The notes below the pieces were generated by a model. That model had not been told where the DNA came from and ran no database searches. It saw only the letters and a list, made by a program, of their open reading frames with translations. From assembly GCA_965249555.1 (NCBI GenBank), contig OZ252243.1:800001-864000 (forward strand): a stretch of 64,000 nucleotides of DNA. Reading direction: 5' to 3'. This DNA comes from Nitrosopumilus sp. GTDB taxonomy: Archaea; Thermoproteota; Nitrososphaeria; Nitrososphaerales; Nitrosopumilaceae. The stretch's first letter is position 1; each line of letters begins with the position of its first letter. The position numbers were made by a program, and so were the translations under genes. Of the stretch, positions 1 through 64,000 are shown one piece after another.

Positions 1-653
1 TTTTGTGGTGTTGGCTCTGATCCACGTCCTGGAAAGTTTCCATCAATGTTTTGATTTACTAAGAGTACCTTACAGTGAAGCATTTTACAAAAATCAGGTG
101 CAGAAACTGCCTGTGCACCGTTTCCTAAATCTAAAACAACTTTGAAATTTTTTGATTCTATTAATTTGGAATCAACTTGAGATACAATTCCTTTAAGATA
201 TGTTTCAACGGCTCTTTCTTCTTTTCCTGTCATACCCCAATTTTCAATATTCTTTATCCAACTTTTTTGCAGGTAAATATCTTCAATTATTAATTCGTCT
301 TCTCGTGAAATCTCAACTCCATCTTTTGCAGCTGGCTTGATTCCATTGTATTGAGATGGATTGTGAGATGCAGTAATCATAATTCCGCCAGAATATCCCA
401 AAGTCTTTACTGCAAATTCAAGACATGGGGTTGGAACAATTCCTGCAACATTACAATTAATTCCAATTGAATTCAATGCAGAGATTATTACTTTGCAAAT
501 TACTGGACTTGATTCTCTTCCATCAAAACCAATCAGTATTGGTCCTCTTTCAAAGTAAGTTCCAATAGCTAAAGTCATATCATGAACAAATTCTAATGTA
601 AAGTCTTCAGAGAACACTCCACGAATTCCATTAGTTCCAAAAAATTTCGCCAC
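1..653 (-). CDS. glmM: phosphoglucosamine mutase / phosphomannomutase (3' end outside window)
   Basis: Not in ORF track. GTG start at 653 reads MAKFFGTNGIRG; the ITASHNP phosphoserine motif is present. Confidence 0.85.
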   Translation of the reverse strand, partial: MAKFFGTNGIRGVFSEDFTLEFVHDMTLAIGTYFERGPILIGFDGRESSPVICKVIISALNSIGINCNVAGIVPTPCLEFAVKTLGYSGGIMITASHNPSQYNGIKPAAKDGVEISREDELIIEDIYLQKSWIKNIENWGMTGKEERAVETYLKGIVSQVDSKLIESKNFKVVLDLGNGAQAVSAPDFCKMLHCKVLLVNQNIDGNFPGRGSEPTPQ

Positions 654-700
654 GATATTATTCAATAATAGATAAATTTGTGTTTAATGGCATGTCCGTT

Positions 701-785
701 GCGGGAGTCGCCCAGCCTGGTCAAAGGCGTAGGGCTTAGGACCCTATCTCTTAGGAGTTCGTGGGTTCGAATCCCACCTCCCGCA
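701..785 (+). tRNA. tRNA-Leu(TAG)
   Basis: GCGGGAG/CTCCCGC acceptor stem, anticodon arm TAGGG-CTTAGGA-CCCTA, long variable arm, TTCGAAT T-loop. Confidence 0.97.
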
Positions 786-840
786 CCTTTTTGATTTCTG
801 TGAATGATTAATAATGAGAAAATTCCCAACAAACAAAGCC

Positions 841-1683
841 ATGAAAAAGACAGTCATCGGAATTACAGTAGTTGGAAAAGATAGAGAGGGAATTGTAGCC
901 GCATTTACAAATTTTGCATTCTCAAAACATGGAAACATCGAGAAAGTAAACCAAAATGTAATCAAAGGTCTTTTTGGAATGTATCTAGAAATATCTTTTT
1001 CAAAAACAGTTGATGTAAAGAGATTTGATGCCGAAATACAAAGTTTAGCTAAAAAAGAGAAGATGGATGTAAGTACACATCATGAAACAAATTCGCAGAA
1101 AAATATTGCAGTATTTGTAGCAAAAGAGCAACTTTGTCTTAAAACAATTCTGGATAATGCAAAATCACTCAAAGGAAAAATATCAGTAATAATTGGTTCA
1201 GAAAAAACACTTGGATCACTAGCAAAAAAAGCAAAGATTCCATTTGTTGTGGTACAAGAAAAGGATCAACAAAAGGCAGAAGAAAAAATTATTGAGATAT
1301 GCAAAAAGTATGAGATAGACTTGATCTCACTTGCAAGATACATGAGAATTCTTAGTCCTAACTTTGTTTGGAGATATCCAAACAGAATAATTAACATTCA
1401 TCCATCAATATTACCTGCATTCCCAGGAGCATTAGCATATGCACAAGCTTATGAAAGAGGTACAAAAATTGTTGGTGTAACTTCGCATTATGTTACAGAG
1501 AACTTGGATCAAGGACCAATTATCTTCCAAGATTCATTCAAAGTGGATCCAAATGATACGTTAGAAAAAATTAAAACAAAAGGACAAAGACTAGAAGCAG
1601 ACACATTGCTTAAAGCAATGAAGATGCATCTAGAAAATAAATTGGAAGTTCGTTGGAGAAAGGTTCACATCAAATCAAAGTGA
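841..1683 (+). CDS. purU: formyltetrahydrofolate deformylase
   Basis: N-terminal ACT domain (GKDREGIVA), LARYMRILS, INIHPS and GVTSHYVT..LDQGPII motifs. The second ATG is the more likely start. Confidence 0.93.
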   Translation: MKKTVIGITVVGKDREGIVAAFTNFAFSKHGNIEKVNQNVIKGLFGMYLEISFSKTVDVKRFDAEIQSLAKKEKMDVSTHHETNSQKNIAVFVAKEQLCLKTILDNAKSLKGKISVIIGSEKTLGSLAKKAKIPFVVVQEKDQQKAEEKIIEICKKYEIDLISLARYMRILSPNFVWRYPNRIINIHPSILPAFPGALAYAQAYERGTKIVGVTSHYVTENLDQGPIIFQDSFKVDPNDTLEKIKTKGQRLEADTLLKAMKMHLENKLEVRWRKVHIKSK

Positions 1684-1688
1684 ATTAA

Positions 1689-2411
1689 ATGACAGATATC
1701 AAGGCACAATTTGATCCTAATCTTAGAAAATCAATTAAAAAGAAAAAACAAGTGGCAATAATTCCAATAGGCTCAATTGAGCAGCACGGTCCACATTTAC
1801 CCATATCAACGGATTCAGATATTGTAACTGAAGTAGCAAAAAGACTGTCTGAAATGAAAGGATATCTTCTTCTTCCAACACTAACCTATGGAGTTTCATT
1901 TGAGCATGCACCATTTTTTAATTTGAGTGTTAGAGAATCAACCTTACGAACTGTTCTAACTGATTTGTGTTCATCACTTTTAGCAAACAACATTAAGACA
2001 GTTTTCATAATTAATGGGCATCATGGAAATCTAAAATCAATCAAAAACATTGATGTGAAGCTCCAAAAAATCTCAAAAAACAATCTCAAAGTATTTCCAT
2101 TATCTTATTGGCATTTTATGAAAAGAGAGTTTGATCATGCAGGATTTGTAGAGACATCACTAATGTTAGCAATTTCAAAAAACGTCAAAATGAAATTGGC
2201 AAAAAAAGGGTTAATCACAGACGGGATGACAAAACAAGAAATCAAAAAACTTGGAAAACTTGCTAATCAATCATTTCCCAAAGCTACCAAAAACGGAATT
2301 TGGGGCGATCCTACAAAAGCCACAAAAAAGGATGGACAGTCAATTTTAGCTGAAATCGTTAAAAATCTGGGAAAAAAGTGTCAAACTTGCCTTACTGGGT
2401 ATAGCTCATAG
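1689..2411 (+). CDS. creatininase family amidohydrolase
   Basis: GSIEQHGPHLP..TD, NGHHGN and DHAG..ETS motifs. Confidence 0.9.
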   Translation: MTDIKAQFDPNLRKSIKKKKQVAIIPIGSIEQHGPHLPISTDSDIVTEVAKRLSEMKGYLLLPTLTYGVSFEHAPFFNLSVRESTLRTVLTDLCSSLLANNIKTVFIINGHHGNLKSIKNIDVKLQKISKNNLKVFPLSYWHFMKREFDHAGFVETSLMLAISKNVKMKLAKKGLITDGMTKQEIKKLGKLANQSFPKATKNGIWGDPTKATKKDGQSILAEIVKNLGKKCQTCLTGYSS

Positions 2412-2468
2412 TTACACCAATGAAATTTTAATATAATCCCTCAATATCAAAGCCAATAAGTGAAATAG

Positions 2469-2705
2469 ATGTCCGTTGATATGGCAGTAAAAGTATTGGA
2501 TGAGAGTATCAATCAAGTTGTATTGATAAAGCTCAAAGGTAACAAAATACTTAGAGGTAATCTTCTTGGTTTTGACCAACACATGAATCTGCTACTCGAC
2601 TCTTCAGAGGAAATTCCTGCTGAAGGCGAGACAAACAGCCTTGGAACCATCGTAGTTAGAGGAGACAATGTAGTTATGATATCTCCTCCACCACCAAAGA
2701 AATAG
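2469..2705 (+). CDS. Sm-like (LSm) RNA-binding protein
   Basis: [13 protein letters not shown] and VVRGDNV Sm motifs; directly upstream of rpl37e, as is typical in archaea. Confidence 0.95.
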
Positions 2706-2715
2706 GTGATTTGAG

Positions 2716-2883
2716 ATGGTAAAAGGCACAACTTCTATGGGTGGTTTTACAAAGAAGAAAGTTCACATCAGGTGTAGAAGATGTGGTAAAAACTCGCTTC
2801 ACAAACGTCATCATCAATGTGCAAGTTGTGGATTCCCAAAGGCTAAACGCAGAAAGTATTCCTGGATTAAATGGTATACATAG
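2716..2883 (+). CDS. rpl37e: 50S ribosomal protein L37e
   Basis: Below the ORF-track cutoff; translates [41 protein letters not shown]... Confidence 0.95.
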
Positions 2884-3834
2884 ATGCAAGAAATTGTTCT
2901 TATTCTTAGTTCATTAGCGGGTGTAGCTACAGCTGTTGCTGCACGAAAAATGCCAAGAGGTAAAAAACAATTACTCAGCCTTGGTGCTAGTTCACACATT
3001 AAAAGTAAAATTAATACTCTAAAAATTGAAAAAGATATTCTTACAAAAACAATTACAAGGCTATACCAAGCAGACTCTGAATTTTCTAAAATTCAAAAGG
3101 ACAGACTATTACTGAGATATCAACACCAATTAGGAATTGTTTTAGCTAAACTAGAAAAACTCGAGCAAGCAGGTAAACATCCAGACTTGGGTCCAGTAGG
3201 AGATGGTTTGATAACTTTGATGGATCAAAAATTATCAAAACTAGATGATAGATTGTATGAATTATCATCAAAGATGACAAGTGCAAAAATAGAAAAACCA
3301 GAAATTAAAGAGACAAAGAGCGAACCGAAACAAAGTGTATCAAAATCATGGTTCAACTTTGAGAAGCCAAAAGAAACAAAGAGCGAACCAACTGTAATTC
3401 CCCCAACAAAATCAAAACAGTCATTTGAATTTTCTACCTTAACAAATATTCCAACAAAGGATTCAAAATTTCCATTATTGGAAAAAGAAGAATCAAAACA
3501 AGAAATTACAAGCCCAATACCACAGCCAAAGACAGTTCAGACTGAAATAATTAAACCAAAAGAAGAGATTGTCCAGGAAATTATTCAACCAAAAACTGAA
3601 GATGAAATTGAGGTTATTCAGTCAGTTACACCAAAACCAGAGTCAGTATTAGATACAAAGCCTGACATAGACAAAGAAGTTGCAAAGATTACAGAGCACA
3701 AGGCACTACCAGAACCAGAACAAAAACCAATAACATTGGATGATGACTTTGATGATGATGCAGACGATCTAGACAAAATCAAAAGTAATATCATGAGAGT
3801 TCTATCAAAGCTTGATCAGGCAGAGGTAGAGTAA
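2884..3834 (+). CDS. hypothetical protein (N-terminal anchor, coiled coil, P/E/K-rich linker)
   Basis: 316 aa ORF translationally coupled within the operon. Confidence 0.75.
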   Translation: MQEIVLILSSLAGVATAVAARKMPRGKKQLLSLGASSHIKSKINTLKIEKDILTKTITRLYQADSEFSKIQKDRLLLRYQHQLGIVLAKLEKLEQAGKHPDLGPVGDGLITLMDQKLSKLDDRLYELSSKMTSAKIEKPEIKETKSEPKQSVSKSWFNFEKPKETKSEPTVIPPTKSKQSFEFSTLTNIPTKDSKFPLLEKEESKQEITSPIPQPKTVQTEIIKPKEEIVQEIIQPKTEDEIEVIQSVTPKPESVLDTKPDIDKEVAKITEHKALPEPEQKPITLDDDFDDDADDLDKIKSNIMRVLSKLDQAEVE

Positions 3835-4509
3835 TTGTCCTATGATAGTGCCATTACGACATTATCAAGTTATGCACTAAAACATGTCAAAGACTATTCC
3901 ATAATAGGATTAGGAAGTGGAAGAGCAGCAACTGCACTTGTAAAATCACTTTCAAGACTAATCGAAATAAAAGATTATCACATTGTTGGAATTCCAACTT
4001 CATTACAAATCAAACAAGTTGCAGAAAACGAAGGCATACCACTAATAGAAGCTGATCAGGTAGATCATATTGATGTTGTATTTGATGGTGCAGATCAAAT
4101 TGATTCTCAAAAATTTGTAATCAAAGGAGGAGGAGGTGCTTTACTGCGGGAAAATGTTTTGTTTAGTCTTGCAAAAAAAGTTGTAGTTATGGCAGACAAG
4201 AGCAAGTTTGTAAAAAATTTTACAAGAACTGTTCCAGTAGAAGTTCATCCATTTGCTAGAAGTTCAGTAATAAATGCAATTGAAAAACTAGGAGGAAAAG
4301 TACAACTACGAACAATGGATAGAGGCTATTCATTTTTTACAGAAAATGGTAACATAATTTTAGATTGTGATTTTGGAACAATAAGGAATCCAAAAGTACT
4401 TACTCAAAAAATCAAACAGATTGCTGGAGTTTTAGAGTCCGGAATTTTTCTTAGAAAACCAGATGTAATTTACAGAGCCAAGACAGGTGGCAAATTTGAT
4501 ATTCTCTAG
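3835..4509 (+). CDS. rpiA: ribose-5-phosphate isomerase A
   Basis: GLGSG, DGADQ and IKGGGGALLRE motifs. Confidence 0.95.
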   Translation: MSYDSAITTLSSYALKHVKDYSIIGLGSGRAATALVKSLSRLIEIKDYHIVGIPTSLQIKQVAENEGIPLIEADQVDHIDVVFDGADQIDSQKFVIKGGGGALLRENVLFSLAKKVVVMADKSKFVKNFTRTVPVEVHPFARSSVINAIEKLGGKVQLRTMDRGYSFFTENGNIILDCDFGTIRNPKVLTQKIKQIAGVLESGIFLRKPDVIYRAKTGGKFDIL

Positions 4510-4524
4510 AATATTGTAACAAAT

Positions 4525-5229
4525 CTATTCTTTTTTACCAAATTTTCCCAGTAGAGGAACAAAAACATAGTTTGATTCGTTTTTGATTTCAATAATTCCT
4601 TCAGTGGTCTTTTTTAACAAAACTAATGACTGAGATGAGCCTCCTACAGGCGCAAGTATGAGCCCATTTTTATCTAGTTGTTCAAGTAATGGCAAAGGAA
4701 TTTCTGTACATGCTGCAGTAATTATGATTCTATCATACGGTGATTCTTGTGGATAACCCATACTACCATCACCGAAAATCACATGAGTGTTATCTAGTCC
4801 AAATTTTTCTAAATTTTCTCTTGCAAATTTTACTAGTTCTGAATGTCTTTCAAGAGAATAAATAGTACCTGTTCCTACCAAGTAAGAGAGAATTGCAGTC
4901 TGCCAAGCAGATCCAGTACCAATCTCAAGAATTTTTTGCCCATCTTTAACATCTAACCACTCTGTCATTCTTGACACAACTCCCGGTTGAGAAATGGTCT
5001 GATCTTTCATAATTGATAGTGGTTCATTGTAATATGCTACATCTAATGCTGATGTAGGAACAAATTCATGTCTGGGAATGTTTCTAAACGCAGATTCAAC
5101 ATTATCGTCATTAAGAAATCCTGAATCCCTTAGAAAATGGATTAAATTATCTAGTGCTATCTGATATTTTTTCTCAATTTTAGTTCCATTCAACCAGTAT
5201 AGGTAGAATTTTTTATCATTTAAACCCAA
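4525..5229 (-). CDS. pcm: protein-L-isoaspartate O-methyltransferase
   Basis: PRHEFVP, QTISQP, LEIGTGS and PYDRIIITAA motifs. Confidence 0.93.
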   Translation of the reverse strand: MGLNDKKFYLYWLNGTKIEKKYQIALDNLIHFLRDSGFLNDDNVESAFRNIPRHEFVPTSALDVAYYNEPLSIMKDQTISQPGVVSRMTEWLDVKDGQKILEIGTGSAWQTAILSYLVGTGTIYSLERHSELVKFARENLEKFGLDNTHVIFGDGSMGYPQESPYDRIIITAACTEIPLPLLEQLDKNGLILAPVGGSSQSLVLLKKTTEGIIEIKNESNYVFVPLLGKFGKKE

Positions 5230-5233
5230 TTTG

Positions 5234-6637
5234 TTATTTTGAAAATAAGTTAATTTTTCGTTCTACCAATTTACCATGACCAGGTTTTCCAATCACTTCA
5301 AAGTCATCAGCAACTATTTCTCCTCTAACAATTGTTTTAACAGGCCATCCTTTTAGATTTCTTCCTTCATATATGATATAATCAGAAAAGCCTCCAAACA
5401 AATCAGATGTTACTTTCTTTTCTTTTTTCAAATCTATCATAGTAATGTCTGCATCAGAATTTTTTTCCAGTGTTCCTTTTTGCGGATACATTCCAAAAAT
5501 TTGAGCGGCATTTTTACTTGTAAATTGCACAAACTGCTCAAGTGTTATTCTGTTTTGGTTTACGCCATCATTGAGTAATATTGGAATCACAGTTCCAATT
5601 CCCGGAAATCCTGCCAATGCTCCCCAAACATCATCTCCATCTAGTTTGAGTTTGAGTTGGTTTGCAACATGATCTGTGCCTATAGTATCAATAAGATTTT
5701 GAGAGAGAGCATTCCAAACTGCCTTGTTGTCATTTCCAGTTCTTATTGGAGGCATAACTTTAGCAAGATATCCTTCTTGTTTTTCAATGGACAGTGTAAG
5801 ATAGTGTGGACATGTCTCAACAAAAATTTTTGTTCCAAGTTTTTTCTCTTCTTGAATCTGTGCTAGTGCTATCTCTGAGCCAATGTGAACAAAGTAGATT
5901 ACACAGTCATAATTTCGTCCAAACTTTGAGACAGTCTTAATTGCTTTTGCCTCAAATTCTGGAGAACGACTTTGAGACCACGCAGAAAGTCCGTCTTGTT
6001 TTTTTTCTCTTGCAGTTTTAATTCCACATCCACATGACTCATAGTCTTCTGCATGGACTAGTACTGGACAGCCAAGTGAAGCTGCAGTTTTTACAATCTG
6101 TTCAACTAGTTCATCAGTAACATCTACCTTAGCTGCAACAAGTTTAGAGGAGTTTGGTGGCATGTCCATATACACATGACCGACTTCGCCGCCAAGATTC
6201 ATGTAAATTTTAAAAGACGTGATTCCTTTTTCAATACAAAAATTCATCTCATTGACTTGTTGAGTAGTGAAAACAGAAGCATGAATTGCATAATCAATGT
6301 AATGACTCTGAGATGATGCATCAAGCTGAGCTTGTAATGAACTAGAAAATGAATTTTCTAATCTAAGCATTCTCATCATAGTTGTTATTCCACCAATTGC
6401 TGCAGCGTGAGATTCAGTTTTTGCTGATTCATTTATTGAAGAATACACACCATAATGAACATGAGTGTCAATTGGACCAGGAATAGAAATTAATCCATTG
6501 CCATTGATTTTGTTATCACAGGCAGGGGTATCATTTGTAAATCCAACAATTTTTCCCTCATCAATTAGAATATTTTTGTAAATCATTCCCTGAGGAAGTA
6601 CAATGTGTGAATCAATAATCACAGTATCATACGTCAT
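5234..6637 (-). CDS. dihydroorotase/allantoinase-family cyclic amidohydrolase
   Basis: PGPIDTHVH, VHAED, ETCPHYL, PPIR and GTDH motifs. Confidence 0.88.
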   Translation of the reverse strand: MTYDTVIIDSHIVLPQGMIYKNILIDEGKIVGFTNDTPACDNKINGNGLISIPGPIDTHVHYGVYSSINESAKTESHAAAIGGITTMMRMLRLENSFSSSLQAQLDASSQSHYIDYAIHASVFTTQQVNEMNFCIEKGITSFKIYMNLGGEVGHVYMDMPPNSSKLVAAKVDVTDELVEQIVKTAASLGCPVLVHAEDYESCGCGIKTAREKKQDGLSAWSQSRSPEFEAKAIKTVSKFGRNYDCVIYFVHIGSEIALAQIQEEKKLGTKIFVETCPHYLTLSIEKQEGYLAKVMPPIRTGNDNKAVWNALSQNLIDTIGTDHVANQLKLKLDGDDVWGALAGFPGIGTVIPILLNDGVNQNRITLEQFVQFTSKNAAQIFGMYPQKGTLEKNSDADITMIDLKKEKKVTSDLFGGFSDYIIYEGRNLKGWPVKTIVRGEIVADDFEVIGKPGHGKLVERKINLFSK

Positions 6638-6713
6638 TTGAAAATTTTATACCTGGCAGTCTATTATGCGTTAAGAAAATGAATAAAAATACAACTAAAA
6701 AGAAGTGATTCAG

Positions 6714-6785
6714 GGGCCGGTGGTTTAGGGGTATGATGCCTCGTTCGCAACGAGGATGTCGAGGGTTCGATTCCCTCCCGGTCCA
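6714..6785 (+). tRNA. tRNA-Ala(CGC)
   Basis: GGGCCGG/CCGGTCC acceptor stem with G3:U70; anticodon arm CCTCG-TTCGCAA-CGAGG. Confidence 0.96.
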
Positions 6786-6790
6786 CTACT

Positions 6791-7039
6791 TTGGTGTCCT
6801 TTTTATGGTTCCGCTACAATGGTGATCACTTGAAGATAACAAAAGAAGAACTATCACATTCTACAGAAGAGTTGGTCCTAGACTTGTGCTTGCAAGTAAT
6901 AAAGGCTGACGCTACCAAGAAAAAATACACAAGGACATTACGAAAGATAGTTTGTGATATCTTTGAGGACGTTTTAGAGGGGGATTTTGAGCAAAGAGTC
7001 AATCAACTAGCCAAACTATCAAGTGAGAATCCAAAATAA
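6791..7039 (+). CDS. hypothetical protein (accessory, next to tRNA-Ala)
   Basis: 82 aa ORF; start uncertain. Confidence 0.45.
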   Translation: MVSFLWFRYNGDHLKITKEELSHSTEELVLDLCLQVIKADATKKKYTRTLRKIVCDIFEDVLEGDFEQRVNQLAKLSSENPK

Positions 7040-7291
7040 CCTGTTAGAACATGAAAAACACATCAAATCAGAATTAGAGCGATGGATTAAGAATCTAGAA
7101 ACAGAATTGAATTTTAGATTAGAAGAGGCGTTTAGAAATGATAAAAGCCATATTCAATCACTAAGCAAATCATAATGTCATAATCTTGAGTAATAAAAAA
7201 AATTATTGCCATAGGTGTAAAATAAGAGTATATGCTATCTGTTATTCAATATTTTAGATCATTTTAAAGAAAGTACGTTGATAACAATTTC

Positions 7292-9310
7292 ATGGTCTGT
7301 ATCCATAAATTAGAATTTGAAAATCTTTATTCTTATTCAAATGGAAACAGTTTAGAGTTATCAAACAACAATATAATTGTCGGTCCAAATAATTCGGGCA
7401 AATCAAATATTTTTAGAATCATTAAATTACTACAAAATGTATTGTCAGAGAATCATTCATTAGGAGATTCTGAATTATTCTCCAATACATCCACAGCATT
7501 TCTAGAAATTGACATGACACTATCCTCTGATGAATCAGACATGCTTGTAAAACATATGAGTTTCTATCAAAACCCCAACAATAGCTCACTACGATTTTAT
7601 GAATTTCAAAACTTTAAGAAAATTTCTGAATTATTTAGAGATTTAACCATAAAGTTGACGTGGAAAAAAAGTTTCAATAGAGAAGGATATAAACTATTTA
7701 TCGAATTAAAATTTACAAAAATGAACTTGATTTTTCTTGGCAAATATTGGCCAAGCTATTTTATGATTTCTAATAGCAGCGTAAAACAAGAATCATTTCC
7801 AAATGTTGAAAATATTCATCTACATGAATTTTTAGATTCAATGATTGATTCTGATGCAATAGAATATACAAATAATTTTTTTAATGAACATAAAGAAAAA
7901 ATTTTAAAAATAGAGTCCATACGAAGAGATGCAAATTATGAAATGTCTGATAGGGGGCGCGAGATTTTTCAAGACATAGTTCAATTCTTAGATATTACTG
8001 AAAAATCAAATTCAGACATGGCTTTTTTTCAAATAATTGAACAAATTCTGAAAAATGGGATAAAAATTACTAGAGGAGGTGTTAATTTGAATCAAATTAC
8101 AATGGCAGAATTAGTAAAAAGAATACAATTTGGAACCAATAATTTTGCTAGACAAGATTCGGATAATCAAAAGACACTATTCAATCAAACACTTGAAACA
8201 CAAGCATTAAAAAAAGATTTAGAATTTGTCGATTATTTGAGAGATGATGGGAGTAACATCGCCCAGTTTTTATTTAGTCTTAGAAATTCTCCCAAAACCC
8301 ATGACAGAGAAAAATATCGGATAATAAAAAAAACATTTGAAGAACTTTGTTCATCTGAATTTCTTGAACTTGACATAATACTTGATTATGATATTGAGAG
8401 AAAAACAGGCTGGAGAACTTTAGAAATTTTAAGTGAGCCTAAATTTCCAAAAATCATTATCATTAACAAAAAGACACGAATTCATTATTCCATTGACAAG
8501 ATTGGGGCAGGTATATCTGAGATTCTTTATCTTCTTACTACTTCCTATGGATTTGAAAATACGATAATTTTGATGGATGAGCCATCAGTAAACCTTCACC
8601 CGACAAAAGCCAAAGAAGTAATGAGAAAAATCATAAAATTTAATCCAAAAAATCAATTTATCATCATAACTCATTCACCAGAATTAACACATACCATGAT
8701 TTTTGAAAATCATGCAGACCTATGTTATGTGAGAAAAACTGATGGAGTCAGCAAAATATTTGTCATGAAAAAAGAAGAAAAAAGTGAATTTGATGAAGAG
8801 CGAGGCAGATTGAAGCATCAAATAGATAGCAGGGTTTTTTTTGGAAAATGTGTAATTCTATGTGAGGGTGAATCCGATAGGAATCTTTTTGGAATTGTAG
8901 AATATCTGACATCTACAGATAGAAAGTATGATCTTGAAGCAAATGATGTTTTGATTACAAGTATTGGAGGACACAGTAATTTTCCAAAATATATAAAATT
9001 ACTATCCAGTTTAGGAATTCCATATGTTATATTGGCAGACATTCAAGCCAAAAAATTCCTACCAGAGTCATTTGCAACAATGACAAAAAATGGAATTATC
9101 GGTGATAGCAGTGTGATTGTGATAGATGGAAATTTGAAAGATTTGATGAATGAAATTGACGGTGAACTATATTCTAAAATAAAACTAAAGGTAGGAAAGT
9201 CAAAGCCTACAGTGTCATTTGAATTTGCAAGTCAAATTTATGAAAAAAATCCGGATGCTCTAAAACCTGTAGAAGATTTTTTATCTTTAGCTATTGAAAA
9301 AAGTAAATAG
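7292..9310 (+). CDS. OLD-family ATP-dependent nuclease (ABC ATPase + TOPRIM)
   Basis: Walker A GPNNSGKSN, Walker B LMDEPSVNLHP, IITHS H-loop, TOPRIM ILCEGESD. Confidence 0.85.
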   Translation: MVCIHKLEFENLYSYSNGNSLELSNNNIIVGPNNSGKSNIFRIIKLLQNVLSENHSLGDSELFSNTSTAFLEIDMTLSSDESDMLVKHMSFYQNPNNSSLRFYEFQNFKKISELFRDLTIKLTWKKSFNREGYKLFIELKFTKMNLIFLGKYWPSYFMISNSSVKQESFPNVENIHLHEFLDSMIDSDAIEYTNNFFNEHKEKILKIESIRRDANYEMSDRGREIFQDIVQFLDITEKSNSDMAFFQIIEQILKNGIKITRGGVNLNQITMAELVKRIQFGTNNFARQDSDNQKTLFNQTLETQALKKDLEFVDYLRDDGSNIAQFLFSLRNSPKTHDREKYRIIKKTFEELCSSEFLELDIILDYDIERKTGWRTLEILSEPKFPKIIIINKKTRIHYSIDKIGAGISEILYLLTTSYGFENTIILMDEPSVNLHPTKAKEVMRKIIKFNPKNQFIIITHSPELTHTMIFENHADLCYVRKTDGVSKIFVMKKEEKSEFDEERGRLKHQIDSRVFFGKCVILCEGESDRNLFGIVEYLTSTDRKYDLEANDVLITSIGGHSNFPKYIKLLSSLGIPYVILADIQAKKFLPESFATMTKNGIIGDSSVIVIDGNLKDLMNEIDGELYSKIKLKVGKSKPTVSFEFASQIYEKNPDALKPVEDFLSLAIEKSK

Positions 9311-9321
9311 TTACAACAGTT

Positions 9322-9590
9322 CAAACCTGTATGGGTTTGGTACTACCAAAGTACAATAAAGATAGAATTGATAAAGCAACAACAAATTTTCCAGTCTTTC
9401 CAAAAATTGCTTTTTTCATTTGCTTTTCAAAAATACTACCAATTTTTCCCAGTTTTCCTTTTTTGATTAAAATCAACAAGACTAGCCCCAATCCAGAAAT
9501 TAGACCAAAATTACCTAACCATTGATCAGAAACATATTCAACAAAAATTAATCTTAGAGGTAGAAATATTCCTAAAGAAATGCCATTACT
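9322..9590 (-). pseudogene. fragment of a membrane protein
   Basis: Startless hydrophobic frame ...IFLPLRLIFVEYVSDQWLGNFGLISGLGLVLLILIKKGK...; bounds approximate. Confidence 0.4.
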
Positions 9591-9714
9591 ATCAACTTCT
9601 CCTTAAAGTCATCCTTTTTCATATGCGCCTCTCCCAATTACTGTATAAGCTCATTTGGTTGAAACATTTCGAATGATTTCAACCCAGAAACCATATTATA
9701 CATAAACAAAGAAT

Positions 9715-10083
9715 ATGGACATTATGGAAGTCTTTGATGGTAAAAAAGCAGCTACTGATTACATGTCAAAGCATACTCTGGCATTTTCTACTCCAGAATT
9801 AACTCTAATGAGATTTGCATTTTGGTTAGGGGATTCAGTCCCAGATCCAAAAAATGAAGGAAAGGGAGTTCCAAGAATGATGACATTTTTGACAGAGCAA
9901 GATTTTGAACCTGTTTTAATTGATGATGACAAATATGAGCCATCAGGTGCAGTTCTAAATTCGGCAAATGTTGGAAATGCATACAGTGAAGCAAAGACAG
10001 ATGGAAAGTTTTGTCCTGAATGCGGCACAACTCTTTCAGCAACAGCAAAGTTCTGTCCTGAATGCGGTACAACTCAAGAATAA
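9715..10083 (+). CDS. double zinc-ribbon protein
   Basis: C-terminal KFCPECG occurs twice. Confidence 0.8.
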   Translation: MDIMEVFDGKKAATDYMSKHTLAFSTPELTLMRFAFWLGDSVPDPKNEGKGVPRMMTFLTEQDFEPVLIDDDKYEPSGAVLNSANVGNAYSEAKTDGKFCPECGTTLSATAKFCPECGTTQE

Positions 10084-10108
10084 GAAAATAGTTTTTTGAT
10101 TTTTAATT

Positions 10109-10648
10109 TTATGTTTTAGTTCCACACTTTGTGCAAAACTTTGCATTTGGTCTTAGTCCAGCACCACATGAAGAACATCCATTTCCACTAGGTTGTGTAA
10201 CATCTCTAGGTACCAAACGTGGATCGGGTGTTGGTAAAGTTCCAACGTCTCCAAATGATTCTTGTGCAGAAACAATTCCTGGCGGACCTCCAACTGGATT
10301 TTCTGCAGTTCCGGCTCTTGGTGGCATTCCCATTCCACCTGCCATACCTCCAGGGTTTCCCATTCCGGGCATCAAACCAGGAGACTGTGTACTTCCAGAA
10401 CCTGAACCCATTGCTTTTTTCATCTCAAATATTACTTTGATTGCTAGAAATTCTAATGCAGAATATGCCACTACGTAATCACCAAGTTTCTGGAAGAATT
10501 GTTTGTCACTTAGTTTACCTTTTTTGTACATATTGTTAGTATCTAGAAATGTTTCATAGTATCCTTGAGATTCATCAAACAAACTTTCTAGTTTTTCATA
10601 TAGCATGTTTAGTGTATCTACTTCACCAAATGACATGAACCTCCTCAA
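10109..10648 (-). CDS. zinc-ribbon domain protein
   Basis: G/M/P-rich linker and C-terminal CSSCG...KFCTKCG. Confidence 0.8.
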   Translation of the reverse strand: MRRFMSFGEVDTLNMLYEKLESLFDESQGYYETFLDTNNMYKKGKLSDKQFFQKLGDYVVAYSALEFLAIKVIFEMKKAMGSGSGSTQSPGLMPGMGNPGGMAGGMGMPPRAGTAENPVGGPPGIVSAQESFGDVGTLPTPDPRLVPRDVTQPSGNGCSSCGAGLRPNAKFCTKCGTKT

Positions 10649-10912
10649 TTTTTGGAATATTAATTACTTTAGGATCAAAATGTGGGCTAGCATTTGCTGT
10701 TTGCCTTTCTGCATTAGAATATCAATTGGATGTTAAACATGCTCAATAGGCTCAACACAGTAACAAGCTATCAATAAATCGATTTTTCTTATCAGAAGTA
10801 GGTTCAGCTAATTTATGAAAATGAAAATGTGTTTATTTTTTTTTGATTATTTTTACAATAATTAAGAAATTCAAGAATCAAAGTTATTTTTAATACTGTT
10901 TTTAGGATACTG

Positions 10913-11167
10913 ATGCCAGTGGATATTCGTCAAGACATCAATGATTTGGAAAATGATATTTTACAAGTAGAGGATAACATTGTAGAATTTTTGGGATTAA
11001 AGTATGATGAAGGAATTAAAAGATCACTTCATAAACTAGAATCGGATCTAAAATATCTCAGCATTCTTGCAAATGGCGCCCCAATTGATAAAAATGAAGA
11101 CATGAAGATTATGAATTTTTTGAGAACTCACTATAACTATCTGCGAAAATTATCGGTTCCTGCTTAG
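10913..11167 (+). CDS. hypothetical protein
   Basis: 84 aa helical ORF. Confidence 0.7.
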   Translation: MPVDIRQDINDLENDILQVEDNIVEFLGLKYDEGIKRSLHKLESDLKYLSILANGAPIDKNEDMKIMNFLRTHYNYLRKLSVPA

Positions 11168-11233
11168 TTCGTTAAACAATTATTCAGTTTTTTTATAGTT
11201 AAGCTTATCTAAAATGCATTTCTTGTAATGTAA

Positions 11234-11656
11234 ATGGACAAATCTTCTCACCAATCAAAAGACCTCTTTGGCGTATCTAAAAAAAATATTGACAGGTTTT
11301 TTAGTGAAGTTGAAAAGTCTTCTCCCAAATATCATCAATCAGTAGCAAAACTTCAGCAAGACTACATAGATGCATGGAAAACTGTGATTAATTCAGCTAT
11401 TTCTTTGGAACAAGAATATGCAGTCAAGGCAGGTTACAAGACAGATGTTCCTGAATCTGTTCTAAAAACAATTCGTGACATTACTGATTTCTCTCTTCAA
11501 GCATATGCCCATCAAAATAAAATCACCACAGATACAACAGAGGCAACAAAACAGGCGTTTAAGACATTTAATCAAAATACAAAATCGTTTGCAACTCTAA
11601 ACAAAGAGATCATGGGATACATCATGTCGGTATTTGAACAGAAAGTAAATACATAA
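11234..11656 (+). CDS. hypothetical amphipathic helical protein (possibly phasin-like)
   Basis: 140 aa all-helical composition; the phasin resemblance is inference only. Confidence 0.6.
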   Translation: MDKSSHQSKDLFGVSKKNIDRFFSEVEKSSPKYHQSVAKLQQDYIDAWKTVINSAISLEQEYAVKAGYKTDVPESVLKTIRDITDFSLQAYAHQNKITTDTTEATKQAFKTFNQNTKSFATLNKEIMGYIMSVFEQKVNT

Positions 11657-11706
11657 TCTATTTTTAATGAATCTAGATCAAAAAATAGGAAAAACTATTT
11701 TAGAAC

Positions 11707-12033
11707 TTATGCAAGTGCTCTATCAATCATACTTTTGTATGATTCTTTAGAAGCAGCGCCTACTTGTTGGCTAACTATTTCACCTTTGTTAAGGATGATC
11801 AAAGTTGGAATACTAAAGACATTGTATTTTGATGCCAATTCATTGGCCTCATCAACATTAACCTTGACAAATTTTACTTTGCCATCATAGTCATTTGCCA
11901 ATTCTTCAACTACTGGACTTACCATTCTACATGGACCACACCATTCAGCCCAAAAGTCTACAAATACAGGAATGTCAGAATTTATCACGTCGACTTCCCA
12001 AGACTTTGCATCTGAAACTTGTGTAACTGCCAT
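11707..12033 (-). CDS. trxA: thioredoxin
   Basis: WCGPC active site. Confidence 0.97.
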   Translation of the reverse strand: MAVTQVSDAKSWEVDVINSDIPVFVDFWAEWCGPCRMVSPVVEELANDYDGKVKFVKVNVDEANELASKYNVFSIPTLIILNKGEIVSQQVGAASKESYKSMIDRALA

Positions 12034-12148
12034 TGTACTGATACTTTATTGACCGTACCTAAAAACGTTCACCAGAATTAACACCATATTTTTTGTTGGA
12101 AAATTAATTTTGGTATATATTTAAATGACGTTTTAATAAAATTCAGAC

Positions 12149-12883
12149 ATGAGTTCAGAGCTTAGACTTAAAAAATTAAGAGGTTCCGGAGGATATGTTA
12201 TGGCTACAGTTACTGATGAACAACAGATGAAAGGAAATCTAGGAGGTCCTGATCTGTTTTTAGCGCCAATAGGCAGATTAGATGTAGCAAAAATCACTAA
12301 ATATTTTTGCAATACCTGTGAAAAAGAATTTGAAGGTCCTCCAAAAATAGAATTTGAGAATCCCAATGAAGAAGTTGCAGAGAATCTAGTTCTTGCAGAA
12401 AAAGGACAGTACATATGCAATTCATGTAATGCCTCAATTGCAGAATACAGAGAATTCAAAAAACAAGACGAAGCAGGAGAAATTGGTAGCGCAAAACCAA
12501 TAGTTGAAAATACACCACCACAAGTTGAAAGTGCACCACAAGTTGTAGAACCTGCAGCACAAACTCCACAGGAAACAGTTACACAACCAGGTCCAGTAAC
12601 TTCGGTCAGTTCAATTGAAGGAAGAACAGTATATGATGAAAATGCTAACAAGATCGGAGTTGCAAAACAAGTAGGTATTGATTCTACACAATCAATGGTT
12701 CTAGTATTAACTAAAAATGACGGTACAGAAGGTAGCATTCCATGGAATGGTATCAAAAAGATTGGGGAAGTGATTCTTTTAGGAAACCCAGAATCTGTCA
12801 CTCAGCCAGGAAAATGCTCTAATTGTGGATTTGGAAATAAAGAGGGTTCAAAATTCTGTGAAGAGTGTGGGACCCAGCTCTAA
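12149..12883 (+). CDS. zinc-ribbon / PRC-barrel domain protein
   Basis: CxxC pairs and a PRC-barrel-like segment (IEGRTVYDENANKIGVAK). Confidence 0.75.
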   Translation: MSSELRLKKLRGSGGYVMATVTDEQQMKGNLGGPDLFLAPIGRLDVAKITKYFCNTCEKEFEGPPKIEFENPNEEVAENLVLAEKGQYICNSCNASIAEYREFKKQDEAGEIGSAKPIVENTPPQVESAPQVVEPAAQTPQETVTQPGPVTSVSSIEGRTVYDENANKIGVAKQVGIDSTQSMVLVLTKNDGTEGSIPWNGIKKIGEVILLGNPESVTQPGKCSNCGFGNKEGSKFCEECGTQL

Positions 12884-12924
12884 TAGCTAACAAATTTAAT
12901 CAATGAAAATAGGTGATGATATAA

Positions 12925-13650
12925 TTGGTAAAATCGATCTCAAAAGGAGTTATCAAAGATATCGTTATCGTTGGTGTAGGAGTTTTAGTAATTTGGATAG
13001 GTCTACAAGTAGCATTTGGAACACAAAATCCATTTTATGTAGTTGCAAGTGGAAGTATGATTCCAGAATTAGAAGTATATGATGTCTTGATAGTTCAAGG
13101 ACATGAGCCTTTTGAAGATATTGAGACAGGGGACATTATTGTGTTTAATCGGCCATCAGACCATAACAGAGTAATTGTACATAGAGTAGTATCAATAATT
13201 AGTGATGATCCAAAAGAGATTAGAACAAAAGGAGATGCAAATCCAGCATCAATTCCTGGAACTGACTTTCCAATTACTGAAGAGGAATACATAGGAAAAG
13301 TAGTGTACACGCTTCCACAAGTAGGATATGTTACGCAGTTACTAAAACCACCAATCAACTACATCATAATTGCAGTTGTAATTGGAGTAATGATTGTAAA
13401 ACAGATTACAAAGAAGAAGAGAGAAGAAGAGACTATACTCTCAGATCCATTAGATTCAGAAAATCCAGATACAGTTGAAGAATTATCAGACATTGATAAA
13501 ATAGAAAAAGATTCTGAATATTCTGAACATGTAGAAAAATCAGAGGTTACAGAAGAGGAAAAAGTCGAGTCTGATGAAGAATCTAAATTAGATTCGGATG
13601 AAACGCCCAAAAAAGATGATAAAACATCTGAGAAAGACAACAAAGAGTAA
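12925..13650 (+). CDS. signal peptidase I (Sec11 type) with acidic tail
   Basis: VASGSMIP, GDIIVF, IVHRV and TKGDAN motifs. Confidence 0.93.
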   Translation: MVKSISKGVIKDIVIVGVGVLVIWIGLQVAFGTQNPFYVVASGSMIPELEVYDVLIVQGHEPFEDIETGDIIVFNRPSDHNRVIVHRVVSIISDDPKEIRTKGDANPASIPGTDFPITEEEYIGKVVYTLPQVGYVTQLLKPPINYIIIAVVIGVMIVKQITKKKREEETILSDPLDSENPDTVEELSDIDKIEKDSEYSEHVEKSEVTEEEKVESDEESKLDSDETPKKDDKTSEKDNKE

Positions 13651-13871
13651 ATTCAGTTTAATTCAAGCAAACAGGTTCACATTATGCGTAGATGAAAGCA
13701 CTAGATCGTCCTGTTTGCTTGGTGATGTTAATTACGTAAAATTTACTAAAAAAGGATTCGGATAAATTGCTAGTTTCAAGAGTAGAATCATTTATGAACT
13801 ACCTGTAATGTTAATTTTAAAATCTATAGTTTTGTATAGTTTAGTGCGTATTTCATTAAAATCCCAATTAT

Positions 13872-14132
13872 CTAATGAGCACATGCAATTTCAGATAACT
13901 TGCGGATATGACTAGTATCGTTTTTTGCTGCCAAGTTTAGTGCTTCTTGCATTTTATTTTTGATTTCATCAAAGTCTTTTTGTTCCTCTTTGATTACCTC
14001 GCATTCTGCGACAATTGGCAAGTCTCTAAAGTTCTGAAACTGCACATATGTCACAACACAGGTATAGTATTTTTTGTCTTCCTTGAATTTGTACCTAACT
14101 TTAACTGGCATACCATTTTCAATGTAATTCAA
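13872..14132 (-). CDS. hypothetical protein
   Basis: 86 aa ORF. Confidence 0.6.
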   Translation of the reverse strand: MNYIENGMPVKVRYKFKEDKKYYTCVVTYVQFQNFRDLPIVAECEVIKEEQKDFDEIKNKMQEALNLAAKNDTSHIRKLSEIACAH

Positions 14133-14259
14133 TTATGAGATTAAATACTGTTAGTTAGAAAAATAAATAACATCCTTATGATCGCTATGCTGTTTTTAAT
14201 AATTTGATCTCACCAAATTGTATTACAAATTTAATGACCCATTTCAGAAATTTTAAAAT

Positions 14260-15786
14260 CTATAAAATGGAATCTTTTGTTTGAAATATTCGTTTAAAGT
14301 AATCAGAAGGTTCTGATGGTTCTTCAATATCATTTGTAATACCAGCTAGTTTCTTTGCAAGATTCTTTTTGTAACCAATCTGCATCTGTCTCTGAATCTG
14401 AATTCTTTGTGCTTGTGGGGAACCAGCACCATGCATAGATTCTGTAAGATATCCCACAGAATTTCTACCAAGTGTCATGTTTTCAATTAGTCTAAGAATT
14501 CTCATTCTGTTTTCAACATCAACTCCTTTTCTTCCCACAAGGAATCTTTTCAGTAGTGGACCAGCCACTGGATGTCTAAAGTCCTTTTCAGATGGAAGAG
14601 TCACTACTAATCCACCTGCAATGTCTTGTGCAAGTCTACTAATCTCATATGGGAATCGAGTTACATTGTGTTTGCAAACTTGTGCAAGCATATCCTCATT
14701 AATATATACGCCTGATTTCATCTTGTGTGCTAGGTAAGAGGATGCTATTCCTGCAGCAAAGATTGATTCATTAAGATGAGTCATCTCAACAATTTTGTCT
14801 TTGATGTGAGATACCTTTGGCACTCCATTATAGTCAGCAATCGTTGCTGCAGCACCAATGAGTACGTCACCAAGTCCTGTTTTGCATACATAACTACGTC
14901 TATGATAACAAGTAAAACGCTCAATCAGCATAGATGCAAACTCATATTCCCCATGCATGAAGACTTTGTCCCATGGGATAAACACTCTTTCTAAAATCAT
15001 CAAGGCCTCTTGCCCACCATATTTTGCATTACCATCATCAATGTCACCTTCTTCCATGCTTCTAGTGTCACAAGACTGTCGACCATAGATGTAAGTGACT
15101 CCTTTTGCATCTGCTGGAATTACACCAACAAATGCCCAGTCTTTGTCACTTTCTGTTAGTCTAACTGTTGGCATCAAAATTATCCAATGTGAATTTATAC
15201 AACCAGTTTGGTGTGCTTTTGCACCAGATACATAGATTCCTTTATCATCTGTCTCTACTACTCTAGTAAACATGTCTGGATCATCTTGTTCTGATGGTCC
15301 TTTACTTCTATCACCTTTAGGATCAGTCATTGCGCCACCAATTACAAGATTTTCTTGTTGAACCATTTTTACAAATTCTAAGAATCTTTTATGATAGTCT
15401 GTTCCATGTTTCTCATCTATTTCAAAAGTTACAGAGTGTAAAGAATTCAATGCATCCATTCCAACACATCTCTGGAAACATGTTCCAGTGTTTTGTCCTA
15501 GTGTTCTCTGCATTTTATTTTGTAAAACTAAATCTTGTGCACTTTCTGCAATGTGTAAAAATCTGTTAACTTTCAATCCAGTAATTGATGAATCAGCTGT
15601 AGCCAGAGATTCTTCACGCACTGCAAGATCATAAGTTTCTGCAACTGCGTTAATTGATGGTCTAATCATCGGATGATCTACTGGCTCTTTTACTAGTTCT
15701 CCAAATAGGTAAACTGTAAGATCACGGCCTCGAAGACTTTCAATATAATCATCACCTGTTCTAATTGTCTTTAAGACATTAGCCAT
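14260..15786 (-). CDS. abfD: 4-hydroxybutyryl-CoA dehydratase (3HP/4HB cycle)
   Basis: CFQRC, GAMTDPKGDRS, H-x6-C (YHRRSYVC) and ESMHGAGSPQAQ motifs. Confidence 0.96.
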   Translation of the reverse strand: MANVLKTIRTGDDYIESLRGRDLTVYLFGELVKEPVDHPMIRPSINAVAETYDLAVREESLATADSSITGLKVNRFLHIAESAQDLVLQNKMQRTLGQNTGTCFQRCVGMDALNSLHSVTFEIDEKHGTDYHKRFLEFVKMVQQENLVIGGAMTDPKGDRSKGPSEQDDPDMFTRVVETDDKGIYVSGAKAHQTGCINSHWIILMPTVRLTESDKDWAFVGVIPADAKGVTYIYGRQSCDTRSMEEGDIDDGNAKYGGQEALMILERVFIPWDKVFMHGEYEFASMLIERFTCYHRRSYVCKTGLGDVLIGAAATIADYNGVPKVSHIKDKIVEMTHLNESIFAAGIASSYLAHKMKSGVYINEDMLAQVCKHNVTRFPYEISRLAQDIAGGLVVTLPSEKDFRHPVAGPLLKRFLVGRKGVDVENRMRILRLIENMTLGRNSVGYLTESMHGAGSPQAQRIQIQRQMQIGYKKNLAKKLAGITNDIEEPSEPSDYFKRIFQTKDSIL

Positions 15787-15859
15787 GTAACAATATTCGT
15801 CTTTATGATGTATAAATATTCTAGAGAAAAATGAGTGAAAATTTAGGAATGAATTGTTA

Positions 15860-17956
15860 TCAGAGGCCTATTCTGACATCTAGAATGCGACAGCCCTTAC
15901 CCTCCTCCATTACTAGTACAGGGTTCATGTCTAATTCTTTGATCTCTGCAAAGTCAGAAACTAGTTGAGATAGTCTCTGAATGCATTCAGAGAGTTTTGA
16001 TATGTCTGAAGGTTTTTCGCCTCTTACACCAAGGAGTATTTTTTGGGTCTTTATTGATGCTATCATGTCGTCTGCTTCCTTGTCAGTTACAGGTGCTATC
16101 TTGAATGTAACATCCTTGAGAACTTCGACATAGATTCCTCCCATTCCAAGCATGATTACTGGACCAAATCCAGGCTCGAGTTTTGAGCCAATGATTAGTT
16201 CTTTTCCACCTTTTACCATCTCTACAATCAAGACACCTTTAATCTCAGCTTTCTTGTTGTAGTTTTTGGCATTTTTGATAATTGTTTTGTATGCATCTTT
16301 GATCTCAGAATCATTTGTCAAGTTTACTTTAACACCACCAGCATCAGACTTGTGAACAATCTGAGGTGATGCAATCTTCATTACAACTGGATAACCAATC
16401 TTCTTGGCAATTTTTACTGCTTCAGTTTCTGTTGCAGCAAGTGCACTTGAAGGTAGCGGCAATCCATATGCTTTAAGAACTTCTTGTCCTTCTTCTTCTA
16501 GAAGATTTGGTCGTTTCTCTTTTTTTACCTTGTCAAAGATTTTTTGTGCTTTTGCTTTGTTTACTTTGAATTTAGTGATTTTCCCAGTAGGAGATTTTAT
16601 CCAGTTAGAAAATCTAGTCATTGCTGCAAGAGTTCTGATTGCACCTTCTGCATATGTATAATATGGAACATTTCCAGCAGCTAAAATTTCTCTATTGGTA
16701 ATTCCTTCATCTAATCCCATCAAACTTGCAAGCATTGTCTTTTTGTATTTCTTTGACATTTCAACAATAACTTCTGCAAGTTTATCATAATCTAGAGTTC
16801 CAGAAGGAGTACACATTGTAATTACAGAGCCAACTTTTGGATGTTTGAGAACGCGGTCCAAAACATTATCGAATCGGTTAAAATCAGCATCACCAACAAT
16901 GTCAACAGGATTTCGAGAGCTGCCCCAAGGTGGAATTACCTGGTCAATCTTTTTTCTAACACTTGTAATATCTGCCATCTTGATTTTAGCCTTTGAGCAT
17001 GCATCAGTTGAGATGATTGCAGGGCCACCTGCATTTGAAACAATTACAAGATCGCCATCTGATGGTAGTGGTTGTTTTGAAAATGCTGTTGCATAATCAA
17101 AGAGTTCTTCCATGGTATCAACTCTGATTGCACCAGATTGTTTTAGCAAAGCATCATAGATTTCATCTGAGCCCATCAAGGCTCCTGTATGAGACATTGC
17201 AGCTTTTGCGCCTTCAGGGCTACGTCCAGATTTGAGAACAAGAACTGGTTTTTTGAGTTTTTTAGTAATATTTTTACAAACTTTCAGGAATTCTTGACCA
17301 TCACCCATGTCTTCAAGATACATTACAATAACTTCGGTTTGTTTATGATTTGCAAGTGTCTTTAGAACATCAACTTCACTCATTACAGCTTTGTTTCCAA
17401 GACTAACCACTGCAGAGAAACCTATTCCTTGAGCACTAGCGTCTTCGACTAATGCAGCACATATTGCACCACTCTGAGATATGAGTGCAATCTTTCCAGA
17501 TTTTGGTGTAATTTTAAGAAAAGTAGAATTCATCATTGTCTTTGGATCAAGATTCATGACACCAAGACAGTTTGGTCCAATGACTTCTATGTGATATTTT
17601 TTAGCTATATCCTTGATTTCTTGTTCACGTTTTGCACCTTCTTCATCAACTTCTTTGAAACCAGCTGTGATGATAATGACGCCTTTGATTTTTTTCTTGC
17701 CACATTCTTCTAACACTTGTGCAACCAGTGTATTTTTGATAACAATAACTGCAAGATCAATTGGTTTTGGAACATCCAAGACACTCTTGTATGCTTTTTT
17801 GTAAAAGACTGTATCTCTTGAAGGACTAATTGGATAAACAGTTCCTGTAAAACCATTCATAATGTTTGAGGTTATGGTAGCTCCAACACTTCCTCTCTTG
17901 TCAGATGCACCAATTACTGCAATGGATTTTGGTGATAAAAAGACAGATTCTGCCAT
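15860..17956 (-). CDS. ADP-forming acyl-CoA ligase, probably 4-hydroxybutyrate--CoA ligase
   Basis: CoA-binding AVIGAS, GPNCLG, SHTG phospho-His and ATP-grasp HKSDAGGV; adjacent to the dehydratase, as in Nitrosopumilus. Confidence 0.9.
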   Translation of the reverse strand: MAESVFLSPKSIAVIGASDKRGSVGATITSNIMNGFTGTVYPISPSRDTVFYKKAYKSVLDVPKPIDLAVIVIKNTLVAQVLEECGKKKIKGVIIITAGFKEVDEEGAKREQEIKDIAKKYHIEVIGPNCLGVMNLDPKTMMNSTFLKITPKSGKIALISQSGAICAALVEDASAQGIGFSAVVSLGNKAVMSEVDVLKTLANHKQTEVIVMYLEDMGDGQEFLKVCKNITKKLKKPVLVLKSGRSPEGAKAAMSHTGALMGSDEIYDALLKQSGAIRVDTMEELFDYATAFSKQPLPSDGDLVIVSNAGGPAIISTDACSKAKIKMADITSVRKKIDQVIPPWGSSRNPVDIVGDADFNRFDNVLDRVLKHPKVGSVITMCTPSGTLDYDKLAEVIVEMSKKYKKTMLASLMGLDEGITNREILAAGNVPYYTYAEGAIRTLAAMTRFSNWIKSPTGKITKFKVNKAKAQKIFDKVKKEKRPNLLEEEGQEVLKAYGLPLPSSALAATETEAVKIAKKIGYPVVMKIASPQIVHKSDAGGVKVNLTNDSEIKDAYKTIIKNAKNYNKKAEIKGVLIVEMVKGGKELIIGSKLEPGFGPVIMLGMGGIYVEVLKDVTFKIAPVTDKEADDMIASIKTQKILLGVRGEKPSDISKLSECIQRLSQLVSDFAEIKELDMNPVLVMEEGKGCRILDVRIGL

Positions 17957-18018
17957 GTAAGTTGGATCAAAGGATTTTACATAATAAAGTTATTCATATA
18001 AATTTCTGATCTGTGATT

Positions 18019-18105
18019 TTAGCTTCCCAACATTTTTCCTGCTAGATTCTCTTTTCTTGGAATCCATACTATTGAGAGATTAGAAAATTTTCCCATAATG
18101 CCCCA
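18019..18105 (-). pseudogene. RNase HI-like gene, C-terminal fragment
   Basis: Reads WGIMGKFSNLSIVWIPRKENLAGKMLGS*, the WIPRxxN..A C-terminus of archaeal RNase HI. Confidence 0.75.
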
Positions 18106-18353
18106 GCAACTGAGACTGCAGCTCTTTTGGTGGTAATGTTGAGTTGCAACCACAAGAGAATAACACACTATACAGATGGCACAAGAAAAGTAAAGGGACT
18201 AAAGGGAATGCCTATTCTGTTGATTAGGGTTTCACCGTCTTCAAGCAGACTAATATACTTAATCGATCGGGATCAATCAAATTGAATAGGGTAAAAAATT
18301 CGAAAATAAAAAACAAGGATCAGTTTAATATTAATAGTTTATCAAATAATTCA

Positions 18354-19709
18354 ATGACTAGAATGACAGTGCTGGGATTACTAGTCTTAGCTCTAGGAAT
18401 CAGTGCAATACCTGCACTTGCAGAGACAGAAATCTTATCACCATTCAAACAATTCAATTCTGGAATACCAATTAATGAAATTCAATGTAATGATTCTAAA
18501 ATTTTAATGGAATCACCACGAAATACTCCAGCTTGTGTAAATGAAACATCTGTGGATAGATTACTACAAAATGGATTTTATGTTATAGCAATTACTGTTG
18601 ATTCTACAAATATGGATGTAGAAGAACCTGATTCTACAAATATGGATGTAGAAGAACCTGATTCTACAAATATGGATGTAGAAGAACCTGATTCTACAAA
18701 TATGGATGTAGAAGAACCTGATTCTACAAATATGGATGTAGAAGAACCTGATTCTACAAATATGGATGTAGAAGAACCTGATTCTACAAATATGGATGTA
18801 GAAGAACCTGATTCTACAAATATGGATGTAGAAGAACCTGATTCTACAAATATGGATGTAGAAGAACCTGATTCTACAAATATGGATGTAGAAGAACCTG
18901 ATTCTACAAATATGGATGTAGAAGAACCTGATTCTACAAATATGGATGTAGAAGAACCTGATTCTACAAATATGGATGTAGAAGAACCTGATTCTACAAA
19001 TGGAAAATTAACAGTTGATAATGTAAATGATGAGCCACAAATTACAGTTTTGAATGTGTCCTCTCCTGTAGAATTTGTTGATGATGGGCAAGAAGTCAAA
19101 AGAGCAATGTTACAAAAATCCCCTGCACCTCATAATGTTTATGAAAGAATCACTAATGCAATAGAGACTGGACTTACTGCTAATGAAGAAGATGGAATTG
19201 CAAGAATTCCTACACCAGTTCCTCACGAAAAATATTCTAGACATTCAGATGGATTTTATCCTATTGATTGGATGCCAACACATATTCCAGATGGACAAAA
19301 ATTACTGTATAGTGAAACTTTTTGTTATGAAACTGTAGTTGTTTGTAAATTATATCTTGTCTTTGTACCAACCACATTTGTTTTGAATGCTAATGTAACA
19401 AATTTTGATATGGATATATCTAAAGGATTTACTGTGTATGTAGAGTATGAAGCTAGTGGACAAGATGAGATTGAAGATGTAATTGAAATGTTAAGGGAAA
19501 ATTTTGAATCACAAAGTGGTAATTATGCAGAATTTAGAGATATGACTCGAGACGGTAAAACCATTATGGCTATAGAAGGTGGTACTGATTATAATCATTA
19601 TCGTGCCAGTGTAAGTATGAATATAGATGAATACACTGCTTTTGGTGCTAATTCTAACTATCACACTTTGGATGAAATGATTTTAGTTTTTGATAGCTTA
19701 TGGAATTAA
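18354..19709 (+). CDS. secreted/surface protein with (DSTNMDVEEP)x13 repeat
   Basis: Signal peptide and a thaumarchaeal-type SPFKQ...C...PACV domain, followed by a tandem repeat. Confidence 0.8.
   Translation: MTRMTVLGLLVLALGISAIPALAETEILSPFKQFNSGIPINEIQCNDSKILMESPRNTPACVNETSVDRLLQNGFYVIAITVDSTNMDVEEPDSTNMDVEEPDSTNMDVEEPDSTNMDVEEPDSTNMDVEEPDSTNMDVEEPDSTNMDVEEPDSTNMDVEEPDSTNMDVEEPDSTNMDVEEPDSTNMDVEEPDSTNMDVEEPDSTNMDVEEPDSTNGKLTVDNVNDEPQITVLNVSSPVEFVDDGQEVKRAMLQKSPAPHNVYERITNAIETGLTANEEDGIARIPTPVPHEKYSRHSDGFYPIDWMPTHIPDGQKLLYSETFCYETVVVCKLYLVFVPTTFVLNANVTNFDMDISKGFTVYVEYEASGQDEIEDVIEMLRENFESQSGNYAEFRDMTRDGKTIMAIEGGTDYNHYRASVSMNIDEYTAFGANSNYHTLDEMILVFDSLWN
18600..19001 (+). repeat. perfect 30-bp tandem repeat, 13 copies plus a partial copy
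   Basis: GATTCTACAAATATGGATGTAGAAGAACCT repeated without spacers. Confidence 0.98.
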
Positions 19710-19766
19710 AATTTATAACTTTATTTGCCCTGATATTTACTCTAAGTTTATTTGTAATAGAACAAG

Positions 19767-20102
19767 ATGCTTTTGGTATTGCTGGTTGTGATAATCACTC
19801 ATTGTTACTCCCTTGAACAATCAACTAGATCCTACTCTATTGATGGTCTTGAATATCAGTTAGATTCTCCTGATTTATGGGTTGACAGAAATGCTTGTTT
19901 AAATATTTCATCTACAACTGGATGGCTTTCTGATTATGTTAGTGGTGAATGGGTTGAAAGTGGATTGACTAAAGGGGATGTTAGAAATGTTGGATGTGTT
20001 ACTCTATTAAAAACATATTATGCTTATAATTCTGTTTCAGATTTTGGAAATAACTATGTTGAGTATTTAGTTCCAAATGGCATATACTTTCTGATTATTT
20101 GA
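19767..20102 (+). CDS. hypothetical protein (probably a fragment)
   Basis: 111 aa ORF inside the insertion. Confidence 0.4.
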   Translation: MLLVLLVVIITHCYSLEQSTRSYSIDGLEYQLDSPDLWVDRNACLNISSTTGWLSDYVSGEWVESGLTKGDVRNVGCVTLLKTYYAYNSVSDFGNNYVEYLVPNGIYFLII

Positions 20103-20167
20103 AAAGAAAGTAAATCTTGGAACAAATCATAATAATCCTGTAAAATCAAATCATTGAAAACCACGTA

Positions 20168-20353
20168 TTAAATAGTAATTTCATCATTTGAATCAACATA
20201 CCTGTTTAATGCAGAAATTATTGCCAAGTATTCAGCTTGATTGTTAGTTAGCTTGGGTTTTTTTTCATAAAATGATTCTCCTGTCTCTTTTACGAAATAT
20301 CCGTATCCACTATTAGAACCTCCAGAACCGTCAACATAAACACTAATTTTCAT
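20168..20353 (-). pseudogene. RNase HI-like gene, N-terminal fragment
   Basis: YVDGSGG...TNNQAEYLAIISAL; stops at ITI* just before the expected SDS catalytic Asp. Confidence 0.85.
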
Positions 20354-20786
20354 CTTTGTACAACCTCACCAACTTTACATTTAGATTTACTACTATCAAA
20401 AAAATCATTGCGGATATACTTTGTGATATGATTGATGCCAGATATGGGTCATAGTCTAGTGTCAGAAAATAGTACTGTAAAATCCATCTAGCAATGGCAT
20501 AAACAACTTCAGCAAGTCCAAGCGAGGTAACTAATTTTATAAGATCATGTTTTAGTTTAACAATATCTGTATCGCCAGATTCAACACGATATTTTTTTCT
20601 GTTATCAAAATAGTATAACACACCAAAAACTGAAAAGTAAATAGAATAATCTGCAATTATAGTATATGTTGAGTTGAGATAGTCTTCTTGATCAGATAAA
20701 AGTTGGGCAATTGCTGCAGAAATAATTATCGATGTAAAAATTGCAATTAGAATATTTTTGTTAAGTTTAAGATAATCCTGTAACAC
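20343..20786 (-). CDS. membrane protein
   Basis: About 4 TM segments. Confidence 0.7.
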   Translation of the reverse strand: MLQDYLKLNKNILIAIFTSIIISAAIAQLLSDQEDYLNSTYTIIADYSIYFSVFGVLYYFDNRKKYRVESGDTDIVKLKHDLIKLVTSLGLAEVVYAIARWILQYYFLTLDYDPYLASIISQSISAMIFLIVVNLNVKLVRLYKDEN

Positions 20787-20821
20787 AATTTTTGTTATTT
20801 TTTGTTACAATTAAACTAGGG

Positions 20822-21106
20822 TCAATCCAAAGTAATCTTTAGGAATATTATCAATCCGGCAAGTTCTGCAATTCCTACCCCTAGCATATATGGGAATATT
20901 TCATTAGAGAAAAGCATCTCCATTGAGAAATATGCCAAGGCACCGATGACATTATGTAAAAATAACATCACAGTAACTACGATCATACCTAATGGAAGCT
21001 GTGCTCGAGTCTTTCCATACATCTTTCCAAATATACAGATCAGAATTCCAAGTATGCCCATATTTGCAATTGAAACAATAGACAAAACTAGTGAGGTAGG
21101 CTCCAT
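20822..21106 (-). CDS. membrane protein
   Basis: 3 TM segments; paired with the upstream wHTH regulator. Confidence 0.7.
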   Translation of the reverse strand: MEPTSLVLSIVSIANMGILGILICIFGKMYGKTRAQLPLGMIVVTVMLFLHNVIGALAYFSMEMLFSNEIFPYMLGVGIAELAGLIIFLKITLD

Positions 21107-21131
21107 TTAGTGAAAAACACCTCTTGAGCTT

Positions 21132-21434
21132 TTATTTACTTTTATCCAATTTTCTTTCAATTTCTTCAAATGTCTCTATATTTACTTCAAGAAAGGTGGA
21201 AATGAAAAATATAATGCCATATTTTTCTCCAACTTTAGTAATCATGTTATTTTTTTCAAGCACCTTAATGTGATGTTGAATGGCCTTGTAATCCAGGCCT
21301 AACTCTTTTGCTAATTGATTAGTATTAAGCGGATTTTCCTTTAATTTTGAAATAATTTTTAGGCGATTTAATCCTCCTCTAGAAGCTGCAAAAACAAACC
21401 AAAGCAGCCTTTTTGCATCAGGATCATTTGCCAT
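21132..21434 (-). CDS. ArsR-like winged-helix regulator
   Basis: SRGGLNRLKII, NTNQLAKELGLDYKAIQHHIKVL; likely start MANDPDAK. Confidence 0.88.
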   Translation of the reverse strand: MANDPDAKRLLWFVFAASRGGLNRLKIISKLKENPLNTNQLAKELGLDYKAIQHHIKVLEKNNMITKVGEKYGIIFFISTFLEVNIETFEEIERKLDKSK

Positions 21435-21536
21435 GAGTAACGAAAAATCTTCTAGTTCACTACTAAAAGGTATTTTGGGATTGAGTGATAATAGAAAGTA
21501 TAAAAACACAATCAAGCAAATTTCTTTGAATTAAAA

Positions 21537-22418
21537 ATGATGTTAAATTATGATGCTCCATTATACAGACCACCTTCAGAAGCAAAGTCATTAATTTTCC
21601 AGGTTACATTGGGTTGTTCATTTAACGAATGTTCTTTTTGTGATATGTATAGATCAAAAGAATATTCTGAAAGGACATGGGACGAGATAAAAGCAGAAAT
21701 TGATATGATGGCAAATTATTTGCCTGATACTAAAAGAGTGTTTCTTGCAGATGGTGATGCATTGAATCTTGATGCAGAATTTATAATAAAAATTACAAAA
21801 TACATTAAAGAAAAATTTGCAAAGCTTGAAAGAATTTCTTGTTATGCAATGCCGATGAATATTCTAAAGAAAACACCTGAAGAACTAAAGAAAATGAATG
21901 AAGCAGGACTTGATATGTTTTATCTGGGAATTGAAAGCGGTTCTGACATAGTTCTAAAAAAAGTAACAAAGGGGGCAATTGCAAAGACTATCACAAAATC
22001 GGTCAACAAGGCAAAAGAAGCGGGTTACATAATGTCATGCATGATAATTTTAGGACTGGGTGGAAGAACATACTCTAAAGAACATATCAAAGGTACTGCT
22101 GAAGTGATTAGTGCATGCTCACCGCAGTATGTTGGAGCTCTGACTCTATATCTAGAAAATGGAATAAAACAAGAATTTCTTGACAAGTATGAAGAGCCAT
22201 TCATAAAAATTAATGATGATGAATCATTAGAAGAACTTCATGATTTGATTAGCCAGATAGAAACCGAAGATGATATTGTTTTTCGAGCAAATCATGGCTC
22301 AAATGCATATACAGTCAAGGGTACATTCCCAGAAGACAAACAAGAAATGTTAGATAAAATAGAATGGATGAAACAACATCCAGAAATTATCCGTCCAGAA
22401 GGACTACGAGGATTCTAA
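21537..22418 (+). CDS. radical SAM protein
   Basis: CSFNECSFC cluster motif, YRPPSEA. Confidence 0.9.
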   Translation: MMLNYDAPLYRPPSEAKSLIFQVTLGCSFNECSFCDMYRSKEYSERTWDEIKAEIDMMANYLPDTKRVFLADGDALNLDAEFIIKITKYIKEKFAKLERISCYAMPMNILKKTPEELKKMNEAGLDMFYLGIESGSDIVLKKVTKGAIAKTITKSVNKAKEAGYIMSCMIILGLGGRTYSKEHIKGTAEVISACSPQYVGALTLYLENGIKQEFLDKYEEPFIKINDDESLEELHDLISQIETEDDIVFRANHGSNAYTVKGTFPEDKQEMLDKIEWMKQHPEIIRPEGLRGF

Positions 22419-22419
22419 A

Positions 22420-22671
22420 TTAAAGATTATCAATTACAGGCTTGAGATTGTCGGGTAATTCTGGTAACTCAGTATGGCTTTCATTGTTTTGAAGTATTTC
22501 AGGTCCTATGCGTCTAACTCGTTGAGTTCCAATGAGGGTATCAATATTTCTTTGAATGTCTTTTTCAGATAAGATAGTCTTTAATTTTTCAATTACAGTA
22601 TCTTCATTTTCATATTTTTTTATTCCATATTGAACAAGAATGATTTTTTCTTCTGAGGAAAAATCTGTCAT
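22420..22671 (-). CDS. hypothetical protein
   Basis: 83 aa ORF. Confidence 0.7.
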   Translation of the reverse strand: MTDFSSEEKIILVQYGIKKYENEDTVIEKLKTILSEKDIQRNIDTLIGTQRVRRIGPEILQNNESHTELPELPDNLKPVIDNL

Positions 22672-22728
22672 ATTTATACCAAGAAGTTCACGGCTAATAA
22701 CCGTTGATTAGTGAAAAATAATTAAAAT

Positions 22729-23244
22729 ATGATGAATTGTAAATTATCCTACTTGGAAAGTAAATTACAATTAATCTCAAACGTATTGACTACGAAAAGA
22801 TATGCTACTATTGCAATAATTAGTGGTGTAGGATTAGGAATAATCTATTACTTTTTGACAATGTCAATGCTACCTACTCACTTTGATGGCGTAGTGAAGA
22901 TAATGCCATCATACATTGCTACATCAATTGTGCTAACAATAGTAATTTCAGCTTTGGCTGGAATCAATTTTGCGTTGATGGCATTTAAGATAAAGAGAAT
23001 GAAGATGATGAATTCTGTAAAATCAAACTCTTCAGCTCTATTAGGTGGAGCTTTTGCAGCATTTACTCCGGGATGTCCTGCATGTACTGCGCCTCTAGCA
23101 GTGATTCTAGGTGCAGTTGGAGGATTGTCATTGTTTCCAATGCAAGGATTAGAGCTGAAATTCATTTCAGTTGGAGTCCTAGTTTTTTCCATCTATTGGA
23201 TTACAAGAGGACTTCAAAGTAAGAGTTGTTGTAAGATAGGATAG
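22729..23244 (+). CDS. membrane protein with CPAC motif
   Basis: About 4 TM segments and GCPAC, a possible metal-binding site. Confidence 0.7.
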   Translation: MMNCKLSYLESKLQLISNVLTTKRYATIAIISGVGLGIIYYFLTMSMLPTHFDGVVKIMPSYIATSIVLTIVISALAGINFALMAFKIKRMKMMNSVKSNSSALLGGAFAAFTPGCPACTAPLAVILGAVGGLSLFPMQGLELKFISVGVLVFSIYWITRGLQSKSCCKIG

Positions 23245-23352
23245 TTAGACCATACTCATGATAACTAATTTTGCATGCATACTAGCTGCTACTATCAATC
23301 CTAGATAGGGTAATTTGGTAGAGACCATCTTCTTTTTCTCTAAATATTTTTG

Positions 23353-23523
23353 TTATTTACTACCAACGCCACAATGAGGACAATATCCTAGTTTTTTGTT
23401 ATATTTACTACTACAAACCCCACAAATCATAGTATCATCAATATGGTTTTTCTTGATGTATGGAATAACTAGTTTGATGATTATTGCTATAACAATTGGG
23501 ATAACTATTAGATACCAGACCAT
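23353..23523 (-). CDS. small membrane-anchored zinc-ribbon protein (56 aa)
   Basis: Not in track: MVWYLIVIPIVIAIIIKLVIPYIKK...CGVC...YCPHCGVGSK. Confidence 0.65.
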   Translation of the reverse strand: MVWYLIVIPIVIAIIIKLVIPYIKKNHIDDTMICGVCSSKYNKKLGYCPHCGVGSK

Positions 23524-23611
23524 AAGTAATTGAAATTAAATAATGCGAGGTTCATAAAGTGTTCTACTCTTTTAGGCCATCAAAGAGGATGATTCGTAAT
23601 CCATAGTAAGA

Positions 23612-24139
23612 TTATGAATTATTTCTGTATGCCAATACAAAACCTAACCCACCACACATTACTCCCATTGCTAAAAGTGCAATAAATCCACCAATTGGTT
23701 CTATGAATGAATCCAGAATGGCAAGATCTTTTGGACCTATTTTTCCTTCAGTAAAAACTGTAAGCAATCCAGTGCCTGCTAAACCTGCATATGTCATTAT
23801 CATCATAGATCCTGCACCTCCAACATTCATTCCAATCAAATGAATTGCAGCCAACACATTTGATCTTCTTGAGAATTTTTTCTTCAAAGTAATTTGAAGA
23901 TGACTGTAAAATAATGCAGTAACTGCTACTGCAATTATTATGATAAGATGAAATATTACTCCTAAAAAGAACCATTTGCCAGTTCCTTCAAAAGATAATG
24001 AGAGATATTGAATTATGTTAATATCATTATTAGCTACTTGGATTGCTACAATAACTACAGCCATTATGGCAATTATTGCACCCTGAATTATAGCTGCAAT
24101 AATGAATAGATCTACCCATCTAAATTCTGTAGTTGTCAT
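23612..24139 (-). CDS. membrane protein
   Basis: 4 TM segments, HLIGMNVG. Confidence 0.7.
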   Translation of the reverse strand: MTTTEFRWVDLFIIAAIIQGAIIAIMAVVIVAIQVANNDINIIQYLSLSFEGTGKWFFLGVIFHLIIIIAVAVTALFYSHLQITLKKKFSRRSNVLAAIHLIGMNVGGAGSMMIMTYAGLAGTGLLTVFTEGKIGPKDLAILDSFIEPIGGFIALLAMGVMCGGLGFVLAYRNNS

Positions 24140-24254
24140 TTGTCTGTTATCATCCTAATTCATCGGTAATATGATGGTGTTAGTCGAAATTTATTGATTA
24201 TTGCGTAATCTCTACTAGGATTATGAAATTTTATTCGTGTAGTAAAATTTGGGT

Positions 24255-24642
24255 TCAAGTGTTTTCCAGTATAACACTAGTTGACTCTTGTAATATTTTT
24301 TGTATGTCACCGATTAATTTTGGTGTTTCTAATATGTTATCAAGGGTAATCAAAAGAATTTGATATTCATTTAAAGGAATAGTCAATCGGATTATCTTGC
24401 CATATACTGCCATAGCATATTGACCTTCTCCTATCTTTTGAGAAAATTTTCTACGAGTTTGCCAAGAATGTATTGCTTCTCCCATTAATTTTTCAGTATC
24501 CTTTTCATCAAGAAGGAGAGTTATTCCCACTCTGTGCTTTTTCAGTAATTGTACCAAAATTACCACAAATTGCTGCAAGTCGTATATTGTCATTTGATTG
24601 AATTATTTTTTCTAATAGGTCTTTGTAATTATTTTCACTCAA
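24255..24642 (-). pseudogene. frameshifted roadblock-like (DUF6659-like) protein
   Basis: Two overlapping frames (…DNIRLAAICG… and …HRVGITLLL…KIGEGQYAMAVY…) join at an A5 run near 24538-24542. Confidence 0.6.
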
Positions 24643-24834
24643 TATCTGATGACCACCATAAATTGAATTATGAATTTCATGCATTACCATCAGTATGTTA
24701 CATTAGATAACATGACCATGGACACAAAATTGAGGCTAAAATGGGTTCACGGGATTCAGCCACCATATTGGGATAGAAATGGACACGGGTAGGCATAGAA
24801 ATTGATTTTAAACACCAAACTGGGATGAAATTCC

Positions 24835-25641
24835 TTGACGAAAAAGAGAATATTCATCAGTATCGTTATGGGAATTATTGCAATATTAGGATTAGATGCA
24901 TTTGTAATCGAACCTAACATGATTGAAGTTAATGAAATTGATATTTCAAATGCTGGAACTGAAATGAAAATTGGTTTTATTTCTGATTTTCAAAGACAAA
25001 ATTCTGATCCTGCATTTGTTCAACGTGTAGTAGACATAATGAATGAGAAAGATCTTGATGTAATTTTAATTGCAGGTGATTTTATAGATAGAAATCTAAG
25101 TGAATTACCATCACTTGAACCATTAAAAAAATTAGAAACCAAGTATGGAGTGTATGGTGTTTTAGGAAATCATGACTATAATGTATATTTTCTAAATCGA
25201 GACAATGCTAATCTAGAACTTGGAGAGAAGGTCAAAGAGTTTGTTGAAAGTAATGGGACAGTCAAAATTCTCAAAAATGAAAATACTGTAATTAAAGACA
25301 TTGTAATAATCGGTCTTGATTCTTACTGGGCAGGACTAAGAGATATTGATAAAGCTTTTACAAATACTTCAAATGAATTTAAAATTTTATTGGCACATAA
25401 TCAAAACGACTTGGAAATCGACAAAGAAATTGCGGATGTTTATTTATTTGGACATACTCATTGCGGACAAGTTAGACTTCCATATCTTGGTTCAATACCA
25501 AAAATAATTGGATTTGAAGGAGATTATGACTATAGACATTATGTTGTAAATGATGCTGATGTCTATACAACATGTGGTTTGACTCCTGCACCAAGATTTT
25601 TCAATCCTCCAGAGATTACAATAATAAACTTGTTAGAATAA
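24835..25641 (+). CDS. membrane-anchored metallophosphoesterase
   Basis: ISDFQ, AGDFID, GNHD, LAHN and GHTHCGQ motifs. Confidence 0.9.
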   Translation: MTKKRIFISIVMGIIAILGLDAFVIEPNMIEVNEIDISNAGTEMKIGFISDFQRQNSDPAFVQRVVDIMNEKDLDVILIAGDFIDRNLSELPSLEPLKKLETKYGVYGVLGNHDYNVYFLNRDNANLELGEKVKEFVESNGTVKILKNENTVIKDIVIIGLDSYWAGLRDIDKAFTNTSNEFKILLAHNQNDLEIDKEIADVYLFGHTHCGQVRLPYLGSIPKIIGFEGDYDYRHYVVNDADVYTTCGLTPAPRFFNPPEITIINLLE

Positions 25642-25693
25642 GCTAATTTTTCCTTTAATTGAAAATCAGTATTCCTACTAATAGGGACTAAAA

Positions 25694-25768
25694 TGGGCCC
25701 ACGGGGATTTGAACCCCGGATCTTCGCCGTGTAAGGGCGACGTCATAACCGACCTGGACCATGAGCCC
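25694..25768 (-). tRNA. tRNA-Val(TAC)
   Basis: Reverse complement GGGCTCA...TCGCC-CTTACAC-GGCGA...TGGGCCCA. Confidence 0.96.
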
Positions 25769-25847
25769 AGAGACCTACCTTGTTAAAATCCATTTAAACT
25801 TTGAGACAAAGGAGAATCTAGAAATTTGATAAAAAATAAAGAAATTC

Positions 25848-26864
25848 ATGAACGTTCTTGATTATTTTTCTAGTCCAATTGGATTGGGTCATGTTACTCG
25901 AGATATTGCAATTGTAAATAATTTTGAAAACATGACAACTAACTTTGTAACAGGTAGTGGAGCTGCAAAAATTCTAAAAAATCTAGATTTTAAAGTACAA
26001 GATGTATACAATCCACCTTCATTTATTGTTGAAAATGGTACATTAAAGAGTCCAGCAAAATGGTTGTGGAATTATTTTCAATACTATAAAGACTGTAAAA
26101 AAATTTCACAAAGGATCATTCAAGAAGATAATCCAAGTTTGGTGATTAGTGATGAGGATTTTGCATCATTAACTGTTGCACAAAAAATGAAAATTCCAAC
26201 AGTACTTGTCACAGATGTTTTAGAGACTCGTTTCACTACAGGATTAGCATCACTAATTGAAAAAAAGATGAACAAATCAATGCTTGAAATTATTAAAAAA
26301 TGCGACATTGTAATTCTTCCTGAAAATGGAAATGATCAAGACAATATCAAAAGAGTGGGACCAATAGTTAGACAAACAAAGTTTTCAAGAGAAGAACTAC
26401 GAAAAAAATTCTCATTTGAGAAAAAAACAATAGTTATTTCAATTGGGGGAACTGATGCAGGAATGTTTCTTATCAAAAAAGCATTAGAATCTGTTTCAAA
26501 AATCAGTCAAGATATAGAAGTAGTTCTAGTGTCAGGTCCAGCAGTTAGTGAAAAATTTGAAAATGTTAGAAATTTGGGGTTTGTGGATAATTTACACGAG
26601 TTAATTTTTGCTGCAGATTTATTAATTTCTCTTGCTGGAAAATCAACCATAGATGAGGCTAATGCTTATGGAACACCTGCAATATTTATTCCCATAAAGG
26701 GTCATTTCGAGCAAGAAGATAACGCGAAAGAAGAGGGATTTGTTTTTGAGGATATCAATAGGCTTGATGTATTAATTTTAGAAAAACTTGAAGAGGAAAG
26801 AAATCAAGTAAACACAAATGGTGCAAAAAATGCATCAGATATTATTAGAAAATTGATGAATTAA
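25848..26864 (+). CDS. GT-B glycosyltransferase (family 28-like)
   Basis: GLGHVTR, VGPIVR, AGKSTIDE and HFEQ..NA motifs. Confidence 0.88.
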   Translation: MNVLDYFSSPIGLGHVTRDIAIVNNFENMTTNFVTGSGAAKILKNLDFKVQDVYNPPSFIVENGTLKSPAKWLWNYFQYYKDCKKISQRIIQEDNPSLVISDEDFASLTVAQKMKIPTVLVTDVLETRFTTGLASLIEKKMNKSMLEIIKKCDIVILPENGNDQDNIKRVGPIVRQTKFSREELRKKFSFEKKTIVISIGGTDAGMFLIKKALESVSKISQDIEVVLVSGPAVSEKFENVRNLGFVDNLHELIFAADLLISLAGKSTIDEANAYGTPAIFIPIKGHFEQEDNAKEEGFVFEDINRLDVLILEKLEEERNQVNTNGAKNASDIIRKLMN

Positions 26865-26909
26865 CGATCAAATGCTTAATAGATGGTCATTTGATTTTGA
26901 TAAGGTACC

Positions 26910-28325
26910 ATGACCAAGCTAGTAGTAATCAAATTTGGTGGAAGCGCAATAGGCCCAGATGGAGCATCCATTACAGAAATTGTTAAGCGAATTAATGATT
27001 TGAAGAAAGATTCCAAGGTAATTGCTGTTTTTTCAGCTCCATTAACAATGCATGATGGAAAAAAATGTTCTCTTACGGATGTGGTTTTAGAGCAAGGAGA
27101 AAATGCAGAGAATGGAAAAACCCCATCCCTGGATATTGTGAAATCAACTTATCAAAAAATTCTAGAAATGGTAAGTGCAGAAAATAAAGATAATTGTCAA
27201 AATACTATTAATTCACATTTAGAAAAGGCACAAAAAGCACTAGACGAAGCAGTTGAAAGTAAAGAATTTGCAGAGGAGATGCGTTCAAGGGCATTAGCAT
27301 TTTCAGGTGAGATTTTGATGTCTCATGTGATGAACCACATTCTAAAAAGTAATGGCATAAAGACAGATGCCGTAGGATTTGATGATTGGCCAATTATCAC
27401 AGATAACAACATAGAATCAACAAATTTTCTTACATCTGAATCCAGAGAAAGGATGGATAAAACAGTGGAATTACTGGAAGCAAATGAAGTAGTTACAATT
27501 GGCGGATTTATCGGAAAAACAGTAGATGGCGTTACAACTACATATGAGCGAGGAGGCTCAGATAGAACTGCCGCAGATCTAGGAATATTATTTCATAAAA
27601 AATATGAAACCAGCATAGACTTTGAGAAAGACAGCGCAGTAGTTTCTGCAGATCCAAAAATTGTGGCATCACGATTAAGTGAGGTATTTCAATTGTCATA
27701 CAATGAAGCCAGATTGGCAGGAATGTTTGGAATGAAAATTTTAGATCCCATTGCAATAAAGGAGATTGTAGAAAATGGAATAGATATGCCAATTACCATT
27801 ACAAACATGAAAAATCCGGAAAAAACAACTACAATAAAGAGAGTATTAGATGAACAAAAGGGGCATCCAATTAAGATAGTTACAGGAAAAGAAAATTGTG
27901 CAATTTTTAGAATTGAAACAAGCTGTATTCAAAAATTGTTAACATCATTAGAAAAGGACAAACGTTACAGTGAATTTGTAATTTTATCACCATTTACAAA
28001 AGATGGAATTGAATTTTCCAGAATATTGTTCTTAGATGGGGATTATGTTAAAAGAAATGAAAAATATTTGTTAGGATTTGATTCTCTTGCTACAATTACA
28101 TACAACAGAGGAGTAATAACGTTAATTGGAGATGAGATGTGGAGGGTTCAACAAGTTGTTTCAAGAACTAGTACAAAGATTGGTGAGTCAGGATTAAACA
28201 TTTTGAATATAGATGCACAAGAAGAGACATCACGAATAATCATTGTTGTAGAAGATGCAGAAAATAACATTAGCAAGGCCATTAATGCAGTACACGAAGA
28301 GATTTCAAAGATTGATTTTGTTTAA
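26910..28325 (+). CDS. lysC: aspartate kinase
   Basis: KFGGS, RGGSD and ADP motifs with a C-terminal ACT domain. Confidence 0.92.
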   Translation: MTKLVVIKFGGSAIGPDGASITEIVKRINDLKKDSKVIAVFSAPLTMHDGKKCSLTDVVLEQGENAENGKTPSLDIVKSTYQKILEMVSAENKDNCQNTINSHLEKAQKALDEAVESKEFAEEMRSRALAFSGEILMSHVMNHILKSNGIKTDAVGFDDWPIITDNNIESTNFLTSESRERMDKTVELLEANEVVTIGGFIGKTVDGVTTTYERGGSDRTAADLGILFHKKYETSIDFEKDSAVVSADPKIVASRLSEVFQLSYNEARLAGMFGMKILDPIAIKEIVENGIDMPITITNMKNPEKTTTIKRVLDEQKGHPIKIVTGKENCAIFRIETSCIQKLLTSLEKDKRYSEFVILSPFTKDGIEFSRILFLDGDYVKRNEKYLLGFDSLATITYNRGVITLIGDEMWRVQQVVSRTSTKIGESGLNILNIDAQEETSRIIIVVEDAENNISKAINAVHEEISKIDFV

Positions 28326-28475
28326 TGAAAAGAGTGGCGTTACGGGCTTTCACCTGTAAACGCCATCATGGGTTTGTTCTTGGACCATTATCTAGATTTA
28401 GTCCGGCGTTACCCAAAACACGCGATACCATACATTGAATTTTCTAGTATTTAGAGCTGATCTATATAGTTCAGA

Positions 28476-28682
28476 TTAGGCACGCTCGGCTGCATACCAT
28501 AGGACTATTCCAATACCAATTAGTGCATACCACTTGAAGTTTTTCTTATTCATGAAAGTATTTGCAGAGCCTAATTCACCATCTTTGGACGTACTCAAGT
28601 GAATCTTTCTCATTTCAAATGCCTGACCAACTAAGCCTATTGCAAGAAGGATGATTGCTGCAAAACCCAAAGTCCACTCCAT
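28476..28682 (-). CDS. small membrane protein
   Basis: 2 TM segments. Confidence 0.7.
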   Translation of the reverse strand: MEWTLGFAAIILLAIGLVGQAFEMRKIHLSTSKDGELGSANTFMNKKNFKWYALIGIGIVLWYAAERA

Positions 28683-28779
28683 ACTAGAATTTGTGGTTTA
28701 TCAAATATGTAGTTTCTAAATTCAGAAAAAATGCATTAAAAGATAATTCTTTAAATTAGCAGAGTTTTTTCTCTCTCCT

Positions 28780-29694
28780 ATGAAAGAGACTGGCAAAATA
28801 TGGATGAATGGAAAACTAGTGCCATTCAAAGATGCCAAAGTTCATGTACTAACTCATGCATTACACTATTCAACGTCAGTCTTTGAGGGAATCAGATGCT
28901 ATAACACGCCAAATGGTTCTGCAATATTCAGACTACCAGAACATGTTGATAGATTATTCAAATCTGCAAAGTTGTATTCAATGAAAATGCAGTTCTCAAA
29001 AAAAGAAATTTCAAATGCCATAATAAAGACTGTAAAGACAAGTAGACTCGAAGAATGCTACATTAGACCATTAGCATACTATGGTTATGGAACAATGGGA
29101 CTAACTCCTACTCAAAACAAAGTGGATGTTTCAATTGCATGTTGGGAATGGAGAATGGGAGAATCAAAAGCAGGAAAGTTCTCCGGAGCAAAATGCAAAG
29201 TATCAAGTTGGGTGAAAATTGATTCAAGATCTCAACCAATGCAAGCAAAAGCAGCAGCAAACTATTCAAATGCAGCACTTGCAAGAATGGAAGCATTAGA
29301 AAATGGATATGACGAAGCAATTATGTTAAATTCACAAGGAAAGATCGCAGAAGGAAGTGCTGAAAATATCTTCATTGTAAAAGATGACATCATTCAAACA
29401 CCACCACTATCAGCAGGAGGATTGGGGGGAATAACAAGAGACAGTATTATTCAAATTATTGAAGAAAATAGTGGATTTGTAATTGAGCGAGATCTAGAAA
29501 GAGATGATCTCTATACAGCTGATGAAATTTTCATGACAGGTACTGCTGCTGAGGTAAAGTCAGTGACACAGATAGACAAAGTAAAGATTGGAAATGGCAA
29601 GATGGGCAGCATTACAAAAGCATTACAAAAGTCATTTTCGGATGTTGTAATGGGCAAAGATGAAAGATTCTTGCCATGGTTGACATTTATCTGA
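28780..29694 (+). CDS. ilvE: branched-chain amino acid aminotransferase
   Basis: HALHYSTSVFEGIR, AKAAANY, EGSAENIF and FMTGTAAEV motifs. Confidence 0.96.
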   Translation: MKETGKIWMNGKLVPFKDAKVHVLTHALHYSTSVFEGIRCYNTPNGSAIFRLPEHVDRLFKSAKLYSMKMQFSKKEISNAIIKTVKTSRLEECYIRPLAYYGYGTMGLTPTQNKVDVSIACWEWRMGESKAGKFSGAKCKVSSWVKIDSRSQPMQAKAAANYSNAALARMEALENGYDEAIMLNSQGKIAEGSAENIFIVKDDIIQTPPLSAGGLGGITRDSIIQIIEENSGFVIERDLERDDLYTADEIFMTGTAAEVKSVTQIDKVKIGNGKMGSITKALQKSFSDVVMGKDERFLPWLTFI

Positions 29695-29735
29695 TTTTCC
29701 ACGAAGTTTTTTACCCACAAAAATGATCAGATACC

Positions 29736-29897
29736 ATGGATTCATGCGCTACAGGTGATACTCATGAGATCTGCTGGTTTTGCAGAAAAGGACGACACCA
29801 AGACTGTATGAAAGAGATTCCAACACAAGGAAAATCAGATGGGCCACACGATTGTACTTTTGATACAAAACTCATCCCATGCAAATGTAAGCACTAA
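29736..29897 (+). CDS. small Cys/His-rich protein (53 aa)
   Basis: Not in track: MDSCATGDTHEICWFCRKGRHQDC...HDC...PCKCKH. Confidence 0.65.
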   Translation: MDSCATGDTHEICWFCRKGRHQDCMKEIPTQGKSDGPHDCTFDTKLIPCKCKH

Positions 29898-29923
29898 ACA
29901 ACTAGTATCAAATACAGCTATGT

Positions 29924-30490
29924 TTGAAAAATTCTATGAGTTACAATAAGGAATTTTGGGACAAATATGCAAATGAGAATGAAGCAAGATACAATGAAGA
30001 ATTTACAAAATATACAAGAGATTTGGCAACTTCGTTGCGCTGCACAAGTGTTCTAGAAATTGGATGCGGGACTGGAATTGATTTAAGATTATTTCCAGAT
30101 ACATTTCAAATTCATGGAATTGATCTAAATGACAGTGCTTTGAATATAGCAAAAGAAAAAATTCCTTTTGCAAGTTTTAAGAAAGGCACTATTACAGATT
30201 TACCATTTGAGGATTCTTCAATAGATTTTGTTTTTACACATCAACTTTTGAATTATTTGGATGATGATACATTGGAGAAAGGAGTTGCAGAGATGTATAG
30301 AGTAGCTGGAAAATATATAATGAATTGTGAGAAATTTGACGAAACAGAAAAACAAATTGATGAAAATCACAAATTTCGTAACATGTACAAAAGATGGATA
30401 GATTACAAAGTAAAGATTGTAAGTAATGTAAATATGCATGAAGAGATAGAGCCTGACGAAGCTAGATTCACTCTATTAAGAAAACTGTAA
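29924..30490 (+). CDS. class I SAM-dependent methyltransferase
   Basis: VLEIGCGTG and LPFEDSSIDFV motifs. Confidence 0.9.
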   Translation: MKNSMSYNKEFWDKYANENEARYNEEFTKYTRDLATSLRCTSVLEIGCGTGIDLRLFPDTFQIHGIDLNDSALNIAKEKIPFASFKKGTITDLPFEDSSIDFVFTHQLLNYLDDDTLEKGVAEMYRVAGKYIMNCEKFDETEKQIDENHKFRNMYKRWIDYKVKIVSNVNMHEEIEPDEARFTLLRKL

Positions 30491-30532
30491 TTTTATTTAT
30501 TTTCAAGTCGGTACAGATAACATTGATATAGA

Positions 30533-31168
30533 TTAGTACAAAAGATTGCAAAAAACCAGTATTTGCTAATGTCAGGCCAGCGAAGACTGGCTGCAATGAA
30601 GAGATTACACGCAAAGACCATATTCCTGTTCATTGTATAACAAAGAAATCTCAAATGTCACTAGAAGCCAAGGCCTCATCAGTTGTGGAGAATATTCATA
30701 GAAATGATATGAGTCACAAAGATAGTGATTGCTGCAACCATTCTAACTGAAAAGATGGGAAAGATGCAAGCTGCACAACATCTGGGCGTTACAATTGCAA
30801 CTTTATACAGATATCCTGGGTTTGGGGCAGTACCTGACTCCCTAAAGGAGTTGGTTCCAAAAATGATATCTAGAGATGATATCACAAAACTATACTTGGC
30901 AGTGCCAAACATCAGACGTGCAAAAAACATTGCAACAAAGATATAAAATTTGGATTCGCAACTAAAAAAGCACTATATCTCTTTGTTATCAAGGCATCCC
31001 AAAATGTCGCACCCTAAACTGCTCAAACTCTCAAAGAGACTAATTCGGCAAAACGTGTCAGTGAAACTATCAAAAGGTGTTAGCCAAAAAGCTAAAAGCA
31101 AAGGCAGAACGAAATGGTCTGCCTGTTAATGACATGGCAAAACAGATTCTGGCAAAGCATTTTAAATG
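30533..31168 (+). pseudogene. ParB/Srx-like protein remnant
   Basis: Fragments YLLMSGQRRLAAMK, SVVENIHRNDM and an HTH (AAQHLGVTIATLYRY) in shifting frames; bounds approximate. Confidence 0.65.
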
Positions 31169-31273
31169 ACAAATAATGTCGTTTTAAGATAAACTGAAAA
31201 ACAAAACTGCATCATTAAACAAATAAAGATATTCTTTCAATCCTTAAATCTCATCATCCAAGGAAAATATCAC

Positions 31274-31729
31274 ATGACATCAAACAATGAGATAGTAATG
31301 AGTCTGGATAATCAATATCTAATTGATACAAATGAGAAAATTCTCAAAAGACATTCGCAAATAAAGAAAGCAAGGGTATGGATTGAGACTACTAAGAATA
31401 TTGATGTTGTAATTCCTAAAGTAAACAGTGTTGGTAATTCTGGAAATAGAACCGAAGATTTGATTGAAAAAGCAACATGTATAATGACTGTGATTCCTTG
31501 GGCTCAAGCATTTTTTGATGGTGATAGAAGAACTGGAATTATTGCTGCAGGTAAATTTCTACATGATAATGGGTATGAATTAGATATTGATCCAGAAGAT
31601 GAGAATTTGAAATTAAGAGACATGCTAAGTGAGATCAAGAAACATAGTCGTGACCTTGATCCAAATCTTATGGAGCAGATGTCTTTTTATATTTCAAAAA
31701 GAATCAAACCATATGAGCCCAGCAGATGA
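31274..31729 (+). CDS. Fic/Doc-family protein with degenerate motif
   Basis: AQAFFDGDRRTG versus canonical HPFxDGNxRT. Confidence 0.75.
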   Translation: MTSNNEIVMSLDNQYLIDTNEKILKRHSQIKKARVWIETTKNIDVVIPKVNSVGNSGNRTEDLIEKATCIMTVIPWAQAFFDGDRRTGIIAAGKFLHDNGYELDIDPEDENLKLRDMLSEIKKHSRDLDPNLMEQMSFYISKRIKPYEPSR

Positions 31730-31796
31730 AAAAATAACTAATAAACTCATTGAGAAATACTCTAAACTTTTAGATGATCTCGCTACTGACGATTAA
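31713..31796 (+). CDS. putative 27-aa antitoxin peptide
   Basis: MSPADEKITNKLIEKYSKLLDDLATDD overlaps the Fic 3' end. Confidence 0.45.
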   Translation: MSPADEKITNKLIEKYSKLLDDLATDD

Positions 31797-32478
31797 TTAA
31801 AGCCGTTTTCATATCTTCACACCTAAATGATTTTAATGATGCATTTTTGCTATTCATTAAGAATTACCGATACATCATAAATTCAGAGCATGACAGAAAA
31901 AGATGATAATGGTCAACCTTAAAAGAATGAATAAAGATATCAAAATCAGTAAACGAGTTTAATAGGATTCACAATAGTATTAATTTCCAAATTATCATTT
32001 TATCAAGAATCATCCACCCTGCAACATTAGCAAATGCACTAAATGCTGCTGAAATTACAATTCCTACAAAAAAGAACGGAATTGCAAAAAGGAACATGTA
32101 AAGTGGAAGGTAAAGAACTTGAGAAGAAAGAGAATGCATCACATAAAGTATCAGTGGTAAAACAACAACAATACCAATTTATGATACAATGGTAAGATCA
32201 CCAAGAGATGTCGCATACCAAAGCCAATAATTGAGATGTTAGGTGATCCAGATAGTTTGAAATTGATTGTTCGTGGAAAAGAGATTATCATGACTGGTAA
32301 TTGATCACAAACATTAAAAATAGAATAGGGGTTGATTTTGTATGGCACAGAAAAAATGCCCAAAATGTGGAGAATACTATGATGAACACACAAACCATCA
32401 ATGTGGTACATTAGGTGGAAGTGGAGACATAACAAAACAAGGTTCAGAAGAATCTGGACCTGGAATAGGTGGACAGGA

Positions 32479-32949
32479 TTAATCTATATTGTGATTTATT
32501 TTTGTAAATAAATTATTCAAATTTGTGTAATTGTATCCTGGATTTTCTTTTCTTGATTTATCAAATACTTGTTTTATTTTAGAATCATCATATAACATCT
32601 TGATATTTCTTCCATGTTGATGCAATACATGATCAAAATTCAACAGTTTATCTTTTTCAAACTCTGCCAAATATTCATAATGGTTGAGAACCTTGTATAT
32701 CTTATTATCATCTAATTCATTGGATTTTCCATCACTGATTTTGCACAATATTTCTCTAAAATCCTCACGTCTTACAGTATCAATCATTCTCAGACTAAGA
32801 TCAGCAGATGCTATCTTTGCACGTTGTATGTTTTGCCAAGCCAAAAAAAAGATAGTTCCAGCAGCCATGACCATACCAATGATTCCCCAGAAATCAGGAT
32901 ATTCCATTATCGTCATGCCAAATATGGGATTAATTTGGGTTTCTAACAC
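32479..32949 (-). CDS. membrane-anchored hypothetical protein (DUF4760-like)
   Basis: N-terminal TM segment and VLNHYEYLA motif. Confidence 0.6.
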   Translation of the reverse strand: MLETQINPIFGMTIMEYPDFWGIIGMVMAAGTIFFLAWQNIQRAKIASADLSLRMIDTVRREDFREILCKISDGKSNELDDNKIYKVLNHYEYLAEFEKDKLLNFDHVLHQHGRNIKMLYDDSKIKQVFDKSRKENPGYNYTNLNNLFTKINHNID

Positions 32950-32965
32950 ACCAAAGAACAGTTAG

Positions 32966-32989
32966 TTGAGACATGGGCATAATCCATTC
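32966..32989. mobile_element. orphan terminal inverted repeat of the DDE IS family at 51446-53844
   Basis: TTGAGACATGGGCATAATCCATTC is the exact reverse complement of 53821-53844; it is preceded by TTAG. Confidence 0.75.
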
Positions 32990-33261
32990 GTATGTATCAA
33001 CCTTTACGCACAAATCAATAAGCCTCGTATGGATACATGTCCGTCATCTTTTGTTTGAAAGCATTCCCTAGCGAAGGCTATGCCTTGGGATGCAAAAAAG
33101 TGGGAAATGTTTAAAAACAATTCACATGGATACATACGAGAATATATGTTCATGCTTATTCATAATTATAAACATTCAGAAAATAACGATCATTATTTTT
33201 TGAATTGTGATCATAATTTTGTTGATAGACTTTTTATAGGTCATTTTTGTAAAGTGTCTAG

Positions 33262-33738
33262 TTGACCGCTTCATCTCTTGCAGGTTTTTTCAATGGAATC
33301 AACAGAACCCTTTCCATGGATCAATTTGATGATAAACTAGAAGTTCAAAAAATAACTTACCTTGCTCAAGAATCTGGGATTGACCTAGGGTATGAATTTG
33401 AATGGTACATACGAGGTCCATATTGTAAACAAGTTTCTGAAGATGCACATACAGCTATAGATAATAAACTAACTGAACACCCAAATGATGTTGATTTAAA
33501 TCAAGAACAAGTTGAAGAGTTTGGAGAAATGTTAAGACCACATCTTGACAACACAGATTGGTTAGAAATTGCAGCTTCAATATTATATCTAAAAAATGAA
33601 AATTATGGAGATAAAGAATTATACGATATTATTGGCTACCTATTAGAAGACCTTACTTATGGTTACAAAAATTTTGAAGAAACTTTAGTTCGTAGGGTTT
33701 TAGCTGATATGCTAAAATTAAACATAATAACAGCATAA
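33262..33738 (+). CDS. YwgA/DarG-C/Panacea-like winged-helix protein (antitoxin-like)
   Basis: LEVQKITYLAQ..G...F.WY..GPY and WLEIAAS motifs. Confidence 0.7.
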   Translation: MTASSLAGFFNGINRTLSMDQFDDKLEVQKITYLAQESGIDLGYEFEWYIRGPYCKQVSEDAHTAIDNKLTEHPNDVDLNQEQVEEFGEMLRPHLDNTDWLEIAASILYLKNENYGDKELYDIIGYLLEDLTYGYKNFEETLVRRVLADMLKLNIITA

Positions 33739-33782
33739 CAGAATATTTAAAACTATATTCTCTATCGTTAAATAGTATTAAT

Positions 33783-34787
33783 TTGTTTGATCAAAAATGG
33801 AAAGAAATTCTTCAAGATGTAAAAGATAATGGTATTACAGTTAAACGAGGTGAAAAAAGAGCATTCAGAGAGAAAATTTCATATCAATTTCAAATAGATG
33901 ACCCAAGAGATAGGATACTTTTTAACAAAAATTTTGGTTTGAATATATTTCAATGTATAGGACAGTTTTTGTGGATTACACAAGGTAGTTTCAATGCTGA
34001 AACAATCAAATATTATGCTCCATTTTCGTCAAAGTATTCTTCTGATGGATTCAAGATGATTGGTGCTTATGGACCAAGATTATTTGGAATACATCATTTA
34101 GAACAAATCAAACACGTTATCAATGTACTAGATGAAGACACATCCAGAAGAAGGGCAGTCGCATCAATTTATCTTCCACAATTTGATCAACACAAAACAG
34201 CCGATGAAGTACCTTGTACACTAAATTTACAGTATTTAGTACGAGAGCAAAAAGTTCAATCAGTCACATACATGCGAAGTCAAAATGCCTTTAGGCTTTT
34301 GCCTTATGATGTATTTTTATTTACAATGTTACAAGAGTACGTCAATGCAGTTTTGACTACTGCACACAATACAAAACTAGGAAAATACAATCATTATAGT
34401 GGTAGTTTTCATATTTACATGGATGAATTAAATGTAATTGAAAATGTTTTAGAAGATAATACAAATGAAACTTTCCAAATGGAACCCATGCCATCAAAAA
34501 ATATCATTTTAAAATTACAAAAATTAAATAGATTTGAATCAATAGTTAGAACTATCATCTCTTCACATGAAAAAAGAAATAATTCCATTGATTTTGATTT
34601 TCTGTTTGAAATTTGTGAAGAATGGTTTGATGATTCTTATTGGAAACAATTTGCTTTATTATTGATTTGTTATGGTGCAATAATAATGAAAAATGATGAA
34701 AACAGAGATCGTGTCATATCATCATTAGAGCCAATTTACAAGTACATGGTACAAATGTATATTAATAAAAAAGCAAATTCAAGTTAA
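33783..34787 (+). CDS. atypical thymidylate-synthase-superfamily protein (dCMP-modifying type)
   Basis: AYGPRL, SRRA, VPCT, MRSQNA, LPYD and SFHIY motifs, plus an extra C-terminal helical region. Confidence 0.85.
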   Translation: MFDQKWKEILQDVKDNGITVKRGEKRAFREKISYQFQIDDPRDRILFNKNFGLNIFQCIGQFLWITQGSFNAETIKYYAPFSSKYSSDGFKMIGAYGPRLFGIHHLEQIKHVINVLDEDTSRRRAVASIYLPQFDQHKTADEVPCTLNLQYLVREQKVQSVTYMRSQNAFRLLPYDVFLFTMLQEYVNAVLTTAHNTKLGKYNHYSGSFHIYMDELNVIENVLEDNTNETFQMEPMPSKNIILKLQKLNRFESIVRTIISSHEKRNNSIDFDFLFEICEEWFDDSYWKQFALLLICYGAIIMKNDENRDRVISSLEPIYKYMVQMYINKKANSS

Positions 34788-35315
34788 AATTGAATTAGAA
34801 TATTTACGAAGTGAACGATACCAATCTAATTTCTCATTATACTTTGTATCAGCATAACTCTGTCCACTTGTTGAAGGTACAAGATAAATTCGTATGTCCT
34901 CATACTTGTATTGAAACCCATATTCTAAGTTGGAATATTGATTCTGTGAATATATCCTAAAACCCATTTTACCAACAAATGCAACTATTTTAGGCTTGAA
35001 TAAATTCAGAGTTCGATTGAGTCTTCTGGTACTTTTAATCGTGTATCTCTGTTTAATATCAGAAACTGTTCTAGTAGGTATTTTAACAATATCTGTTAGA
35101 CCATAACCAAACTTTAACATTTCTCTGTCATCTTCAGTTTTTAGTAATATGTTAGTTAGGCTTGATTCATACATTAATTTCCAAAATACATTAGAGTGTC
35201 CTGCAAAATAATGGCCAATTTGTGATGAACGTACACCGGGACTAGTACCTACAAAAAAAATTTTTAATTTTTTTTTCAAAATATCAGGTAAGGGCTTTAG
35301 TTTTGCATTCAACAA
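34779..35315 (-). CDS. MUG/TDG-family (family 2) uracil-DNA glycosylase
   Basis: VGTSPG..S...GHYFA...N.FW, GLTDIVK and VPSTSG motifs. Confidence 0.88.
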   Translation of the reverse strand: MLNAKLKPLPDILKKKLKIFFVGTSPGVRSSQIGHYFAGHSNVFWKLMYESSLTNILLKTEDDREMLKFGYGLTDIVKIPTRTVSDIKQRYTIKSTRRLNRTLNLFKPKIVAFVGKMGFRIYSQNQYSNLEYGFQYKYEDIRIYLVPSTSGQSYADTKYNEKLDWYRSLRKYSNSILT

Positions 35316-35568
35316 CTATTTGTAAAAAGACTCATAAAAAAAGATATGATAGTACGTAAAATGAATCCTTTTACCAAGTATAGATTACCCAATTTGGAAC
35401 AATTAAGATTTGATCATTAAATCTCTCATAGAGATTCACCATTATAGTTCAAACCATTAATATGACTAAACAAATCTTTGAACGAGATTTACAATATTAG
35501 TTTGACACTTTAAAATCAATTTCCATAATACTTGAGACTACAGGGTTTGGTTACTATAGTTTAAATCT

Positions 35569-35814
35569 CTAAACTTTTCTTCCGCTTTTCTTAACTTTAG
35601 CAACAGTTCGGCCATAGGATTTTCCAACCGGATTAACATCCACAGTTTTTCCGCCAATTTTTTTATTTAAATTATTTTTTGCTGTCACAAATCCTCGTTG
35701 TCCTTTTTCTGGAGCGTCTTTATCAGCTATTCTGATGTAATTACTGCCTCTAACTGGTCTATCTATTTTGAATGTGTCCCCATCAATTACTTTAGTAACT
35801 TTTCTTTTAACCAT
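35569..35814 (-). CDS. small thermonuclease (SNase-like)
   Basis: VIDGDTF, IRIADKDAPE and YGRTVA motifs. Confidence 0.85.
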   Translation of the reverse strand: MVKRKVTKVIDGDTFKIDRPVRGSNYIRIADKDAPEKGQRGFVTAKNNLNKKIGGKTVDVNPVGKSYGRTVAKVKKSGRKV

Positions 35815-36080
35815 ACTTGTGCTAAATTCACTATAATCATACTTAACTTACATGAATATCACAATAACCCGATCAGGCAAATTCTTTATAAAATAAATTC
35901 TAAAATTATTTCCAAAAGTAAAAAATAAAGTCATAACTTGCTACAACAATAACTGTAAAAACTATCAGTCCTTTTACCTCAAATTTTCGAAATACAATTA
36001 CATAAGATAGCCAAGGTTGAATATTTGTTCTTTTTTTGTAGATTATATTTTTTTATACATCTAATTACACTCAAACCATA

Positions 36081-37556
36081 TTGGACTTAAAACAATGGTA
36101 TCTAAAATATATCAATTACTTTAGAGAAGAGTATGAAAAATTATCTGTTGATGAAAAGAAAGGTATCAACAACACAAACAATTTTTTAAACCCATGCCAG
36201 ATTGAAATTTTTTGGGTTACTGATCCAGATTACCAATTAATAATACAATCTAATTTTAATGACAGACCAGATAAAGAAATCATTGTAAATGGACCATACA
36301 AACCACATGAATTTCATTCCAAGGTAATTGCAATATTAAACGACAAAAGATGGATACGTAACTTTAAGCAAAATTTGCCATACAGATATGAACAATTTGA
36401 CACTATAGGGGAGAAAATGGCCACAGAGGTTTGGAAGTTTATCGAGATGAGCAAGAATTATCCCTATACATCACAAAGAAGAGATCCTCATCCATTAACT
36501 GGGATGGCACTTGATGATACTTGGACTAGTACTCGTGTTGGTAATATTGGAGATCTTGATCATATACAAGAAATTAACAATATAATTCAAAAAATCAAAC
36601 AGCAAGCCAAATTCAAACAAGAAATAATACATACATCACAACAACCAACATCACTTGCAAATGACACATTTGATGGGTTTGGAGTTCATTTGTTTCCTCC
36701 AATTGTGATAGGTTCATTACACAAACGCAGTATAGAGGAATTAGTCTATAATACATCAAATTATCAGATACGTAATAATAAAGCATTTGATATGAAGATT
36801 TGTAATAAACAAATCATCGTCAACAAAGATGGGTTTATCTTTGTTGAAAGTAATAGTAAAGAAAATGCATTAAAAATTCTAAATCTAATCATGGCATTAG
36901 GTGTATTTTATAAATTTCCTCTGCATGCTGTTCGTGAGTATGAGTTGGTTATGGCTAACTATGACAAACAAAATTTAACTGTGACTAACATGCAATGGAA
37001 TACTGAAACGAGACGAGCACATCTAATGGATGATTTCTTTAATCCTATGTATAGTGGTAGCAATGTAAAAACCAATGTAAAATCAGATACCATAAAGGAA
37101 ATTCTCTCAAACACTGAAAAATTACTTGTACACGAAAAATTATCAGAAGACATGAGATTGCTCAATGAGGGCTTGACTCATTTTATTAACTCAGAATTTG
37201 CTCCATCTTTTATCATGGGTTGGAGTGTAATAGAGAGACATTACTCTGATCTCTGGAACACGTTCCTCTATCAGAAAAATATTGATCATGAACGTTTATC
37301 CAAACTAAACAATTTAGGTCAATGGACAATTGACTATATTTTGGAAGTTCTTAGCCTTCAAGACAAAATTGATGAGAATTCTTTTGATCTTTTAATGGAA
37401 CTAAAAAGAAAGCGTAACAAGTTCTATCATAATGGAAAGCAAGTAACAAAAGAGGATGCTGATCGCTGTCTTAAATGTGCTATGAAACTAGTTGTTGAGA
37501 AAATTAATCTGTACATTAAATTATCAGATAATCTAATGCTTACAAATATATCCTGA
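36081..37556 (+). CDS. HEPN-domain (ApeA-like) protein
   Basis: C-terminal W..IE helix and RNKFYH (Rx4H) motif. Confidence 0.7.
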   Translation: MDLKQWYLKYINYFREEYEKLSVDEKKGINNTNNFLNPCQIEIFWVTDPDYQLIIQSNFNDRPDKEIIVNGPYKPHEFHSKVIAILNDKRWIRNFKQNLPYRYEQFDTIGEKMATEVWKFIEMSKNYPYTSQRRDPHPLTGMALDDTWTSTRVGNIGDLDHIQEINNIIQKIKQQAKFKQEIIHTSQQPTSLANDTFDGFGVHLFPPIVIGSLHKRSIEELVYNTSNYQIRNNKAFDMKICNKQIIVNKDGFIFVESNSKENALKILNLIMALGVFYKFPLHAVREYELVMANYDKQNLTVTNMQWNTETRRAHLMDDFFNPMYSGSNVKTNVKSDTIKEILSNTEKLLVHEKLSEDMRLLNEGLTHFINSEFAPSFIMGWSVIERHYSDLWNTFLYQKNIDHERLSKLNNLGQWTIDYILEVLSLQDKIDENSFDLLMELKRKRNKFYHNGKQVTKEDADRCLKCAMKLVVEKINLYIKLSDNLMLTNIS

Positions 37557-37944
37557 TGTGATAAAACAATATCCCTTAAGATCAGATTGGCAGAGTAATG
37601 TGAAGAGAAATTAATGACATTCTAAGATTGTATGAGTTTAGCTGGTTATCTAATGAGAAAAATAGTTGCTGGCTAAAAACGTTTTTTGCCAAAATCAGAA
37701 GCATTTTTCATAAGGTAATTTTATGATTGGATTTCTCCATGTAATCGTAAATTATCACAAGGGATTTGAAAAGGATATCTCTGATGTGGAATACATTTTT
37801 CTATATCCATTATTTCTAATTTAGGAATCAAGTCATATCCATAAGAAGTATAATAAAAAAAATATTCTTTTTTAATAGAGTTAAAAATACCATGACCGAA
37901 AAGTTGTGGAGGATCTGTTTCATTGGCACCGCCAATTGTAACTA

Positions 37945-39035
37945 TAGCGACGATCAAAAGTTCGTGAACATCTTTGCAGGATTTCTAAAAATATAATTAA
38001 CAACATCAAGTTTGAATTTTTTTTGTTCCAAAGTATTGTGACACTGCATTATTCATTATTGTAAACATTGCATAATATTCTGATACCAACAACACATGCC
38101 TGCTTATCTTCCAACACTGCTCTATCATGTTTAGATATGGTGATCCTTTTGGTAGCCAAATCAGTTTAACATCTGGATTATCTGTCAAAAAGTCCTTGAC
38201 CTTCTTTGATTTGTGCACTGATGCCCTGTCAAGTATCAACGCAATTTTACCATATTTGTAGTGTAACTCTTTTAGATATTCTACAAATGTTATGCCGTTG
38301 AATTTTTTATAAATTCTAAACAGTTGGTCTCCATTGATTGTAATTGTTCCATACACTGCCAAACTTTCATGGTTTCCCACATATGGGAGAAATATTCTTT
38401 TGGCAACTGGTGACCAATATTTTCGTCCTGCTTTTACATCCCTAACAAAGAATGCCTCATCAAGCATTGCAATGGTGAATCCACTCTTTTTTAGGTGTGG
38501 AATTCTCTTTTTCATGCGTTGCTGCCAGCTGCGCACAGCTGTTACACTTGCATGATTGACGTGATATTTTTGTGCAGTTTTAGCAGACATTCCATACTGG
38601 CGCATTATTTTTCTGACATGTGTTATGTGAAATTTTATTCCAGTAGAATCAAATATTGTCTGCTGCAGCATTACAGGTGTAAATAGTGTCAACATAATTT
38701 TGAACATAATAGAATCCATTTGCTTCTTTGGGATTACACATGGTCTTCCACTCCTTGGGTGATCGTAGAGGCCGTCAAGGCCATCTACTTTAAAACGATC
38801 AACCCATTTGCGTACCCAGTTTGTACAGCGGTATAGTGTTTGTGCGGTGTACTCTAATTCCTTACCCTCTTTGAGAACCATTAGTACTGCAAGCATCCTG
38901 ACTGCCGCTTTGGAGTTTTCCTTTTTGTATGCTACTTCAAGCTGTTCTAACTTGTTCATGTGTTTCATTGTGTGTGGTGATCAAAAAGTCTTTCGTTTTG
39001 ATGATTTTTAGTTCACGAACTTTGGCTCTTCGCTA
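37945..39035 (-). mobile_element. IS630-family insertion sequence
   Basis: Terminal inverted repeats (TA)TAGCGAcGAtCaAAAGTTCGTGAAC and its reverse complement with 3 mismatches; TA duplication at 37943-44 and 39036-37. Confidence 0.93.
38006..38968 (-). CDS. IS630 transposase
   Basis: HTH (PRSGRP) and DDE motifs LDEAFF, LDRASVH, SPYLNMIE; the frame is uninterrupted. Confidence 0.93.
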   Translation of the reverse strand: MKHMNKLEQLEVAYKKENSKAAVRMLAVLMVLKEGKELEYTAQTLYRCTNWVRKWVDRFKVDGLDGLYDHPRSGRPCVIPKKQMDSIMFKIMLTLFTPVMLQQTIFDSTGIKFHITHVRKIMRQYGMSAKTAQKYHVNHASVTAVRSWQQRMKKRIPHLKKSGFTIAMLDEAFFVRDVKAGRKYWSPVAKRIFLPYVGNHESLAVYGTITINGDQLFRIYKKFNGITFVEYLKELHYKYGKIALILDRASVHKSKKVKDFLTDNPDVKLIWLPKGSPYLNMIEQCWKISRHVLLVSEYYAMFTIMNNAVSQYFGTKKIQT

Positions 39036-39164
39036 TACAAACTATTGTTTTACCACTAATATTATTTCAATCCATAATTTAAAAAATAAAAAATAAGATA
39101 AAATAATTGCGATCAAAGAAAAACAACTCAAAACTTATAATGGCATATTAGATCGATCCGTTAC

Positions 39165-39935
39165 TTGTGGAATAATAAACCAATCAACATCAAAACAGCA
39201 ATAAAACCTCTTGGAGGATGTCAGGATCAACCTTGGTTGATGGAAGATGATGATAAAAAACAATATGTAGTAAAATTCAGAAGAAATGACAATATTCCAA
39301 CTATCATGAATGAGATTTTTGCAAACAAATTAGCAGTACAATTGAATCTGCCAGTTCCAAAAATGTTTCTTGTAAATGTAGATGAACAATTAATTAACAA
39401 AGTTCCAGAATTAACACAACGTAAAATCAAAGGAGGGAGACATATAGCTACAGAATTTATAAAAAACTCTATCACAATGAATGATTTACTTGGTTTCCCT
39501 ACACAAAACCGTAATATTTTAAATATGGATCAAGTTCCAAAGTTTGTTATTTTTGATATGATGTTATACAACAATGACAGACATAATAAAAATATATTAC
39601 TTGCAAAAAATTACGATGGTAATTACAAATATTACTTGATAGATCATGGAACTATCTTTTGTGGGAAATTTTGGGGAAAATCTATTTATAATTTACGATA
39701 TAAAAAAATACGTAATAATTGGCAAACAAATGGATCTAACTATATCGATGCTTATCAGGATTTTGCAGAAACAGTAAATGATTTAAAAAAATCAGATTAT
39801 TGGAATTCTGCGAATTATATTATAGATGAGTTTTTATTACATTCTCAAACCCCAAAATTCATAGTGAATAAACTCGTTCAGGATAATCAAAAGACAATAC
39901 TTAATTTTATCAATGATTCAATAAAGAGTAGATAA
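39165..39935 (+). CDS. HipA-like Ser/Thr kinase
   Basis: YVVKF, NEIFA..LA..LNLPVP, FD....NNDRH..N and LIDHG motifs. Confidence 0.85.
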   Translation: MWNNKPINIKTAIKPLGGCQDQPWLMEDDDKKQYVVKFRRNDNIPTIMNEIFANKLAVQLNLPVPKMFLVNVDEQLINKVPELTQRKIKGGRHIATEFIKNSITMNDLLGFPTQNRNILNMDQVPKFVIFDMMLYNNDRHNKNILLAKNYDGNYKYYLIDHGTIFCGKFWGKSIYNLRYKKIRNNWQTNGSNYIDAYQDFAETVNDLKKSDYWNSANYIIDEFLLHSQTPKFIVNKLVQDNQKTILNFINDSIKSR

Positions 39936-39938
39936 AAA

Positions 39939-40727
39939 ATGACGTGGTTTTCGTATACAGTAGTAAAATTTATTCCAGATCCAGTAAAAGATGAACGAGT
40001 TAATATTGGGGTTATTGTACTTGGTGATGATGGTTCTTGCAAATCTAAATTCGTTAAAAATTTTAATTTCATAAAAAAAATATATTCTATAAGTGATGTT
40101 GATTTATTAGAATTTGTTTTATCAAATTATGATTATAATAAATCCAAACAAGATGTAAATCTTCTTCAGAAGTTATATGAGAATTCTATTCGTGATCATA
40201 GAATAAAGGTAGAATCTCCTCGTGCTATTAATTCAAACTCTATCCTTGTAGCTGTTGATGAATTATTTTTACAAATGATTAGTATTCCTGAAAAACAACA
40301 TATCTCTAATGCTTTGACTGATTTGGATAATAAAATTACAAAAATTTTATACAAAAAAATAAAAATGCAAAGACGATTTGTAAAGCGACATCATTGTGTA
40401 TCGGGTAAAAAAACAAATAGTAAATATGATTATGTGTTTATGAATGGACATGTAACTAACATCCTACAGAGAATATCTTTTGATATTTTAAACAAAGATC
40501 ATGCATTACAAAAAGTAAAATCATTTGTGTATGATTCTATAGATATTCATGAAAAATTAGATAATATAACTTGTGTTGCATATGTACCAACGCCCAAAAA
40601 GATTTGCGAACAACATGTTGAAGCTGTAGAGGTTTTAAAATCATCTAAATATTGTACATTGGTAGATGATAATTCCTTAGAGACATGTTTAGTACGAATT
40701 CATGAAAAGCATACACAAACAAGTTAG
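39939..40727 (+). CDS. DUF3037-family partner protein
   Basis: YTVVKFIPDPVKDERVNIGVIV N-terminal signature; starts 3 nt after the kinase. Confidence 0.82.
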   Translation: MTWFSYTVVKFIPDPVKDERVNIGVIVLGDDGSCKSKFVKNFNFIKKIYSISDVDLLEFVLSNYDYNKSKQDVNLLQKLYENSIRDHRIKVESPRAINSNSILVAVDELFLQMISIPEKQHISNALTDLDNKITKILYKKIKMQRRFVKRHHCVSGKKTNSKYDYVFMNGHVTNILQRISFDILNKDHALQKVKSFVYDSIDIHEKLDNITCVAYVPTPKKICEQHVEAVEVLKSSKYCTLVDDNSLETCLVRIHEKHTQTS

Positions 40728-40885
40728 TATTAAAAAAATATTTATTTACAACAATTAAACAACCAAATCCACACAAAGAAACTTTGTCTTATCTCACTAA
40801 TTAATTTCAGAGTCTAAAACAAAAACAGGTATAATTCTGATCGCCATTCTTTTATTCTGACATATATTTTATATCTACAATTACA

Positions 40886-41500
40886 TTGAAAACAACAATA
40901 CTATTGTTGGCAGCAATATTGTTTATTCCAGTAGGAATTAACGGTATATCTGCACAGACAATACTAGGTGGAGATAATACAGATGTAGGGTCTACTGGTC
41001 ATATATTGCTGGATATTACAACATTAGAATCATACAAGTTACATCCTGAAATAACAAGAGAAATGTTAGAGGTTCTGCCAGGTGAACAACCATTAACAGT
41101 AGAATTTGGACAAGCTTATGATGAGATTAATCTTATCGGATTTGGTATAGAGGATCATATCAGATCAGAGTATGTGGAGTTTTTGGAGGATTTACCGATA
41201 ACAACTTTTGGAAAAATGGGTAATGCTTTGAGTGTTGGAATTGATCCATCTTATAAAGATCAATTAGATAATATCAAAGAACAGTTAGAAATTATGTATC
41301 CTAATGTAGATACTGATGTTGTAATTGCATCAACGCTTACATATCACGATACATTTTCTAAAACCTCTACAGTAAATACTGCAATTCCAAATGGTGATAG
41401 AACATCATTAGTTAATACCATACAAGTAACAAATCATGCAACTCTAAACTCTATGACAATAAGCATTACAGTTGATCAGCATCAAACCTGTGACAATTAG
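40886..41500 (+). pseudogene. truncated secreted protein (ends in a P-domain-like start)
   Basis: Signal peptide; the C-terminal TAIPNG...TIQV...TISITVDQH breaks off. Confidence 0.5.
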
Positions 41501-41825
41501 CTGGACTGGTGGATCTTGGGAGATGTTGACTTGGTCTATTGCTGACTTTGATAATCGCCACCATGGTTCTTTTAGAACTCCTGGTGGATTGGCTTACTTT
41601 ATTGTTGGATGGGAATACATTGATGTTGAACAAAACACATTCCACTTGATAGGATTTGTTGATAATGAACGTAATCTATGTAATTCTGAAAACCATGAAC
41701 AAATGTTTACTTTTGATATGTATTGTGATTGTAACGGTACTAATTTTGATATGATTTCAAGACATCCAAATGGATATAATTTCACTGCTAATGATATGCA
41801 GGTTAGTGCTGCTTGTATGTATTGA
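41472..41825 (+). CDS. hypothetical protein / fragment
   Basis: 117 aa ORF. Confidence 0.4.
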   Translation: MISIKPVTISWTGGSWEMLTWSIADFDNRHHGSFRTPGGLAYFIVGWEYIDVEQNTFHLIGFVDNERNLCNSENHEQMFTFDMYCDCNGTNFDMISRHPNGYNFTANDMQVSAACMY

Positions 41826-41872
41826 ATTCTCCAATAAATTAAGTATCTAAAATAGTAGGTAGAAAAAAGTAC

Positions 41873-41946
41873 CGGGTCTAGAGGGATTCGGACCCTCGAC
41901 AACCGGATTAAGAGTCCGGTGCGCTACCTGGCTGCGCCATAGACCC
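41873..41946 (-). tRNA. tRNA-Lys(CTT)
   Basis: Reverse complement GGGTCTA...CCGGA-CTCTTAA-TCCGG...TAGACCCG. Confidence 0.96.
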
Positions 41947-42005
41947 ACCAAAATGAATTAGCCCAGAGTTGTTATTAATCTTAAGATTGTAAAATAAAGG
42001 AAAAT

Positions 42006-42626
42006 CTAGTTTTGTGCTTTTGCTTCAATTTCATTGTACTTTTCAAGAATTGCTGTCAGTACAGTTGAAACTGGAACATCGTTCATCTTTTTCTTTTCGA
42101 CAAGGATCTTTTGGTATGCATCCAGTGTGATGTATACAGGAATTGAACCATTTCCTTCAAGTAAGCCTCTGACGTTGTAAAGAGCAGTCTCCATGCCTTT
42201 CTCAGCAGATTTTGCAAACTTTGCTTTATCCAAAATTGCCCCTAGTGGACCAAATGGCATCACATAATCTACTGACATTGTTATTCTAGTGAGATTATCA
42301 CCTAATGCTTTGAATTCATTGGTAATTTGCCATCTTTTAAAAGGACCTTCAATTTGCTTTGCAGAGATCCTTTCGTTTTTAATAAATTCAGTTGTTTCAC
42401 AATCCCACTCTAGACGTTTACCGCCAAAGTCACCAATAACTCTAAAAGTTGTACCCACGCCCATTCCTTCTTTGATATCCATAGGAACGACTGTCATGCC
42501 TACTACATCAGTTTTAATCTGGTCAGAGATGTGTTCAGGTCTTGCAAAATAGGTAAAAACATTCTCTACTGGTGTTTTGATATCAATAGACTTTGTAACT
42601 AAGGTCACGACTAAATTTCTCGTCAT
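42006..42626 (-). CDS. SRPBCC/START-family protein
   Basis: SIDIKTPVENVF and EGPFKRW motifs. Confidence 0.85.
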   Translation of the reverse strand: MTRNLVVTLVTKSIDIKTPVENVFTYFARPEHISDQIKTDVVGMTVVPMDIKEGMGVGTTFRVIGDFGGKRLEWDCETTEFIKNERISAKQIEGPFKRWQITNEFKALGDNLTRITMSVDYVMPFGPLGAILDKAKFAKSAEKGMETALYNVRGLLEGNGSIPVYITLDAYQKILVEKKKMNDVPVSTVLTAILEKYNEIEAKAQN

Positions 42627-42704
42627 TTAGGATTTAAAGGTTTTGAAGATTTTCGTATAGAAATTGATTTACAATATATTTATCCGTTTTCCATGACAAT
42701 CTAA

Positions 42705-43226
42705 ATGTCTAAAAAGCGATCAGTTTTTTTGATCTTTGTTTTACTATCATCTGTCCCAATATTTGATTATGCTTATGCTCATTCAATGTTTAATTCTGCC
42801 GAGAAGTTTGAATCTGGATATAGAGTACAAGTAGCTACAGCACCAGAGTTTCCACAGATTGGAGAACCTTCTCAATTCAGAGTAAAGGTAACTGAAGGGT
42901 TTGGCTATGAGGAAGTAGATAGATTTACAATGGGAGTACGAATTTTCTTTAATGACCAACAAGTAGATACAATACCTGTAACACACATAGAAGGATCTCA
43001 TTGGGATTTTGATTACGTATGGAGAACCCAAGGAAATCATATTGTACTGATTGATTTGTACAATATTGGAGAAAACCAAAGAATTGTAACTTATACATTT
43101 AACATGGGAACACAAAACCCGTTTGGATACATCTTCTTTACTGCAATAACTGTAGGTGCCATGGGTCTAGTAATAGTTGTTGGAATTGTCTACTTGCCAA
43201 AAAAATTTAAAAGATTTAGATTTTAG
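42705..43226 (+). CDS. exported membrane-anchored hypothetical protein
   Basis: Signal peptide with His at the mature N-terminus (AYA-HS) and a C-terminal TM segment. Confidence 0.7.
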   Translation: MSKKRSVFLIFVLLSSVPIFDYAYAHSMFNSAEKFESGYRVQVATAPEFPQIGEPSQFRVKVTEGFGYEEVDRFTMGVRIFFNDQQVDTIPVTHIEGSHWDFDYVWRTQGNHIVLIDLYNIGENQRIVTYTFNMGTQNPFGYIFFTAITVGAMGLVIVVGIVYLPKKFKRFRF

Positions 43227-43659
43227 ACTCTATAGGAATTCTAGAGATTCTAAATGCAAACAAAGTAGTTAACAGCACCATTGCAAATAACAGTATTCCA
43301 ATTCCCAAATGAACTGCAACTAAAACAGCATGTAGTTTCAGATCAATTACCAAAGCACCAAGAGTGATTTGGGTAATGACAAATACAGTTGCAAGCGAGC
43401 TTGTTACCTTGATCTTCAGGTCAGCATTCTTGTTAATTAGACAGGCAACCATAGTTGCAATTACTAATGCTCCAGTCGTTGCTGCAACTAACCTATGAGT
43501 CCATTCAATCAGATATTCCTCAGCAGGCAGCACCCCGCTTGGGCACAGTGGCCACTCAGGGCAAGTCAGGCCAAGTCCAGCTGCCGAGATATATCCCCCA
43601 ATAAACATTAGAGAGTACAAAACAATCATTGTTACTAGTGCAAGATATTGAATTGCCAA
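43216..43659 (-). CDS. heme A synthase (half-size CtaA/COX15 type)
   Basis: GLTCPEWPLC, EWTHR and VAVHL motifs. Confidence 0.88.
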   Translation of the reverse strand: MAIQYLALVTMIVLYSLMFIGGYISAAGLGLTCPEWPLCPSGVLPAEEYLIEWTHRLVAATTGALVIATMVACLINKNADLKIKVTSSLATVFVITQITLGALVIDLKLHAVLVAVHLGIGILLFAMVLLTTLFAFRISRIPIESKI

Positions 43660-43661
43660 AG

Positions 43662-44648
43662 CTATTCTATGATAAAGCTACCTTGCATGCCTTGTAATGC
43701 ATGTCCCGGAACAGTACAGATGTAGTAGTAAGCCCCCGGGGCACCAGCAGTGAAAGTAATACTGTCGCCTTCACCGGGTTTTAATGCATCTGACATTGAA
43801 CCAATTGCAGAGTCCATAATTACACTGTTAAAGTCTTCAGGGTTTGAAACAACCCCGAATGAATGAAATGATTTACCCATGTTAGTTGCAGTAATGGTTA
43901 CCTCATCGCCAGAATTTACACGGATTTCTGGATTGTGACCATCCTCACCAGGTAATGCATTAAATGCCAAAGTCCTAAAGTCATCAGATTCAACAAAGTC
44001 CAAAGTAAATTCATGAGATACGCCTGTTGGAGCCGCTGCAATTCCAGAAGAACCGCCGCCTTGTGCAGGACCTATAATGATTTCCCCAACCATTCCCTGT
44101 TCTCTGTGACCGGGAACTGTACAGATGTAATAGTAAGTTCCCTCCTCACCTGCAATAAATTCAGAAGAACCATCCTCTCCGGGTTTTAATGGATTTGATG
44201 CAGCGCCAATTTCACTACCAGAAATAATTCCTGCAAGTCCTTCATCAGCTTTTGTAACACCAAATGAATGGAATGATATTCCTCCATTATCTACATTAAA
44301 GACAACTGTATCTCCAACATTCATCTGAATCGTTGGATTATTACCATCCTCACTCGGCAATGCATTAAATGCCAAAGTCCTAAAGTCATCAGATTCAATA
44401 AATGTAAGATCTTGTGTGATGGTCTTGCCAGTTGCTGTTGCAGGAGCCGCATGATCTGTTTCTCCGGCCATCATTGCCACAACTGGAGCAGGTTCTGAAA
44501 TCCAATAGTCCCACATTGCAAAGAAAATTATTCCACCAACAATACAAATGCCCAGCATAATGATCATCATCTTTCCAGTTCTTTCTGCAGTTGTTCGGTA
44601 TACCGGATGTGCTGCTTCGCCAATTGGGTGTTCTGTTTCGTTACTCAT
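43662..44648 (-). CDS. membrane-anchored tandem cupredoxin (plastocyanin-like) protein
   Basis: Two HSF...YICTVPGH..QGM type-1 Cu sites. Confidence 0.92.
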   Translation of the reverse strand: MSNETEHPIGEAAHPVYRTTAERTGKMMIIMLGICIVGGIIFFAMWDYWISEPAPVVAMMAGETDHAAPATATGKTITQDLTFIESDDFRTLAFNALPSEDGNNPTIQMNVGDTVVFNVDNGGISFHSFGVTKADEGLAGIISGSEIGAASNPLKPGEDGSSEFIAGEEGTYYYICTVPGHREQGMVGEIIIGPAQGGGSSGIAAAPTGVSHEFTLDFVESDDFRTLAFNALPGEDGHNPEIRVNSGDEVTITATNMGKSFHSFGVVSNPEDFNSVIMDSAIGSMSDALKPGEGDSITFTAGAPGAYYYICTVPGHALQGMQGSFIIE

Positions 44649-44657
44649 TTCTTTCTC

Positions 44658-46196
44658 CTAATGGTGTGGGTTCTTTGCCTCAAATGGATAGTAATACTTG
44701 CCACCAAGACCAAATGGGTCATAAATGTCCGCAAGTCTTCCTTTAGCTGAACTATAAATCATATTTACCAAGAAGATTGCCATGCTAATACCAATAATCA
44801 TTGCACCAACAGATGCAATCTGGTTCATTGCAATCCATTCTGGGATTGGCGGATAATCATAAACTCTCCTTGGCATGCCATACAAACCAAGTACGTGTTG
44901 TGTAAAGAATACCAATATTGTACCTACAAATGACAAGAAGAAGTGTATCTTACCTGCAGTTTCATTGTACATTCTGCCTGTGACATATGGGAACATGTAG
45001 TAAAGATAGCCAATTGAACCAAACGCAATAGTACCCATTACAAAGAGATGAAAGTGACCAACTACCCAGTATGAATCATGTGTTGAAAAGTCTAATGGCA
45101 TTGCGCTGTTAACTACGCCACCTGCACCTGCAGCAAAGAACAGTGCAATTCCTCCAACTGCCCACATCATTGGTGTTGCAAATTTGATTCTGCCATTCCA
45201 CATTGTCGCAATAAAGTTGAACACGTGCATTGCAGATGCTGGAACAGCTGCAAGAGTTCCCACCATAAAGACTGTTTTTTCAGTAAATGACATTCCTGTT
45301 GCAAACATGTGATGTGCCCATGATGAAAAAGCCACAAGAGATAACATTACAAACGCAAAGACTCCAGAGTTGTAGCTGTAGATTGGTTTTCTTGAGAATC
45401 TTGGAATGATTTCATACATCATGCCAATTGCCGGAATTACCAAAACGTATACTTCTGGATGGAATGTAAACCAGAACAAGTGTGAATATGCAATTGGATC
45501 ACCACCCATTGCAGGATTGAAGAATCCACTAACACCTAGTCTGTCAGTTAAAAGCATCAAAAGTGCTGCAGCAAATGTTGGAATTGCAACAATGATAATC
45601 AAGGATGTTGCCAAAAATGACCAAGCTAAAAGCGGAACTTGGCCAATTGACATGTCTGGATGTTTACATTTGAGAATTGTAACTACAAAGTTGACGGCAC
45701 CAAGCACTGATGAAACACCTAAAATCTTTAGTCCAAATATCCACATGTCAGCTGCTGGGCCTGGAGCACTAATGATGGAGTATGGTGGCTGTGCGTACCA
45801 AGTAAAGTCTGCAAAGCCTAACCAGACTAGTGCAGCAGCAGGTGGAATCATCCAAAATGCAATTGCATTGAGTTTTGGATATGCCATATCTTTGTATCTG
45901 ACCATTATTGGAACAAAGTAATTACCAACTGCAGATGCAAAGGGGATGATAAACAAAAAGATCAGTGTCGTGCCATGAACAGTGAAGATTCTGTTAAAGG
46001 TCATCGAGTCTGCAATAATTTGTCCAGCTCCTTCAACATTAGGCAAGAACAGTTCTATTCTGATTGCAAGTGCTAATGAACCACCTAAGAACAGGAATGC
46101 CAGTGAGGAAATAAGATAGAGCAAGCCGATATCAGTGTGATGTGTTGAGAACATTATTTGCCAAATTGGACGTGGCTTTTCTAATTCTAGAACCAT
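44658..46196 (-). CDS. coxA: heme-copper oxidase subunit I
   Basis: TVHG, WFTFHPEVY, WAHHMF and GHFH motifs. Confidence 0.97.
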   Translation of the reverse strand: MVLELEKPRPIWQIMFSTHHTDIGLLYLISSLAFLFLGGSLALAIRIELFLPNVEGAGQIIADSMTFNRIFTVHGTTLIFLFIIPFASAVGNYFVPIMVRYKDMAYPKLNAIAFWMIPPAAALVWLGFADFTWYAQPPYSIISAPGPAADMWIFGLKILGVSSVLGAVNFVVTILKCKHPDMSIGQVPLLAWSFLATSLIIIVAIPTFAAALLMLLTDRLGVSGFFNPAMGGDPIAYSHLFWFTFHPEVYVLVIPAIGMMYEIIPRFSRKPIYSYNSGVFAFVMLSLVAFSSWAHHMFATGMSFTEKTVFMVGTLAAVPASAMHVFNFIATMWNGRIKFATPMMWAVGGIALFFAAGAGGVVNSAMPLDFSTHDSYWVVGHFHLFVMGTIAFGSIGYLYYMFPYVTGRMYNETAGKIHFFLSFVGTILVFFTQHVLGLYGMPRRVYDYPPIPEWIAMNQIASVGAMIIGISMAIFLVNMIYSSAKGRLADIYDPFGLGGKYYYPFEAKNPHH

Positions 46197-46245
46197 TGGT
46201 TAATCTCCTCGCTTGAAACAATAGAAAGTTGTGATAATAATGTTA

Positions 46246-46677
46246 TCAAGTTGATGGTTCCTCCACGTATAGAGTTCCGCGCATGTTATAGTGAATCAAG
46301 CCACAGTATTCTCTGCATTGAATATCATGTTCTCCCACTGCATCTGGAGCAAACCATACAACATTAACTCTTCCTGGAACTGCGTCAAGTAAAACAACAT
46401 AATCATGGATATTAAAAGAGTGAATTACATCCTTTGACATTATCTCAAATTTGTATGCCTTTCCAACTTCAACATGCAGTTCACCAATTTCTTTTGTTCC
46501 ATCTTCATGCTCAAAAGTCCAGAACCACTGTTGTCCGGTTACTTTGATTACTTTGGCATCCGCAGGAACATGTTCCACAAGCCTCTCTGCTTCCCATGCT
46601 TCTGCTCCAACCCACGCCATTAGTGCAATTACAACTGCAACGTAAATCCATTCAGGCCAATTAGAGTGTCCACTCAT
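46246..46677 (-). CDS. coxB: heme-copper oxidase subunit II (CuA domain)
   Basis: DVIHSF and CREYCGLIHYNM motifs. Confidence 0.95.
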   Translation of the reverse strand: MSGHSNWPEWIYVAVVIALMAWVGAEAWEAERLVEHVPADAKVIKVTGQQWFWTFEHEDGTKEIGELHVEVGKAYKFEIMSKDVIHSFNIHDYVVLLDAVPGRVNVVWFAPDAVGEHDIQCREYCGLIHYNMRGTLYVEEPST

Positions 46678-46679
46678 CT

Positions 46680-46940
46680 CTACCAGTCAGTTCCCTCATA
46701 TGCAGTTGGTTTTGCTTTTGGGTGAGATTCTCTGAATCTCCAAACTAACCAAACCATTGTTCCTGCTACTACTGCACCAACTGTAAAGGCAACAGTCATC
46801 ATTCTAAAGAACAAGTTCCAAATAATCACTCTACGATCAAGATATTCTCCAGGCTCGTCACCTGCAGCAAATGCTAAATCTATAGCAGGAATCATTACTA
46901 AAACTGCCAATACTAAGAATAATCCAACAATCCTTTCCAT
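46680..46940 (-). CDS. small membrane protein, likely the N-terminal part of a split subunit II
   Basis: Signal peptide plus TM segment ending WRFRES; coupled to coxB. Confidence 0.7.
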   Translation of the reverse strand: MERIVGLFLVLAVLVMIPAIDLAFAAGDEPGEYLDRRVIIWNLFFRMMTVAFTVGAVVAGTMVWLVWRFRESHPKAKPTAYEGTDW

Positions 46941-46996
46941 TAGCGATTGACTGACGAAACCTATTTTTTCTATTTAAGGGTTTTCAAGATTACTAG

Positions 46997-47620
46997 CTAC
47001 CAACCTTGATCGAAACGTGATGTATCCATTACGTTAAGTCCTGAAAGTGAAAATTTCCTATCCTTTTCTCTAAAGATGGCAAGAGATGCATTGGGCAGAA
47101 TTAATTCGTAAAGATTGATAGAAGATAAATCAATAACAGTTGACAGCATTGCTTTGATTGGGTCCATATGAGTTACAAGTAGTACATTCTCATCAGGATG
47201 TTTTTCAATTATGTGATCAACTATTCCTAGAATTCGTTTTTTGACATCAGAGAAAGTTTCTACTCCATTATGGGCAATTTCAAGATCACCATCATAGAAT
47301 TTCATAAAGACATTACCATGACTGTTAAGAATTTCATCATATGGCATGCCAGTAAATTTTCCCATATCAAGTTCAATTAGACGATCATCAGTTGTAACAT
47401 CAAGTGAATTATATTTTCCAACAATTTCTGCAGTATGTTTTGCTCTTTCGATTGGACTTGAGTATACTGCAGAGACATCCATGTGTTCAAGTAATTGAGC
47501 AGTATGTTCAGCTTGTTTTATTCCAGTATCAGTTAATGGGACACCTTCGGTCCTACCAGCCAAAATTCTCTCAGTATTATTTTTTGCCTGACCATGTCTA
47601 AGGAAAATTATTTGTCCCAA
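46997..47620 (-). CDS. histidine phosphatase (phosphoglycerate mutase family)
   Basis: LRHGQ, SSPIERA and LVTH motifs. Confidence 0.92.
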   Translation of the reverse strand: MGQIIFLRHGQAKNNTERILAGRTEGVPLTDTGIKQAEHTAQLLEHMDVSAVYSSPIERAKHTAEIVGKYNSLDVTTDDRLIELDMGKFTGMPYDEILNSHGNVFMKFYDGDLEIAHNGVETFSDVKKRILGIVDHIIEKHPDENVLLVTHMDPIKAMLSTVIDLSSINLYELILPNASLAIFREKDRKFSLSGLNVMDTSRFDQGW

Positions 47621-47671
47621 TTTGATCGAAATTCAAATAGAGATAATAATAACATTATCAGGTAGATTGTC

Positions 47672-48340
47672 ATGAAAGTAGGAATTATTGGAGGAACCGG
47701 TGGAATGGGCAAAGGTTTTGCTTTAAGATGGTCACAAAACCATGATGTAATTATTGGCTCTAGAGATGCTTCAAGAGCATCTGAATCGGCAGTGGAATAT
47801 ACTAATCTTGCAAAAGAGGCATTTGGAGAGATAAAGGGAACAATTTCGGGAAATGATAATGTTTCAGTTGCAAAAGAGAGTGATGTTTTGATTTTATCAA
47901 TTCCATATGATAATATTGATTCTGCATGTTCTGGAATGTTATCTGAAATCAAAGATAGCTGTGTTGTTGTATCTCCAATTGTTCCAATGACTAAAACAGA
48001 TGTGGGATTTGAATGTGTAGCAATTAAAGAAAACAAACCATTTTCATATCAACTAGTATCAAAGCACATGAAGAACAAATCAAAATTGGTTTCAGCATTC
48101 CATGTAATTTCTGAAAAGAAACTTGTCAATCCAGCATTGGAACTTGATTATGACATCTTTGTATGTGGTGATGGTGAATCAGTTCAGGTGGTAAATGGGC
48201 TGATAAATGAAATCAAAGGGTTAAGGCCAATATACTTGGGACCAGTAGAGTTGTCTTATTTTGCAGAAATGTCAACGCCACTTTTGCTAAATGCAATGAT
48301 AAAAAATAAGATTAAAAATCCCGGCATTAAAATTGTCTAG
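47672..48340 (+). CDS. npdG: F420-dependent NADP oxidoreductase
   Basis: GGTGGMG, IGSRD and VSAFH motifs. Confidence 0.88.
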   Translation: MKVGIIGGTGGMGKGFALRWSQNHDVIIGSRDASRASESAVEYTNLAKEAFGEIKGTISGNDNVSVAKESDVLILSIPYDNIDSACSGMLSEIKDSCVVVSPIVPMTKTDVGFECVAIKENKPFSYQLVSKHMKNKSKLVSAFHVISEKKLVNPALELDYDIFVCGDGESVQVVNGLINEIKGLRPIYLGPVELSYFAEMSTPLLLNAMIKNKIKNPGIKIV

Positions 48341-48360
48341 GTCTGTTTTTTTCATTAATC

Positions 48361-48594
48361 ATGAGTCACGAATACTATAGACGAGGCAGAAATTGGTTTA
48401 CAGCAATTGGAACGCTTTTTTCTGTAATGGCAGGAATTGTTCTGATCAGACAGTTGTTTATTTGGGGACCAGAGTTTGTTGAAGATTTTTTGTTCAATGC
48501 AGAAATTACAAATGAAAAGGTTTCAATGGCAACGCTTGCCTTTGGTATTTTTATGATAGCATTAGGATTTAGAAAACATGAACAGAAGGGATAA
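48361..48594 (+). CDS. small membrane protein
   Basis: 2 TM segments. Confidence 0.65.
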   Translation: MSHEYYRRGRNWFTAIGTLFSVMAGIVLIRQLFIWGPEFVEDFLFNAEITNEKVSMATLAFGIFMIALGFRKHEQKG

Positions 48595-48979
48595 ATTTTT
48601 AAAATCACAAAAAGTATTACGACTTGCAACAATTGATAAAAGCAAAACTCCACATATTGCTCCTGTTTGGTATTTGTTTAGTGGAAAAAAGATCTACATA
48701 GGAACAAACACCAAGACAAAAAAGGCAAAAAATGTAAAAACAAACAAACGAGCCTCATTTTGTGTGGATGTAGGAGTTAATGCCCCAAATATTTACGGAG
48801 TGATGGGGCAAGGAGACGCTAATTTAATTTTAGAGAATAAAAAAGTAAAAACAATTGCAAAAAAAATTCTTTTACGATACTTTAAGACACTAAAAAGCAA
48901 ATCCGCAAAAGAACTACTAGAAGATACTGACTGTATTATAGAAATAATTCCTGAAAAATTTTCAGTGTGGATCTACTGA
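48578..48979 (+). CDS. pyridoxamine 5'-phosphate oxidase-like (F420/FMN-binding) protein
   Basis: LATI...PHIAPVW and KAKN motifs. Confidence 0.85.
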   Translation: MNRRDKFLKSQKVLRLATIDKSKTPHIAPVWYLFSGKKIYIGTNTKTKKAKNVKTNKRASFCVDVGVNAPNIYGVMGQGDANLILENKKVKTIAKKILLRYFKTLKSKSAKELLEDTDCIIEIIPEKFSVWIY

Positions 48980-50148
48980 CTAGCAAATTCTTCGATTTTG
49001 TTCATCGCAGAATCCAGTATTTCAAGACTGGGAAGATAGACTAGTCTGAAATGTCCGCTTCCATACTGTTTGCCAAATCCAGAACCATGAACAGTAAGTA
49101 CGCCCTTTGTTTCTAGCAATTTTGTAACAAATTCTTTATCTGTACTGAATCTATTGTCTTCGATCTTTGGAAATGCATAAAACGAACCTTTTGGATTGGA
49201 ACAAGAGATACCAGGCATTTCATTGAGACGTTTTACAACCAAGTCTCTGCGTTTTTTGATTTCAGTAACAAAGTGACTAATGTAGTCTTGTGGTCCTCTG
49301 AGAGATTCCAAAGCTGCATGCTGTACCGGAAGACTGGTTGCAATCCTAACTCTTGCCAGTTTTGGAAGATGTTCTCTGATTGCTTCAAGTTGTGGTGATT
49401 GATTAAATGCAATATATCCAATTCGCCAACCAGACATGAGATGAACTTTGGAAAAACCATTAAGAATTATTACTGGTGAATCTTTTGCAACTTTGCCGAT
49501 TCCCACAAATTTTTCATCAAAAACAATTTGATCATAAATTTCATCACATATTATGTAGAGATTATTTTGATTTGCAATGTCTACCAATTCTTTTAGTGAG
49601 TTTTCATTAAACACCACACCGGTTGGATTATTGGGGCTAATCAAACAGATAGCAACAGTCTTTGAGGTAATTTTTGATTTAATATCATCAATGTCAGGTG
49701 TAGAGTTATTCATGTCTACTGCAAACTCTACGGGAATACCGCCGTGCAGTCTTACATATGATGCATATGGCGGGTAGTATGGTCCCGGTAAAAGTACCTC
49801 ATCGCCTTCCTCTACAATTGATGAAATTACCATATCAAGTCCTTCAGAAACGCCATTAGTGACTAGAATTTCATCAGACGAGATGGATAGTCCTTTGGCA
49901 TTTTCTTTTTTGGCAATCTCTTCTCTTAATTCCAAGAGACCTTCAGATGCAGAGTAATAGTTTTCTCCTTTGTTAATTGCATCAATCAATGCTTGCTTAA
50001 CATTGTCTGGTGGTTGAAAACCAAACTGTACAGGATCACCGATGTTGAGATAATCAACTTTGATTCCTTTTTGTTCCACTTTTCTTGCAGCAAGAACTAT
50101 ATCCCGAATTGCATATTCAACGCCAGTTACTTTTTTTGATACCTTCAA
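48973..50148 (-). CDS. class I/II PLP aminotransferase (alanine aminotransferase-like)
   Basis: YAIRD, LNIGDP, PNNPTG, DEIY and SK...SGWRIG motifs. The TTG start at 50148 avoids overlap with the tRNA. Confidence 0.92.
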   Translation of the reverse strand: MKVSKKVTGVEYAIRDIVLAARKVEQKGIKVDYLNIGDPVQFGFQPPDNVKQALIDAINKGENYYSASEGLLELREEIAKKENAKGLSISSDEILVTNGVSEGLDMVISSIVEEGDEVLLPGPYYPPYASYVRLHGGIPVEFAVDMNNSTPDIDDIKSKITSKTVAICLISPNNPTGVVFNENSLKELVDIANQNNLYIICDEIYDQIVFDEKFVGIGKVAKDSPVIILNGFSKVHLMSGWRIGYIAFNQSPQLEAIREHLPKLARVRIATSLPVQHAALESLRGPQDYISHFVTEIKKRRDLVVKRLNEMPGISCSNPKGSFYAFPKIEDNRFSTDKEFVTKLLETKGVLTVHGSGFGKQYGSGHFRLVYLPSLEILDSAMNKIEEFASQ

Positions 50149-50192
50149 AGTATCTAGACAGATATTTAGGCCTGTTAAAATCTTACTTCTTT

Positions 50193-50267
50193 GGACTCGT
50201 TGCACAGTCTGGATAGTGCGAGCGGCTTCGAACCGCTAGGTCGAGGGATCGAAGCCCTCCGAGCCCT
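50193..50267 (+). tRNA. tRNA-Arg(TCG)
   Basis: Anticodon arm AGCGG-CTTCGAA-CCGCT, T-arm GAGGG/CCCTC; one A-C mismatch in the acceptor stem. Confidence 0.92.
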
Positions 50268-50309
50268 TTAGATTATCTTATTAGGCAAATAATTTTCCAC
50301 TAGGATGAA

Positions 50310-50801
50310 GTGAAAGTATCACTATTGAAACTGGGATTAGGACTAACAATTATAGGAATTATTTGGATTTCGTTTATTTTTGCAGAGACAGAAAAAATAC
50401 AGGATACAATTTTACTGAAACAATCAAACTCTTTTGAATTAAAATTAGAATTTTCAGGTGCAGATATTGGATTTTACAGAGTCTATATGCCTGAATTTTC
50501 AGGAGAAGAGGTATTTGTCCAAATACTTGACACTAAAGACAATGTAATCCAAGAACAGAAGATTCAAACAAAAATGTCAGTAGGATATTTTGATTTTACT
50601 GAGGATGGCACACATACTGTAAAAGTTACAAATATTTCAAAAAATCAAATCAATTTACAAGTAGAATTGGGTAATACAAATTCTCTACAAATGATTCCAG
50701 CAGGAGTTTTGATACTAGTAGGTTCTTTAATTATGATAGTAATGTCATATCTAAAAATAAAAAATTACAAGATGGCACAGCCTGATGAGAATATCTCATA
50801 G
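50310..50801 (+). CDS. membrane protein
   Basis: N- and C-terminal TM segments. Confidence 0.7.
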   Translation: MKVSLLKLGLGLTIIGIIWISFIFAETEKIQDTILLKQSNSFELKLEFSGADIGFYRVYMPEFSGEEVFVQILDTKDNVIQEQKIQTKMSVGYFDFTEDGTHTVKVTNISKNQINLQVELGNTNSLQMIPAGVLILVGSLIMIVMSYLKIKNYKMAQPDENIS

Positions 50802-51358
50802 ACTGGAATGCATTGGATGGTATGTCCAAATATCAGAACCAAATTAAAGATTAGCCAAGTTGTTAGAAACAAGAATGTTACAATTGAGAATGGAAGAAGT
50901 GCTTTGAGTTTTGTGTGTTCTCTGTTTTTTATAATCAAAACACCTCCTAATGATACAAGAACTAGTCCCAACTCAAGTGGTTGATGAGACCAAGATATCA
51001 ATCCATCAATTCCAAAGAGATCATGAGATAAAGAATCAGCAAAGCCTGAAATTAATTGAATTATAGAACCAACAATAACTAGTATGATTCCAGTCTTAAG
51101 GGATCTGTGAACTGATTTTCCAAATAAAAGAATGCAACCCATGAATGCAGCACAGCTAGTCATAGATACTCCTGTGTACACCATGATATGCTGAATGCTC
51201 CAGAAAAATTCTGGTTCCTTTTGAAGGTGAGATATGGCATCCCAGAGTCCTGCGGAGACTACTACAACAGAACCAGTTACTGCTAAAATTGAAATAAAGA
51301 ATACAAGAGTTGCAGGTTTTGCAAGTGTGGAATTTGTAATTCTTTGAATTAATTTCAT
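50765..51358 (-). CDS. polytopic membrane protein with two DxxxH...H motifs
   Basis: WDAISH...QH and ADSLSH...SH motifs. Confidence 0.7.
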   Translation of the reverse strand: MKLIQRITNSTLAKPATLVFFISILAVTGSVVVVSAGLWDAISHLQKEPEFFWSIQHIMVYTGVSMTSCAAFMGCILLFGKSVHRSLKTGIILVIVGSIIQLISGFADSLSHDLFGIDGLISWSHQPLELGLVLVSLGGVLIIKNREHTKLKALLPFSIVTFLFLTTWLIFNLVLIFGHTIQCIPVYEIFSSGCAIL

Positions 51359-51548
51359 TTTATTTCTACCATATCATTTTAGTAGGAAATATTGAAAGGT
51401 TATCAATTAGGAAAACTCAACTTTGTGGGTAATTTTGTCAATTAACTGAGACTTGAGCATAATGATTTACAAAAATAAAACCAAAACTTTTCTCTAACAA
51501 CAAAGCATTCTTTTCACAATCCTTGGATTCTCACTTCCAATTACACAG

Positions 51549-52828
51549 ACGTTATACAAAATCTTTTTCATATCTTGTGATGTATACCTACTGTTGGGCC
51601 TGAGAGTTGAATTATTACTGCCATGTACAAGGGCGTTACACAGACTAACTCAAAGTGAGCGGAAAACAAAATACCACATAGATGGCAAATGGGAGCATTC
51701 CGCTAGATCAGGCAATTTGATCAAAAAGGAGGTGATGGTATGATCAGCATAGGAATTAATATTCACAAGAAGAAATGTGTTGCAACAAAATAGGAATCCA
51801 GAAAGAAGCTAGAGCAGACAAGCTTTGATAATACCACAAATGGAATAATGGGTTTTATCAAACACGTCAAAAAGACATATGGCAATGACATACAGGCAGT
51901 GTGTGAGTCAACTGCAAACTATTGGATCAGACTACATGACACACTAGAGGACCATGGAATTGATACAATTCTTGCACATCCTGCAAAGACCAAGATAATT
52001 GCACAGGCAAAGCTAAAAAACGACAAACTTGATTCAGACGTATTGGCAGGACTTGCTAAGAGCAGACATGGTGTACAGCTCATTCGTACCAGAAAAATAC
52101 TATAGAGACTATACAGTCTGGTAAGAACCAGACTGAATCGCGTGCGAAATGTATCAAAACACAAAAACATGATTTATGCAATACTTGCAAAATATGATTA
52201 CACCCACAAAGACATTCTCGCAGAAAGGAGTACGATGGTTGCATGAAATTAATCTGATAGAATGGCAATGGATGCATATCTTGATACCATAGATATGACA
52301 CAAAAACAGATCAACACAATTGAGATAAAGATTGCAGTAATGAGGATGAGAAAACAAGACTACTAATGACCATTCCTGGAATAAACTATGTCACGGCATT
52401 GACAATAATTTCAGAGATAGTTGACATCAGCAGATTTGCATCAGCAGAAAAACTAGTCTCATATGCAGGACTTGCACCATCGCACAGGAATGCAGATGTG
52501 CACCGAGGAGGCGGAATAACAAAGAGGGGTTCTGCATGGTTACGTAACGCAATGGTAGAGGCTGCAAATACTACAGTACGATTTGATGAAAGAATGGGAT
52601 CATTCTATTTCAGAATTGCAAAGAGAAGAAAACAAAGGTGACAGCTGCAAGACCGGATGCTTGCAATAATCCGGGTATATGCTAACAAATTCTGAAAGTG
52701 TATCGTACACAAAATCATGAACTGACACAACGAAAGTATAAGATGCAAGGCATATCTGAGATGTCCTGATTCAGCAAAGCATGCTAGGAAGTGTCCTCAG
52801 TAGGGTTGGAGACGATTTCGTATGGGAG
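51549..52828 (+). mobile_element. IS110-family element (recombinase pseudogene ~51740-52769)
   Basis: GINIH, CEST, KNDKLD, IPGI and YAGLAP motifs across broken frames; AGGAGGTGA RBS; 2-bp AG core at both junctions. Confidence 0.9.
51598..51713 (+). ncRNA. putative IS110 bridge/seek RNA
   Basis: Closing stem GCCTGA/TCAGGC. Two stem-internal-loop arms hold segments matching the target (ATTATTACT, TTACACAG) and the donor (ATGGGAG). Confidence 0.75.
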
Positions 52829-54118
52829 TTATAATACACTGCCAACTGATACACCAACACGCAAATCAGCACGAATGATTGTACGTTCTCAAATCCTTTC
52901 ACTGGAACTGTTCTAATGCTAAACGTATCCTTGATTATTTCAAATAGTGCTTCAATTGATATTTTTCTCTGAGAATGTAATTTCCGACCAACTGCTGAAT
53001 TGTAAAACTCTATCAACTTTATTCTGTCTGGTGGCGTAGAATAGTATTTTTTGACTGGACAGATCAATCTCATGGCATTATTCTTAGTTGACTCGTATAG
53101 TTTAGAATCATCATATGCCGGATCACACCATATACTATTCATCAATCCAGAAAGTGACCCAATCAATTTCTCATATGGCTTACTGTCATGAACATTTGCA
53201 GCAGTTACACATGCAGATAATGGAACTAGCCTTTCCTGTACTACAACTCATGTGTAGTTTGTATCCATACATCCAACCCTTTGATTTGGAGAATCCCCAC
53301 AATTGGTAAATGATTCTTTTTGATGTCTGATTTGTGCCATACTGGACCTGAAGCTTTTAGCATTGAACTATCAACTGATGCTGATTCACTATTCACCAAT
53401 CCTTCTGAGACAAACAAATCTCCTACAGTGTTAACAATTTCATTGATTGGCAAGCATTGAAATCTTCTGTCAATTGTCCTTCTGTCAGGGATTTAGTCTG
53501 CAAACCTTGAGTAATTTGTCATTGGTACATTTGATTGAGAGAAAATAATGCAGTGTGTTGTCACTTGGAATTCGCATCCATGACTTTATGATGAATAACT
53601 GAACCATTAGAACAGTCGAATGGACATATGGTAATCCTCGTCTCACTGCATTCTCATACAGAGACAGTGTTCCAACCAGATACAAAACACCAATAAGAAA
53701 TGACTCACATAGAATCTTGCTAGGGATTTTTATTTGTTTTGTAATCATTTCAATGAACAAAACATAATGAGATCTTTGGCTTTTTCTATTTGAATAATTT
53801 GAGAAATCGGTTAAAAATGAGAATGGATTATGCCCATGTCTCAAGTAATATGTCAGAACTGGATAAATAGTGCAATTACTGTTTGACTAAATTAACGAAT
53901 TGCGGATCAAAAGCTAAAAAAATATATTTTATTTAATAATTTTTAGGCGATCAATTTTTTTATGTTGTAATTTTTAGTCAATATAAAAAAGGTTCTGGTG
54001 CAAAATGTGATCAGATCATCAAAATCCACTACATCTGTTTCATTCAATAAGAAAAATCTGATCGCTTTCACTATTTTATTATGATTACATTTAAAAAATC
54101 AACTTTTTAAAATACTAC

Positions 54119-55651
54119 ATGGAAAATACCGGCGATGATCTTCACCAATTACTTGAAGAAAATGAAGAAGTTGGAGAGTTAATTTCAGATAGTGAAACTC
54201 CATCATTCCAAAAATTTCGATTTAAAGCATTTTCAAATAAATTTTTTTCACCAGCCAGTATCGTAGCTGTAAAAGTTAATGATCATGATTTTCTTGTAGG
54301 CCAAATTACCACGTCTCATGAAATCAATCCTAATTTCACACCAGAAAAAGTCACACTAAGACATTCTATGAATATTCCATCGGATCATCCTGAAGAAGGT
54401 CAATCATTAACTATATTTCGTATTTATGAAGTTGAAATTGTGAATCAAGTATCTATTAATGGGAAAAACCTATCAATTTTTCCTCACGAGATATTACCAC
54501 GTGCAGGATCAAGAGTTATCATTCCTGAACAAAACATGATCAGTCAAGTTCTAGGTATAAAAAATAACAAAGAGGATGGTTTGTATGTTGGAAATTTATC
54601 CACAACAATTTCAGTAGAAAATAAAATTCCTGTAATACTAAAGCGAGAGATAATACAAAGACATATTTTTATTGGCGGTACTACAGGTGGTGGAAAATCA
54701 TATACTGCAAAAGTAATAGCTGAAGAAATTCATAAACACAATTTACCTGTGATTTTTTTTGATACTCAAGAAGAGTTTACTGCATTAACTCAAAAACTTG
54801 ATGGGGTGGTACTGCGTCCTGGAGATGATTATACCATTAAATTATCTTCTCTAACTGAAGATGAAGTATTAAATCTTGTACCATCTGTAAGTCATAGACT
54901 CCATTTAGAGATTTTATCTAGTGCATTTCTTAGACTTAGAGAAACTAAAAACAATTTTGGAACAAATGATCTGATAACAAAAATTATAGATGTTTGTAAT
55001 GATCAAAACACTCAACAAAAAACTATTGATATTATTACTCAAAGAGTCAAAATATATCTTAATTCATATAATTTCATAGGTAATGATTTTGATTGGAGTG
55101 ATATATTCAAGAAAACTAATATGATCAATATTGATTGTCATGGATTTACACGCAATCAATTACAGCTTATCCTTGCATCTACTATGAGAGAACTACAAAA
55201 ACTTCGACAAGATAAAACTGTGCCTCCATACATGATGTTCATTGATGAAGCCCATCTATTCGTTCCTGATGGTGAAACCAGTGCATGTAAACAAATTATC
55301 AGAGAAAATGTTCGGATGGGGCGTCACATTGGAATTTGCCTTGCTTTAATTACTCAAAGTCCAATTGACATAGACAAAAAAGTTATTCGACAATGTAATA
55401 CTCGATTTCTTTTTGCGTTAGAACCAGATCAATTATCTGCTCTTCAAGGTGTACGTTCTGATGCTACTAAAGAAATGATTGAAAAATTACCCAAGTCCCC
55501 AGTTGGTTCTTGTTTATTATCAGGTACTTATGAAACTATAAAACATGCAATACCTCTAGCAATACGAGAATTAGAAACTAAAGATGTAGATTCAGGAAAG
55601 GCGCCTGCTATTTTTGATGAAGTAAAAACATTGTATAAAATTGGTGAATAA
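54119..55651 (+). CDS. HerA-family ATPase/translocase
   Basis: HAS-barrel-like N-terminus, RHIFIGGTTGGGKS, FIDEAH, RMGRH and ITQSP motifs. Confidence 0.9.
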   Translation: MENTGDDLHQLLEENEEVGELISDSETPSFQKFRFKAFSNKFFSPASIVAVKVNDHDFLVGQITTSHEINPNFTPEKVTLRHSMNIPSDHPEEGQSLTIFRIYEVEIVNQVSINGKNLSIFPHEILPRAGSRVIIPEQNMISQVLGIKNNKEDGLYVGNLSTTISVENKIPVILKREIIQRHIFIGGTTGGGKSYTAKVIAEEIHKHNLPVIFFDTQEEFTALTQKLDGVVLRPGDDYTIKLSSLTEDEVLNLVPSVSHRLHLEILSSAFLRLRETKNNFGTNDLITKIIDVCNDQNTQQKTIDIITQRVKIYLNSYNFIGNDFDWSDIFKKTNMINIDCHGFTRNQLQLILASTMRELQKLRQDKTVPPYMMFIDEAHLFVPDGETSACKQIIRENVRMGRHIGICLALITQSPIDIDKKVIRQCNTRFLFALEPDQLSALQGVRSDATKEMIEKLPKSPVGSCLLSGTYETIKHAIPLAIRELETKDVDSGKAPAIFDEVKTLYKIGE

Positions 55652-55653
55652 TA

Positions 55654-57249
55654 ATAACTGATACTGATGAAAATTATGCTATTTCTATTCAAGAGATTTT
55701 AAATAAAGCTCAAGTTGAACGTGCTTTTGATCCTTCTGTAACTCAAACAGCCAAATTTTTAATTAGTGCAAGTTATTTTGAAGAACATGAAGATACGATC
55801 AAAAAAGTAAAAGAAAGATTATTGCACGAAGATCCAAGAAAATTATTTTTTGATTGTTTACAATTTTTGGTAAAACAAATTCAAACTTCAAATGAATCGA
55901 AAAAATTTCTTTGGGTTGATCAACTAGTAAATCTTGGTGTTCGCGGTCTCGGAATAAAGATTGATGATCTTGAATTTATTGGAAGTGATTCAAAAAATAT
56001 TTTTCGAGCAACGCCCAAATGGGATAAAATTAGAGAACATATCAACAAATATGTTTTAGGAGATACATTTTTGATATGTGTTTCTTTGGAAGATGATGAT
56101 AAAATTTGGGGTGGAGATATCCCATTAAGAATAAGTTCTAGTGATGCAACTCAACATAAATTCAAATTAACATTACCCTTTTACAACAAAACTTTTTCAA
56201 CACCAATTGTAGTTAATAATGCTGCAGGAATCATCAAAGAAAAAAATAGTTCTAAATCTAATTGGATTAAAGTTGCAGTTCCAAAAAGTACACAAGATTT
56301 TGAAGATTGGGTAATTATTGGTCCTAATGAATATCGAGATTTAGATGAAAATGATTATGATTGGGCAACAAAGTCTGCCATGGATATTGGACAATTTTTT
56401 GTGGAAGAAAGTTATATTTTCTCTCATGGCGGTACTTCAAAACGTCCGGATGTTCATTTACGTGATGGAACAATTTTTCCTCAAGATCATGCAATGAATT
56501 CTAAATCCAATAATCGTCGTGGAGAATTAACACGTGAATCTATTCTTAGAATGACTACTACATTGAAACGTGCAAAAGATCTAGGTATTCTTTATTGTGG
56601 TGTTTCAAAAAATGTTGAATTGAAAATGTATAGTATTGTGATTGATTACTATATCCGAGAAATTTTGAAAGATGAGAAATGGAATATAACTCAAAGTCTT
56701 CTGTCTGATTCTGATATTATGAGATATTTGTTACCTTCTGAAAATTTTAATGCATCTACTTTTGGTGAGATTTACATTACTTGTCCTATTATACGATCAT
56801 TTTATGTAAAAACTAATTTGAATTCTAGAACCGATAGACAGGTTCAAAATGATCTGTCATCGTTAGGTGGTATTAAACACAATAGAACAAAAACTGCTAG
56901 AAATATAGTTGAAGATGCATTAGACACAAAAATAACTATGTTTTTTGTAGGGCACACAAATTCTGACAATTACTATGTTCCTAGATATGAATTTGTATAC
57001 TATGATAATTATGCTGAAAAAATTAATGAAAAATTATCTCAGGTTTTATCAGCTATAAGGTTTGCAGTAATTGAATTAGATAATGATCATATGAGAAAAT
57101 TAGATGAACCCATACTTGTTCCACTTCCCATCATGTTTGCACATGAACTTAGTAAAACAATGGGTAAGGAATTAGTTGAAAATTGGACTTCTAGAACATG
57201 GGCTGAATACATGCGATTAAAACATGAACATTTTGATAATACCAATTAA
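55654..57249 (+). CDS. NurA-like nuclease (start uncertain: ATA near 55654 or TTG 55822)
   Basis: SSDAT, HLRDGTIFP, GVSKN and LPIMFAHE motifs; frame open from 55648. Confidence 0.72.
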   Translation: MTDTDENYAISIQEILNKAQVERAFDPSVTQTAKFLISASYFEEHEDTIKKVKERLLHEDPRKLFFDCLQFLVKQIQTSNESKKFLWVDQLVNLGVRGLGIKIDDLEFIGSDSKNIFRATPKWDKIREHINKYVLGDTFLICVSLEDDDKIWGGDIPLRISSSDATQHKFKLTLPFYNKTFSTPIVVNNAAGIIKEKNSSKSNWIKVAVPKSTQDFEDWVIIGPNEYRDLDENDYDWATKSAMDIGQFFVEESYIFSHGGTSKRPDVHLRDGTIFPQDHAMNSKSNNRRGELTRESILRMTTTLKRAKDLGILYCGVSKNVELKMYSIVIDYYIREILKDEKWNITQSLLSDSDIMRYLLPSENFNASTFGEIYITCPIIRSFYVKTNLNSRTDRQVQNDLSSLGGIKHNRTKTARNIVEDALDTKITMFFVGHTNSDNYYVPRYEFVYYDNYAEKINEKLSQVLSAIRFAVIELDNDHMRKLDEPILVPLPIMFAHELSKTMGKELVENWTSRTWAEYMRLKHEHFDNTN

Positions 57250-58286
57250 CTTGCTATGAATAATAATTCTCTATTAGAATGACTACTTAAAGCATAACGA
57301 TGATTTTTTCGTTTAATGGTAATTTTTTTCTTATATTTTTTTAATAATTTCACCATTTCCAGTTCATTTGGCATTCCATTACTATTGTAAGAAATTATCA
57401 ATGTACTATGTTGAAATTTTTTAATTAATTTTTCAAATAGATTATAGATTTCTAATTTATTCATCCAGGGATTATTTTCTGAACATAATTGTTTTGTACG
57501 TGTTGAATAATCTATCATTTTATTCCATTTAGTATGATTTGCCAATCCTTCAAGAAAATGATAATACGCTCTATAATTGACAGGTTTTTTATGAGACATG
57601 TATGGAGAATCAATATATACTAAATCATGATTTCGTGGAAGTGAAAAAACATCTAAGTTATATGCTTTATTTTTTTTATTATTATCAAAAACTTTAGAAT
57701 TAATTTCATTTACAAATTTTTTGAAATGTGTTTCAAATGGAGTATCCCAAGTTGTTTTATTTCCATGATATCTATCAACATCAGCTAATCTCATGTATAG
57801 ATTTGTCCTATGAAATAAATTATATGGTCTTTTACTAATACATGATTGAAATAATGCATTGTATGCCAATGGCCTTTTTCGATAATTTAAATGCTTTATG
57901 TTTGTGATTACTTTATCTAACCAATGATTTTCTTTGGTAGTATAATACATTGATTTGAATGTGTGTTGTATAAACTTGGTATATTTTATATCTGTATGAT
58001 AAGTTAAGATAAAATCTACATCTTTTTTGGATAGTTTATGATTATTATTTTCAATGATAGATTTTCCTATTAAATAATTGAATCTTAAATTATCATTATA
58101 AGTAATTCGTTTACCTTTGAGTTTTAACAAATATCCAATTGTCCCTGTTCCTCCAAAACATTCTAGAACGGAATTATATTCTATATCTTCCAAATTCTTC
58201 AGTATCCAATTAGATATACTCAATTTACTACCTAGATATCTTGTAGATGGGGCTAGAGTTCTTTTTTGCATATTTTTTCTTATCAT
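57246..58286 (-). CDS. D12-class N6-adenine DNA methyltransferase
   Basis: RYLGSK, ECFGGTG and YIDSPY (DPPY variant) motifs. Confidence 0.85.
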   Translation of the reverse strand: MIRKNMQKRTLAPSTRYLGSKLSISNWILKNLEDIEYNSVLECFGGTGTIGYLLKLKGKRITYNDNLRFNYLIGKSIIENNNHKLSKKDVDFILTYHTDIKYTKFIQHTFKSMYYTTKENHWLDKVITNIKHLNYRKRPLAYNALFQSCISKRPYNLFHRTNLYMRLADVDRYHGNKTTWDTPFETHFKKFVNEINSKVFDNNKKNKAYNLDVFSLPRNHDLVYIDSPYMSHKKPVNYRAYYHFLEGLANHTKWNKMIDYSTRTKQLCSENNPWMNKLEIYNLFEKLIKKFQHSTLIISYNSNGMPNELEMVKLLKKYKKKITIKRKNHRYALSSHSNRELLFIAS

Positions 58287-58380
58287 GTTGAAAGATATCT
58301 GTTTCGGTTTTGGATTAGAAAATTTAAAAATTACATTATTTTTGAAAAAAAGATAAGTGTGTGATTAAATTAGCAGTTTT

Positions 58381-59118
58381 ATGAGCGCCATCTCTGAAAC
58401 TACTCAGACATATACTTTTGTAGAAAGAAAAGAAGAGGGTATTCTAGTTCTTATGGATAGACTAGGTACAAAAGGAATTTGGAAACAAAATGATCCAAAT
58501 GTTATAATAAATGATTGGTCAATATTTATCAAATTAATCAAAAAACATTTTGTTGAAGAATTAAAGAAAAAATATTATGATGTGAAATTTACTGTGTTTT
58601 CTGACACCATTTTCATTACTGTTTATGGAGGAGAAAAAGAAGAATCTATTCTTGATGTCGGTGCTGCGTTAGTTTGGATTATGGCTTCAAGTATAGGAGC
58701 TGGTTTTCATTTTAGAGGTTGTTTAAGCTATGGTTTGATTGTAGAATCTACAAATTCGATCATTGGATCTGCTATTGATGAAGCGGCAGAATATCACACA
58801 TTACAACAATGGATTGGACTTTCTGCTGCACCAAGTGTTCATAATATTCTTGAAAGAATAGATCCATCTAGATTAAAATCAAAAAATAAAGGACCAACAT
58901 ATGTTCAATATGATATTCCTCTAAAAAATTCCACAGAAAAAAATGGATGGGTTATTAATTGGCCCATGCTCAATTCTGATATTAATACTGAACATGATGG
59001 TAAAACATTTTCTTCAATTGAACAATATGTGGAATATAAATTGGAAACAGTAACAGCAATTCCTTATGTCTTTAAATGGAGAAATACTTTAGATTTTCTT
59101 AGACAATTTAAACAATAA
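58381..59118 (+). CDS. class III nucleotidyl-cyclase-like protein
   Basis: LMDRLG, FSDTIFI, FRGCLSYG and IGSAIDEA motifs. Confidence 0.7.
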   Translation: MSAISETTQTYTFVERKEEGILVLMDRLGTKGIWKQNDPNVIINDWSIFIKLIKKHFVEELKKKYYDVKFTVFSDTIFITVYGGEKEESILDVGAALVWIMASSIGAGFHFRGCLSYGLIVESTNSIIGSAIDEAAEYHTLQQWIGLSAAPSVHNILERIDPSRLKSKNKGPTYVQYDIPLKNSTEKNGWVINWPMLNSDINTEHDGKTFSSIEQYVEYKLETVTAIPYVFKWRNTLDFLRQFKQ

Positions 59119-59328
59119 CCAGAAGATTAATGCTTGCTAACAAAACATCGTATACCTAGATCCAAAGGACTTAGATCCATCTAAATCATGGAATAGGATC
59201 ATTTTTAAACAATATTTGAATAATACATCGATCAGACTCTAATCAGACCAAACTAAATTAACAGCTTGTTGAAATCAAACTCACAAGAGCGGATAAAGGA
59301 ATATGTGCTATAATAAAATTGATAATAC

Positions 59329-59631
59329 ATGCAAGCAATACTATAGTCCAACAAGATAGTTTTTACAAAAGAACAAGTCTTAGAAATTACAAAGTTTGAA
59401 AATGAGTTAGAAGCAGAAAACGTAGAGTTCGCCTTTGAGGGTTCAAATCTAGAAGGCAAAGCATACTTGGAAGGAATTATCAACATTGTGGAAACTGTCA
59501 ATCACTAAAAAATTTGTGATTCAGTTAATCAAACTTAGTAGTGAGAATCAAAAATTTGTAATGGATAATGTCAGATATATAATTAAAGTGGCTGATATTA
59601 ACAGTCCATTTGATATTGATGTTATAGATGA
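59329..59631 (+). pseudogene. decayed antitoxin + RelE/ParE-like toxin pair
   Basis: Acidic ORF 59329-59508 has an internal TAG. The overlapping MWKLSITKKF..QL.KL frame from 59486 is cut by the IS110 end. Confidence 0.55.
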
Positions 59632-60911
59632 CTCCCATACGAAATCGTCTCCAACCCTACTGAGGACACTTCCTAGCATGCTTTGCTGAATCAGGACATC
59701 TCAGATATGCCTTGCATCTTATACTTTCGTTGTGTCAGTTCATGATTTTGTGTACGATACACTTTCAGAATTTGTTAGCATATACCCGGATTATTGCAAG
59801 CATCCGGTCTTGCAGCTGTCACCTTTGTTTTCTTCTCTTTGCAATTCTGAAATAGAATGATCCCATTCTTTCATCAAATCGTACTGTAGTATTTGCAGCC
59901 TCTACCATTGCGTTACGTAACCATGCAGAACCCCTCTTTGTTATTCCGCCTCCTCGGTGCACATCTGCATTCCTGTGCGATGGTGCAAGTCCTGCATATG
60001 AGACTAGTTTTTCTGCTGATGCAAATCTGCTGATGTCAACTATCTCTGAAATTATTGTCAATGCCGTGACATAGTTTATTCCAGGAATGGTCATTAGTAG
60101 TCTTGTTTTCTCATCCTCATTACTGCAATCTTTATCTCAATTGTGTTGATCTGTTTTTGTGTCATATCTATGGTATCAAGATATGCATCCATTGCCATTC
60201 TATCAGATTAATTTCATGCAACCATCGTACTCCTTTCTGCGAGAATGTCTTTGTGGGTGTAATCATATTTTGCAAGTATTGCATAAATCATGTTTTTGTG
60301 TTTTGATACATTTCGCACGCGATTCAGTCTGGTTCTTACCAGACTGTATAGTCTCTATAGTATTTTTCTGGTACGAATGAGCTGTACACCATGTCTGCTC
60401 TTAGCAAGTCCTGCCAATACGTCTGAATCAAGTTTGTCGTTTTTTAGCTTTGCCTGTGCAATTATCTTGGTCTTTGCAGGATGTGCAAGAATTGTATCAA
60501 TTCCATGGTCCTCTAGTGTGTCATGTAGTCTGATCCAATAGTTTGCAGTTGACTCACACACTGCCTGTATGTCATTGCCATATGTCTTTTTGACGTGTTT
60601 GATAAAACCCATTATTCCATTTGTGGTATTATCAAAGCTTGTCTGCTCTAGCTTCTTTCTGGATTCCTATTTTGTTGCAACACATTTCTTCTTGTGAATA
60701 TTAATTCCTATGCTGATCATACCATCACCTCCTTTTTGATCAAATTGCCTGATCTAGCGGAATGCTCCCATTTGCCATCTATGTGGTATTTTGTTTTCCG
60801 CTCACTTTGAGTTAGTCTGTGTAACGCCCTTGTACATGGCAGTAATAATTCAACTCTCAGGCCCAACAGTAGGTATACATCACAAGATATGAAAAAGATT
60901 TTGTATAACGT
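59632..60911 (-). mobile_element. second IS110 copy, inverted (bridge-RNA-like region 60747-60862)
   Basis: Mirror image of 51549-52828; CT cores at 59632-33 and 60912-13. Confidence 0.9.
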
Positions 60912-61014
60912 CTGTGTAATTGGAAGTGAGAATCCAAGGATTGTGAAAAGAATGCTTTGTTGTTAGAGAAAAGTTTTGGTTTTATTTTTGTAAATCATTA
61001 TGCTCAAGTCTCAG
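60912..61014 (+). mobile_element. 3' end and terminal repeat of the DDE IS
   Basis: Encodes CVIGSENPRIVKRMLCC*, followed by ...TGCTCAAGTCTCAG and TTAA. Confidence 0.8.
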
Positions 61015-61030
61015 TTAACTATATTAGAAC

Positions 61031-61288
61031 ATGAAAGATAGGAAAATTATGAGTCCAGGAATCGGTCTGATGAAAAGAAGACTGGAAAAGGAAAAAGAAG
61101 CAATCGTACTTGCAGTATCTGGAATTGCAAAAAAATACGATGTAAAACCAGATGATATCAAAACGCTAGAAACAAAGTATCATGATGATGCAGGAGATTG
61201 GTATGTTGCATTAGGCTGGGATGAGAAAAAGGCAATTATTCAGATGGATTCTGTTCAGGGAACAATTACTGAAATTAAAGAAATTTAA
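61031..61288 (+). CDS. hypothetical protein
   Basis: 85 aa ORF with host-like codon use. Confidence 0.75.
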   Translation: MKDRKIMSPGIGLMKRRLEKEKEAIVLAVSGIAKKYDVKPDDIKTLETKYHDDAGDWYVALGWDEKKAIIQMDSVQGTITEIKEI

Positions 61289-61314
61289 TTATCAAGCAAT
61301 ATTTTAAAAATAAC

Positions 61315-61962
61315 ATGACTAGAGCAATTGTTCTTGGCGGCTCAAGAGGAATAGGAAAAGCAATTTCAGAATCACTAAAATCCATAGAAATTGATGTTTT
61401 TGCAGCTTCCAAAGATGATATTGATACATCAGACTTGAATAGTGTAAAAAAATTTCTAGAAACACACAATCAAACAGACATTCTAGTTCTAAACACAGGA
61501 GGTCCTGCTCCAAAGCAATTCTCAACTATTACTGAAGATGATTGGAAACTGTATCACAATCAGTTATTTTTGGGATTTTGTACTATTTTGCAGAATATCA
61601 AAATTAATGATGGAGGTTACATCTTTTTGATTAGCTCAAACGTAATTAAAGAACCAAATCCAAAACTGATAATTTCTTCTGCATATCGTGCTGCATTTAG
61701 TGAGGTTTTTAAAATTTTAAGCAAAGAGTATGCTGGAAAAGATATCAGCTGTATCAATATTGCACCAGGCCCAATCAATACAGACAGAACTAGAGAATTA
61801 GTTGAAAATGTTGAAGAGTTCAAAAAATCTCTACCTATGAAAAGGTTGGGAGAACCAGAAGAGATTGGAAACTTTGTAAAAGCAATAATTGAGAATAAAA
61901 TAAAGTATCTTTCAGGGGTTGTGATTAATTTTGATGGTGCCAATTCTAATTACATATTCTAA
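61315..61962 (+). CDS. short-chain dehydrogenase/reductase
   Basis: GGSRGIG, LNTGGP and PGPINT motifs. Confidence 0.92.
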   Translation: MTRAIVLGGSRGIGKAISESLKSIEIDVFAASKDDIDTSDLNSVKKFLETHNQTDILVLNTGGPAPKQFSTITEDDWKLYHNQLFLGFCTILQNIKINDGGYIFLISSNVIKEPNPKLIISSAYRAAFSEVFKILSKEYAGKDISCINIAPGPINTDRTRELVENVEEFKKSLPMKRLGEPEEIGNFVKAIIENKIKYLSGVVINFDGANSNYIF

Positions 61963-62008
61963 AAGCAACAATCTAAGAAGTTATTAGGACTGATAACATT
62001 TGTAAAAT

Positions 62009-62407
62009 ATGACAGAATGGAGTACGCTTCGAGCTAGATTTCCTGATGATGAATACGATGAAATTGAGAGAATTAAGGAAAAGTATGGATTAAGTTTTAA
62101 TGAAATTATTCGTTCGGGGGTAAAATTCTATGTAGGTTTAACTTTGGCAAAAGAGTTAGTCGCAGATGCATTAGAGGAAAAAGATATCAAAATTGGTGGA
62201 AAGAATATTGGTGAAATTTTGAACAGTCCTGATTATCAACGAAATATTGAACAGAAAATTTCAAAGTTGGTAAAAATTTTGATTTGGGAATTTTTTGAAA
62301 AAGGGATGGACTTTAGAGAAAAAACAAAATCAATTAGAAAACAACGTAAGGTAGGTAGACCTAAACAAGAAAAAAAAGTTGGCAGGCCTAAACAAGGATT
62401 AGATTAA
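62009..62407 (+). CDS. putative DNA-binding protein (RHH-like N-terminus, KVGRPK x2 tail)
   Basis: STLRARF..DE...I......SFNEIIR and two GRP motifs. Confidence 0.6.
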   Translation: MTEWSTLRARFPDDEYDEIERIKEKYGLSFNEIIRSGVKFYVGLTLAKELVADALEEKDIKIGGKNIGEILNSPDYQRNIEQKISKLVKILIWEFFEKGMDFREKTKSIRKQRKVGRPKQEKKVGRPKQGLD

Positions 62408-62409
62408 AA

Positions 62410-63048
62410 TTATTTTTTAAATTCAACATTTGGTATATCAGGTTGTCCTGCAATGGCAATTAATCCACCCTCACGTAGTTGTTGGAGTAATTGCATTACC
62501 TCTTTTTCTACTTGGTTTCTTTGTAATCCTGTTTGTTTGGCAAACACTTCAACTAGTTCGGTGACTTTACGTTGACCGTTACAAGACTTCCAAAAGTCTA
62601 CAATTGCTTGGTTTACCATAAAGCCTTGTTCATGTTCATTTGCCAAGACCATAGAACCGTCTTCTTGCTGAACCAGTTTTCCAACACCTTGAGGTAATGC
62701 AGTTTCATAGTTAATTGGGGCAGGAGTATTCAGTCCAGCACCCATGTTTTTGATTTTGATTTTAGCCTCTTCTGACATTTTATCCATTGACCATGGAGGA
62801 TCCCATACAATGTCTACATTGACATTGTTAACTCCCGGAACTTTTTTGACATATCTTGTTGCATCTTGAACCAAAGTTTCATGTAGTGGGCAACCTTGTG
62901 TGGTCATTGTCATTTTGATATTAACGTCATTGTTTTCTGCAACATCAATTCCATAGATTAATCCCATTTCTACAATATTTAGTGGAACTTCAGGATCCAT
63001 GCATTGTTTTAGAGAATCTTCAATTGCTTGTGCAGAAACTGTACTCAT
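62410..63048 (-). CDS. DUF59/FeS assembly protein fused to a PqqD-like domain
   Basis: DPEVPLNIVEMGLIY, TTQGCP and PPW motifs, with a C-terminal wHTH-like segment. Confidence 0.85.
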   Translation of the reverse strand: MSTVSAQAIEDSLKQCMDPEVPLNIVEMGLIYGIDVAENNDVNIKMTMTTQGCPLHETLVQDATRYVKKVPGVNNVNVDIVWDPPWSMDKMSEEAKIKIKNMGAGLNTPAPINYETALPQGVGKLVQQEDGSMVLANEHEQGFMVNQAIVDFWKSCNGQRKVTELVEVFAKQTGLQRNQVEKEVMQLLQQLREGGLIAIAGQPDIPNVEFKK

Positions 63049-63087
63049 ATTGTAAATTGCAGTTTAAAAAACAATAAAAACTTTCTA

Positions 63088-64000
63088 TTAGTTAGCTTCG
63101 AATAATTTTTTTATAGATTCTTCATATGGTGCCTTTGCAATACCTTTCTCAGTAATTATACCTGAAATTAGTTCAGGAGGAGTCATATCAAACGCTGGAT
63201 TTATCACATTAATATCATCAGGAGCGGTCTTTTTATCACCTATTCCTGTGACTTCGGTTCCTTTTCTCATCTCAATAATTACATCCTCTGCTTTGCTTTC
63301 CATATCAATGGTAGATAGTGGGGCTGCAACATAAAATGGAATCCCGTGTTGTTTTGCCATGGTTGCTACTTGATATGTTCCAATTTTGTTAAAGACATGA
63401 CCTGTTTTTACAATTCTATCAGCGCCAACAACTACTTTGTTGACCAATCCATTTGCCATGCTATAACCTACGGCAGTATCAGGAATTAGACTGACATCAA
63501 AGCCATCATGTTTTAATTCAAAAGCAGTTAATCTTGAACCCTGTTGAATTGGTCTAGTTTCAGTAGCTATTACTTTGATGTTTTTTCCACTCTCTCTGGT
63601 TGCACGAATGACACCCAAAGCTGTACCATAAGCAACAGTAGCTAATGCACCTGCATTACAGTGAGTCATTATTGTATCATTGTCATCAAAAAGAACTGAT
63701 CCATTTTTTCCCATGGTTTTGTTTATTTCAATATCATCATCAGCCATTTTTTTGGCTTTAGAAATAACCAATTCTCTAATTTGTTCAACTGAATCTCCTG
63801 ATTTTGCAACATTCATGATTTTTTTTAATCCCCATCCTAAATTTACTGCAGTAGGTCTTGTCTCAAAGAGAATTTTCTTTGCTTTTTCTAAATCAGATAA
63901 TAATTCTTCTTTTGTAGTTGCATTACTCTGTAAAACTGCCAATGCTAATCCAAAAGCTCCTGATACACCAATTGCAGGTGCTCCTCGAACCACTAAAGTA
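63088..64000 (-). CDS. mtnA: methylthioribose-1-phosphate isomerase (5' end outside window)
   Basis: VRGAPAIG, RPTAVNL, THCNAGALAT, ETRP and NPAFD motifs. Confidence 0.93.
   Translation of the reverse strand, partial: TLVVRGAPAIGVSGAFGLALAVLQSNATTKEELLSDLEKAKKILFETRPTAVNLGWGLKKIMNVAKSGDSVEQIRELVISKAKKMADDDIEINKTMGKNGSVLFDDNDTIMTHCNAGALATVAYGTALGVIRATRESGKNIKVIATETRPIQQGSRLTAFELKHDGFDVSLIPDTAVGYSMANGLVNKVVVGADRIVKTGHVFNKIGTYQVATMAKQHGIPFYVAAPLSTIDMESKAEDVIIEMRKGTEVTGIGDKKTAPDDINVINPAFDMTPPELISGIITEKGIAKAPYEESIKKLFEAN

Follow-up and report, generated by a model that had tools for sequence, protein, structure and literature searches.

The window analysed here is a 64,000-nucleotide stretch of Nitrosopumilus sp. 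(OZ252243.1:800001-864000), and the features that concern us are the following.

33262-33738, plus strand: DarG-C-like (wHTH) gene, 158 aa from a TTG start
33783-34787, plus strand: thymidylate synthase (TS) homologue, 334 aa
34779-35315, minus strand: MUG-like glycosylase, "MUG1", 178 aa
35569-35814, minus strand: SNase-like mini-nuclease ORF, 81 aa
30504-41864, no strand: variable island carrying the module, 11.4 kb, delimited by blastn against the same-genus genome G013
41872-41947, minus strand: tRNA-Lys(CTT), located by ARAGORN, with its 3' end abutting the island

Results

Locus and recurrence of the module

The three-gene module spans positions 33262-35315, and its wHTH, TS and MUG1 ORFs are all intact. 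The wHTH and TS genes are co-directional and separated by a gap of 44 nt; because they do not overlap, translational coupling is not evident. MUG1 converges on the TS gene, which it overlaps by 9 nt (34779-34787). In blastn comparisons, collinearity with genome G013 ends at window position 30503 and resumes at 41865, G013 having 2.45 kb of other DNA at the island's place, so the module lies within an 11.4-kb insertion at tRNA-Lys(CTT). The layout originally described, including the link of the island to a tRNA gene, thus holds in every part. A search for att-type direct repeats at the island borders gave only short AT-rich chance repeats. The remaining cargo of the island comprises a Doc-like gene, a HEPN-C-terminal protein (for which PADLOC gave no match), an IS630-like transposase, and a HipA_2 and DUF3037 pair.

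The same gene order occurs at 25 distinct archaeal-type loci in the Nitrosopumilaceae, which is more than chance would produce, and the gene-neighbourhood check therefore bears out the prediction that wHTH, TS and MUG form a recurring unit. TS identity to the window copy is mostly 47-78% across these loci (43% in one partial locus). The DarG-C-like gene lies directly upstream of the TS homologue in all 20 assessable loci, and MUG1 converges on the 3' end of the TS gene in 20 of 21; the two 3' ends range from a 29-nt overlap to a 9-nt gap in 19 of 20 loci, with an 86-nt gap in the other. The fuller form has five genes, the extra two being a DNPH1-like nucleotide hydrolase (NDT, present in 11/25 loci) and a second glycosylase paralogue, MUG2, in the order MUG2 (-), then NDT, DarG-C-like and TS-like (+), then MUG1 (-). 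The window copy is the three-gene short form, which has neither NDT nor MUG2; a second, fuller copy is present in the same genome, and all three MUG-type genes of this genome fall within its two modules.

The composition first proposed was accordingly right for wHTH, TS and MUG and wrong for the nuclease, and the full module has five genes rather than three. The 81-aa ORF is weakly nuclease-like (phrog_452 endonuclease, E 8e-8), and against thermonuclease models it reaches only E about 0.008, far below cut-off. We rejected it as a fourth component because it occurs in the window only: phmmer did not find it in any of the 24 other distinct archaeal-type loci.

The TS gene is carried by 2 of 201 family genomes and by none of 16 other same-genus genomes. 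Neighbours of the module elsewhere include type I restriction-modification (R-M) systems, Mrr_N, HEPN and NERD proteins, integrases and transposases. Among 169 bacterial, viral and other loci with TS relatives, we found no wHTH-like and no MUG-like ORF; the linkage of these genes to TS is specific to the archaeal clade. PADLOC-DB v2 holds no family for the TS or MUG proteins and gave no SNase match, and Pfam and neighbourhood annotation revealed no dNMP kinase, dCTPase or transferase linked to the module. We found no description of this gene combination in the literature as judged from titles and the beginnings of abstracts, a survey whose reach stopped short of bioRxiv supplements and subscription papers.

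The TS homologue

The TS homologue matches PF00303 (E 4.4e-15, 56 bits against a cut-off of 24.3) and phrog_5131 (E 1.9e-40), and its scores against the NCBIfam thymidylate-synthase equivalogs are all far below their cut-offs. Among solved structures it is closest to MilA (E 3.6e-28), with ordinary TS at 5.5e-8 or weaker and T4 dCMP hydroxymethylase at 5.7e-4. It is thus a MilA-like member of the thymidylate-synthase superfamily that carries a helical extension at its C-terminus. Alignments to MilA, TS and RB69 gp48 place its motifs EVPCT, SFHIY, LPYD, GQFLW and RSQN at E. coli Cys146, His207/Tyr209, Asn177, Glu58 and Asp169, so that the catalytic Cys, the HxY motif and the unusual Asp, Gln and Asn do lie at the positions previously assigned to them by eye. 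The residues of interest in the window protein are Cys145, Arg123, Ser166, Asp176, His210, Tyr212, Glu142, Asn168 and Gln61. All 48 aligned TS relatives carry Cys145, Arg123, Arg165, Asp176, His210 and Tyr212, and 47 of them keep Ser166; the substitutions are features of the clade, not private to this genome, and are not signs of decay.

The canonical ThyA set (Asn177, Leu143, Glu58, Asp169) is absent, with Asp176, Glu142, Gln61 and Asn168 in its place, and the genome encodes ThyX for dTMP. Together with the invariant Asp176 and the match to MilA, this supports the earlier view of a cytosine-nucleotide enzyme rather than an ordinary dTMP synthase. That view had left dCMP and CMP both open as substrates. 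The MilA paper (PMC5175136, in part) assigns Ser/Arg to deoxyribo and Ala/Lys to ribo substrates, and Asp to cytosine; the window protein has Ser166 and Arg123 where MilA has its ribonucleotide pair Ala176 and Lys133', which narrows the predicted substrate to dCMP rather than CMP. Like it, MilA and T4 gp42 have Asp as the specificity residue and an acidic residue preceding the catalytic Cys, and MilA also has a C-terminal extension; however, the catalytic E68 of MilA is replaced, and Asn stands in place of Asp169.

According to Lee et al. 2026 (PMC13326640, in part), L143D/E goes with non-methyl products, and D169N is diagnostic of 5-hydroxy-dCMP (5hodCMP) synthases, 9 of 9 tested enzymes having made 5hodC. 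The full signature (D169N, N177D and L143D/E) is found in the window protein as MRSQN, LPYD and EVPCT. The phage synthases RB69 gp48 and DLP3 gp80 described in the same source belong to the TS superfamily as well, and have in common with it Glu at L143, Asn at D169 and Asp at N177; direct alignment to RB69 gp48 gives the same E-x-P-C and MRSQN...D pattern at ~29% identity. Unlike the window protein, RB69 gp48 keeps Glu58 (Gln in the window) and has no counterpart of the roughly 100-aa C-terminal extension, and the phage synthases are accompanied by a dNMP kinase and glycosyltransferases, whereas the companions of the window gene, in a cellular island, are glycosylases and a DarG-like gene. The hydroxymethylase set (catalytic Glu and Asp169 with Asp at N177) is represented here only by Asp176, the other two positions being Gln61 and Asn168. 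In the second TS copy of this genome the motif is RSQD, as in hydroxymethylases, with His at the Glu58 position. The same partner genes accompany Asn-type and Asp-type TS and therefore give no basis for choosing between the predicted products.

The Glu58 position is Gln, His or Thr in all 69 readable archaeal-clade sequences of P0001-P0074 (5 unreadable). Because RB69 gp48 keeps this Glu, its loss makes cofactor use, and even catalytic competence, uncertain. The nucleophile and the nucleotide-binding set are intact, and the specificity residues are those found in dCMP-using members that form no methyl product. We regard the TS homologue as a predicted dCMP C5-modifying enzyme and the candidate effector of the module, bearing in mind that the D169N rule comes from phage enzymes ~29% identical and applies here as a signature match. 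Close relatives of the TS homologue were found neither in IMG/VR (best 35-38%) nor among cultured phages (32% or less).

The DarG-C-like protein

The small protein consists of an N-terminal winged-helix-like half and a helical bundle, with no other domain in its 158 aa. The gene caller chose a later start (140 aa), and conservation of the N-terminus among homologues supports the long form from the TTG start. It matches DarG in PADLOC (E 2.6e-6) and antitoxin_DarG in NCBIfam (E 2e-5), in both cases on the C-terminal part of the model, with an NCBIfam score of 24 against a cut-off of 250. Its AF2 model (pLDDT 94.8) has one credible Foldseek match in the PDB, the DarG chain of the DarTG complex (7yk3_B/D; prob 1.00, TMq 0.56-0.59, E 0.03-0.08), and the family profile also matches 7yk3_B (E 0.031). 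The model therefore suggests that the protein shares, at remote similarity, the fold of the DarT-binding C-terminal domain of DarG. It has no macrodomain, and no neighbour matches the DarT model in PADLOC. The Panacea-type domain named as an alternative did not materialise: Panacea/SocA (PF13274) matched none of 38 family members at a threshold of E 1 and none of 45 wider relatives at one of E 0.01.

The wider family of the small protein comprises 2038 representative clusters and occurs in 46 of 401 phylum genomes; none of the 83 members scanned matched a Pfam profile, and IMG/VR yielded no close relative of the small protein. Archaeal relatives lie directly upstream of PIN (4 loci, with three of the four PIN scores below Pfam's cut-off), MazF/PemK (1) and HD (1) genes, and at one locus ParE is found two genes downstream of a relative. 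The module thus has the layout of a type II toxin-antitoxin (TA) system, a small upstream gene followed by a co-directional effector, with relatives of the small protein paired with known toxins. Prediction of the TS and small-protein complex scored 0.50, 0.54 and 0.55, with one unrelated control at 0.51, the TS being modelled as a monomer of a dimeric family. The fold and the neighbours of its relatives make the small protein a candidate for restraining the TS enzyme.

The glycosylases and the nucleotide hydrolase

MUG1 matches PF03167 at E 1.6e-15 (57.8 bits, cut-off 24.3) and TIGR00584 mug at E 4e-26, with TIGR00584 and PRK10201 scores below the equivalog cut-offs. Among solved structures it resembles human TDG (E 1.3e-20) and E. 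coli MUG (E 3.8e-15), with no similarity beyond these two, and it is a clear sequence member of the MUG/TDG fold (UDG superfamily, family 2-like). As was first reported, it has GTSPG in place of GINPG; alignment with human TDG puts Ser at the catalytic Asn. This Ser is found in 17 of 19 MUG1 sequences, while MUG2 keeps Asn in 14 of 14, and MUG1 may therefore bind without cutting. All 33 glycosylases have Asp (GLTDIV) at the position of the TDG FTNMV Asn, E. coli MUG K68 and UNG N123, where TDG itself has Asn and MUG has Lys. In UNG, N123 is the residue that reads N3/O4 of uracil, and the change N204D enables human UNG to excise cytosine, whereas E. coli MUG K68D shows no such excision (PMC4333384, in part), so Asp alone is no proof of a cytosine-type substrate. 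Action of the glycosylase on a modified base is accordingly something we infer from one pocket residue. MUG1 also differs from TDG, MUG, Brig1 and Brig3 in its obligatory linkage to a TS homologue.

The best solved matches of NDT are Rcl/DNPH1, deposited as "5-hydroxymethyl-dUMP N-hydrolase". Its match to DNPH1 (E 2.7e-6) is better than that to MilB (E 0.016), the family of which is PF05014.

Discussion

The sequences described above resemble several known systems in part. The likeness to DarTG lies in the fold of the small protein and, by analogy, in the logic of a DNA-directed modification writer, a protein inhibitor and an eraser; the module differs in having neither macrodomain nor DarT, in a writer that would act on a mononucleotide, and in erasers (MUG, NDT) encoded by separate genes. 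A bacterial cassette of TS, aGPT-Pplase3 and M78 peptidase carries a TS of the same Asp-type family (30-38% identity), likewise paired with a DNA-glycosylase-fold protein and a regulator; however, the partner has a helix-hairpin-helix fold (aGPT-Pplase3) rather than that of UDG, the regulator is an M78 peptidase rather than DarG-C-like, and the TS keeps Glu58 and Asp169, unlike the archaeal clade. One bacterial member of the Asp-type family has been scored as a predicted defence gene by DefensePredictor, and the TS-containing NTTI system has been validated as anti-phage (PMC13092281, in part). As we read its printed sequence, Asn occupies the specificity position of the NTTI TS; NTTI further includes kinases and a TIR protein.

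We tentatively favour, as a real possibility that falls somewhat short of probable, a mobile and sporadic Nitrosopumilaceae conflict module, defensive or TA-like, whose effector makes modified dCMP. The TS homologue is predicted to convert dCMP to 5-hydroxy- or 5-hydroxymethyl-dCMP, which would drain or poison the dCTP supply, and the modified base would enter new DNA; because no dNMP kinase is linked, this entry would rely on host kinases. The DarG-C-like protein would bind the TS directly and so hold it in check, perhaps with repression as a second means, in the way that this domain controls DarT in DarTG. TDG-like glycosylases with their Asp pocket would act on modified cytosine in DNA, either cleaning the host chromosome or cutting marked viral DNA, and in the full form the DNPH1-like NDT would destroy the modified mononucleotide.

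It is unlikely, in our estimate, that the module provides a "mark-and-excise" immunity in which it makes its own non-self label in the nucleotide pool. Infection would release the DarG-C-like brake, and the TS would flood the pool with 5-hydroxy- or 5-hydroxymethyl-dCMP, so that DNA made afterwards, mainly viral, would become chemically marked. Cytosine-adapted glycosylases would then strip the marked bases, leaving nascent viral DNA abasic and broken, and the DNPH1-like hydrolase would mop up leakage in healthy cells.

The composition of the bacterial loci raises a doubtful but serious alternative. In 66 of 74 loci the bacterial TS relatives lie with aGPT-Pplase3 or amino-acid:DNA transferase genes, a family known from phage DNA hypermodification (PMC8989533, in part), and this could equally point to modification of self-DNA. 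The TS would then supply 5hm- or 5ho-dCMP for the DNA of the cell or of the element itself, making it resistant to nucleases; host kinases and polymerase would insert the modified dCMP, the glycosylases and NDT would serve in proofreading or recycling, taking out deaminated or surplus modified bases for instance, and the small protein would be a winged-helix transcription regulator only. Phage TS homologues do make modified dNMPs for DNA (PMC13326640, in part), and R-M systems are among the module's neighbours. Against this stand the lack of a linked dNMP kinase, dCTPase or transferase, and the glycosylase pocket, since repair of 5hmU or 5hoU would need the uracil-reading Asn where 33 of 33 have Asp. 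Moreover, altering an entire chromosome at the pool level would be a drastic trait for a small island whose TS gene occurs in 2 of 201 family genomes, and the genes that follow relatives of the small protein are toxin genes rather than metabolic ones.

Brig1 and Brig3, UDG-superfamily glycosylases, defend by excising glucosyl-5hmC and 5hmC (PMC11078745 and PMC13160076, both in part), and MUG1 and MUG2 might similarly excise 5hmC- or 5hoC-type bases of modified-cytosine viruses, with NDT hydrolysing the viral modified dNMP and the TS as sensor, decoy or accessory. The Asp pocket of every glycosylase, the DNPH1-like NDT, and the island with its defence-type neighbours would all suit such a defence. 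We nevertheless consider it improbable: it gives no role to the TS, which is the most conserved gene and the anchor of the cluster and keeps all its nucleophile and nucleotide-binding residues; the short form retains only MUG1, the paralogue without the catalytic Asn; and the glycosylases resemble only TDG and MUG among solved structures.

Pairs of TS and N-glycosidase act in mildiomycin and bacimethrin synthesis (PMC4081090 and PMC5175136, both in part). With MilA as the best solved match and NDT in the MilB family PF05014, TS and NDT could be pictured as a small-molecule pathway of the MilA/MilB or BcmA/BcmB kind, yielding free 5-hydroxymethylcytosine for a pyrimidine antimetabolite or salvage. 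This we judge very unlikely, for the TS has the deoxyribo pair Ser166/Arg123 rather than the Ala/Lys of MilA, and NDT is nearer to DNPH1 than to MilB, is missing from the window copy and occurs in fewer than half of the loci; such a pathway has no role to offer two DNA glycosylases and a DarG-like domain, and no methyltransferase, ThiD-like kinase or peptide-forming genes lie nearby. Damage at individual loci (TS split in L011, MUG1 split in L008, L009 full of transposases), together with the missing NDT and MUG2 and the lost Glu58 of the window copy, might suggest that an imported cluster is decaying and no longer serves any function, yet this is the least credible reading, given intact ORFs in the window, clade-wide unusual residues, and order and spacing kept across loci at 47-78% TS identity.

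This rare gene trio has the look of a virus-defence or toxin-antitoxin system that has yet to be described. Phages are known to counter host defences with TS homologues that produce 5hm- or 5ho-dCMP; here a relative is fixed in a cellular, archaeal mobile module, beside a DarG-like inhibitor domain and glycosylases whose pockets appear re-tuned from uracil to cytosine. As natural variants of the TDG family (Asn to Ser, Asn/Lys to Asp), these glycosylases may be able to excise 5hoC or 5hmC, and such enzymes are useful for base-resolution mapping. The DarG-C-like family, with its 2038 representative clusters, behaves like a promiscuous antitoxin in archaea. Mark-and-excise immunity, if true, would be the first cellular (and archaeal) use of an enzyme of the 5hodCMP-synthase type. 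If the module does serve defence or acts as a TA system, modification of cytosine at the pool level would be an effector chemistry new to prokaryotic immunity, and the ammonia-oxidising archaea, whose immune repertoire is poorly known, would gain a testable system.

Module composition and conserved linkage

The genome is complete (2.23 Mb, Nitrosopumilaceae; the window is contig 1, 800001-864000), and the genes considered here lie in the window as follows:

33262-33738, + strand: small protein, 158 aa; only the C-terminal part of DarG models is matched
33783-34787, + strand: thymidylate synthase (TS) homologue, 334 aa; PF00303, E 4.4e-15
34779-35315, - strand: MUG-like protein (MUG1), 178 aa; PF03167, E 1.6e-15; TIGR00584, E 4e-26
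35569-35814, - strand: 81-aa ORF, weakly nuclease-like

The 3' ends of the MUG1 and TS genes overlap by 9 nt. All of the motifs that the original prediction had quoted from the sequence alone were found in our alignments, each at the position assigned to it. Recurring linkage of a winged-helix gene with TS and MUG genes, which that prediction named as a check, is seen across 25 distinct archaeal-type loci, obtained by scanning species genomes and metagenomes (27 rows without the bacterial-type locus L184, minus two rows duplicating the contigs of others). The small gene lies directly 5' of the TS gene in every one of the 20 loci where upstream DNA is present; L009, which is among these, is degraded and carries many transposases. 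In 20 of the 21 loci with downstream DNA, a MUG gene faces the 3' end of the TS gene in convergent orientation, being missing from L009 and split in locus L008; by coordinates, the TS and MUG1 3' ends range from a 29-nt overlap to a 9-nt gap in 19 of 20 loci, with an 86-nt gap in one. The full order is MUG2 (-), then NDT, small gene and TS (+), then MUG1 (-), where NDT (PF05014), a nucleotide hydrolase, is present in 11 of the 25 loci; for MUG2, the second glycosylase paralogue, the count is 14. The window carries the short form, and a fuller module copy, arranged in the same way, lies at ~1.78 Mb in the same genome. The mini-nuclease had been proposed as a further member, but among the 25 loci the 81-aa ORF is seen in the window only, and we drop it from the module. 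More distant TS relatives, in 169 loci of bacterial, viral or other origin, have neither small-protein-like nor MUG-like ORFs beside them; thus the association is clade-specific.

In two metagenome loci, NDT and the DarG-C-like gene are separated by an additional gene of 338-366 aa (L173, 3319-4419; L174, 2703-3719), for which no Pfam match was found. At the second module (locus L005), a ParB-like protein (ParB_N and HTH_ParB; 11125-11970) adjoins MUG2, and a tyrosine integrase-like gene lies at 4048-4902.

The small protein resembles the C-terminal domain of DarG

A credible Pfam match was obtained for none of 38 members of the small-protein family, and none of 45 sampled members of the wider family scored above the Pfam cut-off. 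The AlphaFold model of the small protein (pLDDT 94.8) has a single credible PDB match by Foldseek, the DarG chain of the M. tuberculosis DarTG complex (probability 1.00, TMq 0.56-0.59), all other matches having probabilities of 0.13 or less; the same chain is found by the family sequence profile (E 0.031). A profile search of 1.84 billion representatives places 2038 clusters in the family at E <= 0.001 and 876 at E <= 1e-10, mostly of ~160 aa. The family occurs in 46 of 401 sampled genomes of the phylum, often in several copies, and in four copies in this genome.

We annotated 29 neighbouring ORFs from 29 DarG-C-like loci that have no TS gene. Immediately downstream on the same strand we observed PIN proteins in four loci (one above the Pfam cut-off), PemK/MazF in one and an HD-domain protein in one; a weakly matched nucleotidyltransferase is immediately downstream in one locus, and ParE lies two genes downstream in another. 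Further DarG-C-like genes adjoin the gene of a cytosine-5 DNA methylase or that of a BsuBI/PstI restriction enzyme. This set of neighbours has the pattern of a promiscuous antitoxin, and within the module the place of the toxin is taken by the TS gene. Outside the TS modules, contig 1 of this genome has DarG-C-like genes at 171710-172165 (L203) and 418291-418713; the first is followed by an overlapping 80-aa ORF without a Pfam match, a possible unrecognised toxin.

The TS homologue is predicted to act on dCMP

The closest solved structure to the TS homologue is MilA, a CMP 5-hydroxymethylase (PDB search, E 3.6e-28), with weaker matches to ordinary TS (E 5.5e-8 or weaker) and to T4 dCMP hydroxymethylase (E 5.7e-4). 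One close relative of the TS protein bears the source name Nitrosarchaeum. Across 48 aligned relatives, the nucleophile Cys145 and residues Arg123, Arg165, Asp176, His210 and Tyr212 are invariant, and Ser166 is present in 47. According to the MilA study, Asp at the specificity position is associated with cytosine substrates, as Asn is with uracil, and Ser and Arg go with deoxyribonucleotides and the Ala176 and Lys133' of MilA with ribonucleotides (PMC5175136). Because the window protein has Asp176, Ser166 and Arg123, its predicted substrate is dCMP.

Two further residues bear on the product. As described by Lee et al. 2026, an acidic residue in place of E. coli L143 is associated with non-methyl products, and D169N is diagnostic of flavin- and O2-dependent 5-hydroxy-dCMP synthases, 5hodC being made by all nine D169N homologues tested there (PMC13326640). 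The window protein has Glu142 and Asn168 at these positions, and a direct alignment with RB69 gp48 shows E-x-P-C and MRSQN...D in common. Asn at the D169 position occurs in 20 of 120 listed TS homologues, 18 of them within the 74 proteins (P0001-P0074) at least ~35% identical to the window copy, which we treated as the archaeal-type clade; in the genome's other copy this residue is Asp (RSQD). The catalytic Glu58 is kept by RB69 gp48 and by the bacterial clade, but the archaeal clade has lost it, with Gln, His or Thr in its place in all 69 readable sequences (the motif is unreadable in five). The dTMP route of this genome is ThyX, encoded on contig 1 at 1816663-1818006 (loci L003/L004) with two Thy1 domains in one 546-aa frame, a tandem fusion.

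Paired substitutions in the glycosylases

Human TDG is a closer match to MUG1 (E 1.3e-20) than E. coli MUG is (E 3.8e-15). In an alignment of 33 glycosylases, the catalytic Asn of G-I-N-P-G is Ser in 17 of 19 MUG1 sequences, the others having Arg (the second copy in this genome) and Asn, and it is kept in all 14 MUG2 sequences. The Asp of G-L-T-D is present in all 33 and aligns with the Asn of TDG F-T-N-M-V; we take it to align also with K68 of E. coli MUG. MUG K68 is reported to correspond to UNG N123, a residue that recognises N3 and O4 of uracil; in the same source human UNG N204D gained cytosine excision and E. coli MUG K68D did not (PMC4333384). Because Asp stands at the specificity positions of the TS enzyme and both glycosylases, we infer that all three carry an Asn-to-Asp change of the kind by which, in other enzymes, a uracil site becomes a cytosine site. 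Of the four UDG-superfamily genes in this genome, the three of MUG type lie within its two modules and the fourth lies elsewhere.

The NDT of the full module has Rcl/DNPH1 as its top match (E 2.7e-6; deposited title of the DNPH1 entries, '5-hydroxymethyl-dUMP N-hydrolase'), with MilB weaker (E 0.016). Its aligned stretch retains the Glu of G-V-G-x-E, presumably the catalytic residue.

Bacterial relatives

The bacterial clade of the Asp-type TS family is 30-38% identical and also keeps Asp169. In its 74 loci (L012-L085), an aGPT-Pplase3/amino-acid:DNA transferase (ADDT) is present in 66, a divergent M78 peptidase in 65, a ~265-aa protein of unknown family in 31 and DUF4031 in 16. This cassette differs from the archaeal module but is parallel to it: in bacteria and archaea alike, the Asp-type TS family is accompanied by a regulator and by a protein of base-flipping fold. 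An oddity of the cassette is that a TS of cytosine-specific type sits beside an enzyme family known from thymidine hypermodification. The DefensePredictor study describes a validated E. coli system, NTTI, in which a TS and a kinase are combined with a 'DNA base hypermodification protein', a TIR protein and a hypothetical protein; the study scores one bacterial Asp-type TS as a predicted defence gene and gives aGPT-Pplase systems as predicted only (PMC13092281).

In a Paenibacillus locus (L036), the TS relative is found with SHMT, two AMP-binding (NRPS-like) enzymes, an APH-type kinase and a hydrolase, a gene set that points to a cluster for a nucleoside natural product and not to a DNA system. 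ORF sizes in two other Firmicutes loci (L038 and L047) match those of L036, the annotation covering L036 only.

Genomic island and distribution

Collinearity between the window and a genome of the same genus (G013) stops at 30503 and resumes at 41865; these breaks place the module within an island of 11.4 kb that abuts the 3' end of tRNA-Lys(CTT). The other island cargo is:

31274-31729: Doc-like protein; TIGR01550, E 6e-6; phrog_577, E 9e-9
36081-37556: 491-aa protein; Swt1-like HEPN C-terminus, E 1.2e-4, below cut-off
38006-38968: IS630-like DDE_3 transposase
39165-40727: HipA_2 kinase, then DUF3037 protein; PF20613, E 3.6e-17

The HipA_2/DUF3037 pair matches the PADLOC candidate PDC-M66A/B (E 7e-9 and 4e-10), and DUF3037 and a HipA-family kinase are listed in the DefensePredictor study with the domains for which a defence role was newly validated (PMC13092281). 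A frameshifted copy of the IS630-like transposase adjoins the second module (L005, 5655-6576). A further ~9.6 kb of the window (51447-61011), absent from the otherwise collinear G013, is probably another variable island.

The TS gene was found in 2 of 201 sampled genomes of the family, this one included, and in none of 16 further genomes from the genus. In other loci, the genes next to the module are of type I R-M, Mrr_N, HEPN, NERD, integrase or transposase kind, or are plain housekeeping genes. It was not found among known viruses (IMG/VR; cultured phages).

Discussion

The best-supported reading, which we hold tentatively, is that of a conflict module. Its effector would be the TS homologue acting as a dCMP C5-modifying enzyme, the DarG-C-like protein would hold this enzyme in check, and the glycosylases, joined by NDT in the full form, would handle the modified base, both within DNA and as part of the nucleotide pool. 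We favour the conflict module because it explains all five genes as well as the island context, the patchy occurrence and the DarTG-like logic; our confidence stays short of even because direct support ends at the residue-based substrate prediction. A bolder version, in which the module marks and excises, is unlikely.

A cassette modifying the cell's own DNA is an improbable alternative. We give still less weight to a Brig-like defence against viruses with modified cytosine, where the glycosylases would fit and the TS gene would be an accessory. A small-molecule pathway like that of MilA and MilB, the relatives matched by the TS homologue and, more weakly, by NDT, is very improbable, and a decaying remnant hardly credible.

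No description of this gene composition was found in PADLOC or in the literature searched. The kinds of component are already known: the TS superfamily, the TDG/MUG family, the DarG C-terminal domain and DNPH1-like hydrolases. What is new is their fixed combination, together with the occurrence of a signature of 5hodCMP-synthase type in a cellular, archaeal setting and the pairing of Asn-to-Asp and Asn-to-Ser changes in the glycosylases.

Follow-up and report, generated by a model that had tools for sequence, protein, structure and literature searches.

How did a broken insertion sequence (IS) come to lie inside the transposase gene of another IS in an ammonia-oxidising archaeon, and was its landing site chosen by an RNA of its own kind? 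The question is raised by positions 51549-52828 (+ strand) of a 64,000-nt stretch of DNA, which is called the window here. We consider this segment very probably to be a fossil IS110-family IS of the IS1111 type, and this copy, or its progenitor, to have been moved by RNA-guided recombination. The window element is a real observation and a further example of a mechanism described in 2024. The host had been taken for an ammonia oxidiser from the window alone, and an archaeal amoA in the genome (2.23 Mb, a single contig) and relatives in the Nitrosopumilaceae agree with this.

The element and its host gene

The features of the locus are given below in window coordinates.

51443-51548, - strand: 3' part of the host DDE IS, with the last 18 transposase codons and the IS end, delimited by BLAST against other DDE copies (intact copies end ...YYNCVIGSGNPRIVKRMLCC)
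51540-51548, + strand: left target half ATTACAC and core AG (51547-51548), read directly from the sequence
51549-52828, + strand: the IS110-family element, IS1111 type, 1,280 bp, decayed
51554-51563, + strand: left subterminal inverted repeat ATACAAAATC, with a 5-nt extension ACGTT before the repeat (7 nt including the core)
51598-51713, + strand: core of the putative bridge/seek RNA, with closing stem P1, target arm (P2, P3) and donor arm (P4, P5)
51609-51619, + strand: 5' strand of the target loop, GAATTATTACT, complementary to the top strand at the core and right flank
51636-51645, + strand: 3' strand of the target loop, TTACAC-AG, identical to left flank plus core, then a handshake-like AC
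51665-51672, + strand: 5' strand of the donor loop, AACAAAAT, whose AAC (51665-51667) would pair discontiguously with left-end positions +3 to +5 (GTT)
51689-51697, + strand: 3' strand of the donor loop, ATGGG-AG, identical to right end plus core, then CA at the handshake position
51740-52769, + strand: recombinase pseudogene with several stops and frameshifts, first catalytic Asp changed to Asn (IGINIH)
52814-52828, + strand: right subterminal repeat GATTTCGTAT (52814-52823), 3-nt extension GGG and core copy AG (52827-52828)
52829-53847, - strand: 5' part of the host DDE IS, with the right target half at 52829-52837
59632-61018, - strand: second copy of the element (59632-60911, 100% identical) with 107 bp of DDE IS tail (60912-61018)

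At the left junction ...AATTACAC-AG is followed by ACGTTATAC, with which the element starts at 51549; at the right junction ...GTATGGG-AG, ending at 52828, is followed by TTATAATAC. The 2-bp core that had been noted at both junctions does stand at both, as AG (CT on the other strand). AG terminates all 26 left junctions of the element family in the genome, and the 36 right junctions start with AACC (11), ATTC (6), TATT (5), AATC (4) or other sequences (10). The left repeat of the other copies in the genome is ATACGAAATC. Recombinase fragments in the window match PF01548 (DEDD_Tnp_IS110; 2.7e-08) and PF02371 (Transposase_20; 2.7e-22), and this recombinase copy is inactivated, as had been supposed, with its reading frames broken in all three phases. 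The gene is preceded by a non-coding left end of 191 nt and followed by 59 nt. There were 49 BLAST matches to the element in the genome, eight of them full length with 94-100% identity; all eight full-length copies are pseudogenes, and the best one has two stops.

The host gene encodes a DDE_Tnp_1 transposase on the minus strand and belongs to an IS of about 1,125 bp; the insertion lies 18 codons from the gene end. Intact DDE ORFs of 355-357 aa, ending ...LAVYYNCVIGSGNPRIVKRMLCC, were found in five of the 13 full-length copies examined, and their C-termini bear out the view that the insertion splits YYN from CVIG. Among 27 copies of the DDE IS 3' end in the genome, nine are occupied by the left end of the element and 18 are empty. 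The original prediction had placed the empty site correctly in the DDE IS, but the exact sequence that it gave for this site occurs in none of the 18 empty copies: 12 read ACACAA (core AA, not AG), five read ACACAG/TTACAAT, and one has a deletion. A synonymous change from AAC to AAT at the insertion point, present in 5/5 intact DDE genes and 12/18 empty sites, turns the recombination core from AG to AA; the nine occupied sites have AG without exception. The change of the core could be an escape from targeting, or simply subfamily history.

The two copies in the window are inverted relative to each other and lie about 6.8 kb apart. The right end of the second copy (59632-60911) adjoins unique intergenic sequence, and the rest of the DDE IS is absent there; the second copy with its tail (59632-61018) points to a recent duplication or gene conversion and not to a second insertion. 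Contig joints that skip 1,280-1,283 nt were present in all four runs whose contigs were compared with 51300-53100, but they are uninformative on excision at the window locus, because the IS is multi-copy and the joints fit empty DDE copies elsewhere.

Structure of the left end

The proposed RNA structure rests on covariation and not on single-sequence folding, for thermodynamic folding of the left end as a single sequence was not better than that of shuffles (z = 0.23 and 0.32). The stems of the original prediction were all recovered in their places (GCCTGA 51598/TCAGGC 51708, GAGTT/AACTC, GCC/GGC and GCGGAA/TTCCGC), and when the left ends of homologues were folded and aligned, as it had proposed, five helices were backed by compensatory changes. 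In a MAFFT alignment of 18 left ends, 94.7% of the cells pair and 10 of the 25 pairs have changes on both sides; none of 500 shuffles did as well, and slid registers reached at most 42%. A covariance model built from this alignment gave, at a match threshold of E <= 0.001, 52 matches in 53 sources, and every one of the 52 lies upstream of a recombinase gene on the same strand. Among 48 distinct homologues, which were aligned as covariance-model matches and are fitted to that model, 95.8% of the cells pair, both-side changes occur in 19 of the 25 pairs and slid registers reach at most 41%. A scan of 51300-53000 against Rfam with E up to 10 matched no family; RAGATH-6 and Hatchet appeared below threshold only, both far under their gathering scores.

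Guides of the window copy

Both motifs that had been picked out in the target loop hold. On the 5' side, ATTATTACT (51611-51619) matches the reverse complement of AG+TTATAAT at eight of nine positions, and on the 3' side TTACACAG (51636-51643), which had been tied to the right target, equals left flank plus core at eight of eight. Both loop matches were met with by chance at 151 of 400,000 random genomic sites (0.04%), where the 191-nt left end had to contain, at any position, an exact 8-mer and a 9-mer with no more than one mismatch. The target 3' guide is followed by AC, with which the left end of the element also begins. The 5' guide of the window copy carries two substitutions relative to the common TGAAT, and each of them improves the fit with the DDE site when the guide is read contiguously. 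This guide fits only if A pairs with T at +1; the register with an unpaired A, which fits most relatives, was tried for the window copy and gave a match of only 1/5. The guide pair of the window copy is predicted to specify the site 18 codons from the end of the DDE transposase gene.

In the donor loop, ATGGGAG at 51689-51695 had rightly been described as identical to the right end plus core, and the donor 3' strand is identical to the final 7 nt of the element in 28 of 31 cases, with four variants of the right end represented. The second donor guide had been declared unmatchable. This is no longer so, as the guide has been found at 51665-51672. Of 24 external loci, 21 have as the first three bases of the donor 5' strand the reverse complement of left-end positions +3 to +5, and six different triplets occur (0/20,000 permutations).

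Covariation of guides and flanks among relatives

A near-complete ORF from another copy (P0001) found 34 genome loci, which belong to Nitrosopumilus, Nitrosotenuis, Nitrosopumilaceae, Thaumarchaeota, Nitrososphaera, one Bathyarchaeia and a further, more distant genome. With six intact proteins aligned as the query (A2), 437 metagenome relatives were found, of which 80 were kept. The element ends were set by the subterminal inverted repeat and were therefore independent of the loops. External loci with at least 8 nt of flank entered the covariation tests, and identical pairs of guide and flank 6-mers were counted once. L031, with two candidate right ends, was omitted from the right-flank test, and L032, identical to L062, did not enter the guide tests. 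The same applied to L026 and L042, for which the script did not find an exact repeat; their flanks, AACCC in L026 and GTTAC in L042, fit their guides in the alignment. Loci with an end off the contig were also left out (L025, L030, L033, L039, L041, L055, L057, L065, L066 and L083, the left side of L060 and the right side of L079).

In these other genomes the guides covary with the flanks, which is the pattern that the original prediction had looked for among homologues. The left guide (20 loci; the 5-6 bases before the core on the 3' strand) agreed with the flank at 89 of 117 positions, compared to 33.4 expected, and the right guide (21 loci; reverse complement of the right flank, tested over the five bases preceding the last two of the 5' strand) at 84 of 105, compared to 35.8 expected; 0/20,000 permutations were as good in either test. 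With one locus per distinct guide (16 each), the counts were 74/94 on the left and 62/80 on the right, again with 0/20,000 permutations. Poor left fits (1-2/5) came from L067, L068 and L073, which are distant metagenomic loci, and poor right fits in the tested register from L024, L063 and L064. Single external loci match at 7/7 to 9/9 positions at quite different sequences, such as TCTGTAG in L024, GACCGGCAG in L027, CGTAAGAG with GTAAACT in L034 and GCGCAC-CA in L069. Both registers of the 5' guide occur among the relatives, L058 fitting the form with the unpaired A and L064 the paired form.

ACT follows the core of the target 3' guide in 50 of 52 matches, the other two differing at the first or second position, and every left end listed begins with AC. 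Target and donor loop have the same core in 51 of 52 RNAs (AG/AG in 41, TG/TG in 10), and the 5' strands that end in the complement of the core have CT with AG (12) or CA with TG (4).

Two side observations were made among these loci. L031, from Nitrosopumilus, has two right-end-like sequences with different flanks downstream of one recombinase gene and may be a nested or tandem partial copy. TTSAC-AG-AACC, the commonest target type, often stands after CGATAAC in several genomes (L021, L022, L040 and L043; genome positions 665060 and 667305), which points to a short conserved motif or to another element's end.

Guide diversity and targets within the genome

When 23 left ends were aligned, their variation clustered on both strands of the internal loop in arm 1, where five 5'-strand variants and six 3'-strand variants form 11 combinations. 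Among the seven distinct full-length copies, only two gap-free columns have three or more alleles, and these are element positions 90-91 in the 3' guide. Within this genome, the guides of a copy do not fit its own flanks better than those of other copies: on the left 34 of 54 positions agreed, compared to 32.3 expected, with 7,082 of 20,000 shuffles as good, and on the right 14 of 35, compared to 16.0 expected, which is not above the shuffled values. A left-end fragment at genome position 2069256 has the loops of the window copy but is located at CTTAACAG. The original prediction had staked itself on the same loops not lying at other sites; inside the genome they do, whereas among external homologues loops and targets covary. 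We infer that guides and flanks were scrambled among the copies by recombination between copies and by RNAs acting in trans.

As sets, the guides of the genome fit the recoverable empty sites of three targets. The first, ATATTGAC-AG-ATTCAATG, is a site within the gene for the recombinase of a second IS110 family; it fits TTTGAC-AG with TGAAT-A-C/U; copy L006 carries these guides and has its left junction at this site. The second family (genome 193302-194294, 709458-710444 and 282335-283327; locus L136) is 35% identical and has intact ORFs of 371-373 aa, with the target site in the C-terminal coding region. The second target, CGACTTGAT-AG-T-ATTCAAG, is in the middle of a repeat of about 260 bp and fits TTTGAT-AG with TGAAT-A-CU, contiguously at 8/8; copy L008 has both guides and both flanks of this site. 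The repeat is non-coding and MITE-like and occurs around 1882430-1882690 and in about 12 other places, and of the copies found seven are empty and five are occupied on the right side. The third target is the DDE site, which fits the guide pair of the window copy. The guide TGAAT-A-CU serves both AG/ATTCA and AG/T-ATTCA, and from these sequences we infer that the A before CU may be either unpaired or paired with T at +1. The description of the element as a hyperparasite of a DDE IS is therefore apt for the guide variant of the window but not for the family, which is also in two other repeats. With so many natural guide variants and recoverable empty sites in one genome, a data set on the rules of guiding is ready at hand.

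The DDE IS is in its turn associated with the element. At seven loci (genome left-end coordinates 92149, 373195, 547111, 1498340, 1867481, 1913914 and 2109975), the 5' end of the DDE IS adjoins the left end of the element at base ~136, which falls within the donor arm of the RNA gene. At five of the seven the left flank is an inverted 103-bp DDE tail, and the DDE IS there therefore has an extension of about 240 bp and a spare terminal repeat. Of the five intact DDE transposase genes, four belong to such composites (with the ~240-bp extension). The fixed position of the DDE IS in the donor arm may be a result of retaliation or of capture. It is conceivable that the target loop of one IS110-family lineage, in at least 11 guide combinations, chases three repeats, that the DDE IS may have escaped, and that the genome records an arms race between IS; we regard this extended scenario as unlikely.

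Alternative explanations

The window copy might owe its place to a duplication of the DDE IS or of a segment bearing the element, or to an RNA supplied in trans by another copy, and its guide match would then be partly inherited or coincidental. The two window copies are 100% identical over 1,280 bp and 107 bp of DDE tail, and therefore at least one of them arose by duplication; the scrambling of flanks and guides among copies and the composite junction common to five loci also agree with such a history. However, the copy at 51549 keeps both DDE halves in register and has the best two-sided guide match in the genome (8/8 and 8/9), and its private changes in the 5' guide point towards the DDE site. 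On balance, we find it rather doubtful that the copy reached its place in this way.

It might also be that the protein reads a short motif (TTNAY-AG) when the target is chosen, the likeness of loop and flank being incidental or a captured flank. Relatives with unrelated flanks (ACCGGC, CGTAAG, GTCTAA, CTATG-TG) carry matching loops, the donor guides covary with the element ends, and RNA guidance has been shown experimentally in members of the family (PMC11208160, PMC11187229). These facts make a motif read by the protein highly improbable, despite a TTNAYAG-like sequence in all 26 left flanks of the genome and the absence of copy-specific guide matching there. The left-end structure might also act mainly within the recombinase mRNA, as its 5' leader or a regulatory element, and not as a trans-acting guide. 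Its position would be in keeping with such a role, as a Shine-Dalgarno-like GGAGGTGAT and the start codon come directly after it; but there would be no need in a leader for loops that follow the flanking DNA and both ends of the element, and we give this role hardly any credence. RNA-guided recombination is the explanation that we keep.

Proposed mechanism

Under RNA-guided recombination, the left end would encode an RNA of roughly 115-140 nt with two internal loops. The 3' strand of the target loop (UUACAC-AG) would pair with the bottom strand, because its sequence equals left flank plus core, and the 5' strand (...UUAUUA-CU) would pair with the top strand at the core and right flank. The donor loop would do likewise at the circle junction, where AUGGG-AG matches the right end and AAC would pair with left-end positions +3 to +5. 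Strand exchange by the DEDD/serine recombinase would then take place at the 2-nt core, which is AG in the window element and TG in some relatives, and the circular form would be inserted without duplication beyond the core. The anatomy of the element, the covariation of its structure, the covariation of guides with DNA and the decay of the gene are observations. Production of the RNA, its binding to the recombinase and the chemistry of the reaction would follow what is known from IS621, ISEc11 and ISEc21.

Classification and comparison with known systems

The intact homologue L024 reaches 253.7 bits against NCBIfam NF033542 'IS110 family RNA-guided transposase' (cut-off 140), matches PF01548 and PF02371, and in the PDB matches IS621 (E = 2.8e-12) and ISCro4. 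The lineage has the DEDD RuvC-like and Transposase_20 (Tnp) domains of the IS110 family, the window copy itself being broken. There is no duplication beyond the short core, as AG stands at both junctions and the empty sites of three targets were recovered, and the loops of the predicted ncRNA appear complementary to the target, and to the joined ends, on both strands.

In Siddiquee et al. 2024 (PMC11187229), IS1111 is defined by subterminal repeats with 7-bp and 3-bp extensions, a reversal of the guide order separates RNAs of the IS1111 type from those of the IS110 type, and an RNA region upstream is found in just 'a few' IS1111 members. Our elements have these ends: repeats of 8-14 bp in the 29 loci listed (10-14 bp in the homologues), within the range of about 7-17 bp for IS1111, and extensions of AG+ACGTT on the left and GGG on the right. 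The guide order is also that of IS1111, with the complement of the top strand 5' of the match to the bottom strand. The RNA gene is not downstream of the recombinase gene, as it is in IS1111, but upstream, in the 191 nt before the gene as opposed to the 59 nt after it. An upstream position goes with the IS110 group in Durrant et al. 2024 (PMC11208160), and in this the element agrees with the IS621-like IS110 group, from which its repeat length (repeats being absent or 2-3 bp in that group) and guide order depart. Judged by sequence, the element would be of the IS1111 type by its ends and guide order, with an unusual upstream RNA gene.

IS621 (PMC11208160; Hiraizumi et al. 2024, PMC11208158) shares with the window element an RNA at the left end with two loops and two guides in each, guides that overlap a 2-nt core (CT on the other strand), one discontiguous donor guide, two recombinase domains and handshake-like bases 3' of the 3' guides. 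The discontiguous guide of IS621 is its right donor guide (PMC11208160), and the ACT or AC after our target 3' guide probably corresponds, by analogy, to the handshake guides of IS621. The left guides of IS621, which read as the left target or the right end, occupy the 5' side of each loop (PMC11208160, PMC11208158), whereas here the guide that resembles left flank or right end occupies the 3' side; the subterminal repeats are 2-3 bp in IS621 but long here; and here the first core base varies (A/T) while the second (G) is fixed. The likening to IS621 in the original prediction is thus good for the loops and the 2-nt core, but not for the guide order and ends, which are of the IS1111 type. Reversed guide order relative to IS621 was tried as a novelty and dropped, as it was already described for IS1111 (PMC11187229).

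By ends and guide order, the closest likeness is to ISEc11, ISKpn4 and ISPa11, the seekRNA elements of PMC11187229. They share long subterminal repeats, extensions of 7 bp on the left and 3 bp on the right, no duplication beyond the shared bases, the same guide order in the RNA and natural reprogramming among relatives; the window element differs from them in its upstream RNA region and archaeal host. ISEc21, as it is described there (PMC11187229), shares the upstream RNA and a programmed target that is a conserved stretch in the transposase gene of another IS. It differs in being bacterial, in its IS110-type guide order and in the lack of long subterminal repeats, and its target is the DDE catalytic codons of IS3-family genes, while that of the window element is near the C-terminus. 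An element of the IS110 type targeting a transposase gene is therefore already published (ISEc21, PMC11187229). Archaeal IS110 recombinases are known too, with 662 in 2,835 archaeal genomes. Our literature search found no paper linking a bridge RNA to Nitrosopumilus or ammonia-oxidising archaea, although the supplements of PMC11208160 and PMC11187229 may list the lineage.

The novelty of the window element is limited to its archaeal lineage, its mixed architecture and the guide diversity within one genome. IS4321 and IS5075, which are likewise of the IS1111 type and specialised on another mobile element, reportedly have the terminal repeats of Tn21-family transposons as their target and not a coding sequence. 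The intact relatives L024, L027, L031 and L034 are candidates for assays. The window element and its relatives would extend the sequence-level evidence for bridge/seek RNA guidance to ammonia-oxidising archaea, and because IS1111-type ends and guide order are here combined with an upstream RNA gene, the lineage is useful for relating the IS110 and IS1111 subgroups to each other.
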